DNA of 64,000 bases, taken from the NCBI GenBank assembly GCA_964016885.1, contig OZ024748.1, forward strand, positions 25,606,001 to 25,670,000. Reading direction: 5' to 3'. The DNA is from Eledone cirrhosa. Taxonomy: Eukaryota. The notes beneath the pieces were generated by a model that did not search any database, had not been told where the DNA came from, and saw only the letters and a program-made list of their open reading frames with translations. A program made the position numbers and the translations under genes. Shown one piece after another: positions 1 to 64,000 of the stretch (position 1 is its first letter; each line of letters begins with the position of its first letter).

Positions 1-351
1 AAAAAAGTCGATCAATAAAGTGATCCTGAAGACAGAAAAGGTTAGACAGTGGCAACTCTGTCCACATTTTTCCAGAGGCCCTTTACTCAATTTTCCTAAC
101 AATTATTTATAGCATTCAACTATTATTATGGTCATTTGAGTTGGTAAACTACATTTCAAATTTTAAATTGTGAAAATATCTGGGTGAAAGGAGGGGTGTA
201 CAAATATTTTCAACGTTGTGAGCATAAAATTAAAATATTTAATTATAGAAATCAGAAAACAATAAGAAACATTTCAAATAAACCTAAAGCTGCAGAGGGG
301 CGCTAATATGTTTTTTTAAAATTCCATTTGTTTATCAAATCAAAATAAAAG

Positions 352-770
352 GGTAAGACACCTATTGGTCATGAAAGACTATGGGTTTTGCACCTAGAAA
401 GTCCCTCTTAGTGGCACAAGGCCGGGCAAGGTTGTTTGTGGAAGACCAGCAGTTGCCCATGTATACCAGTCTCCCCTCTTCACGCTACTGATCTTGTCCA
501 AGGGAAAGGCAATGGCTGATACTACCTAGCACCAGTGACGTCACAACTCATATATACACTATATATATTATATATACACTGAATATGATGTTGTTCAAGG
601 GAAAGGCAGAGGCCGATGCAGCTAAGCACCAGTGACATTGCAACTCATTTCTACAGTTGAGTAAACTGGAGCAACATGACATAAGGACACGATACATCAC
701 CTAGTCCAAGAATGAAATTCACAACCTCTCGATTGTGAATCCAACTTTCTAACCTCTAAGCCATGCACCT
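352..770 (-). mobile_element. tRNA-derived SINE, full length with internal duplication
   Basis: Head matches 14955-15100; internal block caagggaaaggca..gcaccagtgac is duplicated. Confidence 0.8.
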
Positions 771-1929
771 TATATATATATCAAACTACTTTACATTTAC
801 ATGACACCTGCAGAATTTGCAATGAACCAAGCCAAAAATCCTTTCACCTGTAATTAACCATTTTTCAAAAGATACATTTCTAAGACTTTCACCTAATTTC
901 CAAATGTTTGTTTATGCTGAATACTAGAGATGTAAAATATCAAATCTACTCACCTGATTGAGGGGGATATCAACATAGGGAGGGGGTGGGAGAAATTCTT
1001 TGCACTCATATTTGGCTCGAATCCACTTTTCTCTGTCCTCACTGAAAAAAGAAATTGAGGATCTCGAGAAACAAGTTTAAGAAACAAAATAAATAATTAA
1101 TGATTTCATATTTTAGCTCAAAGTCAGCATTTTGGGGGAGATTGGGGATTATATTGACCCCATTACTTGACTGGTACTTTATTTTATTCACCTCGGAAGG
1201 CTGAAAAGCAAAGTTGACCTCAGCTGGATATGAACACAGAATGTAACAAGTTGGAACAAATATTTTATCTGTCGCTCTACTGATTCTGCCAATCCACCAC
1301 CCTCAATTAATCTCTAATTTAGGTACAATGCTGGCAAATTTGGAGGAAGGGCAATGTTGATTAAATTAATCCCAGTACTTGATTAGTACTTTTGTTTATC
1401 GACTTCTGAAAGATGAAAGGCAAAATTGACATTGGCGTAATTTGATCTCAGAATTTAACCCAACCAATTCTGCCAATTCACCACCCTTTTAACAAATAAT
1501 TAATAAGAATGTTGAAACTGCAATAATAATCATTAATCAATATAGTCTTCCTTTTTTTTAAAATAAAAATAAGATCACCAAAATGTAGGATATAATACTA
1601 AAATAATGTAAACAGTATTCTACAATTTTAACACTTAACAGCCTGTAATGAATTAGCAGAAAATATCTAAAAACAGATTAATTCAAATGTTTATAGTATC
1701 TTTACAAGTGGACAGATTGTTGTAAAAATATGCAGTATTAACTTTTAACATCCTGTAATAGTTGGATAACATCCATGAGCTTGGCTGGTCTCACTTGGGG
1801 ATCCAAACAGATCAATTGGAGACAATTGCTTCTGATAGAATCCACTGGAAGGCATGCTTGAGGACTCTGATCCCCATAACCCTCACAGGAATAAGTCAGT
1901 GAAAAAGAAGATGAAGGGTTAATTCAAAT

Positions 1930-2335
1930 CATCATCATCACCGTTTTACGTCCGTTCTTCCATGCTAGCATGGGTTAAACGGGTTGTCCTGTTGTGGGCA
2001 GTGTCTGGTCAGTTGACCATGCCTTGCTCATACAGGAACTGATTTTGGCTTGATTTCTACAGCTGCATGCCCTTCCTAACACCAACCTCATTTACAGTGA
2101 GTGCTGGGTGCTTTTTTTCTGTGGCGCCTACACGTCCACTTTACGGTGTGGGCTGGGTGCTTTTTTGCCGTGGCAGCCCCACGACCACTTTGCAGTGGGA
2201 GGGTGTGGGGGCATATTGTCTATATGCTTCAGCTTCGGCTTGTACCCATGGGAGGTCGGGTACTCTGTATTACTGCACGACGCCAGAGGTCATGATCTTG
2301 TGTCATCGCCTTTGAGAGGTGTAATTCGATAAGGT
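1930..2335 (-). mobile_element. RTE 3'-end copy with (GAT)n tail and TCAAAT target-site duplication
   Basis: Tail at left and tcaaat on both sides; interrupts a MITE. Related copies at about 9678-9900, 14770-14925, 17654-17912, 18772-19380, 28133-28375 and 39585-39830. Confidence 0.85.
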
Positions 2336-2557
2336 CAAATGTTTATAGTATCTTCCCTAATGGACAAATTGTTGTGAAAATTTGCAGTACTAAAGTCAAA
2401 ACTTTAATATTTACTGTGATGCAGTCAAAGTGCTGTTTTGAACTTTTCAAGAAAGTTTTGCTAATGTGGTTTCATGTAGTTCAGGATGTTAAGAGTTAAA
2501 CTGATGAGAGAGTTAAATTAATAAAGCAAATGTTTAGTAAACTGTTTAAGTTCTTAC

Positions 2558-2662
2558 CGAGAGGCATTTACACCAGGTTTGGATCGACCCTTCAGACTTG
2601 CTTCCCATACAGAATTTACTATAATGTTGCCAATGGAGGTCATAACTTGAATATGTTCAACT
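2558..2662 (-). CDS. AGAP1: AGAP/centaurin-gamma exon, ArfGAP domain (VEHIQVMTSIGNIIVNSVWEASLKGRSKPGVNASR)
   Basis: ttgcag acceptor, CG|gtaaga donor, 105 nt, phase 2-2. In frame with the 4122-4239 exon; matches the AGAP ArfGAP segment 'VM.SIGN..N.VWE....GR.KP'. Confidence 0.95.
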
Positions 2663-4120
2663 CTGCAACATAGGAGACCAAATACTTTCATTATTATATT
2701 ATTGCAGCAATGTTTCAATAGTTAATGTTTTCAGTTTATTAACACAATCAACAATTTTATACAATGAGTGTTTATGTTAATTTTGTTTGTTATTTAAATA
2801 GAAGGCATACAAATAAACACAATTTATATTTAAAAAAAGGCAGGGTGAGGGGAGACCCACACATTAAATCACATGCTACAAGGAGCACTGGAACTGCATT
2901 CTAATAATTTTTGAGGCAAGCTAATACTCTGGCAGCATTGCCATAAGTGATAGCAAGGCTCTGATTTTGGAATAACAAAGCATTACCCGATACATTGATA
3001 AGGTGAGCTGCCAACAGTGATAAAAACCTTGTTGGCCGTCCAGCCCTCCCAATTGCCACAGGCTGCAAAAAGTAGTTTGCCAATAATTGCTGGTATGATA
3101 AGAGGTGATCAAGTGAGGTGTAGGTGAATAATTTTCTGAGAACTACCCAGTCCAGTTAAGGGGAGAAGTTATGGTTATAACAACACAACAAATATATTAA
3201 ACTCATGGCAGATATCAATTTAATTTTTGCTTTTAGACTCATCGGATATTCTTGCATACTACAAGCAGGTTATCATCTTCACATTTTAAAATTCCTTAAA
3301 ATCGTAGGCAAAATCATGGAACCCAGAAGAAATAAAAACCAATATTTTTATTATAAGAAAAGTAATAGACAAATGTTCAACTTTCTGTAAGATCGAAAAT
3401 ATGGGATTTCAATCATCATCATCTCTTTACACCTGCTTCTCCATGCTTGTATGGTTTGGACACATTCTCTCCAGCACAGCTTGCTTCAATTTGTCATATT
3501 TCTTATCATCTCTTCTGTGACATTCAATATTTCAAGATCTGCTTTAACCACTTCTGCTTAGCTTTTTCTCAGCTTTCCTCCACTGCAACTTCCTTCCAGC
3601 CATTACCAAGCACTTCTTCACCTAGTATCCATATGCATCACATGTCCATACCAGTGCAGTCGTCTCTCTTGGACATTACATTTGATTCTACTTATATACT
3701 TTCTATGTTATGAAATTAGTGGAAATATCAATTACAGTGAGACTAAAAGTTAACACCTGTTTACTGCCGCATGTAAACTGTTGGTCCTAGTTTACTAGAT
3801 GTCTAGCTATAAAATTTCCTTGATAAATCGCCTATATTTAAACACTTGATGAACAAGAAAAATAGATTTATTTATTCCTAGAAATACATACATTATAATA
3901 ATAATAATAATAATCATGAAAATATTGTGTACAGTGCTCAGGTGCACTACAACTCATCAAAAAGTGTATGTATAGTACATAGGGTAATGTACAAACGTCA
4001 GGAAAATGAACAGTGCATGAGTCATGATATACACATGGTCTTGAAATTATACATATGAGCAGTTTAGAAAAAATATATTTCCATTAATTTAAGATTTCAC
4101 TTGATGTACAAGAATACTTA

Positions 4121-4249
<129 letters not shown>

Positions 4250-5286
4250 TCAGCCAAGAAATATTACAGCTATAACAAGAAATACATTTATATAGAAGCA
4301 ACAACATATTATTTACTTCATCATCATCATCATCATCATCCTTTTATTGTTCTGCTTTCCCTGCTAGCAAGGGATGGACGAGTCTACATAGACCAAGTCA
4401 GTACTGAAGCAGAGCCACTGATCTCCCAGGAAGGCCAGGGACGGGATCTGTGTCTCACTTTATGTACAGTCGAAGCTCCACTGAGTGCACTGGAGAGGTT
4501 GTCATGATTTTGACACACCTGAGGGTCTTCCCGACCCTTTTGTTTAGCAGGATTTCTATGGCTGGATGCTCTTCCTATTATCAATCACTTTACAGTGTGT
4601 ACTGGGTATATTTATCATGTAGGTCACTAACACTAGGGAGGCTGTAATGTCCTTGACACAGCTGAAGGGTCCTCATGACCCTTTGTTTCGCAAGCTTTCT
4701 AGGACTGGATGCCCTTCCTATCACCAACCACTTTATAGCATGTACTGGGTGTGTTTATTGTGAGGTCACCAAACACTAGGGAGGCTGTCATGTCCTTGAA
4801 GTAATTAATGGTACTGTCATGTCCTTGAAGTAAAACTGTTACTCCATGCAAGCTCCTATGCGCTGATACCCTAGTACTGATGATGATATTACTGTTATTA
4901 TTATCAATATAAACATGTAAATACCATCATCATTTAACATCTACTCTCCTAGCTAGCAAGTGTTGGACAGGTCATGGCTACTGATCTCTCAGATGTACTG
5001 AGGAGCATGATTATATATGATACTTTAGCTCTACAGAGTGCACTGGGTGCATATTATCAAGACACCAACACTAGGGAGGTTGTTATGTCTTTGGCACAAT
5101 TGAACAGTCCTCCACACCCATTGTCTCAAATGTAGTCAGAATTCTGCCTGAAAACTTACACTTCTCCATCTTCCCAGTCAATTAATTGATTTCACTTTGT
5201 GGAATATTTACACTAACTTTACACTGAACAGATCAATATTTACACTGACTTTACATTGCACAGATCAATTATTAAATTTTACTTAC

Positions 5287-5371
5287 TGGTTGCTCCACAA
5301 TCTGTACAGCAGTTGTTCCCTCGCACATTGCGAATAGCCTGAATACTGGCTGGGTCAGTTGCACTGGTATT
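5287..5371 (-). CDS. AGAP1: AGAP exon, start of ArfGAP domain (NTSATDPASIQAIRNVRGNNCCTDCGAT)
   Basis: ttttcag / A|gtaagt, 85 nt, phase 0-1. Encodes the first CxxC of the zinc finger. Confidence 0.96.
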
Positions 5372-6043
5372 CTGAAAATAACATTTATATATTTATAGAA
5401 ATAACAATAACATATTTATAGAAAACAACATTTGGATTATGATCTTTAATGTAAAAAAAAAAAAAGATGAATCTTAAAGAATGTTTTAAGGCTAAAAAAA
5501 AACCCCAAAACAATGTAGATGTGTCCCATTGAGACAACATACGAAGAGGAGGCAATAGAAAAACAGGGAATTCACTGTAGGACACTGTAGAGCAGAACTA
5601 CATGAAACTGATTCAACTTCTTTGTTAGATGATTTGTTGAAAGAAAATTACCAATTAACTTGAAACATGGTAAAATCTGAGTTTTTTAAACTACATTTTA
5701 ATTTTAAAGTTAACATGAATAGTGCCATGGGGTGAAGAAAAAAAATCTTGCCACAAAGAACTTTTTAGTTAAATATTATCAGTATAATTATTCTAAATAA
5801 TTCTTTAACACTCTACAAATATTAGAGTAAATTTGGAAATATTATGGCACTGATATGAAAGGGTGAGAAAAACAAAATATATAGTATGTAAAAAACTTTC
5901 TAATGTAAAATCATGATGGGAGTTTTAAATTTAAATATATAGACTTTAAAAGAAATAGTTTTGTCTTGGAGAAGCCAGTGTCAGTTGGTTTCAGATGGAT
6001 TGGTATGAAAAAGGTTTAAATATTAATGAAGAGATAAAATTAC

Positions 6044-6121
6044 CTTTGCCTTGCAGCTTTCATTTGCCTGAAGACTGGACAGTATCTGTTGTTCAATAGC
6101 ACTCACCCATTCATCACGTTC
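6044..6121 (-). CDS. AGAP1: AGAP exon, PH domain C-terminal helix (ERDEWVSAIEQQILSSLQANESCKAK)
   Basis: ttatag / AAG|gtaat, 78 nt, phase 0-0. Contains the PH helix Trp motif. Confidence 0.96.
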
Positions 6122-6556
6122 CTATAAACAAATAAAATAACACATAAAAACTTGTAATAAAACACAAGTGGATATTAGAAGCTCGCTCTGCAATCATTAG
6201 CTCCTACGTTCAACCCCACACTGTGGCATCTTAGGCAAGCATCATGTACCATCATAGCCTTGGGTTGACCCATGTCTTGTAAGTGAAATTGCATAGACAG
6301 AAGCGGTTTGGAAGCCCATCAAATGGACTGTATCTGAAATTGAAATGGTCAGCATTGTCACACGCTATGTCCTGCTGAATCCTCCAAGAGAATTACATTA
6401 AGGGTACACATATCTGTGTAATACTCAGCCACTTATAAGTTGATTACAGGCTTTTCTGTTGATCAAACAACTGAAACACTCAACTGCTCCATTCCAATAA
6501 AAACAAAAAGAAAATATTACTTATACAATGAAAAGAAAGGTTAAACTGAACAATAC

Positions 6557-6630
6557 CTCTACACTCTGAGCTTCAAAATGCCATTGCTTGCTATCAAGTG
6601 AAACGATGATAAATTCATAACCATCAGAAT
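6557..6630 (-). CDS. AGAP1: AGAP exon, second half of split PH domain ([25 protein letters not shown])
   Basis: ttctcag / GAG|gtattg, 74 nt, phase 1-0. Matches the AGAP motif 'EF.IVSL...WHFEA'. Confidence 0.96.
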
Positions 6631-7843
6631 CTGAGAAATTTAGAAGAAAGAAATAAAAGAATAAAAGAAAAAAAAATTCTCTTTTCTTTCCCCTAAAATA
6701 TATTTAAAAAACACATTTAAATGACTGTACTGTCTCTAGCTGAGTCCATATCACTTTTCATGTCTTTTATTTTTTATGGCAAAGTTTTTACAGTTGATGC
6801 CTTTCCTATCACTAACCATTTTACAGTAGAGACTGGATCTATTTTATTGTAACAATAGAACTAAAGTTATCTGTGTCAAAGTAAAAGAGTCTATCTTACT
6901 TTGTATCAGTTACTGCTCTGACGAAGCAGAAGTCCCATAACTCCTGTTTCTCCATTAAAAATTAAATAAACTGCATTCATCTATTTTATAAGTTAATTAT
7001 TATGGTAAATGAGTTATTAGCATGCTTTGCTGTATTCAGTCTATCTCTCTGCACTCATGAGTTCAAAACTAGCCTAAGTCACATTGTCTTTCACCCTTTT
7101 GAAATCGATTAAAAAAAAAGTACCAGTGCAGTACTGGGGTTGATTCTTCCTCTATATCTTTCTCACTTTTCTCTCCCCTTCTCTGGAAAGAATTGGCTAT
7201 GTTCAGACCTGGAGATAGGATGTGTTTCCCAGGTTTAAAATGGCCAAGAAATGTTGTATGTCACTGCGGCACCCCTATAATTCCATCAGAAGCTATGTGC
7301 CTATACATATTTACATCATGGAATGCTTAGCACTTGTGATTAAATTCTTACTCAGTATTTGTAAAGACTGATTAACAACTGAAAATATGTTTCAGGAGAC
7401 GAAAAAAATTGCTTTATGCAGCTGATAATGATATATATTCACAATTATCTTATAAGAAATAGGGAATATACAGTATAACCCTTTCATTACCATATTTTTA
7501 ATGACATACACTGTGTTTCAATTAATTAATGAAGAGGGGTTTATCAAAATTATTTATTATTTCATTAAGAAAGTATTTGCAACAAATGGTTATTATATAA
7601 TCATGTTAGAAAATTTTAATTTAAACAGGAACCCTTTAAAATGGGTGGTTTTGTTTAATAAAACAAGAGCCAGCTGTGAGCAGATTGGTTTAAAAAGGGT
7701 TGACATAGGGATCTTACATAAAATTATGTTGGAAGATTTTAATTTAAATAAGAATCCTTTAAAACGGATAGTTTTGTTTGATAGGACCAGAGCCAGTTTT
7801 GGGTAGAGTATCAAGAGGGTTAAGAGAAGTTGATCACACTTAC

Positions 7844-7996
7844 CATCTAACTGACTAGGATCAATACTTTTAAGGCCTCCACTTTTTGCTCGCCTGTGTC
7901 GTTTTTTCACATTAGGAGTTTCCGTTTTTGACCCTATATTTTTATTATCACCTGATTTCGATACAAATGAGTCCCCAACATTACCATTTGGAATTC
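7844..7996 (-). CDS. AGAP1: AGAP exon, PH insert with basic cluster (GIPNGNVGDSFVSKSGDNKNIGSKTETPNVKKRHRRAKSGGLKSIDPSQLD)
   Basis: Long (CTT)n pyrimidine tract + ttcag, G|gtaagt, 153 nt, phase 1-1, open frame. KKRHRR resembles the basic cluster of the AGAP PH insert. Confidence 0.92.
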
Positions 7997-8697
7997 CTGA
8001 AAAGAAGAAGAAGAAGAAGAATCCAGAAATGAAGTTTGAAAGTTTCAGACAACATTTATATCAAAAATATCATTATTAAAAAAAACAAACTAATCTAGAA
8101 TATTCTGAAGAATATACAACATACAAAAAGAGTTATAATTGGAATAAATAGTCAGATGGAAATAAAAGAAAAGAAACAACAGATATTAATATGTTAAATA
8201 ACTCCATTGTGTGTATGTGTGTGTGTACATAGAACCAGAGCTTGTGTGTATGTACACACACACACTCTGGTTCTATGAAATATTAAAGGTAGACAGAAAC
8301 TGTTTAGAAGCCTGTCAGAATGACTGTACTTGTAATTCAAAAGGCTAGCCATGCTGAGTTTCTAATAATTTTTTCAGTTAAAAAAAAAAAAGTTAAATAA
8401 TATGCCCCTTTATATAGATATTAATAACCTAATTATTATCTAATTACATCAAGCGAATGCACCTGATTGTTATTACACATACAGGTATTGATTATCTTAA
8501 TCTGAGTAATCCTTAAACTGTATAATTACTTATAAATGACACAAATGTAATTCTAGGGCTTGTCGCACTCCTATCCATCTACTAAACAAAAAAAATCAAT
8601 AAATACAATACACTCAACATATATCTATATACATATGTATATATACAAATATATACCATTATACACACACAGACACGCACACACACATATACATACA

Positions 8698-8770
8698 GAC
8701 GCAATAGCTCAGTTGGGAGAGCATTAGACTGAAGATCTAAAGGTCTCTTGTTCAATCCCGGGTTTTGGCA
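8698..8770 (+). pseudogene. tRNA-Phe(GAA) pseudogene or degenerate copy
   Basis: 73 nt, nearly the metazoan tRNA-Phe sequence with intact D and anticodon arms and a downstream T4. About 7 substitutions, including two mismatches in the acceptor stem and one in the T stem. Confidence 0.88.
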
Positions 8771-9089
8771 GGTCAACTACTTTTGTGGGGTGGAGAAGCC
8801 CCCTAAGTCCAGTAAGACGACTTCCCTAGTGCTGGTGGCACAAATAAAATCACCCAGTCCATGCTGTAAAATGGAGGTAATGGAAGTGGCATTCAGCCAT
8901 TAAAAACAATGCCAAAGTATGGGGTGGAGAGGGCCCCTGAGTCCAGTAAGACAACGTCTCTAGTGCTGGTGGCACGAATAAAAGCACCCAGTCCATGCTG
9001 TAAAATGGTGCTGGTGATAGGAAGGACATCCAACCAGTATATTATTAATGCCAAAAAATTATGAGCACAACATTCAAAAGTAAAATGAA

Positions 9090-9445
9090 AATGATACAGA
9101 TGGTGGATGGGTGCTACACGAGAATGCTGAGGATGGTTCTGAACATTAAGAACATGAAGAACTCAGAGCTGTAAGGGAGCCTCCCAAAAGTCAGCTTGAA
9201 AAGTAACACAGAGGAGACTGAGGTTAGCTGGACATACTCACTGACATTCAGAGTTGACACTGCACTCAGTGGTCCTGTGAGAACCCCTACATGGACACAC
9301 TAGAAGAGGGAGACCAAGGATGACATATTGATGCCCTAAGGACAGACACTGGTCTCTGGGAGACGCAGGACATGGAGGTGATGATGAGGGACAGAGACTG
9401 CTGGAAAGACTTTGTCTATGGATCTTGGGAATTTTACTTGCCCTA
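9090..9445 (+). mobile_element. 3' fragment of the same LINE family as 11548-12400
   Basis: Reverse-complement match, e.g. cagatggtggatgggtgctacacgagaatgctgaggatgg, extending to the 3' end. Confidence 0.88.
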
Positions 9446-9899
9446 GATAGATACATATATGTATTTATACATATATACATATATGCATTATCATCATTGT
9501 TTAATGTCCATGGGTTTGACAGGTTTGTCCTATTTAGAGGCAAGTTGGGTCGGGTGACCGTGTATTGCTCATATAGGACTATCTCTAGCTGGTTTTCTAT
9601 GGCGGGATGCGCTTCCTAGCACCAACCACATTTACAGTGTGTGCTGGAAGTTTTGTGGACCCAACTTAGCATACACATATCATCATCACCTTCGTTTTAT
9701 GTCCATTTTCCACGCTAGTATGGGTTTGACGGGTTGTCCTGTTGTGGGCAATCCTAGGTCAGGTGACCATGTCTTGCTCATACCGGACTGATTGGAGCTT
9801 GGTTTCTACAGCTGGTTGCCCTTCCCAACGCCAACCTCATTTACAGTGAGTACTGAGTGCTTTTTGTCACGACGCCTACATGTCCACTTTACAGCATGG

Positions 9900-9967
<68 letters not shown>

Positions 9968-10132
9968 GATAACAAAATATCGTTGTAGGTAATCCGGTTA
10001 ATCCGTATCTAAAATTGAGTGGCACTGCTTCAAGTGTTCAGCAATATTTAGACAACTTAATCAGTGAAACAATTGTCAGACTGTAAATAAAAGCCTTTTT
10101 TGTACTGTTGATCATGTTATTCTTCACTCTTT

Positions 10133-10168
<36 letters not shown>

Positions 10169-10709
10169 TTTGATTACCTGTACAGGCAATATTTATTAGA
10201 ATACTGTTGAAGTGTATATATTTGGGGGGGGGGGACACCCTGTGTGTGAATATATATAAACACACACACACAGACATATATATATATACACATGGGAGCG
10301 GTGACCAATCTCTCAGAGGCTGAGGTCGCAAGAGCAGTCAAAGAGCCCAAATGGGATTCCTCCAAAGTGTCTTGGGAGTAACGTTACTCGATAAAGTGTG
10401 TAGCTCAGAGATCAGAATCACTCGAGGTAGAGCCACTACTTCTCCAAATTGAGAGATTACAACTCCGATACTATGGGTATTTGGTTAGAATGTCTCAGGA
10501 AAGAATTGCTGGACAGATTTTATGAGAAAAATCAACTGGTAGAAGACCTAGGAGTAGACCACAAGCAAGATGGTTGGATAACATCCATGAGCTTGGCTGG
10601 TCATTCCTGGGGATCCAGCTGGATTAGTTGGAGATGGTTTCTTCTGAGAGGACCCACTGGAGGGAGTGTTTGGGGACTCTGCCCTCTCAGAAATAAGTGG
10701 GAGAAGAAG

Positions 10710-10752
<43 letters not shown>

Positions 10753-11006
10753 AAAAGTAAACAGAAATAACAACACAATCAGTACAGTATATGGAAGGAA
10801 TATATTAGGTTAACGCTTGAAATAGCAGGAAGAGAGTTTTAACGTTTTGGATGCTAGTCCTTCATCAGAAGAAAGAATGAGAAATAAGATAGATTGAGGA
10901 GACGGACAGGTTGGAATTGGAAAAAATGTCTTTAGATGAAAATAACAGGTCCATTCATGTTGACATCTCTCTCTCTCTACACACACAAACACATAAATAA
11001 ATAAAT

Positions 11007-11039
<33 letters not shown>

Positions 11040-11547
11040 AATTAATAAATCACATGAATACACCAATTTCACAATTGAAGGACTAATATTTATTATGTAA
11101 ATGAGACATGTTTCATTAATATGTAGGTGAGCATATCTAGAACCGCTCTTCCGAGGTAACTTTTCAGAGAATTTGAATTCTCATAAAATCGGCCTTAAAA
11201 TTGCGTGGTATGCAAATGAGGCTAATCAGCCAATGTATACATTTGAGAATACTATGTATTCTCAGCAGTTCCAGCAAGTAGCAAGCAGGAGAATACACAA
11301 TCTTGACAAGGAGCAAGACACTCTGAAACAATTGTCCAATTGTTTTCTCTCAGCTACTACTGGAACAAAATGATAATGGTGTCATCGACCACTTATGAGG
11401 CTGTTTACTTATAAATAAACTGGATATTAATAACATTATGATATTACTATAATATTATTATTATTCACTCACAAATACATTTCGGTATCCACCACGTTAA
11501 GAGCAAAAACAAATTTTATTTTACATTATATATATATATATATATAT

Positions 11548-12400
11548 CTAGGGCGGGTAAAATTCCCGAGATCCATGGACGAGTTCTCTCCAGCAGTCTC
11601 TGTCCCTCATTATCGCTGTCATGTCCTGCGTCTCCAACAGACCAGTGTCTGTCCTTAGGGGATCAGCATACATTAACCTTGGTCTTCCTCTTCCAGTGTG
11701 TCAATGTAGGGGCTCCCACAGGAGCACTGAGTGCAATGTCAACTCTGAATGTCGGTGAGCATGACCAGCTAACCTCAGTCTCCTCTGTGTCACTTTTGAG
11801 CTGACTTTTGGGAGGCTCCCATACAGCTCTAAGTTTTTCAGTGTATACTGATTAATGTTCAGAGCCATCCTCAGCATTCTCGTGTAGCACCCATCCACCA
11901 TCTGAGTGAGTTTCTTGGCCAGTGTCCAAGTCTCAGACCCGTACAGCAATGAAGAGGCGGATTTCAGGTCTTTATGAAGGTTCGACTTCCACACCGATCT
12001 CAAGCTGTGGCACGCCGCCCAGGCTTTGCTCTTCCCCTCAACCACATCATCTTCCATATTCCCAATCTTTGCTCCCAAATACAGGAAGTCCTCAACCAAT
12101 TCTAGCGGTTTCCCGCCTACATTAGTGATCCCCTCTGGCTTCTCAACATTCTCTACCAGATATTTTGTTTTAGTCTCATTCATTCTCAGCCCCACACTCA
12201 TCGACAGAGTCTCAACCTCCTGCATCAAATCCTCTGCCTCCTTCACTGTATTTGTCACCAAAACTATGTCGTCGGCAAATTCAGCATCTGATACCTTTTT
12301 CGCCTTAACTCTCCTGCTCTGAGTCGGTGCTACAGTAAAGCCAGAGTCCTGGTGTTTCTCCAGTGCAAGGCACATACAATAGTCCACTACGATGATAAAA
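11548..12400 (-). mobile_element. Degenerate RTE-like LINE, second family, 3' part
   Basis: ORF with FADD, FLYLG, LLYGSETW and RRLRLAGH motifs; ends in (TA)n. Confidence 0.9.
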
Positions 12401-12488
12401 TATATATATATAAGTATTGAAGTTTCCGTTGAAAATTGAAAAAGTCATAGGAGTGAAGAGTGCTCTATGTAAGTTACAGAGCTAAATT

Positions 12489-12709
12489 TAATGTATAATA
12501 AACAATACAATATAATTACCTCATTACCAGAGGTTTCCCGAATAAGACGAATACAAGAAACGTCCTCATTCATTCGTCAGACAAGGCAATTTAAAACAAT
12601 GTTTTAAATTGCCTTGTCTGACGAATGAATGAGGGCGTTTCTTGTATTCGTCTTATTCGGGAAACCTCTGGTAATGAGGTAATTATATTGTATTGTTTAT
12701 TATACATTA
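12489..12709. repeat. 221-bp near-perfect palindrome
   Basis: 110-bp arms, 1-nt spacer at 12599, one mismatch seen. Confidence 0.97.
12608..12683 (+). ncRNA. Type I hammerhead-like motif, mirrored on the minus strand at 12515-12590
   Basis: 10-bp stem I attgccttgt/atgaggtaat (with GU pairs), CTGACGA, long stem II, GAAA, stem III acc/ggt, GTA triplet. Confidence 0.7.
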
Positions 12710-12851
12710 TATATATATATATATATATATTTGTGTATCATAATCAATCGACCCTCTGAAACGATCGTAAAACAATGAACTAACTACCTACCTACACCTG
12801 ACTTCTGTTTTTTTTATTGTTCTATACACAAACATACATATGTGTACATAT

Positions 12852-12894
<43 letters not shown>

Positions 12895-12935
12895 TATTAT
12901 TTAATGTGTCTGTTTTCTCTGCTAGCAAGTGTTGG

Positions 12936-13008
12936 GAGGGTCAACATGAGGCTGACATAGAGGGTCAACATGGGGCTGACATAGAGGGTCAACATGGGGC
13001 TGACATAG
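12936..13008. repeat. 24-bp tandem repeat x3 (gagggtcaacatggggctgacata)
   Basis: Seen directly. Confidence 0.9.
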
Positions 13009-14014
13009 AAGACAATTACACATAAGGTTGTGAAACAAACTTCTGAAGCAGACAACCATGCAGAAACAACAGAAACAACCACAAGACTGTGGTATGTTCA
13101 TGTAAAGAGCTTAAACAACCATTAAAACAGTAGTATGTACACATAAAAGGCTTACAGATGGCTAAAGAAATGTTTCACGAAAACAGTCTTGATACTACAA
13201 ATAACACATATTACACAGAAAATTTTTTTGGGAATATTCTGAGAGAAATATAACAAGCAATATTAGAGAAAATCAGGTTAAAAGAAGAAAATGCAATAAA
13301 TAAATCTATAAAATGTGTAAAAAATGAAACAAAAAAATACAACATAAATAGATTTTAGTTGTAATAGTTAACTGAAAAAGGTTTAAAATGTAACGGGTTT
13401 AAAATACATGCAAACCAAAAATATACGAAATACATAAAAAAAAACAAAAAAACATTGTTATACTAACTACAAAGAAAAATAGTTCTACTGTATTTTTGTG
13501 AAATGAAATTGTGTGTTATATTCTAGCAGTTGAACTGTAAATGTTATTTCATATATTGAGGATACAACAAACATCTTAATGTTGTAATAGGGGTAGTATT
13601 GGTGCCATGATAAAATACACCCAACCTGCTCTGTAAGGTGCTGGAGCTATGATACAAAACACACTGTCCACCCTGTAAAGTGGCAGTGATGGTGTCAAAA
13701 CAGAATACACCCTCTCCATCCCGTAGGATAGTAGTGCTAGTGCCATGATACAAAACACTTAGTTGATATAAAAGTCTAACATATTTTATATCAAATAAGT
13801 TTACTAAACTTGGTTGCGTTGAAGCACATGTACAATAAAATGAAATCACATCTTATTAAAAATACGATGAGACAGGAAATATGCCATTAAGTTTTCTTCA
13901 CAATCTAACATGATAAAATAATCAGTTATTTTTTTACCAGAAGAATTTGAAGCGCTCAAAGTAAACTTACTAAAGTCTGAAATTAAAGTAAGAAAGAAAA
14001 CAGGACCCTGCTAC

Positions 14015-14047
<33 letters not shown>

Positions 14048-14954
14048 CTGTTTAATGTCTGTTTTCCTTGCCTGCGTGGGTTAGCTGGGTTGTCATGTTT
14101 TGGGGCCAGTCAGGAGCTTACATATTCATCATACATCCCATTAGTGGAATGGTCTCTACAATTGGATGCCTTTCTTAACACCAACCACTTTACACTGTGT
14201 ACTGGGAGAATGTTATCATGTTTATTTATTTTTATAGTTATGAGAGATAAAAACTATCAGATTCCCTTTACTAGTTATATCATGCTACTTATAACTTTAC
14301 TGATTCAACACATGTTTAATAGAACTAACAACAAATATACACAGATATTTGTTGTAAAGATATTTTCTTTACCAACAAAAAAAAAACATTGATTAAATCT
14401 TTCATTCAACTAAATTATATAATAATATACTTGTGGAGAGAATGGAATCAAAGTGCTAAATAGAATTTGCATTATCTGTGTGGTAAAAAATAATTAACTA
14501 AAACAAATAAAATATTATTAATAAATATATGAAATAATAAGTTTCAGGGTTTTTAAAAATTGCACCATTAATAGAAATATCATGTATGCACACATACACA
14601 CACACATACATACAACACACACACACACATATATATAGTAGTGAGTCAGGGCCTGATGACTGAGCTCTTGCCATTTCAACAGTAAATTCCATTATATATA
14701 TACTTCATTCCTGTACCACCCACAAGACACCACATCTATGATAGAAGATACACATGATGTTGAGCGCTTCATCATTTCATTTCATCATTTCATTTTACGT
14801 CCACTTTTCCCTGCTTGCAAGGGTGGGACGGGAACTGATTCTGGCTTGATTTCTACAGCTGGATGCCCTTCCTAACACCAACCTCATTTACAGTGAGTGC
14901 TGGGTGCTTTTTTGCCGTGGCACCTCCACGAATGATAGGGATCCCAGTCCCTAT

Positions 14955-15100
14955 AATCTCATTTCTACAGCTGAGTAAACTGGAGCAACGTGAAATAAAG
15001 TGTCTTGCTCAAGGAAACAACACATCACCCGGCCTGAGAATTGAACTCACAACCTTTCGATTGCAAAGCCAATGCTCTAACCACTAAGCCATGTGCCTCT
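14955..15100 (-). mobile_element. tRNA-derived SINE head with conserved central domain
   Basis: Minus-strand A box TGGCTTAGTGG, B box GAGTTCAATTC, then ccttgagcaagacactt. Relatives at 352-770 (-), 16235-16500 (+), 6190-6490 (+) and 58597-58715 (+). Confidence 0.85.
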
Positions 15101-17110
15101 TCTTTTTTATAATTACTCCACAGGCAACTGATTGGAATGACTGGATCACAAACCCAGCTACCTATTAGTTAAACCATACAATGTAAAGAATATGATATAT
15201 ATATATCACTTTTGTTTTGCAAAAACCCTTATAGTATGTGACAATAAAATATACTAAACACTGGACTCATGCACCATTAGCTAAGACATAAAAAACAACA
15301 ACATCAACAATATAAATATTAGTGTATTTAATGACTATTCTGGGATAAAGTGCATGAAAAATGTCTTACCATCCATTTGATGTCCATGGATGTGAGAGAA
15401 TGGAAGAAAGAGAAGGTAGGTATTAGAGTAATGCTATGAGGAGATGATGACTTAGCTTGAGAGAACAGCTACAATATGATGTAATAGATTGATTAATATA
15501 GCTAAAACATAAATATTATTACAATGGTTGCCCAGCAATTCCTTATCCCTATCCCAACATAAGATGATGACGATGATCGTGATGATGATGACGATGATGA
15601 TGATGATGACAACTATTTACATAACAATTTGATTATTTAGAATTGTGTCATTTTCAACAGTTCAAGTGAAAGGCTTTAATTACTCCATGTGAAAAATTTA
15701 TTTTGGAGAAAACATTTTGAATCTAAATGAAAAGGAAAGGAGCTGATCATCAGATTGGACCAAAGAAAAAACTGTTTCCATAGGTATTTCTATTGCTAAT
15801 ACTATCTGCTATTTGGAACTCTTGCCAGAAGGAGGCAGTATTTAGAATCAGAATGTACAAAACTGAATCAGATACCATAAAGCAACACATTAAACTCTTC
15901 AACAATTCTATCAGTTCACCACATCCCCTGAACTATGAGCCAGAAAAGATGAAAGTTAAAGTTCACTTTAATGGGATTTGAACTCAGAGTCTTGTGAACC
16001 AAGTCAAATACTAGTAAGTGTATCAATTTTCCTTTCTTTTATTTTTTTTTATCACATAACAACCTCCTTAGCACCTTCAATATATGTACAACTGTTCTAC
16101 AATTACCCCCCCCCCCCAAAAAAAAAGATGGGGTGGTGGCTGAAAATGTTCACAAATAGTAACATAAAAGACAATCATAGATAAATAATCTTAATGCAAT
16201 AGTATAATCTCAAGTTTTTAATATGTGACAATAAAGGAATGTGGCCTAGTGTTTAGGGTATTGGACTTAAAATCGTAATGGTGTGGCCTTGTGTTCCTGG
16301 ACTGGGTGGTACATTGTGTTCTTGAACAAACACTTCATATGCGCCACTATACTCAACTGAAAATTAGTATCAGCAAGCTGGGAGTTTAACGCTGCAATGG
16401 ATTCACATCCTGTCCTGGGGGAAGTATTGTACTCTCAGTCACTTAACACAAATGAAGCTGGAATAAGCACCAGTCTAATGAACCTCTGGGCTTGGGACAT
16501 ATATTTTTAATGACAACATTCTTTCACAAGAATATATTAAAACCCAAACTAAACTTACCTTAATGTTTTGTGCCAAATGAAAATATCAGTTATCTGTTCA
16601 GGGGACAACTGACATGATAGATTCTATTTATTTGTATTGATGAGTGTGATTTGATCCCATTCATCAATGCAAAGTGAGAAATATATTACATTTTAAAATA
16701 CAATCAGAAAACATATAAGTCTTGTATTATGAACTGACTCATGTTTAATGCTTTCTCATAGTAAAACACTGCTCTAAAGGACACAGTTGTTCTCAAATTA
16801 TTACATTTACTGAGTATTACAAGCAACTAACAGCTCTGTTAACCTCATTTCACTATCACACTTGGTTGAAAAATTTAAAAAGAAAACCAAAAAGCTTCAA
16901 GATGTCACTGGAAAGAAGTATATCTATAATGGTATAGGAAGATTTTCTTTTCAGTTATTATGTAAAGAATGAAACAAAAAAAGCTTCATTTTGAGAAATT
17001 AGTGAGAAAGAAAAATATGAATGAAACAGAGAGAGTAGCAATAAGAGATGCTGTACGTAGAGGGCCAAATATTTTTCAATTAATCCTTATGATTTAATTT
17101 AAGTGCCTAA

Positions 17111-17351
17111 CCCTTTCATTACCAAACTGCAAGAAACTGCCCCTGGTACTATGATACAAAGCTGTTTGTTTTAAAGTGTTTATATTTATCTAAAAACCTT
17201 CCATTATAATTTTATATTAGAACCTTTGTCAAGTTGTGCTCCGATTAATGAGAAAGTTAGTTATATTATTACAAAATCCTTCCAAATTCCTGATTATTTT
17301 CAAAATAATTTGAAATTCATGTCTTTCATTAGAAATATGGTAATGAAAGGG
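17111..17351. mobile_element. piggyBac-like MITE
   Basis: Perfect 14-bp TIRs CCCTTTCATTACCA / TGGTAATGAAAGGG flanked by CTAA and TTAA. Related copy at 7477-7823. Confidence 0.8.
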
Positions 17352-17433
17352 TTAAAAATAAATAAGAAAATATAAATATTTGAACAAAACAAAGATAAGA
17401 GTGAAGACTTTAATAAAATTATTTTCCACTAAC

Positions 17434-17559
17434 CAGGAGTAATAGAGGAGTTAGAAATCACAATTGCATCCTCCATATTAGTCTGTAGTCGTTGCTGGCC
17501 GTCTCGAAGGCCATCAAATGCTGTTAACATAACATTCTCTTTTTCTTTGGTACTTTTAC
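17434..17559 (-). CDS. AGAP1: AGAP exon, PH insert (GKSTKEKENVMLTAFDGLRDGQQRLQTNMEDAIVISNSSITP)
   Basis: Strong poly-T tract + ttatag, CTG|gttagt, 126 nt, phase 1-1. Open frame bridging the 21934 and 7996 exons; low sequence conservation. Confidence 0.8.
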
Positions 17560-18174
17560 CTATAAAGAAAAAAAAAAAATTATTAAAGGTTTCGCCTTGA
17601 CATAACTGTAAACATATAAGTATGTGAATTTTGTATATCTAATGATAGACGGTATCATCATCATCATCATCATCATCATCATCGTTTAACATCCATGTTC
17701 CACGCTTGCATGGGTTTGGACGGGAGTTTTCCCACTTGAGGCAAGAGTGGTTGTCTTGCTCGCATAGGACTGTCTGGCAGGTTTTCTACAGCTGGGTGCC
17801 CTTCCTAACACCAACCACATTTACAGTGCGGAACTGGGAGGTTTTTACCGTGTTACCTACACGGCCACATTACAGCGTGGACTGTGTGTATTTTTGTCGT
17901 GACACCTACACGATATGTTTACGAATAAACATTTTGAAAGCCCTTTAGCTAAGAATTTTTGCAGAAGAGGATAACTGTCAAGGCATTTCTGGCTTATGGC
18001 TGTCATTAGGACAGTGCTTCCCCCACCGTTTTCTGCTGGAATTTGATACAGGTGAAAATATATAGTTTTTCACCTATGTACATAGGCTGATCAGCCTCAT
18101 TTGGAAATGGAGCAGTCAGGCTGGCTAAGCCTGGAAATAGAATTAAAGTTTTCTCTCCAAAATAGCTGTATACA

Positions 18175-18489
18175 TATAAGTATGTGAATTTTGTATGTCT
18201 AATGATATATGGTATGTTTACGAATGAACATTTTGAAAGCCTTTTAGCTATGAATTTTTGATGGCTAGTGGCATCTAGGGGATTCCAGCAGAGAGCAGGA
18301 TGGGGGACCACTGTCCTGATGATACTCATAAACCAGAAACATGTTGAGAGTTATCTTCTACTGTTTCTGCTGGAATATGCTAGATGGCGCTAGCTGTCAG
18401 CTTTCAAAAATTCATAGCTGAGGGACTTTAAAATGTTTATTTGTAAACATACCGTATATCATTAGATATACAAAATTCACGTACTTATA
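18175..18489. mobile_element. Inverted-repeat element with ~87-bp TIRs enclosing a hammerhead-like core
   Basis: 18175-18261 is an imperfect reverse complement of 18404-18489. Another copy of the arm at 17615-17965 is split by an RTE insertion. Confidence 0.75.
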
Positions 18490-18771
18490 ATAATAATAAT
18501 TGTTTCTACTTTTGGCACAAGGCCAGCAATTATCCTAGTGCATAAAAATGGTTTCTGATGTAGGCACAAGATCATCAAATTTTTGGGGATGGAGAAAGTT
18601 GATTAAATCGACCCTAGTCCATTACTGGTATTTTATTTTATCAACCTGTTAAGGATGAAAGGCAAAGCTAGCCTCGGCAGAATTTGAACTCAGAACTTAA
18701 AGGGACATCACTAAATGCTGTAAAGCATGTCTAAGACTCTACTGATACTGTCAATCTGCTACCCTTTATAA

Positions 18772-19380
18772 TCATCATCATCACCGTTTTACATCCATTC
18801 TTCCACGCTAGCATGGGTTAGATGAGTTGTCCTGTTGTGGGCAATGCCAGGTCAGGTGACCATGTCTTGCTCATACAGAACTGATTTTGGCTTCTCCAGC
18901 TGAATGCCTTTCCTAACACCAAACTCATTTACAATGAGTACTGGGTGCTTTTTTACCGTGGTGCCTACATGACCACTTTACAGTGTGGACTGGGTCCTTT
19001 TGTCATGACACCTACACAACCACTTTACAATGGGAGGCGAGTGGGGCCATATTGTCTATATGCTTCAGCTTTGGCTTGTACCCGTTGGAAGTCGGGTCTT
19101 CTGTATTACTGCGTAACGCCAGATGTCTCGGTCCTGTGTCATCGCCTTTGAGAAGTGCAATTGGGTAAGATCAGCTTTTATCACCTCATCCCAGGCCTTC
19201 TTGGGTCTCTTCACTCCAAGGCTTCCATCGACTTTTAGCGCTCTGCACCTTTTTATGCAGCGTCACCCTTCATACGCATCACATGTACATACCAACGCAA
19301 CCTCCTCTCCTGCACATAGCATTTGATTCCTCTTATGCCAAGTCTTTCTCTCAATTCGTTTATGCTTTGCCATTCATGTA
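18772..19380 (-). mobile_element. RTE 3'-end copy including ORF terminus
   Basis: Same UTR as 1930-2335 plus degenerate RR.RWY.HVMRM and RP.K.WDEV coding sequence. Confidence 0.85.
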
Positions 19381-19399
19381 TATTACAATTACTACAACT

Positions 19400-20765
19400 A
19401 CTAATAATTATTATTATTTATTTTTATTTGCCACAAGGGCCAACAATAAGGGGACAATACAATAGACAGGGACATGGGGGGGGGGTGTTACACTGAAATC
19501 AAGAAGAAAGAAATTAACAAACAAATAACAATGAACAAAAGAATTACAACAATGAAAATTCCCCAATAAGGGGGTGAGGACTACCCAGTGTGAACTAGGA
19601 ACCCCACAAAACCTAAACCACCCGACGCTTGAAAAGGACCCTAGGAGAGCGCCCCTATCCTCTCTAAATTAGCCAGCCTTCAGGTGCATGCTCAGAGTAG
19701 GTCCTTTCACACAGGTCATTCTTGCAACATTCACCTACCTTTTAGAAAATGTACTGGTGGGGGGGTCAGCACTTCTCACTCCTTCAGCACTTCTCACTCC
19801 TTCCTCACTTCCTTTCCAAGTGAAACTTGAAATGGTTGATGTGGGATTGGCCGAAGAGAAAAGTATCTCTCTTTAGTCCTTTGAACCTGGTCCACCAAAC
19901 AACCTCTTTCACTGTGGCCACCAGATAAAAGAAAATTGCCTGCCTTTTCCGGCCCCAAAAAGGTGGTAGGGTGATCTTCACTAAGCACTCAGTCGATAGC
20001 TGGATCAGTCCTACCTGCTGTTTGACATGGCTCCACAAGTCAGTAATGCATAGACACTGGACAAGTGCATGCAGAATGGTTTTATCGCTCTGCGCACATC
20101 TCAGGCAGGTCCATCTAACAGCACTTCCATATCTGTAGAGTTTATCTTGAACTGGCAATGCTCCCCAGTAGCACTGCCAAGTGAGGGATTTCTGAAAATT
20201 ATCCATAGTCCCCAGCTTGAAAGTCATCTAAAACAGACAGGTCAGTTTAATTTCATCAACGCCCAAAGCTTCTCCGAGAGCATCATCGGGTTTGCCCACC
20301 ATTAATCTTCTATAGAACTCAAGAGTGGAATATCCACTGACCGTATTGCCTGCGTGTGCCTGGCAACATTCCAGATGCTAGGCACCAAGTCTCGGTCTCT
20401 TCTTCACCCAGGATGCAGCTCAGTCAAAGAGATGAGCAGCGGAAAGGCCTGTCTCACAAACGGAGACCACACCTGTTCATCGTTTAAGAATATTTGAAGA
20501 TGCCATAGCCTCAATGTGTGCTTGCGTATCATCAGCAACGGCAAGCCCAGCCATCCACGTAGAGGGTGCTGGCAGTAGATAGACCACCTCACCAATGGAA
20601 TCTGTGTCTTCCACAAAAAGTGGAGGAGCAGATGTTCCAACTTGGTGAGTTGTGAACAGGGGCAAGGCACAATGGTCAGATGGTAGATGACTGACACGAT
20701 GTACACGTTCACTCTGCCTTTCAGGGATAGCTTGCCCTTGGCCCATTTCTGGATGAGAATGGCTA
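19400..20765 (-). mobile_element. L1/Tx1-like LINE 3' remnant, frameshifted
   Basis: Peptides W..GKLSLKGR, FLWK, GWLGLP and the C-terminal zinc finger C..C...TI.H...C; (TAA)n-like tail near 19400-19430. Confidence 0.85.
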
Positions 20766-21933
20766 TCCCACTCATTACTTCCTTTATATTTAATAAATTA
20801 TTGATGTTCTGATATAAAGTGAAGTCAGTTGGGCAAAAGAGAGACCAGTAATGCAACATTAAATTTAACTAGTTACAAAATATAATCGTAGATATCACAG
20901 TAAGTAGCAAGATTTCACTATTTCATACTTGCAATGAGAAAGGTGTTTAACTCTTAATATCCTGTACCATATGAAACCACATTAGCAAAATATTCTTGAA
21001 AAATACAAAACAGCATTGTGACTGCATGACATTAAAAAGTGTTTACTCTAATACTACAAACTTCGACAATGATCTGTCCACTAGTAAAAATTGAAGTGTT
21101 TATTCTAATACTGCAAAATTTCGCAATGACCAGTCCACTGGTAAAGATACTATAAACATTTGAATTAACAAACCACATGAAACCACAAAAAAACTCCCTA
21201 ATGTCTTAAAGATGAAATAGACTACATTTGAAAATAATATGAAAGAGTCACTCTTGGTATTAGGTCTACCTGATCTCAGCAATACATACAAACACACACA
21301 GCTAGTAACTATTTAACCATCTACTTTACTAATCTAACAACAAAAGAAGCCGGATGAATAACATAAATATTTCAATCACATCACAACAGCCTCTCCAGTG
21401 CTGGTGCCATGAAAAATACAACCAGTAAACATTGTAAGGTGGTTGGTGAAAGAAAAGGAATCCTGCAGTAGAAACCATGCTAAAAAGGGTTGAGGGATCC
21501 TATAGTTGTGTCAAAGATATGATTCTGTAGAATGTAGGAGCGAGATGCAGCCCCGGCCAATCTGAGAGATTAGTAGCTTCAATTAAGTACTGACTTGGCT
21601 TGTAATGACCCTTCAACCCTTGTTAGCAGGGATAACAGATATTAAATAATGATAATGGTGGTGGTGGTGGTGGATGTGTTACTACTGTAAAGGAATGACA
21701 AGCTGAATAAGCCTTTCCATCAACAACAATCAGAAACATGATTTCAAGATCTTTTTAAACATACAAAGTTTACCTATAAATGCAAGCTGATAAAAACAAG
21801 CTGGTTCAAAAATCAGAAATATCAAATCCCAAGTTAGTGCTAATTAGACTTTGGTGAAATTTCAACTTCCAATATAATTTGCAGAGTGTTTTTAAGGGGT
21901 AAAATATTTCTAATACTAGAGCATAGAAAATAC

Positions 21934-22072
21934 CATTAGTTGTCATACTTGCTGGCCCCATTACAGATGGATTGGTTGATATTCCACGACTGCCCTTTGG
22001 CCGCAGACCAGGAATTTTTACTGTCGTCCGCACTAAATTTATCTCTTTACCATGCACTTCATCCATATAGTC
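21934..22072 (-). CDS. AGAP1: AGAP exon, PH domain (DYMDEVHGKEINLVRTTVKIPGLRPKGSRGISTNPSVMGPASMTTN)
   Basis: ttaccag / G|gtattt, 139 nt, phase 0-1. Matches the AGAP motif 'DYM..VHGKEI.L.RTTVK.PG.RP'. Confidence 0.96.
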
Positions 22073-22136
22073 CTGGTAATAAAAAAAAATATATATTATA
22101 AAAGGAAATTAAAATAATTCTTTTAAAATTATCATT

Positions 22137-22199
<63 letters not shown>

Positions 22200-22627
22200 C
22201 ACACACACACACATAAAATAGTTTAGACAAGTTGATAATACAACCATATAAGGCAGAATAATTCTAAGCTCAAATGTGATTTTATAGTCCACAGCAAGAT
22301 AAGTAAAAGACAGTTCAGAGTTTAATCTAATTGGTTAATTTCCAATCACAGTAGTTTTACAATAAAACAGACCATATATAAAAAGCATAAAAATAACCAG
22401 GATTAGATGACACTAAATTATTTAATTGATTTACAAATGTTTCTATCAATATAGTAAGAAATTCAATTTCTTCCTCTGTACTGATTTCTTCAGAATCTAT
22501 TAAACAACATATCACAATTACCAATGATGTCTGAACATCTCCAGTCCGAAAATGTAGAGAGGAAAATATCATATTTTTTACTGTATTAATAGAAACGTTT
22601 ATAAATCAACTAAATAATTTTATTCTT

Positions 22628-22659
<32 letters not shown>

Positions 22660-22805
22660 TACACACAAATAATAATAATAATAATACGTCCTGAATATCT
22701 GAGGCTGCAGGTAGCGGCTTGATATTCATTTCAACAAACTTTCCAGTTAAATAACATCAATGACTGAGACTCAAAAAACAATAATAATAATAATAATAAT
22801 AAAAA

Positions 22806-23145
22806 AAGAAAAATATGGAAGTTGAGAACTAAAACAATACCAGTAGTTGTAGGCGCTCTAGAAATGTTACCTAAGGGGTCTAATGATTACTTATCGCAAA
22901 TCCCAGGAAACCCGCGTATAGGAGAAATACAAAAAGTAGTACTAATGGGAACTGCTCATATACTAAGGAATATTCTGTCAATATAAATACATCACAAGTC
23001 TAAACACCTAAAGATGCATGTGTGTCTATGTATGTTCTTTCTTGAACATGGCAGACCTTGTTGTCTCTTGGTTGTGACTTGGTGATAACTTGTATGAACA
23101 TAAAGCAAGATAAATGCAACTATAATAATAATAATAATAATAATA
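22806..23145 (+). mobile_element. 3' end of R4/Dong-like LINE between (TAA)n tracts
   Basis: Translates KIWKLRTKTIPVVVGAL...EIQKVVLMGTAHILRNILSI*, typical of the RLE-LINE C-terminus, followed by UTR and (TAA)n. Confidence 0.85.
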
Positions 23146-23146
23146 A

Positions 23147-24295
23147 AATCACTGGAAGCTGTAGAAGTTAATATTAATTGTGGAATTTTTCAGGGTGACT
23201 CTTTATCACCGCTTTTATTCTGCATCGCACTTATACCATTAAGTAAAATGCTCAATGAAACAAAACATGGATATAAAGTCTATGACTTATCTAGGTGTTT
23301 ATGAGGGATATGTAATCAAGCACTCGACAATGAGGGAAAGGATAAGGAAGGAATGTTACCGCAGAGTAAGAGCAATCTTAAGAACGGAGTTGAATGCAAG
23401 GAATAGGATCAATGCCATAAACACACTTGCCATACCAGTAGTAACTTACAGTTTCAATGTCATCAACTGGTCAAGCACAGAGATCCGTACGCTCGATACA
23501 AAAATTAGAAGATTCTTAACCATGCACAGAATGCATCACCCTAAGGCAGATACAGATAGAATATATCTCCCTAGGAAAGAAGGAGGACATGGATTAATCC
23601 AGTTAGATACTGCTTTGAAAACTGCAACAATTGGATTATCTACATATCTAAGGGAATCACATGATTGGATGATCAAACTCGTTTTGAAACATGAAAGCAT
23701 CAAAAGATCATACTCCATTACAAAAGATGCACAAAGATTCAGTAATGAACTACAAATTTCAGAAGTTCCCTTTACTGCTGAAATGAAAAACACAGAAAAA
23801 GCAAAGCAGGTAAAAGTAACTGCAAAGAAAGAACTGCTATAGAAACTGGCTAAGAAATGGCAAGAAAAGCTTCTGTATGGAAAATACCCAGAAAGAGCTA
23901 ACAATCCTGATGTTGACAAAACTTTAACCCATCAGTGGTTGGCATCCTCTGGACTGAAATTGGAGACTGAGGACTGATTATATCAGCACAAGATCAGTGT
24001 CTGCCAAACAAAATAAAAAATGGATGCAAAAACAACCAGAGACCATTGATCATATAATTTTAATGTGCAGTCCTATAGCTCCAACCGAATACCTAAACAG
24101 GCACGACAGTGCTGCACAATACATACACTGCGTAATGTGTAAGCATTTTGACCTACCCCATCAAAAGAATTGGAGGGCGCATCAACCACCTCCCATACTT
24201 GAAAAAGATCACATCTCAATCTTGTGGAACTTTAGCATCCAAACAGACCAAAAAATAGATGCAAATAGACCTGATATAATACTGAAGGACTTTAA
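23147..24295 (+). mobile_element. R4/Dong-like (restriction-like endonuclease) LINE fragment, internally deleted
   Basis: GIFQGDSLSPLLF RT motif, YLGV, RIYLPRKEGG.GL, a CCHC remnant (ETIDHII..C), RHD and NRPDII motifs; begins at (TAA)n. Confidence 0.88.
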
Positions 24296-24379
24296 TGTTA
24301 TTTTAATAAATATTTGCTGTATGGTTTTATATATTTTATATATATATTATCCTTATCGAGTCCTCTTCGGATCTTAGTC

Positions 24380-24612
24380 TTCACATGGTTGATAGCTTCC
24401 GATACCTAGGTGATCAGATTAGCATTGTTCCGAGGCCATAGTATCTAGAATAAGGATGGAGTCGGAAGAAGTTTAGGGAGCTGCTTCCTCTGTTGACAAA
24501 GAAGGGTTTCTCCCTGCGTACGAAAGGCCGGTTATATGATGCCTGTGTAGGATGCATGGTAGTGAGACATGGGCAGCAACTGCAGAGGATAAGCGACGGC
24601 TGGAGAGAAACT
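24380..24612 (+). mobile_element. RTE internal fragment
   Basis: Diverged match to 30930-31175 (DSFRYLGD, HGSETWA, RRLERN). Confidence 0.8.
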
Positions 24613-24709
24613 GATCAACCAGTCTGTTAATATGCAAATCAGGCCGATCAGTCACTGTATATTTTAGAAAATATCATATATTTTCACTAGCTCTGACAGT
24701 TGGCAGGGG

Positions 24710-24769
24710 AACAGTAAACTGTACTGATGAAGGGTAATACCCAGAAACATTAGTGTCTGCAGTTCTGTT
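24710..24769 (+). ncRNA. Minimal type I hammerhead ribozyme-like motif
   Basis: Stem I aactgta/tgcagtt plus aacag/ctgtt; CTGATGA at 24724; stem II gggt/accc; GAAAC at 24744; near-palindromic stem III acattagtgt; GTC triplet at 24755-24757. Confidence 0.75.
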
Positions 24770-25966
24770 TACATGCCAACACAAGAGCAAGAATGAGGGG
24801 CTCATTCTACTGACATGGCTTTAAAAATGAGGTTTGTTTGCATAATTGCAAACAAATCGAGTCGATAAAATAAAGTACCAGTAATGCACTGGGTAATTGC
24901 TGGCCTTGTGCCTAAAGTAGAAACAATTATTAATATTAAAAAAACTCAGATTACATTACATATATATATATACTATAAAAGGAAAATAATTTTTTTTTCA
25001 AAATCTATTATTAACAAAAACAAAATATTCTTTGAAAATAGTCAAAGTAAAATGAAGTAAGCAATTAGAATGAAGAGTCTCATAAATGTAATATTTTCCT
25101 TTAACTTGTTAATGTCATGTATCACATGCAACCGTATTACATACAAGACAGTCTTCAAAAGTAAAAAGGAAACAGGTCCATGTCTGTATCACATCAAAAA
25201 TTGAAGTCTTTAGTTTACTGTAAATTTTTACAAGCTCTTCACTTGTAAAGATACTATAAACATTTGAATTAACAAACCCATTTTAAGATATTTTCTGCTA
25301 AATAATTACAGTATGTTAAGAGTTAAAATACCTAACACTTTGGCGACCATATTCCTCATGAAAACCTCTACATTTCAATTCATTAATGAAGAATTTGGAG
25401 GGATTTACTCAAACTAATTATTTCATTAACCCTTAATATTCTGAATTAGTAGAAAAAATACATTTTGTTGTCAAAAACCTAAATCATCATGAAAATTATT
25501 GCAAAGTTTTAACCAATCTAAAATTCACCTTGAAGTTACATAATGATGATCATCACCATTTAACGTCTGTTTTCTCTGTTAGCATGGGTTGGATAGGTTG
25601 TCACTGACCTAGTCAGTACTTAATCAAAGCTGGGGCAGGGGTTTGCTTCTCACTGACATACATCCCTGCACTTGACAGAGAGCACCAGGAGCACTTGATT
25701 GTGACCCCAGCAGGGAGGTTATCATGTCTTCAACACAGATGAAGAGTCAAATCCTCCTAACAGGTTTTCTATGGCTGGATAACTTTCCTATCACCACCCA
25801 CTTTACAGAGTGTACTGGGTGTAATTATTGTATCGATCAGTAACACTAGAGAGATTATTGTGCTCTTGACACAACTAAGCATCCTTATTATGTTGACAGA
25901 GGAGTTAACCATGCTAGATTTACCATAATAAACAAGATCATTACATAAATATCATTAGGTACTTAC

Positions 25967-26068
25967 ATGTAAACTGGGATGATAGGTCAATCTGCCATCA
26001 TCTAACAAAGCCACATACTTTTTCTTCCATTCTTTATTCAAGCCATGGCTTCGTTTATATAAATAACC
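25967..26068 (-). CDS. AGAP1: AGAP exon, PH domain start ([34 protein letters not shown])
   Basis: cattcag / CAT|gtaagt, 102 nt, phase 0-0. Matches the AGAP motif '[11 protein letters not shown]...G.LTYHPSLH'. Confidence 0.97.
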
Positions 26069-26312
26069 CTGAATGAAAAGACATGAAAACAGGTTTTTAT
26101 ATATTTATATATATATATATATAGTGTAGTGTAATTTGGTAACGAATATAGAAAGTTGGGAGAGCACAGAATTCATGGGACAAATTGTGGTATATTTACA
26201 AAATGCTGTCAATAGAGGCTGAGGATATATGCAGTCCAAGAAACATTTGTACCTAAGTGACAACATAGTTAGTGTAATAAGTCTCTCTCTCTGTCTGTAT
26301 ATATATATATAT

Positions 26313-27259
26313 ATCATCATCATCATCATCGTTTAACGTCCGTGTTCCACGCTTGCATGGGTTTGGACGGAGGGTTTTCCCACTTGAGGCAAGAGTGGTT
26401 ATCTTGCTCGCATAGGACTATCTGGCGGGTTTTCTACAGCTGGATGCCCTTCCTAACACCAACCACATTTACAGTGTGGGGCTGGGAGGTTTTTACCGTG
26501 TTGCCTACACGGCCACATTACAGCGTGAACTGTGTGTTTTTTTGACGTGACACCTACACGATCTCATTTGTTTCGGCCTGGATGTTGTGGCACCAACATA
26601 ACTTTACATTGAAAGGGGCGGTGTGGATGGGGTGGGGTGGGTGATACGGGGGTGTATTTTGTTAGAGATGCCTACTGACTGTAGTAGGTTTTACTTTGTA
26701 TTTAGGTAAGGCGGGTCTTCTCTATTACTGAGTACCGCCAAAGGTCTCGGTCCAGTGACATTGTCTTGGTGAGGTGTAAGTGTGTGAGGTCGGAATTTAT
26801 CAGCTCGTCCCAGGTTTTTCTGGGTCTGCCTATTCCGTGGCTACCGTCTATCTTTATTGCCCTGCACTTTGTTATACAGCTATCGTCCTTCATGCGCATC
26901 ACGTGACCATACCAACGTAGCCTTCTCTCGAGTAAACAACATCTGATCCCTCTTATTTCTAATTTTTTCCTTAGTTCGTTTATGCTTTGCCGTTCACGTA
27001 TATTACTATTACACATCCAGCGGAGCATGCAAGCTTCGTTTCTCTCTAGTCTGTGTATATCCTCTGCACACAATGCCCAGGTCTCACTGCCATGCAACAT
27101 TGCTGTTCGTATGCAGGCATCGTACAACCTGCCTTTCATTTTTAGGGAGAACCCTTTAGCGGCTAATAGTGGTATGAGCTCTCTGAACTTTTTCCACCCA
27201 GTTCTGACTCTAGCTACTGTACTTTCAGAGCACCCCCCCACTGCTGATTTTGTCACCCA
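26313..27259 (-). mobile_element. 3' ~0.95 kb copy of the same RTE family, inverted
   Basis: Translation nearly identical to the C-terminus of the 29643-31508 ORF; same 3' UTR and (GAT)n tail; inserted in (TA)n. Confidence 0.95.
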
Positions 27260-28594
27260 ATATATATATATCAATATCATGCAGCCACTGTATTTGGCAA
27301 GTTGTAAATTGCCCTTGCCGAAGCATACTGCATTACCAATATATATAGTAAAGGTCCAGATATAAAAGTGCAAATGCCACAATACGATTATACAATTTGT
27401 TAGCACTTTGAGACCAGTTTTGCTCAATACACATTCAAACCATATCTCATTGAGTGAGTAATTGTGACCAAACAAGATTATAACTATTTGCCACAACATC
27501 TATATTAACAGTTAACAGAACAACCAGAAATGTAAGTAGACTGTATTGACATCCTCTTTACCTTTGTGTTTTTCAATTTTCCAAAACTGCTGAAGATCTA
27601 AGATATGGCTGTATATTCAAATTTTGAATTTTTTTTCTGCCATTTAGCACTGCCCTATGGGGGTTGATATGCCATTCTCCCTCACATGACATCACTGCTT
27701 GCTGCAGAAAATTGTATTCTTTTATGCTCATACAAAATGAACAAATTCACTCCTCTATAGTTACTAGGTCTGCTGATGAAACTAATGCAGAAAATGCCTT
27801 GCATCATGCAACCACTCTATTTGGCAAGTTGCAAATTGCACTTACCGAAGCTTACTGCATTTACAGAAACCAGACATAAAAGTACACATGCCACCATAAG
27901 AATATGATAATTGTGATCAAATGGGATTGGCAAATATTTCCCATAACCTCATCAATATGTGTGTGTGTATTTGTGGGTGATTAATAATATCATAATGTCA
28001 TTAATATTTGGTTTGTAACAGCCTCATAAGACACCATGTGGAGAGATGCTGTGCTGAATAGGACCCGTCCAACTCTTGCAAGCAGGGAAAAGCAGACGTA
28101 AAATGATGATGATGATGATATACATGCAAATATCATCATCATCATCACCGTTTTACGTCCATTCTTCCATGATAGAATGGGTTAGACAGGTTGTCATGTG
28201 GGCAATGCCAGGTCGAGTGACCTTGTCTTGCTCATACAGGAACTGATTTTGGCTTGATTTCTACAGCTGGATTCCCTTCCTAACACCAACCTCATTTAGA
28301 ATGAGTGATGGGTGCTTTTTTGTTGTGACACCTCCATAACCACTTTGCAGTGGGCTGGGGGCATATTGTCTATACACATATGTATACATCATATATTGCT
28401 AGCGTGGAAGATGGACGTTAAACGAAGATGATGATGATGATGAATTGAATATAAAAGAGATAAACACAGATATATACATATGTGTTCAAATTGTAAGGGA
28501 CCAGATTCGATAGGGTGAAAAGAATACTAACTATGAACAATGCGGCTTGCCAGACTAAATTTAAGAATAAATTAAGAAAAAAATCCCCAAAATC

Positions 28595-28995
28595 CACTGT
28601 TACGCTCAAGGTACACCTTCTCGTGCCTTTAACATATTCTTTTGATTGGTCTAAAATAGACCAATCAATTTCATATGGAATCCCAAGCTCTTTCATCTGC
28701 CACATTCTATTTGCCAGCGCCGTAGTTTTCTTTTTATCCTGGTGTTGAAAGGAAGCGACATGCGCAAAGTATCTTTTTTTAAAAGTATCCTGGGTCATGC
28801 CCACATAACGTTCTCTGGTAGAAGGTTGGTTGGTGTGGATAGGCCTTATAATTGCCTCATATACAACGAATTTGATGTTGCATTTGCCTTGCAAAGGACA
28901 TTTGCCTTGCAAAGGACATTTGCCTGGGTTTCTGCATGAACATCCTGGGATTCCTCTGCCAGTTTTTCCAGTGATGTTCGATTTTATGAAAGCTG
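28595..28995 (-). mobile_element. Penelope-like element, GIY-YIG endonuclease fragment
   Basis: CPLQGKC..VVYEA...YVGMT..FKKRY..H..SF...TALA...W..K......I.WSI....Y.....RC motif set. Confidence 0.88.
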
Positions 28996-29636
28996 TTTAT
29001 ACTTCCACTGGACACCTACATGCATGTATCTATTTGTAGTTTTGTGTATGTGATTGTAGTTATGTATAACTCTGTGTGTGACACGTCTCTGTATCATTTC
29101 GTATATATATATATATATATATATGATATATGTGAGTGCGTATATGTATTTGTATATGTCTGTAAGTATGTCTATATGTTTTTATATATATGTGTGTGTG
29201 TCTCTGTATATTTGCGTATGCATATATGTATGTTTGTATATATACATATATATATATTTTACTTTTATCTGAATGTGTGTGTATATGTATGTACACGTCT
29301 TTTTCTATATTGCTACATATTTTTTATTTTTTATATATTATTTTTCTTACCCTTCTTTTCTTATGTATATTTCCCGTTATTTTTCCAGCCTCACTTCCAA
29401 TTTTTAACAGATTTTAAATCTCATTTCATATCTTTTATCCATAACATCTCTGACGACCGATCCAGGCATGTATTATTATCGTCTGTGATCCAGAAACCTT
29501 TGGTAATGGACTAGTTATATTTTGTGTTGTTCAATTTCTAATTAAATAGCTCTATTTTATAGATAGAGCATTCTTTTTTCCTTCGCTGTTCCTTCGTAAT
29601 TACCTACCTACACACATATATATATATATATATATA

Positions 29637-31910
29637 CGTGAGGTGTTCAGGATTGCTAGGCAATGCGTCAAGGAAAACCGTGATATTGTCGGGGAGAAGT
29701 GTGTACTAAACGACGATGGCACACTTGCCATCACCGACGCTGATAAGAAGGTAGCTTGGAAGTGTCACTATGAAAGGCTTCTAAATGAGGAGAATAATTG
29801 GGAGAAAGGCAGTCTCCCCCATATCGACCCAATAGAGGGACCAGCAGTGTTAGTCGAGGGGAGTATAATAAGTAAGGCAATCAAGGATATGAAGACTGGT
29901 AAGGCGGCTGGGCCTTCGGAAATAGTTGCTGAGATGCTGAAGGCATCTGGCACGGTGGGACACACCATGGTCACCCGCATAGTTAACCAAGTCGTACAGA
30001 ATGGGGTTGTTCCGAAGGACTGGCATAGCAGCATCATCGTTAACTGTTATAAGGGTAAAGGAGACGCCCTAGATAGGAGTAACTATAGAGGCATTAAATT
30101 AATCGACCAGGTCATGAAGGTCACGGAAAGAGTAATAGCGCAACTAATCAGAGAGAGAATTGACCTAGATGAAATGCAGTTCGGGTTTGTGTCAGGCAAA
30201 AGTACCACAGACGCTCTTTTCATAGTACGACAACTACAGGAGAAGTACCTAGCTAAAGGTAAACCCCTCTACTTAGCTTTTGTCGACTTGGAGAAAGCCT
30301 TCGACAGAGTCCCCCGCTCCATTATCTGGTGGGCTCTTAGAAAACTAGGCGTTGACGAATGGCTTGTGAGGGCTATACAAGCCATGTATAAAGAAACAGT
30401 CAGCAAGGTTAGAATTAACAACGAATATAGTGAAGAGTTTAGCGTAAAAGTTGGCGTCCATCAGGGCTCTGTTCTCAGTCCACTACTATTTATTATTGCC
30501 CTTCAGGCTATAACAGAGGAGTTCAAGACAGGCTGCCCATGGGAACTCCTATACGCAGACGACCTGACACTCATAGCGGAATCAATGGCCGAGCTAGAGA
30601 AGAATTTCCAAACATGGAAGCACGGCCTAGAGTCAAAAGGACTTAAAATTAACCTGGCTAAGACCAAAGTACTAGTTTGTAGGAAAGAAAACAAGGCGGC
30701 GGTCCCTTCTGGGAAATGGTCGTGCTCGGTGTGTAGGAAAGGCGTAGGTAGAAACTCCATTTTATGTCCTAAATGCAAAGTATGGGTGCATAAAAGATGT
30801 AGTGGGATCACAGGTAAGCTAACTAAGAACATAGATTTTACATGTGGCCGGTGCTCTGGTGCAATAAGTAGCAGCAAGTGCCCACAAACTACTAGCTCTT
30901 TCAATTGCGCAGAGGGTTCTATAGAAATAGTGGACAGCTTCCGTTACCTGGGCGATAAAATCAGCAGTGGGGGAGGGTGCTCTGAAAGTACTGTAGCTAG
31001 AGTCAGAACTGGTTGGAAAAAGTTCAGAGAGCTTATACCACTATTAGCTGCTAAAGGGTTCTCACTAAAAATGAAAGGCAGGTTGTACGATGCCTGCATA
31101 CGAACAGCAATGCTGCATGGCAGTGAGACCTGGGCATTGTGTGCAGAGGATATACGCAGACTAGAGAGGAACGAAGCTTGCATGCTCCGCTGGATGTGTA
31201 ACAGTAATATACGTGAACGGCAAAGCATAAACGAACTAAGGAAAAAATTAGAGATAAGAGGGATCAGATGTTGTTTACTCGAGAGAAGGCTACGTTGGTA
31301 TGGACACGTGATGCGCATGAAAGTCGATAGCTGTATAACAAAGTGCAGGGCAATAAAGATAGACGGTAGTCACGGAATAGGCAGACCTAGAAAAACCTGG
31401 GACGAGCTGATAAACTCCGACATCACACACTTACACCTCTCCAAGACAATGTCACTGGACCGAGACCTTTGGCGGTACTCAGTAACAGAGAAGACCCGCC
31501 TTACCTAAATATATAGTAAAACCTACTCCAGCCAGTAGGCATCTCTAACAAAATACACCCCGTCCCACCACCCCCACCCCCACCCGATCCACACCACCCC
31601 GTTCTATGTAAAGTTATGTTGGTGCCGCGCCATCGAGGCCGAAACAAATGAGATCGTGTAGGTGTCACGACAAAAAAACACACAGTCCACGCTGTAATGT
31701 GGCCGTGTAGGCAACACGGTAAAAACCTCCCAGACCCACACTGTAAATGTGGTTGGTGTTAGGAAGGGCATCCAACTGTAGAAAACCTGCCAGACAGTCC
31801 TATGCGAGCAAGACAATCACTCTTGCCTCAAGTGGGACTACCCCCGTCCAAACCCATGCAAGCGTGGAACACGGACGTTAAACGTTGATGATGATGATGA
31901 TGATGATGAT
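29637..31910 (+). mobile_element. 5'-truncated RTE-clade LINE, recent copy
   Basis: Uninterrupted 621-codon frame, 3' UTR and (GAT)n tail. Flanked by (TA)n/(CA)n microsatellite; no APE domain because of truncation. Confidence 0.95.
29643..31508 (+). CDS. LINE reverse transcriptase ORF (partial) with internal PHD-type finger
   Basis: Non-LTR RT motifs NYRGI, QFGF, DLEKAFD, QGSVLSP, YADD, FRYLG, YGSETW-like and RRLRWYGHV. C4HC3 cluster CSVC..CPKC..H..C..CGRC. Confidence 0.93.
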   Translation: MFRIARQCVKENRDIVGEKCVLNDDGTLAITDADKKVAWKCHYERLLNEENNWEKGSLPHIDPIEGPAVLVEGSIISKAIKDMKTGKAAGPSEIVAEMLKASGTVGHTMVTRIVNQVVQNGVVPKDWHSSIIVNCYKGKGDALDRSNYRGIKLIDQVMKVTERVIAQLIRERIDLDEMQFGFVSGKSTTDALFIVRQLQEKYLAKGKPLYLAFVDLEKAFDRVPRSIIWWALRKLGVDEWLVRAIQAMYKETVSKVRINNEYSEEFSVKVGVHQGSVLSPLLFIIALQAITEEFKTGCPWELLYADDLTLIAESMAELEKNFQTWKHGLESKGLKINLAKTKVLVCRKENKAAVPSGKWSCSVCRKGVGRNSILCPKCKVWVHKRCSGITGKLTKNIDFTCGRCSGAISSSKCPQTTSSFNCAEGSIEIVDSFRYLGDKISSGGGCSESTVARVRTGWKKFRELIPLLAAKGFSLKMKGRLYDACIRTAMLHGSETWALCAEDIRRLERNEACMLRWMCNSNIRERQSINELRKKLEIRGIRCCLLERRLRWYGHVMRMKVDSCITKCRAIKIDGSHGIGRPRKTWDELINSDITHLHLSKTMSLDRDLWRYSVTEKTRLT

Positions 31911-32207
31911 ATACACAAACACACACACATATATACAACCCAATGCTATGGTAAATGGCAGAGCAAAGATATGAAATATGGACCTATTGAAGAACAGTTT
32001 TGGCTGCTGTAGGTTTGTAAACCTATTGTATTACAACTTAGTCATGCTTTTGGTGGTGTTGATCATAGTTTCTTGCCAAAAATAAACCAACACAAGCTTT
32101 CTGTCTAGGCATGTAAAGTTGATTGGTAAAAAGGTGAGAGGAGGGTGGATTAATGATACAAAGACAAAATTGCTTGAATCTTTTAATAAAATAAACTATT
32201 TTCTCAC

Positions 32208-32276
32208 CTGTTTTATAGGTATAACTCGACCACTTCCTAGTTTTTCTGTTTCTAACTTTTTCTCATCGTCCTTTTT
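32208..32276 (-). CDS. AGAP1: AGAP exon preceding PH domain (KKDDEKKLETEKLGSGRVIPIKQ)
   Basis: tactacag / CAG|gtgaga, 69 nt, phase 0-0. Matches the AGAP motif 'GSGR.IPIKQ'. Confidence 0.95.
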
Positions 32277-33284
32277 CTGTAGTAAGAAAGAGTGTTATGG
32301 ATATCAGAGAATGAAAAATGATTGGCAAGACAAATTTGTAACCAATATTGACTGAAAGGTAATTTTTCACCATAGTCATGCATATGTATTCTTCCCTTCT
32401 CATCTAGAGGGTAATGCTTTCATTTTTTCCACAAGTTTATGTCTGTTTACTTTCATTTTGTAAGCATTAGGTTACACCAACGTTGAACACAAGTAGGAAC
32501 AAATAATATGAAAATAACAAAACAAAAACAGTAAAAAAAAGTAGATGAACAAAGAAAGAAGCCATAATGATATTTCTGATTGATAATTACACATTTTTAG
32601 CTTATCAGATTTTCATTGATTAGTTTAATATCAATAATTTTCATAGCATTTTGCATGCTTTTTACAGTAACCTGTTTTAGGTAGCTCTTTCTAGATAATT
32701 ATTACTATTACTACGACAATAATGTCAGAGCAGTAGAATTACATTAAAGCCTATTTTCTTAAATAATTGGTGATTAAAGCCTATGGTTTGTAATTCAATT
32801 TCAGGCTTAAAAATCCATTTTCCTTACATTTCAAAGATCAGTGATTATTATGTGAACATACAATGGATGTTTTATATTTATATTTAATTGGTTATTAAAC
32901 TCATCCCAACATATTCTACAAAACGTTTGCCTTGTGAATAATAATAATAATATGAAACCTTGTGAGTTGCATTAAAACATTGTAAGTTAATTACATACAC
33001 ATCAAAGAGTTATATTTCTGTAAAAAATAAAAAAATAAAAACACCCTTAAATTTCACCCTACTGTCTTTTTAAAAAAATGTACATATTGGATTACGTGAT
33101 CTTAGATATACAAAAAAGAAAGATATTCATGGGTGGAACTTTTGGTCATAGCTCAACCTGGAATGATTTAGGGGCTAAACAACAACAACAATCTTTAAGA
33201 ACATAAAACCAGAGAATAAAAAAAAATTTTTTTTAAACCTGAAGGGATTGAAACAGAGAAAATGAAAGTTACTAAAGCAGACTA

Positions 33285-33315
<31 letters not shown>

Positions 33316-33394
33316 GTCTAAAAATGACAAAAAATAACCCAGAATTATGGGTGAAACACTTCAGCTGTACACAGTACAGTGTAACTGATTGGAA

Positions 33395-34060
33395 GTCAGA
33401 TTTATTATAGTATCAAAATCAAGATAAATGTTAATCATTGTGGTATCAAGTTCAAGGTGAATGTCAGTCATTGTGGTATCAAGTTCAAGGTCAGACATTG
33501 TGGCACCGAGATGCAGGTCAGTCAGTGTGATATTAAGTTCAAGGTGAAGGTCAGTGTCATTTCATATCAAATTCAAAGTGAAGGTCAGTGTCATTGTGGT
33601 ATCAAGTTCAAGGTCAGATATTGTAGTATTGAGGTATCAGGTTCAAAGTGAAGATCAATCATTGTGGTATCAAGTTCAAGACCAGACCTTATGATGTCAA
33701 GGCCAGACTGCTATAAAGTTCAAGGTCAATCATTGTGGTATCAATTTCAAGATGATGGTTAGTCAGTGTGGTATTAAGTTCAAGGTGAAGGTCAGAGTCA
33801 GTTCATATCAAATTCACTGTCAAGGTCAGTGTGAAGGCCGGAGTCAAGTGTCAAGGTAAAGGTCAATGTCATTATGGTATCAAGTTCAAAGTAAAGGTTA
33901 ATGTGGTATCAAGTTTAAGATGAAGGCTAGACATTGTGGTATCAAAGTGAAGGTTAGAGTCATTGTACTATCAAGTTCAATGTGAAGGTCAGTGTCATTG
34001 TGGTATCAACTTCAAGGAGAGGAACATACTAACTGTGGCATCAGGGTGAAAGTCAGTGTA
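33395..34060. repeat. Degenerate minisatellite (core gtcattgtggtatcaagttcaaggtgaaggtca)
   Basis: Many diverged tandem units of variable length. Confidence 0.9.
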
Positions 34061-37000
34061 TGACTTCTCTGAGTTCAAACTCTGTTAAAGATGACCTAGT
34101 CTATTATTGGCTTAGAGGCTAATAAATATAGGAGGAGTTGAGTTAATTATTTAAATTGTTTTTGTCTACAATAGACGAATGTGACAAAGATATATATTAC
34201 TATTGTTTATTAATTCAAATATGAGATACAGTTTCAATTTCCAGTTGAAACTACTTATGCTACTCGTGCTTTTGGGAGAAACATCACAATTCCTACTTGA
34301 TCTCTCCTAAACCTTTCAGAAATCATCCATTTTTAAGAAACAATTATTTCCATTTAGTTAGTAAAGACAATAAAAGATGCCATAAACAGATTTATCTATA
34401 TATTCTTTGTAATCTACATTTGTAGGAATAGAAACCAATTTATAGATAGAACACATGGACATGGACTCACTAAGCTCAATGAAAATTATTGGAAAGCAGG
34501 ATATATGAATCTGAATTTTGCAGCCGAAATTCCAAGCATAACTCGAACTATTTCCGAAGAGTAGCAGAAAAACAAGCATTATAGAGGTAAGATGAGAGAA
34601 ACAGGCAATATAGAGGGAAAATAAGAAGATAGGAAAATCAGGGTAAAAAGATGAGTATAAAATAATAGAAGATTTTTAAACAGTATTTTGCAAACCTAGT
34701 TAAATGTAAAGGCACATATAGCAGCAACATTTGTAATAAAATCTTTGTATGTTTACAAAAACAATCAGCCTAAAGAACTGAAGAGAATTTAACAATATTA
34801 TTTAAAGGGATTTTATATATTCTTTACAAGATTCTTTTATTATCATAAATTGATATAAAGGTTGAAAGTTTATACACGCACAGATACACATACATAAGTC
34901 TAAGATTAGCAATACACTTTTAATTAATACAGGTAGTTTGCACTTACATGTTAATTGATTAGCTAATTTAAAAAAACATTTCATTAAATAATACGCGATA
35001 TATAAAGGCCATTAATTGAAATCGAACCTATGAAATGAACTGGTAATCAAGCAAATGTTAGATTAATAACAATTATCATCTTGTTTACTATATAAACATA
35101 ATGTTAGCTTTCCAACTGAAAAATAACTCAACTTATTAAATGGTTACTTTCATCTTTATATAACAATATTAATAATATTTAGATATATAATAATGAAAAT
35201 ATATATAATGTTAACTGAAAATGTATTGGGTAATAATGCTTGCTATGATCACGAATAACTATTTGGCAGATTACTGCCAAACAATTATTGAAAATAAACT
35301 GATTTTATCTAGTTTACACTTGAAAAGATGTAATATTTTGAAAAGAAAACAACATTTATATCCAAGTGAATAAATACATCTAATGAAATTTTTAACTAAT
35401 TTGTGAACTAACTATAGAGTTTTCACAGAAACAAATCTACTGTGTGGGTTTTTTTTTTAATATAAGAATAAATTCTTCCTTCTCAAATGTATCTATGTAG
35501 AAGTAACATTAGAAGAACAGAATTTGAAAATGGTCATAAACAAGTTAACAAATAGAAGAAAAGGTTTGTGTCTGTGACAAAGCCTTACCAATAGGCTTTT
35601 TAAAAAAAAAATCGCTATTTAATATATATATATATAAAGTTTTTCCAAGTAACTCTTTAGATTACGACATATTGTCTTTCTATTTGCCAAAAATATCTAT
35701 GAACCCTCCTGCAAAGTAAGAGACTGGTTATACGATTTTGGCAGCAACAGAAAAAAGGAAGTGATGATTTTAAGGAACAATAAATAAAAAAACAAAACAA
35801 AGGGGAAAAATAAAAATAAAAAGAATAGTTTGAAAAAGTCTCAAGAAACAAGCAGGGCAATAATAATGGTAACAAGAAGACGATGAAAGAAATGAAAATG
35901 TTCCAACATTCTGTCCAATAGAAGAAACTGATCAAAGACAATACTAAAATACAGGCAACAGAAAGCAAATGGAATGAAAGCTGTGAATGGTGTTGAGAGA
36001 AAACACCAATATTTAAAATGCTGCTAACTGATATTTGCAAAAATACAAAAGCAACAATATCAAATAAAGAAGTAAAATAAAGAAGTTTTGCGGAGCAAAA
36101 TAATTATGAAACTTATAAAATCTAATAAGATAAAGAAAAACTTGATAGGAATATAACGACAACATCAAGAACAACAATAATAAACTGAAAGCTCACAACA
36201 TAACTTTAAACCACATATTTTCTAGTTACAGAATTAATTTCTTTTATTATTTCTTTTAAAAATAATAAAAGGAAAATTTAGTCTCTCATGTTTTTACGTT
36301 TGAAATGAATTCCTGAAACAACAATAGGGAATAATCGCAAAATGTTCTATTTATTCCTTTTTTTTTTTGTATTTTTTTTGTTTTTTAGATTGTCTTCTTT
36401 TAAACTGGTAATGTATCTTATAATACAAACCAATATCTGATGATTTTTAATTTAATCAGCAACAGAACAACAATGAACAAAATTCACTTACAATGGGATA
36501 GGAGAAACAATTTTTGGTATTTTATCAAATTAGAGGGTTGGTTGGTTGATTGTTTCATGAAACACATTGACTGGATCATAGTCATTTTGTATTTAACGTT
36601 AAGCAATTTTGTTTTTATGGAAGAAAACATGATGAACAAGAAAAGAAAGAATTAAGAGAGACCCATCTAAAAATTGTGATAATCAATTGACAAGACGTAA
36701 AACAGGATATTCGTAAGATAGTGATTGGCGGAAAATGTTTCAAAATGAAACTGTACATTTAAAATAAAAACAATAAGCAAATTACAATCTTTGTGATATA
36801 GATTCAACAAAGATTGAACGAAAAAGAATGTGAAGAGGATAGCTATGAAGTTGGCATCTGGTTTGAGATGATTACTGTTATAGCATGTATCCTAAATATT
36901 AACAATAATGCAATGGTTGGTATTAATGGGAGCTCTGGTTAAATAAAAGAAAGTATCTCTACAAGCACATAAGTAGCATTCATTTTCTATGCTGTTATGA

Positions 37001-40000
37001 AGTTAAAAGATGACAACACTACGATAGGTTTTGCAATACATTTTCAGTTTTTAACAATATATACCTGCCATGGAGTTCAGGACATTACAAAGTATAATAT
37101 GAATAAAAATTACGTAGTTTTGTATATTTGAAATACTAATAATATTTTGTATGATTCCAAACAAAGCTTAATCAGATTTATCATTATTGGTCAAAGGAAA
37201 TAAGATTTAGTTTGAAAAAGAGAAGTTCCATATTTTAATTTTTTTAAATAAAACTAATTCATATATGTATATTCTGAAGCAATAAGAGTTTCCATTTTGT
37301 TTGAAAAAGAAGTTTCACATATAAATCTTTTTAAAATAAAATTAATTGATATATTTAGAAAGTGAAACAAAAAGAGATTATATTTTCTTTGGAAAAAAAA
37401 AATGTTTCATATTTTACTTTTTTTAAAAAAACTAAACTTGAGGATATATGTATATAGTGAAACAAGAAGTTGATGTGAATGATATTATGTGATAACATAA
37501 TTTTTTTTTTTAAATGTGAGAAATAAAATAATTGATTTTAGCAGAAAATAAACTAAATACAGAATATTTTTCTTTCAACCTTCTCTATATTAGACGCCAA
37601 TGAGGAGACAACATTATAATTAAAATTATTAATAGACTAACTACTTATATAAGCTTCAGTTGGAAAGCTAATATCAAGAGCTTCATTTCTTTTCTATTTA
37701 GATGTTTGATTACCAGTTCATCCTACCAGACTGTTTACATAGTGTTACCAAATATACAATTTAGAAGACAGCAGTGGCCAGTCTGAATCAAAGGATCAAT
37801 TATGTTTCTGATAAGGCTTCCTGAATATAGGTTACAGCTAGAGAAAACTCCACCACAAATATAGAACAACATCAACATAATCATTGGCATCTTCAAAGGT
37901 GTATGAAAACATTTGAGAGACAAAATAAAAATAAAAATTATGGGTAAAAATGTAATAGAAACCTGTAGAAAGTTGTAACCATACTTAAATTAAAAGTAAC
38001 ATTTCTAAAGATATTAATGTAGGTTCCTGGCTAGGAAATTCAAACAAAAGTATTAAAAGATTCTTCTACTTTTAGAAACTAGTTTAATTTTTTTTTATAT
38101 ACTCTAAAAGGTAAAATGGCAGTGTCCACATTCTACATATACTGCATGTGTATGCAATCAACCGAATAAATTATTTTCCTATTTCTATTTCCACACTCTT
38201 CAACAAAGTGAAGTGAAATAGTTTAGTCAATGAAATTCCAAGAGAATATAGTGGTTTTAAAAATACCATATCTATCAAATTTACAAAATACAATACAAAC
38301 AGTATGTTATACTTTAAGATAATTACTCTAATAAATATGGGAGAAAAATAAAAAGTTAAACATGGAAACAGAGTTATTTAAATTCATTCAAAAATATGAA
38401 TTTAAATAATAAATGATGTTGAAACTTCATCACTAATATATTCTAAACTAAGAATCTTCATCAATAATACTGTATTCATTAAAGATATAACTTTGTAATA
38501 CATAACTGAGTGCAACAAAATGTGGGTATGGTGTATGTTTCACTATTTTAATCTAATGTTTAACAAAATAAAATAAATAAATAAAAACGAAAAGATTGCT
38601 TTAGCTTATTCTGTGATTTCTAATGAAATTGAAAGAAAACAAGAACAATGCCTCCACCAAAAATAGAGAAATGTACTGAGAGAGCCCTTAGTTGTGTCAA
38701 AGACATGACAACCTCTCCTATGCACTTGGTAGAACATGAGACCATACATAAACAAGACAATAGATTCCTGGATTGTCTGGGAGATCAGTAGCCCTGCTTC
38801 AGTACTGACTTGGTCTATGTAGACCCATCTAACTCTTGATAGCAGGGAAAGCGAATGTTAATGATCATATATATGTGTGTGTGTATGCTAACAAGATTTC
38901 TAAATGGAGAACATTATGTCCGCCGAGGTTAACTTTGCTTTTCATCCTTACGGGGTCAATAAAATAAAGTACCAGTAATGTACTGTGCAATTGCTGGCCT
39001 TGTGCCAAAAGTAGAAACAATTATGTATTATTAGAAAAAGGTTTATTTTCTTTCTATTGTAAGCCTGCTTCAGTGGGTTTTTTCTCAACAGCTGCAGTAG
39101 ATTCTACTTCATACATCTTGGATTTGAAATTATCAAAAGGGGTGTGGATGGATATTGATATAAAATAATATACAATGTTTATTGTAATTTGTGATTTAGT
39201 CAATTGGTAAAATCCCTGTCACCAGATCGTCATATTAAGATATGATATTATTGTCAGAGTCAGAGCAGACTAACTTCCCAAACACAGTTATATGTGATTT
39301 TTGGATTACAGATATTATTGTCCAGAAGACAGACTGGTCTAACTTGACAAACTCAGCTATGTGCTATCTACATCTCATTTATTAGTTAATTATAACTTGG
39401 AGTAATTACAACATTTTAGATCCCTGCCTCCTAAATTCACTTTACATTTATCACTTATTTCTTGGTGTCAAAATTTTCATTGCACTGTTTGTGAAATATG
39501 AACTAATATGTCTGACTAATTAATCCTTTTACAAAACTTTAGGATTGTTAAGGTCCTAACTTAGCCTTGGTGCCTGCAGTCATATCATCATCACCATCAT
39601 CGTCGTTTAATGTCAATTTTCTACACTTGTATGGTTTAGACAGGTTGTCATGTTATGAGACAAGTCAGGTCAGGTGATTATACCTTGCTCATATGGATCT
39701 GTATTTTAGCTTGGTTTCTACAGCTGGATTCCCTTCCTAATGCCAACCACATTGCAGTGTGGCTCTTTATCCTTGCACCAAAACAACCATCTAACAGGGT
39801 GGACTGTTTGTCATGTCACTAGCAGTGGATAAAATATAAAAACAATAACAATCCAAAATGTTGATGATAATCTATTACAGGTAACTTAATTACCCTAAAT
39901 GTTCCAGCTATATGAACGAGTCATGACGATCATCATCAAGTATTTTGGATAAAAGCACAAAAGAAGACTTGCAGTGATTTTAAATTCACAGTTCACAAGT

Positions 40001-41051
40001 TCAGAGTTTAATAACTCATCCACTTGAACTGGCAATTATTTCACTTATATAAGCTAACTGACTAAGGAAAAACAATTACTGCCAAGCATATGTAGAGTAG
40101 TAAGCTAGCTATATATCAACTTTCATACAAAATTATATCAAAAAGCAAGTCATAATAATAAATAGATTCCTGTACAAATACTTTGAGATTATTTTACAAA
40201 TGCAACTATTGTTCTAAGACCAACCAAGTTTGTTTAAGGTTTCATACAAATTTTCTTTTTTACAAATGCAATTATTGTTATTTTACAAATGCAATTACTA
40301 AGACAAGTTATAGCTATAATTTGTTGAAGATTTCATATGAAATATTTCTTTAAGGAAGAATATCTATGTTGATAAGATATCCACCTGTAATGATAACTGT
40401 ACAACTATTATTCAATATAATTTAATTCACATCTAAATAGAACAAGATCAATTAAGATTAAGACTTTAACTATTATGGCATAGGAATTACAAGATTTGTA
40501 AAAAAAAATTAGCAGAAATGTGCAAACATTCATTTAGATTTGACTAGAATCATTTAGAATTATTAATGATGCACAATAGGTCACAGTTATTTTAATATCC
40601 ATACTACAGAATAATCAGTTATAATAATGCAAGTATTAGTTTTAATAATTCAAACTTTTTTTTTAGATAATAATGCAGCAAAGAGAGGATGTAAGAGAGA
40701 GAGAGACTTTATGATAGTGTCTTCATAAAACATATACAATAAATATACAGAATTTGATAAAGATTACATATCTTCACAGTATAAAGACTTAGAAAATCAA
40801 AAATGATATGGGAATATTCAGATGTAGGAAAGAAGAAACATTACTGTGATTTTTTTTCTCTCTTAAAGACAATGCCATAATATAAATATAAAATAATTGT
40901 GGCCGAAATTTCAATGATTTTAACTGATGAAAAGAGAGAGGTATTAGTGGAAAGGGGAAAATGGAGATGGTGGGACTAAAATAAAAATGTATATATGATG
41001 AGGGAAGGGAAGCTGATGGATGCAGATTTCATATATGGAATGTCTGCTTAC

Positions 41052-41138
41052 ATTAAAAAGATTTGATCTCCGCCGATTTTTCCTACTCTGTGTAGGCGTA
41101 CTGCTTGGTGTGGGTAAATCTTTTCCCTCCGGTCTGTC
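41052..41138 (-). CDS. AGAP1: AGAP linker exon variant D, canonical-like (DRPEGKDLPTPSSTPTQSRKNRRRSNLFN)
   Basis: tttccag / AAT|gtaagc, 87 nt, phase 0-0. Resembles the invertebrate centaurin-gamma linker 'PTPSSTP..SRK.RRRSNLF' as recalled. Confidence 0.9.
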
Positions 41139-42333
41139 CTGGAAACGTAGTATATGTTTTATAGGTTAGTTCAGACAGCAGAGCAATATAGCTGATCCTT
41201 AGCACCTCATATACATTTTTACACAGATTTGTGCAGATCACCAAGGATTAGTAAACATTAGTTATCTCTTAAATACCACTGTAGTGACTTCAACTGGGAT
41301 AGATAGTGAAACCAGTAGCAAGCATGCATTTCTTGAAAGATTGGAATAAAACTATAAAAAGGCCCAGAATTGAGTATAACACAATATCACATGTAATAAA
41401 CAATAGATAAATAAATACAAATACAATAGTCATAATAGTTATAAGCCATGCTGTTAGAAGACAATTTCAAATGTTCATGCAGCCATATTTATATGGAACA
41501 TCAAGCAGACTGGTCAAACATGCTACCATATATGTATAGACACACCAGCTGCCAGCATTTCAGAATATTTATTACAAAGTTAAAAGAAAGGTATCATTAA
41601 AGAAATTCACCTGAAATATTTATTCAACATGGATAACAAGAATATTTTTTATGAAAACTCAGAGCCAAATGACTGCAGAGTCTCTCAAATAAAACTGATG
41701 CAGAAAGATACAGGAATTTTGTAAATTTGTGATTTTCTGTTGATCAATGTTTGAAAATAGGAATTTATAACACAAAATATATTCAATATATTGATATAAT
41801 AATAGGTATGGATTCAAGGTTTTTAGCTTAGATTTTAAAGCATCAAACTAATAGTGGAAAAGAGAGAAAGAAAACAAAACACTTAAGTTGTTTGCATAAG
41901 TTATGTCTTAAGATAGATCAAGTAAACACTGATTTTATATTTTGTGTGTAAAACCAGAGAACTTTTAGCATTAAGAAAAATGTTAGGTTTATGGAGTAGA
42001 TAAAAATGAGGTTTTCTGATGAGCATACCTTTCTCAATGACATTAAAGGACATATATGGAGTGAAATAGCTTCAACTGGTTTCCACACACACACATACAC
42101 ATGCACACACATATACATGTACACAAAGATACTTGTTGTGCATGCAATAATTTGAAAATGTAAAAAGTAAAAACTGAATAGAAAAAACTGAATAATTGAT
42201 AGTCTTCAGTTTAAAACTGTTACAAACTATTTTCTTCATCTCTCAAAAGAATCAAGACAAAGGTAAAATACCCAGTCCATGGTGAAGTGGAAAAATGAAA
42301 TGTGAAAGATTAACGTGTAAACTATATATATAT

Positions 42334-42394
<61 letters not shown>

Positions 42395-43201
42395 ATGTGC
42401 ATCATACAATAATAATAAATTTGAAAGACAAGTTATGCATCTAATGAGTTACTTGGAAAAGAAAAAAAAATGTATATTTATAGCAGAGTATTGTCAAATT
42501 ACACGATTGTCAGATCACACAATATATTTGGATGATTACATTATGTAAATATAAGTTTATGTTCTAGAAGTTTGATAGCTAATTAGTGAGCCAGCCTAGT
42601 AATATTTCATAAATTTGAAAGATGTTACCTTTTAATATATAATGAATGAATGTATATATAATTGTTGTCCAATAGGAAGGACTAAATTATAAAAATTCAA
42701 ACCACAAACTAAACTGGAAATATAACATCATAAAAGCAATAATTTGTCATCCTTAAATAAATAAGAGTTGGTTGGCTGAGTTGAATAAGTCTGGAGTATT
42801 GAAAACTGAAGGATAATGTAAAGCTGCAAAAGTAGAAGTTCATATTTTGTAAATATCAAATATTTCAGAAAACTATTAATAAAAAAAATAGATAAATAAA
42901 TAAATAAAAATAAGAGTATACAAATGGAAAAAAAATGTTGAATTTCTTATATCGTTTTGTTTATATAGGTAAACAGCACCCCTATCACTAAATTACTAAT
43001 GAAATTTTAAAAATTAAAAAACTTTTTTTTATTCTCAGAACCTAGACATTATAGCAATATCCAAATATTTTACTAGGTTAACCTGAAAGCATATTTTGTA
43101 GACATTTTCTAAAGTAATATTTTCATTTTTTTTATAAATTAAAAAAAATATATATTTTGATACTTTTTAGAAATTGGCTTTTGTCAGAAATATTTTTATA
43201 T

Positions 43202-43420
43202 TTAACTCTTAACATCCTGTACCACATGAAACCTCATGTACAACAAGGCATTCTTGAAAACTACAAAACAGCATTATGACTGCATTGCATGAACAATTGA
43301 AGCCTTTGGTTTACTGAAAATTTTCAAAACAATCTGTCGCCTAAGACACAATAAACATTTGAATTAACAAACTAGTTTTTAAACATTTTCTGCTCAATCA
43401 TTATAGGATGTTAAAATTTA
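43202..43420. mobile_element. ~215-bp MITE with TTAA-CTCTTAACATCCTGTA termini
   Basis: Imperfect TIRs. Family copies at 1629-2500 (nested and interrupted), 20948-21210, 25100-25327 and 60544-60760. Confidence 0.75.
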
Positions 43421-44119
43421 AAGTAATAATTCTTTTTTATAAGTTTTTTACAGCTTTTAGAAATGGACTTTTGTCAAAAATATTTTAATATTTAAAGAAA
43501 TGAGTTTAAAATATATATAATCTTATATAAAACCAATAAAACTAGATAATTTATATATTTGGATTGTTGCTATGTAAAACATATTTAATTTTTAATTATA
43601 AAAGACTGGCTCTGAGAAGGAAAAAAAAACTTTTAATTTTTAATTAAGTGAAGAAAAGAACAAATTAGGTGCATTTTTCAATGTCTACAACAATGCAGAG
43701 TGGTCCCTTGTCAATTAAAATGGCGTTGCAAGTGTCTGCATATTCCAGAATAAAATCAAATCTAAGATCTAGCATAACGAAATATAAAAATTTTCATTGT
43801 GAAAGATTTTCATTGTGAAAGATTTTCATAACCAATAAACAGGTCAAGGCATCAAATTCAGTTTCTTTATTCTTCCTACAATTTTGATTAACAGATATCA
43901 AATAAAAAAAAATAATAAAAAAAATAAAAAAAAGGAAACTCCTTGAATGCCTGATAATCTACAAGTGTATGAAGATGTGGCATTTACAACTAAATTTCCT
44001 ACAATGTATTTCTGATAAACATCATATCTAATTCTGAACCACAGCAAAAGATGAATAAATGAAGGTAAATATTACTAAGATTGAAGCTATTTGAAATGGA
44101 ATATCACCATTGGTATTAG

Positions 44120-44224
44120 TGTTGCTTCGATAAGTCGGCAGATGATTAGTATCAACCATATCGGCCATTAAAACAATGCTGATCAATCAGTAATCGGCCA
44201 AATTACTTATCAGTGCATCCCTTA
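44120..44224. mobile_element. Possible hAT-type non-autonomous DNA transposon end
   Basis: Repeated atcggc subterminal motifs ending tatcagtgcatccct. Confidence 0.45.
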
Positions 44225-45173
44225 GGGATATATTTGTAAAACTATTCTAAAAACAAACTGTATGTTTACATTTTAATGTTTTTAGCAATGTCAACTTCAT
44301 AAAAATGAAAAGATCGTATGATAATAAAGACAGAGCTGGCAGGCAGAACTGACAGACAGCTAGCTAATTTGGCGGAAAGATAATAACAATTTCCTACATA
44401 TGAGAAAAAGAAAATTCAGATATCTAGTTAGGGGGAAATATATGATATGTCAACAAGAAAATAATGAGAAAAAGGAAGTAAAGAGAATAAGTTAGGCAAA
44501 AGTAATAACTTTAGAGAGCAGAGTAATTTAATATTCAAAGAGAAAAATGAGCTGAAAAAAAGGGAGAAAAAAGAACAACTATTCTACCCAATTGTCAAAG
44601 TCAAACTCAACATGTATGGATATGAAATAAGATTCACTTTAAGAGAATATGTTTAGATGGGGAAAATTACTAACACAAATGTTTTGTTTCTCAATCTTTA
44701 ACAAAACTTGAATCTACTTGTGAGGAACGTGTGCAAAGTTAGTAATTCAAAGATGTTAAATTCCTTGAAATTAAATTAGTTAGTTCAGTCTATACCATTT
44801 TCTCAATGAATTTTGCTTCATGTTGACCACGACTAAAGCAGTCAAGGTTGGTATTTAAGCAGTGTTTCTCTGAAGCCAGTTTTTTTAAAATAGTTATTAT
44901 AGTTACCTCCCTTTACACTCTCTAAAAGTTATATTTATTTACAGTTAAATTCTAAATTACCTGCCCTTGAAGAACTCATGTAATTTTTAAAAACCTCAAA
45001 TCATTCTGTGGATGTAGCCATTTTCTTTTTATATAACAAGCTAAATTAGTTGGAGTTTATAACCCAACGAAACTTAAGTACCTGTATATGTCACTGTTGT
45101 AACTAATTATACTTAACTCGGTCCTATGGACTGAGTGCTCTTACCCGTGGATATTTCTACCAAACATATACTA

Positions 45174-45232
<59 letters not shown>

Positions 45233-45894
45233 TAACTTTTCTGCTCGACTCCTCACATTGTCTATGCAGTCTGTACAAAGCCCTTTCAAAATCAAAATCA
45301 AAATATTTGTTGCCACTCTGAAACAACAAATTCTTTCTATTTTATCTTTTGGTGCTGATCGAGGCCATTCCAGATTTATCGATTCATGTTTCTTTGGGGC
45401 AATGATGATAAAATGATATATATATGCCCTACCCATGCTAATGTGGAAAATGGACACTAAACAATGATAATTATATATATATATATAGTAATAATAATAA
45501 TAAATGTGAAGACTAAAATCCGAAGAGGGCTCAATAAGGATAAATATATATCAATATATATATAAAGAGAAAAGAGGGGAAAATATTAAAGCCTAAATAA
45601 AAAGTCACTGCAGTGGTTTATGATGAAGGATCAATTAAACATATTCAAAGGAAAATGTGATATTTTAATAAATTTATATACAGATGATGATTATATTCTG
45701 ATCTTTATTACCATATTTCTAATGAAAGGCACTGCCTATGATTTTCCAACCATTTTGAAAATAATCATAAATCTGGAGGAATTCAATAATATAACTAACT
45801 TTCTTATGATTAAACTGGCATTAGGAACATAAATATTTTTATATAAAATTATGAAGGGCAGTTTATAGTTTTATAGATAAAAGTAAACACTTTA

Positions 45895-46141
45895 AAATAA
45901 ACAGTTATGTCTCATAGAACCTGGGATAATTTATATACAGTTTTGTTCCATAGAACCTGGGATAGTTTATATACAGTTATGTTCCACATAGAACCTGGAT
46001 AGTTTATAAACAGTTATGTTCCATAGAACCTGGGATAGTTTATAAACAGTTTTGTTCTATAGAACCTGGGATAGTTTATAAACAGTTTTGTTCTATAGAA
46101 CCTGGGATAGTTTATAAACAGTTTTCTATCATAAAACCTGG
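45895..46141. repeat. 36-bp minisatellite, about 6-7 units
   Basis: Unit atagaacctgggatagtttataaacagttttgttcy; no spacers. Confidence 0.95.
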
Positions 46142-47205
46142 TGCAGCTTCAAGTAGTTTTGAATCAAAATGACTGACACCAGTGATGCACAGAGACTTTC
46201 AGAAGATAGTCTACAAAATTCACAAGGAAAAAATACATAGATCACCCAATGTAAATCTACTTTTAATTGCATTATGCAACATAGTAGGACAAAGATATTT
46301 CAATTAAGAAGTTACCTAGGTAATTGTATAAGATACTGATTTAGATTTTAAACAGTCTCATGTAAAATAGTGACTTTCTTGGTCTCATGGAACTCACTGT
46401 AGATCACCAAAGTTTGGCCATGCTGTGCATTAGAGTTTTATACAATTAGTTAGCCATAGTTAAAGGGTTGTATTGAAAATTCTTAATATTAAAAAATGTT
46501 AAATAAAGAAAGTGAAATATTCTTCATAATTTTGCTTTTAACTTTCCTCTTTCTGCATTGGTATGCATGTGTACATGTGCTTGTACACAAATGCATGTAT
46601 GCATTCATGCAATTGTATTGTATGCCCTTACATATGATATCTAAATTACTAATTGCTATTTATGTCGATACAATCTGTAATTGGTGCAGGAAGAAATGAA
46701 TTTACCAATGAAAGAATTAATGCCTTTATATTTTTTCTGAAATGAAATTCTAATAATTTTGGGGTAAAATGAGAAAAGGAATCAAGTCAATAATATAATG
46801 ATGATGGCAGAGCAATGTTCAGGGTTGAGCTAGCTCATGCAAAGGTTTTGTTTTGAGGCAGCACACACTCACAAGCAGACACTTAGTTGACATGGTTCAC
46901 TCCTGATGCAATTTGTTTTGTTGCTCTTCTGAGCCACAATGATTCAACTTGAGCCTCTAATGAGGAGGGATGATAAAGAGATGTTTTGACAGGGGGCGCT
47001 GTTTACTAATCAGCCTACATGCACAATTTTTCAACAGCACGTTTATTGGTATTGATGATTGGTCTAAGCAAGTCTCTACCATGGACAGGGATGGACAATT
47101 ACTTGGGTGGCTATTGGTCGAACAAGTGGCAATATCAAGAGGCAAGGTTTTTGTGACTGCATTAACAGACATATGATGACCAACAGATGGAGGAGAGACA
47201 CTTAC

Positions 47206-47307
47206 TATGACCAGGCTGGAGCGGACTTGTGCCATTCTAGTCAGAAGAGGCGTGAATGGACTACTGTTGTGTATACTGAAATCCATCATAAACTTATCCA
47301 TTTTACC
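47206..47307 (-). CDS. AGAP1: AGAP linker exon variant C (GKMDKFMMDFSIHNSSPFTPLLTRMAQVRSSLVI)
   Basis: ctgac branch-like site, cctttgtag acceptor, ATA|gtaagt donor, 102 nt, phase 0-0. TP, R, RS and L sit at the same distance from the donor as in variant D. Confidence 0.7.
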
Positions 47308-47838
47308 CTACAAAGGATGAGCAGTCAGATTCATGAAACAACATGCTAACAACTAAAATCGAAGTAGAATTGTATATAAGCATTAATTCACTAGCAACAG
47401 ACCACAACAGAATTGAATATCAATATTAACTTCTGCTTTTCTTGTTCAACTGAAATGTAGATGGATTAGAATAAAGAAAAAAAAAAATGAAAGAAAAAAA
47501 AACAAAGAAAAACGTAGCAACTATAAAAATGGCAAAATGAATAAAATAGTTTGAAGAAAATAAATTAAAAAATTTTTTTTAGATAGATTGATACAATAAG
47601 AACTCTAAAGAGAAGAGCTACTTAACATGTATTTTATAATATATTAAAATATCTAAATATTTAATCATTTAATCAATGATCGTGGCATATCATTTCAGCT
47701 GTCAAGCTGAATTGAAGAGAGGGAATTTGATATGTTCAAAAGGGTATTGACAATCATGATTATCTCTTTCTTGTTTTGTTGGACACCTTGCACCATTATA
47801 TGAATCTCTCCATCCCACCGTCGCAGTAATGAAATGAT

Positions 47839-47879
<41 letters not shown>

Positions 47880-48289
47880 CACAGATATATATGTGTATGT
47901 GTGTGAGTGGAAATCATATTATATCTGTTTCGTAAACATCTATCTATTCTGTCTACAAAAATATAACCTGTAGTTGAACCAGGCGAGAGATGGAGCAGCA
48001 AAAGGTAAAGAGCGTTTCACTAGGTTAATATTTCTTAACTAGTCTTCAAGTATCATCTATTTCACCACTTAACAACACTGGCTATCTCTCTTATGAAAAC
48101 TAAACAATTAGTGATGGTGGGATGGAGAGATTTATATAATGGCGCAAGGTGTCCAAATGGAACTTTGTATATACATACACGAATATGTTTATATACACAT
48201 AGACATATACATACACACACATAATAAAGTGTGTATATATATATATATATATATATGGTTATGCACACTAAATTCTTCATAGAATTCAT

Positions 48290-49090
48290 TGCTGGCTGTC
48301 ACATTGCTAACTATGCCTCTATACATCGTTTCTATGGCCCTCACAAGTCCTTTGGCTATTTTAATGCATTTCCCTTGCACAACACTTTCTCTATTCTGTC
48401 CACTGGGACATCAGGTTGGCTTGTGTCTGGCGTTCTACACATCAAAGGATGTTCACTGACACAGTTTGGTCTTACGTCATTGGGGTAGCAATGATTCAGC
48501 CTTTCTCATATTTTTGTTAACGCACACACCATATACATAAAAGCATACTTATCACAGGAAAAAAAACAACTATTGTTACTAATCTGCTTAACTCTAGTTT
48601 CCTTAGCAACCAAAAGATTACAGAGTATACAACCCCCGTCAAACACCTTCTCCAGATCATTGGAGGCTGAGTATAGGGGACTTATTCTTAGTTGAGTACT
48701 TCAGTGAATGTCTCGGAAGGAAAATGGCACAAAGCTAAACTGCATCGCATCAAAGTTAATTCTGTTTCTAATCAATTTTCATTGTGAGTGACTAACCCTT
48801 GTTCTATTCTGCTAGACATATTAATCCTTTCAGTAACATCCGCTGATCAATCAGCTGCCTTCTCTGTCGTTATGTTCTTAATTACACTTGTTATCATAAT
48901 ACTGTAAACTGGTCTCTCTGCTAAGTCTATTTGGGGTAGACCTTTTGTCCCCCATGAATCCTCTTTATTAAAAAACCACTTGTAATAAGAACTTTCAAAC
49001 TCCTTTCTTTTGTTGTCAATAAAACTAAGTGTATCGCTATGGACCCCTATAAAACTTCCCTCCAATAATGTTGTAACTTTCTCTGTCACT
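48290..49090 (-). mobile_element. Old RTE remnants, discontinuous
   Basis: Peptides LVRAIETMY...EEFSV and 'LPQID...P.....I...IK....KAA' resemble the 29643 ORF. Confidence 0.6.
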
Positions 49091-49174
49091 ACCTACCAAC
49101 TGAGAATGCTGAGAATGAAAGGTATTCCCTTTTCTTTTAGCTGGCAGACCTTTTTTTTTATTTTTGGTAACATG

Positions 49175-49360
49175 AAAACCACCACACCACTGGCAAAAAG
49201 GATCTATCAGCTAAAAAAAGGGGAATACCTCATGACATCACATGGAAAGTGCTCGAAAAGTCAACACCGCATAAAAAATGCTCGCTCTGCCTAAGTGAGA
49301 AATTCACCGGATATTTACCTAAACTCAAAGACAGAAATCTTCAGGTCATGTTTACACCAA
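49175..49360 (+). mobile_element. Degenerate Penelope-like GIY-YIG C-terminal remnant
   Basis: Frameshifted peptides T.LAKRIYQLK and ITWKVLEKS...KCSLCLSEK. Confidence 0.6.
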
Positions 49361-50840
49361 AAATCCCAATTTTTATCAAACTAGAAGCCCACACCGCAAG
49401 ACACCATCACACGAGACCTCCTGGACACTACTTATCTCTAGTACCCCTCAACAAGCAAACCACACACATACACAGATTGGCGAATTGTTGAAAGAGACAT
49501 TAACATTACAGCATCACACTGCAACCAACAACCACACAAACATGCAACCTTATACACTTCAGAACTTAAAAATTGGTGAAACACTAATAAAGACACAAAT
49601 TCGAGTGAATACGCGTGTTTGTGCATCTATATCTATATATGTCTGTGTGTGTGTGTGTATATGAATACATAACTACACATACAGTTGTGTGCAAAGTTAT
49701 ACATGCATGAGCACACGTTTGCACACTAATCCATGTCTACCCTTTAAATCGCAATAATTTCTTATGTGTGTGTCCATTTATATGCAACTTCTTAACTTAA
49801 TCCTTTTAGCAGTCAACGAAGTACCCATAATTTCATGAGTCTCCTCCCTTTACTTGGTGGACAGAATAGCCCCAGAAATTTTTTATAAATTGGTACAAAG
49901 ACAGATTTCAAACCAGGGTTGTCTCCCTTGTTTCAAATATAAGTCTCTACCATTTGGAGAAAGTTTTAGTCGAAGGACAACAGCTCTTATTCATATTTTT
50001 GTCCACTCGCTTGAAGGAAAGGCCAGTATAAAAGTGCCTCCACCATTATACAGTGCTAGCCATGACTGGACCCCAAAACCAATGGTAGCACATACATGTT
50101 AAGTGTATGAAACTTTGTTTATACGAAATAAGCTCTCTTCCGACAGATTGAACACTGTTTTCCTTGATCTACAGAGTTCTACCAACATGTGTATATATAT
50201 ATAAAATTAAACTCAACAAAGATTCAACAAACTGGGAACTTGCTGAAGAAGTAATCTAAGATAATAATTTGACATACCACAATTTCAATGGCAAAAAATA
50301 AATTATGTAAAGAATAATTACAGAAAGAAAATATAAGAATAAAATAAATTTTTTTAAAAATCAAATGAACTAATTTAATGAATGTGAATTTATAAATGAC
50401 AAATTTTACTAGAGGCATGGATTATTATATAATTATTATTATTAACCTGTGCAAAAGACTGGCTTACATAGTCCATAGCTGCCATGCTCTAATAATAATG
50501 AAAAGATATTTTTTAAATCTAGTCTGATGCTTTCCAGTTTATATATATTAAAAACAAGAGAAGGGTGGACTGGAAACATTCTTTAAAGTTTTAATGTTGC
50601 GAAAACACTATACGTATTTCAATTGCTTAGTTTAATTTATTGCATCATGGTTTACTTCACAACATTAAAAGTATGTTTCCAAATAAATAACTCCATTCTT
50701 GCACCAGCCACTGGATACCACATCTACGATGGATGACTTACATAATGTCAAATGCTTTAATTTAATGCATCATCGTTTACTAGCTGAATTGACCAGTTGT
50801 ACCCACTGGTAAACCACGCAACATAAATGGTGTATGTATA

Positions 50841-50874
<34 letters not shown>

Positions 50875-53800
50875 CAGAACTAATAAAAGAGTACAAAATA
50901 TGAGCATGAGAGAAAATCAAAACTTATGAGTCTAAAGATTTTGTCAAAAAGACAATTTTAGACATTAAAGTCAATCAACATTTTGATTTTTAGTTTATAG
51001 AAGGTACCCCAATTATGATTTGATAAGGTGGAAAACAATTAAATGTAGATCTCTGAAAAACCAGTAGTCTATGATGAAGTCGACAGAGGACATAAAAGAT
51101 ATAGACTATACAAGACAAATCATAAACACTATAACATATTTTACAAAACTTATACAGATTGACTTTAGTTTGTTTAGAAAATATACATTCACATCTTCAT
51201 TAAATCTGATAGATTAGTTAATAATAAAAATGAAGGCAGGCGCAGGAATAAAAATATGCTCTCATAACTTTTAAACTTAAATATTCTTTTCAAATATCTT
51301 TAAAATTCAACCAAAAATGAAAAACAAAAGCAAAAATTACCAAAATATTTAAATGAAAATTCTATTTACAGTGTATATAGTTGATGAAAATATTTACAGC
51401 AGTAGGAGAGACAAAGGGGTGAATTGTACAGGGATGTATTGTGCTGTTAGTAAATTATTCAGGAGGAATTCTCCAGATATCCCTTACAAGATATTGAAAT
51501 TATAACTTCCTATTATCCATATGGTTTTTGTTCTTTTTTTCTTTTATAATAATCAACTATAGTCTAAGAGGTTATTATTCCACCTAAATAACAATTTACT
51601 ACAGGCCAAATTTATGTAAAACTTGTCTGTATGCAATAGTCTTTAAATTATCTGCTTATATTTATCAAAATAAGTTGAGGAATACTGTAGAGACAAAGGA
51701 GATAACTGAAATCTATTTTTTTGTTGTTTTATTATCATTGTTAAACAGCTTATATTAACATTTTAGCTCACACAATGTAAATAAAATTGTCAGTGAAGAA
51801 AGTAAAAGAAACATTTTAGGGGTCAGTGAGAAACGAATGAAATGTAGGCACAAAATATTGTTGAACATCAATAGGTAATTCATATTTTCTTTAAAGATTT
51901 AAAAAAAATCTAATAAAGACAGGTGTATACTTCATGTAGATATGTATCTAAAAACACGCGCGCACGAACATAAATTTGTAGATGTATAAGTGGAAAATAT
52001 TTAATTGAAATGGGGAAAATCCCACAATAAAACTGAAAGAAAAGGAACACAAAGTGAAACCATGATCTTGTTATGTAAAAAAAAAAAAAAAAATTAGTTA
52101 CCAAATATTGAATATTCTGATATATTAGTTACTATATATGATATATGTCAATGGTAGAGAGTTGGAAATAAATACAGTGAAATGATACACAGATTTATTT
52201 TAGGTATTACTTAGTGAAGGAGGAAGAAACAGGAAGGTAACAGTAAAGGGTTGATTGAATACTTCTTACATTGGCAACACAGGGACCTTCATGCAACCAT
52301 CATCAATAAAGGTAACTAGGAGTAAAAACAGGGTGAAGAAAACCTAGAATGCAATAAGATAAGTTTTACAAACAGGGTGAATTAGAGAAGGCTACCTTTG
52401 TTGATGTATTTCCATTCTTATTGGAATTGAAATATAGTATTAAAAAAAAAAATTAAATGATCATGTGAAAAAATGTAACCTTTATATGTCCTAATGTTTA
52501 AAAATACTTTATATTATCTTGAGGGAATGGAAGAGAAAATATTTTGCTTTACACATTCTACTCAGTAGAAAACTTATACCAATACACTGTTAAACTGAAT
52601 GTCGGTGTACAAAATTTATTCCAAACTTCATATAAAATATTCAAATGCCAGGATGAAAAAAATCCATGCTAAAATATTCTATTTTAAACACAATAAAAAT
52701 CTGAAAATTCAAATAAAATATCTTACAGTATATTAACATAGAGTAAGTATATTTGAAATGGTATATGTTATAAAAATTAAATAATGATGAGAAAAAACTC
52801 ATGATAAATGTAATGTTAAGATTTTTCGAACTAATATGACTTCAGCAACACTTTTTTCCAAGCTATATCTAAGGAAAGCAACACATGCAGAATATTTAAG
52901 GAACAACCTTTGCATAAAAAGCAGTAATAATTCCATGTCAATTCCATTAACTATAAAATAAAGTTATTCATCAACTGAAAAGGATTAACCATCAATAACT
53001 GATGCCAGTTTTAGCCACAATAAGTATTGCCTAAGAATGAAGATTGTGGAAACAAGTTCTAAAGCTGGATCTTTAACATATGAGGAAATATAGTTCAGCC
53101 ATATAAAGATCAATGTATCAATGTAGCGTTGCAGAGTCTATAATGGTCTCCATGATTTAAAAAAAAGAAAAAAATGCTAAAAAGTACCAATTCCAGTTTA
53201 TTAGAAAACTTTGATATGAATTAGGGTTTAAGTGCTATTATAACAATACACTAATTAACAGAGTATTTGTCAACCTAATCGCAGGGTTTCATTTAATAAA
53301 GTGCGTCAAACATGTAATTTATGTCATGGTGTATGCATATATATTATATATTTCCATGCTAATGAGGACCTGGAGACAATACCAGAATGTCTTCTTTTCT
53401 TTTTTTTGTTACCTATTATCACCAAAGAGTTGCAATGGCCATCCAAAAGGGTAGCCCCATCATATACTAGCATTATTTATCGTCTACTAAACTAATTAGT
53501 AGTCACATATCAATGATTCAACTCTTCAATAATAATAAGTTGAATTATATTAATATATGTATAATATATTTTAATCATATGATGTTTTAGAAAAATTGCA
53601 GAAAAGTTCAAATTAAGTTAAATGAGGAGTGCCATAATAAAGTTTACGGAACTAAACAAATGAATTCAATGGATGAAGTATGTAGGAATCAAAACACAGA
53701 AGGAAAAATATCAAGTTCTTAATTAAAAAAAGGTAAAGAATAAAGAAAATTATATTGGAGAGAAAGAAATAAGTTAATGAGAAAAGTAAATCCCTCAATG

Positions 53801-54411
53801 TCAAGGGTGGTTGTCATATTGACATGATGAAATAAAAGAATGAAAGGTATTTAATATCAAAAATAAATAATCTAGTTTTAGTTGTTGTTGTTGTTGTTGT
53901 TGTTTTAAGTAGCAAATTTTGATTTAGTATTGAAGGAACAAGAAAAATGAAAACAGCATTAAAATGCTAATGAATCATCTGAACAAACTGTTTATAAACA
54001 ATTAATAAAACTTGCAAGATAGTTAATAAAGTATATTTTCTCCTTTAATGTAGCAAATGAATACTAGTAATATTTATTAAGTAATGATGGTAAAACCACA
54101 ATGACAAAGGGGGTATAGTCTTTGTGAGATGTGAAATAAAAGGGTGTTATGAAAATCTGACCAGAATGTCTTCTGGAAAAGCAAGTTTGAAGTATAAAAT
54201 ATTGAATAAAAATGTAAAAGGAATTATCAATAAAGTATAACATGGGGATTATATATATATATATATAATATATATATATATAATATAAACCAACTGTAGA
54301 GAAGGATCCCATTTTGAATCTGCTATGGATTTAAATAGTGCATTGTTGTGTGAAGACAAAGAGGAATTAGTACAGAATAGGATGATGACTAGCTTTCTAA
54401 GTGGGACTTAC

Positions 54412-54498
54412 AGTCAAAGAGTTAGATTTGATTTTGTTTTTCCAACCGAGAATAGGAGTGCTTGATGGAGTGGGTGGCTGCCTTAAGTCACTTGCACC
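54412..54498 (-). CDS. AGAP1: AGAP linker exon variant B (GASDLRQPPTPSSTPILGWKNKIKSNSLT)
   Basis: Strong U-tract + ctgcag, ACT|gtaagt, 87 nt (same length as variant D). 11 of 29 residues identical to D without gaps. Confidence 0.87.
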
Positions 54499-54523
54499 CT
54501 GCAGAAACAAAAATAAAACAAAG

Positions 54524-54529
54524 CATGCA
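54524..54529 (-). promoter_or_regulatory. UGCAUG motif 26 nt upstream of variant B
   Basis: Abuts the polypyrimidine tract. Confidence 0.55.
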
Positions 54530-54737
54530 CCATGAACAGCAAAAAATGACGAATATGAAAGATGGGAGAAAGAAAAGAAAAGGGTGGGATGCAGGTAGGA
54601 AGAAAAAACAATGAGTTACATGAATCATGGATTACTGCAATGGTGGGTTTGAGAAAAAAAAAAATAAAAATAAAAATAAGGTGCTGAGATTAAATTTGAA
54701 TTATGTCTGATTTCTTCAGCTTATTCAAAACTTTTCT

Positions 54738-54768
<31 letters not shown>

Positions 54769-56816
54769 GAAGTATTTACAAAATATCTGCTTCAAAATAC
54801 AATGTGAACTAATTTGATAAAGTATTTCAATTTACAGCAAGCAGCATCTCACCTTTAATGTAAACCATCTAAATCTTAAGAATAAGGAAACAAATGAGAA
54901 ATATACTTTTTATTTTATTTTTTGGTTTTCTTTTACTAATACTCAAAATCAGTTAAGGTAAAATGTAAAATGAAAATATTTTGAAATTTTTCAATCTATG
55001 AAACAGATGTTATGGGGGGAAATGATATGGGTTGAACACCATAATAAAAACAGATGTTTGTTTGATATTAAGCTTTCATTCAGGTTTTATTAAGTTCCGG
55101 AAAACTTAGACAAGAGCTGAAGCAAAAGTCAAATCACCCATGTTTCTTTTGTGTCTCTTTTTTATTAAAATAATTGAAAATTTAAAGTTAGATTTGATTA
55201 ATAGTAAACGATGACACTAAATTATTTAAAACTATATAACTTATTTATAAGTTAATTACAGGTATGCTGGAAAGTGTCATTTGTTGAAAGTTTCAAAAAC
55301 AGCTCAGAATATAATCTTATTTTATTAAATATCAAAGCCACCTTTACTGCATCACTGGAAATAAGTGTTTTGTAAGCAAAAACAACATTCTATTAAGTTA
55401 TGTTGCTGTTACAGTAATAATAATAAGACAGTCATTCTCAGATTAAATTGAATTTTGTAATATTAGCACACAGTTCATTGTGCTCACTAATTTCAAATAA
55501 AATACACCTTGGACTCTCAACAAAATTGATTTTATGTATCACATTATCTCAATAATATTTTGACTATTATGCCCACTGACAGATATGATTTGATTATTGT
55601 TATTTATGAAATAGAAATGTAACATATTTTCTTATGGGCTGAAACAGGCCAAAGAGTCAGTAAAATGGGGGAATATTTACAAGATTAAATTCAAACATTG
55701 AATATTAGTTTTTTAAATGCCAGCATGCATATTTTCACACAGGTATTTAGGAGGTAGAATTTAGATGGGAGTGTTTAGGTGGTGATGTTTAATCATTTGG
55801 TTTTTAAATTTTGCTTCTATTTACTATGTTAACGGGAGTGTGATGGTTTTTGAACATTTAGATACTGGAATATGATTGAAGCAAGTGATTTTAAAGCTGG
55901 AAAACTTTCTCACTGCAAGCCATTAAATGAAAGTGGCAACTATTTCTAGCTGAGGTTGATTCAGACAAGTATTGTTATACACTATGATAAGAAATACAAT
56001 AAATGTAGCATAGCCTTAACTCTTGACCACATGATCACATTTGAGTAGCTTAACTCCTTAACATCTCATCCATTGTGCTTCTCTACATAAACTATAATAT
56101 TTATTAAATTTAAGACAATTTTCAAGCTTTCAATCTATTGTTATCATCATCTTCATGGCATCTAGAGAAGTTGTCACATCTTTGACACAACTGAAGAGTC
56201 CTCTTATCCTTTTTTGGCATGGTTTCTACAGCTGGACGTCCTTACTATCACCAACCACCTTACAAGGTATGTTTTTTCATGGCACCAACACGAGAGAGGT
56301 CTTTGTGTCATGGCTGAGGAGGCATTTCTTAGAACAGCAATATTTCCTAAGACAATGTTTAGTTTGTATCAAAGACAAATGACACATTTTAAAGAAACTG
56401 TTAAATTACTTTGAATAAATACATTTAAAGAATTATAAATCCCCCTGCTGTATGTAAATATATAAGTGTAAGCTGTAAATGGTTTGGTTTTATGGAATGA
56501 AGCAGATAAGAGATAAATTTTCCATTGGCAAGGAACCCCATGTTTCACAGGTAAGATGCCCCCTCTCACCAAAACTAAGTGATCTGAGGGTAACAAAGTG
56601 GTTTACTAACACAACACAATGAAATATCTACAGCAGATCTGAGATTATGATATATAGAAGAGGTGGTAAAGTAAACATTGCAAGGTCAAGGTCAATATTT
56701 GCTTCTTTTTGATGATTAGATGCCACACCAACTTCATGATTAACTAGGTTAACAGCTACTTCTATAACAATTGCCATCTTTATATGTGTGTGTGTGTGTG
56801 TGTGTGATATATATAT

Positions 56817-57046
56817 ATAAATGTAATCTGAGTTTTTCGAATATTAATAATAACATTTGATTCGTTTGCAATTTTGCAAACAAGCCTCAATTTTATAGCC
56901 ATGTCAGTTCTGTTCACATGCCAACATAAGAGCAAGAATGAAGTGTTCATTCTCCTGACATGGAAAATAAAATTGAGGCTTGTTTGCAAAATTGCAAACG
57001 AATCGAATGTTATTATTAATATTCGAAAAACTCAGATTACATTTAT
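56817..57046. repeat. Fold-back inverted repeat, ~90-bp arms and 47-nt loop
   Basis: 56817-56907 is the reverse complement of 56955-57046 with few mismatches; flanked by (TA)n/(TG)n. Confidence 0.95.
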
Positions 57047-57078
57047 TGTATTCAGCTATGTAGAGCGAAATTTTCTTT

Positions 57079-57109
<31 letters not shown>

Positions 57110-57121
57110 AATAAATATATG

Positions 57122-57153
<32 letters not shown>

Positions 57154-58141
57154 TGTATGTAAATGCTAAATATTCCACCCAAGCCAGCATAAATGAGATC
57201 AATGATTAAAATGATATGTAGCTTTATACTTGGTGCATAAATACATTCTAATGTGTAATATAATGAATCAAATAAGACATTTTCTTCTTATTTCTTGAGT
57301 GACTATTTCTGGAAATGAACTAGATAAAACACATTGGCTAAAAATGAGATTGATAGTATTACAACATATATATAAAAAGAAGAAAAATAATCTTCAGACA
57401 AATAAAGAAAGAATTTGGAGTCCATGCTGAAGTTATCAATATTTGATCTCGTGTTAAGAGTTGTTTTAAAATGAATTGTGTATCTATGTCTGTTACAAGA
57501 TAATAACACTGATTCAACATCTCAGGCAAACAAATTTTTATATCAAGATAATATTGAATTTCATTTTTGTTTGTAAATTGAAAATAAAATGTTGTTTCTA
57601 CAGTGAGTAAAACAATTTCAAAACCATGTTCATATTTTTTTTAAAAATGAACTTCACATTAAATAAAACAAATATAAATTGTTGTTGGTATTGTTGTCTT
57701 TGTTATTATTAATAACAACTGTATTGTCATTATTCTAAGGAACAATTTTAAAAAAACAGTACTGTGCAAGATAAAATTCCTTTTCAGTTTGAAATTAAGA
57801 TTGATAAAATTGACTCCACTTTACTCTTGTTGTTTTGCATAAACGTAAGAAATCATTATTAGTATTCAATGCACTGGGTAATTGCTGGCCTTGTGCCTAA
57901 AGTAGAAACAATTATTAGTATTCAAAGTGTCTTATATACTTAGTATACTACTATGTATGGACGTCTATGTGTGATTTCACTGTATTGATAGTACTTCATG
58001 TAATGTATGTGTTTCTTGTAAGTTATAAGCCACAGAAGTTTGGTTACCATGCATGTATTTGCTTCTATCATTTCCAGTGCACCTATTAATGCTGGAATTG
58101 CTTCTGTTTTTAATCACTAGATTCTGCATATCTGTTTCAAG

Positions 58142-58178
<37 letters not shown>

Positions 58179-58842
58179 AACAAGAAGTCAACAGGTTAAA
58201 ATTAACTTTCATTATTCATAGTCGCTGTTATATATATTTGAGTGATAACCATTATGCAACAGCTATGACCTCATCAGACAGCTAGAATTTGAACAGAAAA
58301 ACAGAAAAACATAACGATGGAATAAAGCTTACTTCTGTTATTTCAATTTTTTTATATGCTCAGCCCTGAAATTTAGTGTTGTTTTCTCAAGGCACCAATA
58401 TATATATATATATATATATATTGGAGTTGTATTTGTCTAGCAAGTAATTGATAATTACTGGATAGATGAGTAATTTTAGCCATTAAAACAAACTGATAAC
58501 TATATAAATAATCAATTTATTGTCTGGTGTTAAAATTTTAGTTTTAATTTTAGTTTTAGCCATGCATATATAATCATCATCATCACCGCATTGGTGCAGG
58601 CATGGCTTTGTAGTATCAGGTTCCATCCCACTGTGTGGCACTTTAGACTTTAGTCTTACATTGATCAATGTCTTCTGAGAGAATTTGGTAGATGGAAACT
58701 GTTAAAGAAGTTGATTTATTTATTTGTGTGAGTGTGCACATGTGGATGTGTATGCGTGTGTGTGTCTGCGCATGTGCATGCACTGGTCTTGGCATGGTAC
58801 AAACCTGGAAAGAACAAACTAAATACTGTAAAGTATTTTCAT

Positions 58843-58997
58843 CAACACTTCACCACTACCACACCATTCAACACGCCACCACTACCATACCACCCAACAC
58901 TTTACCACTACCACACCATCCAACACTTTACCACTACCACACTATTCAACACTTTACCACTACCATCCAACACTTTACCACTCCAATAAACACTTTA
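58843..58997. repeat. ~26-bp minisatellite (caacactttaccactaccacaccatc)
   Basis: About 5-6 tandem diverged units. Confidence 0.9.
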
Positions 58998-59421
58998 ACA
59001 TTGTCATTCAAACTACTTTTACTATCAAATATGATGTAGATGATGAATGATAATAATTATGGGAATATATACAGATACAAGTTTGTTGGAATTGAAGTTA
59101 TTTTGTGTAAACCTCAAATTTATCAGCTGAAAAAGCAATATCACATATTTACCAAGATAAACATTTACAGAAAATTATTCTTAATTCTCCCAGATATACC
59201 CAAATCAATGCCAGAAATAACTATTAATGTTTTCATTACTATATGTCTAATAAAAGTCACTCTCTATGGTTTGATGGAAGGTGTTCAGATAAATAGAAGC
59301 ATTTAAAACAAATAGTTTTGTATTACAGAACCAGAAGCCGTTTTAGGCAGTTTGGTGTGAAAAGGGTTAAATGACATAAACCAGAGTTTGGATCTATTTT
59401 GAAATATTATTTAGTAATGAA

Positions 59422-59740
59422 AATAATTGTTTCTACTTTTGGTACAAGGCCAGCAATTATCCCAGTGTATTACTGGTACTTTATTTTATCGACCCCATAA
59501 GGATGAAAGGCAAAGTTAACCTCGGTGGGATTTGAACTGAGACCATAAAGGGCCGTAACTCTTTGCTGCAAAACATGGCGTCAGACCTTCTACCGATACT
59601 GCCAATCCACCACAGTAATAATTGTTTCTACTTTTGGCACAAGGCCAGCAATTACCCAGTGCATTACATGTACTTTATTTTATGGACCCCGTAAGGATGA
59701 AAGGCAAAGTTAACCTTGGCGGGATTTGAACTCAGATCAT
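59422..59740 (-). mobile_element. Two tandem copies of a Meta-domain-like SINE
   Basis: Shared core aactttgcctttcatccttacggggtcgataaaataaagtaccag. Other copies at about 1100-1500 (x2), 7030-7310, 18495-18770, 24860-24930, 38905-39025, 57865-57915 and 59940-60220. The Meta-domain assignment is from recalled similarity. Confidence 0.8.
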
Positions 59741-62700
59741 TTAGTAATGAAAATAATGATAACTTGGAATATGAAAGTTTTATTTCAGATGAACACATCA
59801 CATTGAAGCATGGATACATAATGTCATTAATAGCCAAGTATAGCCACTAGAATCCATAGAGCATAACAATGATTTATCACATGGCATATTAATATAACAA
59901 CCATCATATTTTGCATTATGTATATGTATACATGGTATAGTCGGAGAATTGGCAGTCGTTAGAACATCAGATAGAATTTTTTGCTGTATTCATTACAGCT
60001 CTCTGCTCTCAGTTTAAATCCTGCTGAGGTCAACTTTGCCTTTCATCCACTTGAGGTCAATAAAAAAAAAAGTACCAGTCTAGTACTGGGGTTAATTCTT
60101 CCTCTATATCTCTTTCTGACTTCCATTCTACTGTACTAAAGCCTGGAGAGGGATGGGGTCTGCCAGGTTTAAAAATGCCCTAGAAATGCTGTATGACAAT
60201 ACGGCACCTCTGCAACTCCCATGCACACATACATGGTATATATGTGTATACATACACATCTACACATGAATAAATATCAAATTCCTGTCATTCTCCCAGA
60301 AATGGCCATTAAACTATATTAATTCTATGTAGAAAATTCTCTATGGTTATCAGACAGGATACAGTGTTAATGGAACTTTTTCGACATATTTCACATATAG
60401 AACAATGTATGTATATGACAAGACCAATTATTTCATGTAAACCTTTCGTTACTGCCTCAAATAATCACGGTCTTACCCCCCTGCCTGGAATTAATGGCAA
60501 TATTGACATCTCATTATAATGCTAGTGATAACTCATGAGTTCATTAACTCTGAAAGTAGCACATGGTACTGAATTGGTAAGATATTCTTAAAAAGTACAA
60601 AACAGCTCTATCACTGCATCACAGTAGATATTATAATTTTTACTTTAGTTTACTACAAATTTTTACAATAATCTGTCCACTAGTAAAGATGCTCTAAGTA
60701 TCTGAATTAACAAACCTGTTTTTAGATATTTTCTGTTAAATCATTACAGGATATTAAGTACATTGTCCAACATTCTATAAAATGAAATTTGTGATCGCTG
60801 AATTTTTAAAAATATATTTTTCCAAAACTTTTATATAACATTTTACACTTTAAACAAATGGATTCCAGCTTCGCATTCAGTAGCAGTGACTCCAAATTTG
60901 GAGTATTTTTGAAAGAAGAAGGCAGCAGTGGTAACAAATATTAAAGGCAAGACGCATTGTCATGTAGAGGAATTCAATTTCTGATTGTAATATTAACTCT
61001 ATCAGCGATTTTGAAACAAATATATTCTAGAAATATGATGGAATGTAAATTTATGGAATATATATATATATCTCCCTTAGTAATTTTTTTTAAAGAAACC
61101 AAGTACAACCATAGCCTTGTCAATGACTTGAAACCAATCATTTCATTTATTTTTTCCTATTGCAATATTCCAGACAATAACTGCAGAAACAAATTATTAC
61201 ATAGAAAAATTAAGAGGGCAGATTAGGGTCCAATACATGCTTGGATGAATTTCAATCATTTCTTTTGCAATAAATATATTAATGGACAATTGGAAGATAT
61301 CCAGAGAACTCTTTTGCAAACCCTACATTTCCAATATGGCGACCAAAACACAGTTTTTAAAGTTGTGTCAATATGAGATCCCATCACATACAAGGAAGAA
61401 TATCATGAGCCCTTATTTAAAGTTGTGTCAATATTTACATGTATAAGACACCAGCAGTTACCCCAACATGTGGGGAAAGAATACTGGGCATTGTACAAAA
61501 GACATTTAAGTTCTATTATCAAACTGAAAAACCCCCAAAAAACTGTTGATTAATGAAGAGATGATTAGATATAAGCGCTGATTATGTTTCCAACAATATA
61601 TGGATGAGAAATTTGTGAGGGTACTTTTGTGGTTTTAAACTTTATATCTAACGTATATATTGAGAGCTGTATATAAATAAAAAGTCCCATTGTTGTAATT
61701 TCATACAAACAGGATAAAAAATGAATTTCACTACTATTATCCTCTGCTCACCAGTTGAAGTGATTCCATCTATAATGTTATGTTTAGACAGTATGTATGA
61801 GTAGGCAATCACACATTCATCTAGTACAACTTAATAATGATAATGTCCTAGTTGGTTGTAGGTGAAACATAATGCCATGTATTAATATTATAGCTTAATT
61901 GGTTTGTTATATATAATTAGGAAGTGATAAAGTACATTTTTAGAAAATAGGAATTTTGGAGGGAACCAAATACATTTTTCTCTTTATTTTTTATTTGTTG
62001 TTTTAGAATGGAGAACTTATAAACAGAAACAGGGCAGAGAAATTTGAATATTTTAGTTTTCAGAAGAGCTGGGCTGCTGACAATGAGGTTCTATAATTTT
62101 GGCAGCTCCTTTTATTGACATATCAGGTGATGCCATCATCCACGGAAATGTGACAATGAGGTTCTTATCATTGTAGCAACTTGCTTTACCAACATATCAG
62201 GTGATGCTTGGAAGGGTGCTTCGTCATTGAGCCTTGCCATCACCCTCGGAAATGCTGAAAGTGTGTTGGCTTGCCTCACAAAATATTAGAGGGTAAACTC
62301 CAGCACCCATTGTTGTGCAGTGTGATTGAGTGTGAATATCTTTTACCACTTTTTTTCTCTTTTTTTTTAAAATAAAAAATAAAAATTGTATTTACTTGTA
62401 TGCAAATTCACATGAAATAAATAATGATTTCTTTCTAGTGGTTTAAAAGAAGGAAAACTTTGATGAAGTTTTTGAAATCTTGAAAAATTAGTGGAACAAA
62501 GACAGTACATAGAATGTTTTAGATTTTAAATGTTGAATGTTAAATTTGATATTTACTGATGAGCTGTGAGTTGGAATGTAGGGAAATTCCTTTAAATGTT
62601 TTGTATTTCAAGAAAACAATTTATTTACCTAAGATAAAAAATAAATAATTCTGAAAAAATAAATAAAATTGGGCTACATTGAGTGATATTTCTCACATCA

Positions 62701-63130
62701 CAGATGAATTCAGTTTAACTTTGCCACAATTATTTTTAGTGTGTGTGTGTGGGGGGGGCAATGTATGCATTACACACACATTAAATAAATCAGGAATCTA
62801 TAATCAACTGGTTTAATTTATAATATTAATGTGTGTGTGTGTGTGTTTACACACACACACATATAAAAGGTGATGCTCTAATATGGACACAGGCAAAAGA
62901 CTATCCGCACATACAGACACACATTTCAGAATGATGATGATCAATGAATTAGTTTTACTTGGAACTGTGAATTCGAAATCAAAAAGATGTTATGGACATC
63001 AGTAGCTGTTTTGTTTATATTGATGACCGGCGTAAAGGTTTTTTTAAAAAAGAGAAATAAATTGATATTTAGATTATATTAAAAGTAAATTAAGACAGAA
63101 GATATGTGGGAGAGAGAGAGATAGACTTAC

Positions 63131-63229
63131 ACTGAAGGAGTTGGACTTGTGCACAGAAGGAGTTCGTTTGTTCTTGCGGCCAGCCACTGGTGTTGAACCA
63201 GGCAAAACCCTGAAATCCAACTTAGAATC
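63131..63229 (-). CDS. AGAP1: AGAP linker exon variant A (DSKLDFRVLPGSTPVAGRKNKRTPSVHKSNSFS)
   Basis: tttattttag / AGT|gtaagt, 99 nt, phase 0-0. Shares the P.STP...RKNK and KSNS motifs with variants B and D. Confidence 0.85.
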
Positions 63230-63245
63230 CTAAAAATAAAAGTAG

Positions 63246-63258
63246 CATGCAGCATGCA
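63246..63258 (-). promoter_or_regulatory. Tandem UGCAUG (Rbfox-type) motifs upstream of variant A acceptor
   Basis: TGCATG at 63246-63251 and 63253-63258, with a third at 63343-63348. Confidence 0.6.
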
Positions 63259-64000
63259 TTGTCATTAAAATAAGATATTTTTAACATAACAACCAGCACA
63301 AGTTTCTTCAAAGGTCACTCTCAAAATCAACAGCAGCAAATACATGCAAACAAATTTCAAAAAAAAAAAATAAAGAAAAAGAAAAGAACATATTTTTAAA
63401 AAAATGTTAAAAAACACATTAATAGCAACTTCTAACATTTCAGAACTTCATAATATATTGGAATAGTAATTAATAAGAGTCAACTAGTGGTTCCAGTCAT
63501 TAGGGTGTTATAATAAAAGTTGTGGTGTCTGTGTATGCACACACACATACGCACATGTAAAAATATATAAAGCTATTTTTCCAATTGTCTTCCAGTTAAT
63601 TTTAAAATGAGTCTTTATCAACAGATATAAATGAGTCTTTATCAACAGATATAAATTGAATGTGTCATGGTAAAGACAGCAACAGATATTAATTGAATGT
63701 GCCATGGTAAAGACAGCAATAGTTATGTTTAATGCGTCAGAAATGTTTTAATGTGTCACACACTGGAGGACTAAATAGCACAAATATTAGAGGAAGGGTG
63801 CGAATTACTGGAAACTAGAGAACTCTTTGACTGGACTTCAATACAATAAATGTTGAAGAGACAAAAGTAAATGAGACAACAGAAACGATAAATTTAAACA
63901 TAAATAAATAAATAAACAAATAATAATAATAAATCACAACTTTCTCAAAGGCTTGAAAGACATCTAGCCAGAAAAACTAATAATGGAATCCAATGAAAAT

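Follow-up and report, generated by a model that had tools for sequence, protein, structure and literature searches.

Four homologous tandem exons in the AGAP linker of Eledone cirrhosa and their probable use as optional cassettes

The AGAP gene of Eledone cirrhosa carries, in the linker between its GTPase and PH domains, a tandem array of four homologous exons (A to D). Annotated models and transcript contigs from related species show these exons behaving as independently skippable cassettes, giving zero to four units per transcript. Our overall reading, to which we assign a probability of roughly 75%, is that exon D was copied early in the lophotrochozoans into frame-neutral cassettes, which would have come under Rbfox-type control and would tune the number of basic motifs available for nuclear import or membrane binding.

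The exon array and its place in the protein

The window (the whole stretch of DNA analysed, 64,000 nucleotides) contains the four exons on its minus strand. Exon A (63131..63229; 99 nt, 33 codons) is the first of the array and encodes a basic Thr-Pro unit, followed by exon B (54412..54498; 87 nt, 29 codons) and exon C (47206..47307; 102 nt, 34 codons), the most diverged unit, all three delimited by splice sites and frame. Exon D (41052..41138; 87 nt, 29 codons) encodes the putatively ancestral unit, which is single in other animals. Each exon follows an AG acceptor, begins with G, ends at a GTAAG donor and keeps an open frame in phase 0-0. The introns measure 8632 nt (A-B), 7104 nt (B-C), 6067 nt (C-D) and 8775 nt from D to the common downstream exon (32208..32276, minus strand), which begins at 32276 and leads into the PH domain, whose first exon lies at 25967..26068 on the same strand. 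The peptides are identical to the annotated protein P0023 of another Octopus species at 31/33 (A), 29/29 (B), 34/34 (C) and 29/29 (D) residues; together with the splice signals and the frame, this identity confirms the four same-phase exons that a sequence-only reading had placed here. Exons A-D are already part of automatic RefSeq/UniRef annotation. The sequence-only reading had also allowed for further variants past position 64000. The nearest exons past the window end, both upstream of A, are an optional 27-nt microexon unrelated to A-D (G000:C8:25671346-25671372) and the common upstream exon (G000:C8:25674742-25674864), and a search of the window plus the next 200 kb found no further variant or fifth paralogous exon.

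The gene encodes, in this order, a Ras-like GTPase, a split PH domain, an ArfGAP domain and ankyrin repeats, a domain set that bears out its earlier identification as an AGAP/centaurin-gamma from sequence. The related ArfGAPs AGAP1-3 and CenG1A share these domains, and the D unit corresponds to the linker motif of the family. Almost all of linker residues 252-501 in the predicted structure of P0023 have a pLDDT <50 and lack secondary structure, and by this model exons A-D encode parts of a disordered GTPase-PH linker. Vertebrate AGAP relatives have been tied to neuronal function; in squid, AGAP is reported to be expressed in brain and optic lobes (PMC3141435).

B and D are identical at 11/29 residues, reproducing the earlier count, and at 45/87 bases. 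Pairwise scores among A, B and D are 47-55, against at most 29 for unrelated candidates among the 30 listed of 44 candidate phase-0 exons in 264 kb, which puts their similarity above chance. Taken by itself, octopus C shows a similarity to the other units that is not clearly above shuffles, its score being reached in 52 (A), 184 (B) and 83 (D) of 2000. When orthologues were added, column shuffles reached the observed score in 0/1000 cases for B-C, 3/1000 for C-D and 13/1000 for A-C, and in 0/1000 for each of A-B, A-D and B-D. At the level of sequence, the four exons are homologous to one another, as had been claimed, with C as the weak member. Each unit has two Ser/Thr-Pro sites and ends in a conserved Ser that follows a basic residue; Thr-Pro belongs to the nearly invariant positions, and the basic cluster is largely lost in C.

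Spread and origin of the array

Orthologues of the array in the same order occur in bivalves (oysters and freshwater mussels) and in the gastropod Elysia, and a partial array is found in the nemertean Lineus and the annelid Paralvinella, a distribution that contradicts the earlier view of a lineage-specific cassette. Exon A has orthologues in all of these and in 18 animal loci in metagenome contigs, counted after two chance hits (L022 and L040) were removed from 20 pattern matches. Exon B is present in the bivalves, Elysia, Lineus and one of the metagenome loci (L038), and exon C in the bivalves, Elysia and Paralvinella (37.7 bits to the C profile). Across the AGAP family, sampled arthropods, nematodes, a flatworm, a priapulid, chordates and a cnidarian have one unit and molluscs four; the nemertean has three, and one annelid model has three or more, besides two weaker ones. 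The expectation that AGAP proteins carry the motif once is thus true of most animals sampled, the arthropods, nematodes, flatworm and chordates among them.

The single units of Limulus, Aedes, Priapulus, Clonorchis, Cricetulus and Helobdella all score best with the D profile. Homology and distribution together identify A, B and C as copies of a D unit that, from outgroups, we infer to be ancestral. A single D exon, with its Thr-Pro, basic cluster and terminal Ser motif, would have been tandemly copied early in lophotrochozoan history to give A, B and C. The array arose before molluscs, annelids and nemerteans diverged, over 500 million years ago. Among the top matches in the open-access literature, we found no paper describing the exons as copies of one motif exon, the age of the array or its conserved Rbfox-type element.

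Inclusion of the exons and its control

To describe isoforms we used related species, with 43 annotated Octopus models, 86 bivalve models and 12 proteins from transcript contigs; units were classified with profiles, and a regular-expression pass missed diverged units. Two or more of A-D occur together in 29/43 Octopus isoforms (a set that amounts to about two independent annotations, the O. vulgaris models carrying O. sinensis names and probably not being independent), in 55/86 bivalve isoforms and in 9/12 contig proteins, which show presence, not frequency, such that multi-exon forms could be minor. Single-unit isoforms number 12/43, 22/86 and 3/12, respectively, and isoforms with no unit 2/43 in Octopus and 9/86 in bivalves. 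The 16 possible combinations are represented by 10 distinct ones in the Octopus models, 13 in the bivalve models and 6 in the contig proteins, the annotated isoforms being automatic models, in which short junctions may have been chained into full combinations. All six variant-to-variant junctions are present in Octopus models, bivalve models and contig proteins. Lineus adds A+B+D (11), B+D (3) and A+B (1) among 15 members of a 30-member cluster. In bivalve models, each of A-D is also joined directly to the common upstream and downstream exons; the junctions from the upstream exon to B and to C, found in 9 and 6 of the 86 bivalve models, are absent from the 43 Octopus models and the 12 contig proteins. 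The predicted alternative splicing is therefore borne out in related species by many inclusion combinations. Because every exon, D included, is left out of some isoforms with the frame kept, the array is not a constitutive repeat expansion, one of the outcomes that the sequence-only reading had named as refuting it. Eighteen runs presumed to be RNA from other organisms contained a fraction of 0.10-0.20 of the sequence words in an 801-base segment around D, which is not evidence on this point.

Upon inspection of the acceptors, we noticed post hoc a GCATG signal. On the minus strand, two TGCATG (Rbfox-type) elements lie just upstream of the A acceptor (63246..63258), one TGCATG upstream of the B acceptor (54524..54529) and one GCATG, known from this species alone, upstream of the C acceptor (47342..47346). 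The motif is thus present upstream of A, B and C in 3/3 cases and of other acceptors of the gene in 0/20, with a background of 4-5%. In other animals, GCATG falls within the last 60 nt before A in 13/14 distinct acceptors (the 18 loci with duplicates collapsed, 11/14 coming from one group of close relatives) against a background of 9.5%, and it is found at 2/23 constitutive acceptors of those loci. In locus L041 the motif is missing upstream of A; a copy lies 13 nt past the donor. Before B, the motif is present in 1/12 acceptors from other animals (L038) and absent in 11, a rough count, as an inner acceptor was picked for three B exons. The Rbfox motif is (U)GCAUG (PMC12149502). By sequence, exon A carries the conserved (U)GCAUG that marks an Rbfox-regulated exon, whereas B has it here and in L038 only and C only here. 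An Rbfox-type factor acting on the GCAUG beside the acceptor would govern whether A is included, and probably also B and C in molluscs; we infer both the factor and the direction of its effect. A search of the genome for an Rbfox gene with one Pfam model (PF12414, Fox-1_C) gave no match, which is not evidence of absence, and a search for papers on Rbfox in bilaterians found none. We also considered control of the neural SRRM4/eMIC kind, as UGC lies near the 3' splice site of 5/5 optional and 1/18 other acceptors of this gene; with 16/23 constitutive acceptors of the other loci also having UGC, the pattern was not upheld.

The combinations bear on the proposal that a regulated mechanism selects a single one of A-D for each transcript. 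The exons are homologous, tandem, in the same phase and of similar length, as in the exclusive arrays of Dscam and Mhc (criteria in PMC5740500), and single-unit isoforms do occur. Yet the defining test of mutually exclusive exons is that no reads join members (PMC5740500), and here all variant pairs are joined and zero-unit forms exist, which already refutes exclusivity in related species and leaves it highly improbable here. Nor was an enforcing constraint found in the locus: the introns separating the exons are 6.1-8.6 kb long, exon lengths are divisible by three and all sites are GT-AG, with no steric, frame or U12 constraint, in line with the earlier remark that frame and steric effects cannot explain exclusivity. 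A crude search for docking-selector pairing found no shared complementary element, the longest matches being 10-15 nt, AT-rich and exon-specific. AGAP exons further differ from those of Dscam and Mhc in being joined to one another and all skippable, and in encoding disordered motifs rather than interchangeable parts of a folded domain. Still harder to credit is the notion that A, B and C are duplicates without function or selection that enter transcripts as splicing noise, dead duplicates being the other refuting outcome named earlier. Frame-neutral inserts in a disordered linker would be tolerated, but conservation of each unit, in its own sequence and in its place in the order, extends over molluscan classes and into other phyla, and the units are nearly unchanged between Octopus species. 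More plausible, though on balance doubtful, is ordered splicing in which, in cephalopods, A is a gate and B and C enter only after it, yielding a few programmed tissue forms (for example D only, A+D or A+B+C+D). The upstream junctions to B and C that bivalves have and that the Octopus models and contig proteins lack would fit such a gate, as would the GCAUG element of A, the most conserved of the array. Those missing junctions may, however, reflect shallow sampling of what are about two independent Octopus annotations, and bivalves and Lineus keep B while skipping A.

With its independently skippable cassettes, the AGAP array is a clear case in which homologous tandem exons of the same phase should not be read as mutually exclusive. 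Optional exons likewise alter motif or repeat number in flexible regions of CD44 (its variable exons) and tau (repeat exon 10), with another motif and protein; in AGAP, by contrast, each copy is its own duplicated exon. The motif-dosage splicing of NCoR2/SMRT (PMC4554918) is similar in that optional exons alter the number of short motifs in a flexible region; it involves another motif and protein, whereas the AGAP motif copies are separate duplicated exons kept across phyla.

Motif function and a possible short isoform

CRAG is a short splice form of AGAP3 (PMC2063670, PMC6934726), and the residues changed in the nuclear localization signal (NLS) mutant of mouse CRAG, KR342-343, lie 228 residues past the P-loop serine (PMC2063670). 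Among 18 vertebrate-type AGAPs compared, 11 have the KR of their D-type cluster at 227-229 residues past that serine, a mapping by residue spacing in AGAP relatives of mouse CRAG. The agreement in spacing places the D unit's basic cluster at the tested CRAG signal. Most likely, judging from the CRAG mutant and from general motif rules, splicing would tune the number and kind of phosphorylatable basic motifs governing AGAP import into the nucleus or its binding to membranes. The units may instead be phospho-dependent docking or degradation motifs, a reading based on kinase and degron consensus rules, or polybasic membrane patches beside the PH domain, and not NLSs. We hold this to be somewhat improbable, although the paired Ser/Thr-Pro sites, the terminal Ser after a basic residue and the near invariance of Thr-Pro all fit it, and full-length AGAP3, which has the same NLS, is reported to stay out of the nucleus (PMC6934726). 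Against it stands the sole experiment that we found on the motif, the CRAG NLS mutant (PMC2063670). The one role does not preclude the other.

A read-through past the A donor (63074..63130, minus strand) adds 18 codons and a stop, a candidate end here for a short CRAG-like isoform. The squid cDNA protein P0285 and the contig protein P0161 both end in the intron after A at the matching site, and both could be partly spliced RNA; no further short forms ending after A were found among 52 candidates. The first ATTAAA and AATAAA follow A at +314 and +506, but these hexamers are uninformative, as the introns contain 2.6 of them per kb and cDNA could be primed from A-runs. CRAG ends just after a D-type motif, as squid P0285 does just after A; CRAG, however, uses a dedicated terminal exon (bioRxiv 10.1101/2024.10.10.617460), whereas the candidate squid form runs on past a duplicated unit into the intron that follows. 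Judged from sequence, a short form with the GTPase and a basic motif, lacking PH and GAP and ending after A, is possible in octopus. We regard as unlikely the more far-reaching reading, in which duplication of the AGAP NLS exon in lophotrochozoans built an Rbfox-gated dial of AGAP nuclear access and A also ends a nervous-system isoform of GTPase plus NLS, an independent parallel to CRAG.

The array is a set common to clams, snails and worms that may tune the count of nuclear-import-like motifs in the protein. If the units are phospho-regulated import signals, it would be an ancient and testable case of splicing setting motif copy number.

The exon array and its use in transcripts

An annotated Octopus protein, mapped onto the window (G000:C8:25606001-25670000) and 200 kb of adjacent genome, places exons A (63229-63131), B (54498-54412), C (47307-47206) and D (41138-41052) on the minus strand between a common upstream exon (68864-68742 in extended window coordinates) and a downstream exon at 32276. 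Each of the four has an AG acceptor, a GTAAG donor and an open frame in phase 0-0, verifying the positions and phases proposed by the sequence-only reading, and the Ras-like, split PH, ArfGAP and ankyrin domains identify the gene as AGAP/centaurin-gamma, as proposed. Compared with the annotated protein of another Octopus species, B, C and D show no difference and A matches at 31/33 residues. The exons are already present in automatic annotation; no description of them as duplicated combinatorial motif exons was found in the literature searched. Further variants had been suspected past the window's end, but no fifth copy was found in the window plus 200 kb. An optional 27-nt microexon (minus strand, 65372-65346 extended, G000:C8:25671346-25671372 on the contig) precedes A on the side of the upstream exon and is a candidate neural microexon, since TGC occurs twice close to its acceptor. 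Oysters have other microexons, after A and after B.

Column shuffles (1000 trials, five or six orthologues per exon) bear out the proposed homology of the exons across all six pairs: the observed similarity was matched in 0/1000 trials for A-B, A-D, B-D and B-C, in 3/1000 for C-D and in 13/1000 for A-C, while octopus C without its orthologues is borderline. The common unit consists of a Thr-Pro site, a basic cluster 3-5 residues later and, at its end, a serine that follows a basic residue. Every unit has two Ser/Thr-Pro sites, and basic residues number 7 in A and D and 4 in B and C. Common origin is plain because a resemblance to D is visible in the A unit of the annelid Paralvinella and in the A and B units of the metagenome locus L041.

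Proteins were sorted into unit combinations by exon profiles, using the best 120 of 412 found with the first PH exon and others added through cluster look-ups. At least two units occur together in 29/43 annotated Octopus, 55/86 annotated bivalve and 9/12 Logan contig proteins, a single unit in 12/43, 22/86 and 3/12, and none in 2/43, 9/86 and 0/12, where annotated models may string junctions together into combinations that have not been seen whole and the O. vulgaris set was probably transferred from the O. sinensis annotation. The contig proteins are independent of gene models and probably transcript-derived, because their frames are intron-free on contigs of 1.5-4.4 kb; they include A+D (P0026), A+B+D (P0286), A+C+D (P0088) and A+B+C+D (P0085). 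All six variant-to-variant junctions are present in each of the Octopus, bivalve and contig sets. The defining test of mutual exclusion is the absence of joining reads (excerpt of PMC5740500), and none of the usual exclusion mechanisms applies to exons A-D. The expectation of one mutually exclusive variant per transcript thus fails on these junctions and on the multi-unit and zero-unit isoforms of related species. B or C without A was found in none of the 43 Octopus models and 12 contig proteins, and exists in bivalve models (9/86 and 6/86).

Distribution and age of the units

Nor is the array lineage-specific, as had been supposed. In oysters and freshwater mussels the order A, B, C, D is kept, and extra microexons accompany the four; Elysia has A, B and C; the nemertean Lineus has A, B and D, although 4 of the 15 proteins seen in its 30-member cluster leave out A or D; and Paralvinella has A, C and D, with two weaker units in the A-C interval. 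A DNA pattern of the end of A gave 20 matches in metagenome contigs. Of these, 18 are genuine A exons from AGAP genes of animals; every one is in phase 0-0, and B-type and D-type exons come after many of them. We conclude that the array consists of duplicated motif exons used in combination, a set of ancient lophotrochozoan origin, and that its reading as mutually exclusive and lineage-specific is refuted.

Among 150 wider-family representatives, 39 have one D-type unit and 3, including two molluscs, have an A unit; the other 108, which are partial or diverged, have none above threshold. A single unit is present in named insects, Limulus, a mite, a copepod, Priapulus, nematodes, Clonorchis, Ciona, a rodent and a sea anemone. 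Where scored, the outgroup units match D best, as does one Helobdella model that may be incomplete; the outgroup records are single models, in which hidden optional exons could be missed. The simplest history places the duplication of D in an early member of the lophotrochozoans, more than 500 million years ago.

In the Paralvinella model P0308, the two additional Thr-Pro basic units of the A-C interval occupy residues about 744-886, so annelids may hold five units. The metagenome loci L023-L037, all from one animal group, are AGAP genes that have diverged and are compact: their three unit exons (99-102, 120 and 90 nt) fall within 1-3 kb, and the D-type exon no longer has the terminal serine motif found elsewhere.

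Candidate splicing signals and other features of the gene

A CT-rich tract (63130-63108, minus) directly follows the donor of exon A and is probably common to squid, because the squid cDNA tail shows a matching Ser-Leu repeat; we take it to be a possible PTB-type element. GCATG occurs within the last 60 nt upstream of three exons, A (two copies), B and C, and before 0/20 other acceptors of the gene, against a background of 4-5%. Because this pattern was spotted post hoc, we tested it in other animals: GCATG precedes A in 13/14 distinct A acceptors, 12 times as TGCATG, against a background of 9.5% and 2/23 constitutive acceptors, although 11 of the 14 come from close relatives and the count by lineage, window excluded, is 3/4. 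Rbfox binding upstream of an exon usually represses its inclusion. UGCAUG is the Rbfox motif (excerpt of PMC12149502), but a review reports enhancement in the case of short exons (PMC12221596), so binding at A, B and C could act in either direction.

A second variable region lies inside the split PH domain, where an alternative donor (21947-21932, minus, +5 codons) and an alternative acceptor (7996-7951, minus, +15 codons) are both used in Octopus isoforms; variation in Lineus falls in the same region. A LINE reverse transcriptase-like open frame of 652 codons, judged by eye (29550-31508, plus), shares an intron with its inverted partial copy (26702-27259, minus, 96% identical) about 3.7 kb away, and pairing of the two within the pre-mRNA could give double-stranded RNA. 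Tandem repeats occur in the intron that follows D (33410-34017, about 18 copies of 33-35-nt units) and the C-D intron (45897-46141, a 36-nt unit x6.8, 90% identity).

A possible short form and the proposed function of the units

The Idiosepius 'centaurin gamma homolog' P0285 (BAJ83608.1) has no domain other than the GTPase and stops 16 residues into the intron that follows A. The contig protein P0161 stops at this point too, and a search gave no further example of a protein ending after A. A squid RACE clone named centaurin gamma homolog, which we infer to be the P0285 record, is expressed in brain and optic lobes (excerpt of PMC3141435). In stopping after A, the squid protein resembles vertebrate CRAG-type proteins, which end directly after their lone unit. 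It may represent convergence on a short nuclear form, or it may derive from partly spliced RNA primed in the intron after A.

The GTPase-PH linker is predicted to be disordered, so units can be added freely. CRAG is a short neuronal splice form of AGAP3 in which mutation of KR342-343 abolishes nuclear entry and S114N is the GTPase-deficient mutant (both from an excerpt of PMC2063670); besides this NLS mutant, no experiments on the unit motif were found in the literature searched. We read S114 as the P-loop serine. In 11/18 vertebrate-type AGAPs compared, the D-type cluster has its KR 227-229 residues after that serine, and in the remainder indels change the offset. Because the offsets agree, the basic cluster of D corresponds to the tested CRAG NLS, a match made by offset and not via the mouse sequence.

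Together, the units would work like a dial that sets how many phosphorylatable basic motifs the protein carries. Membrane binding and phospho-docking are rival outputs of such a dial, because full-length AGAP3 is reported to be non-nuclear (excerpt of PMC6934726). Nuclear import, to which the CRAG mutant points, would be its best-anchored output.
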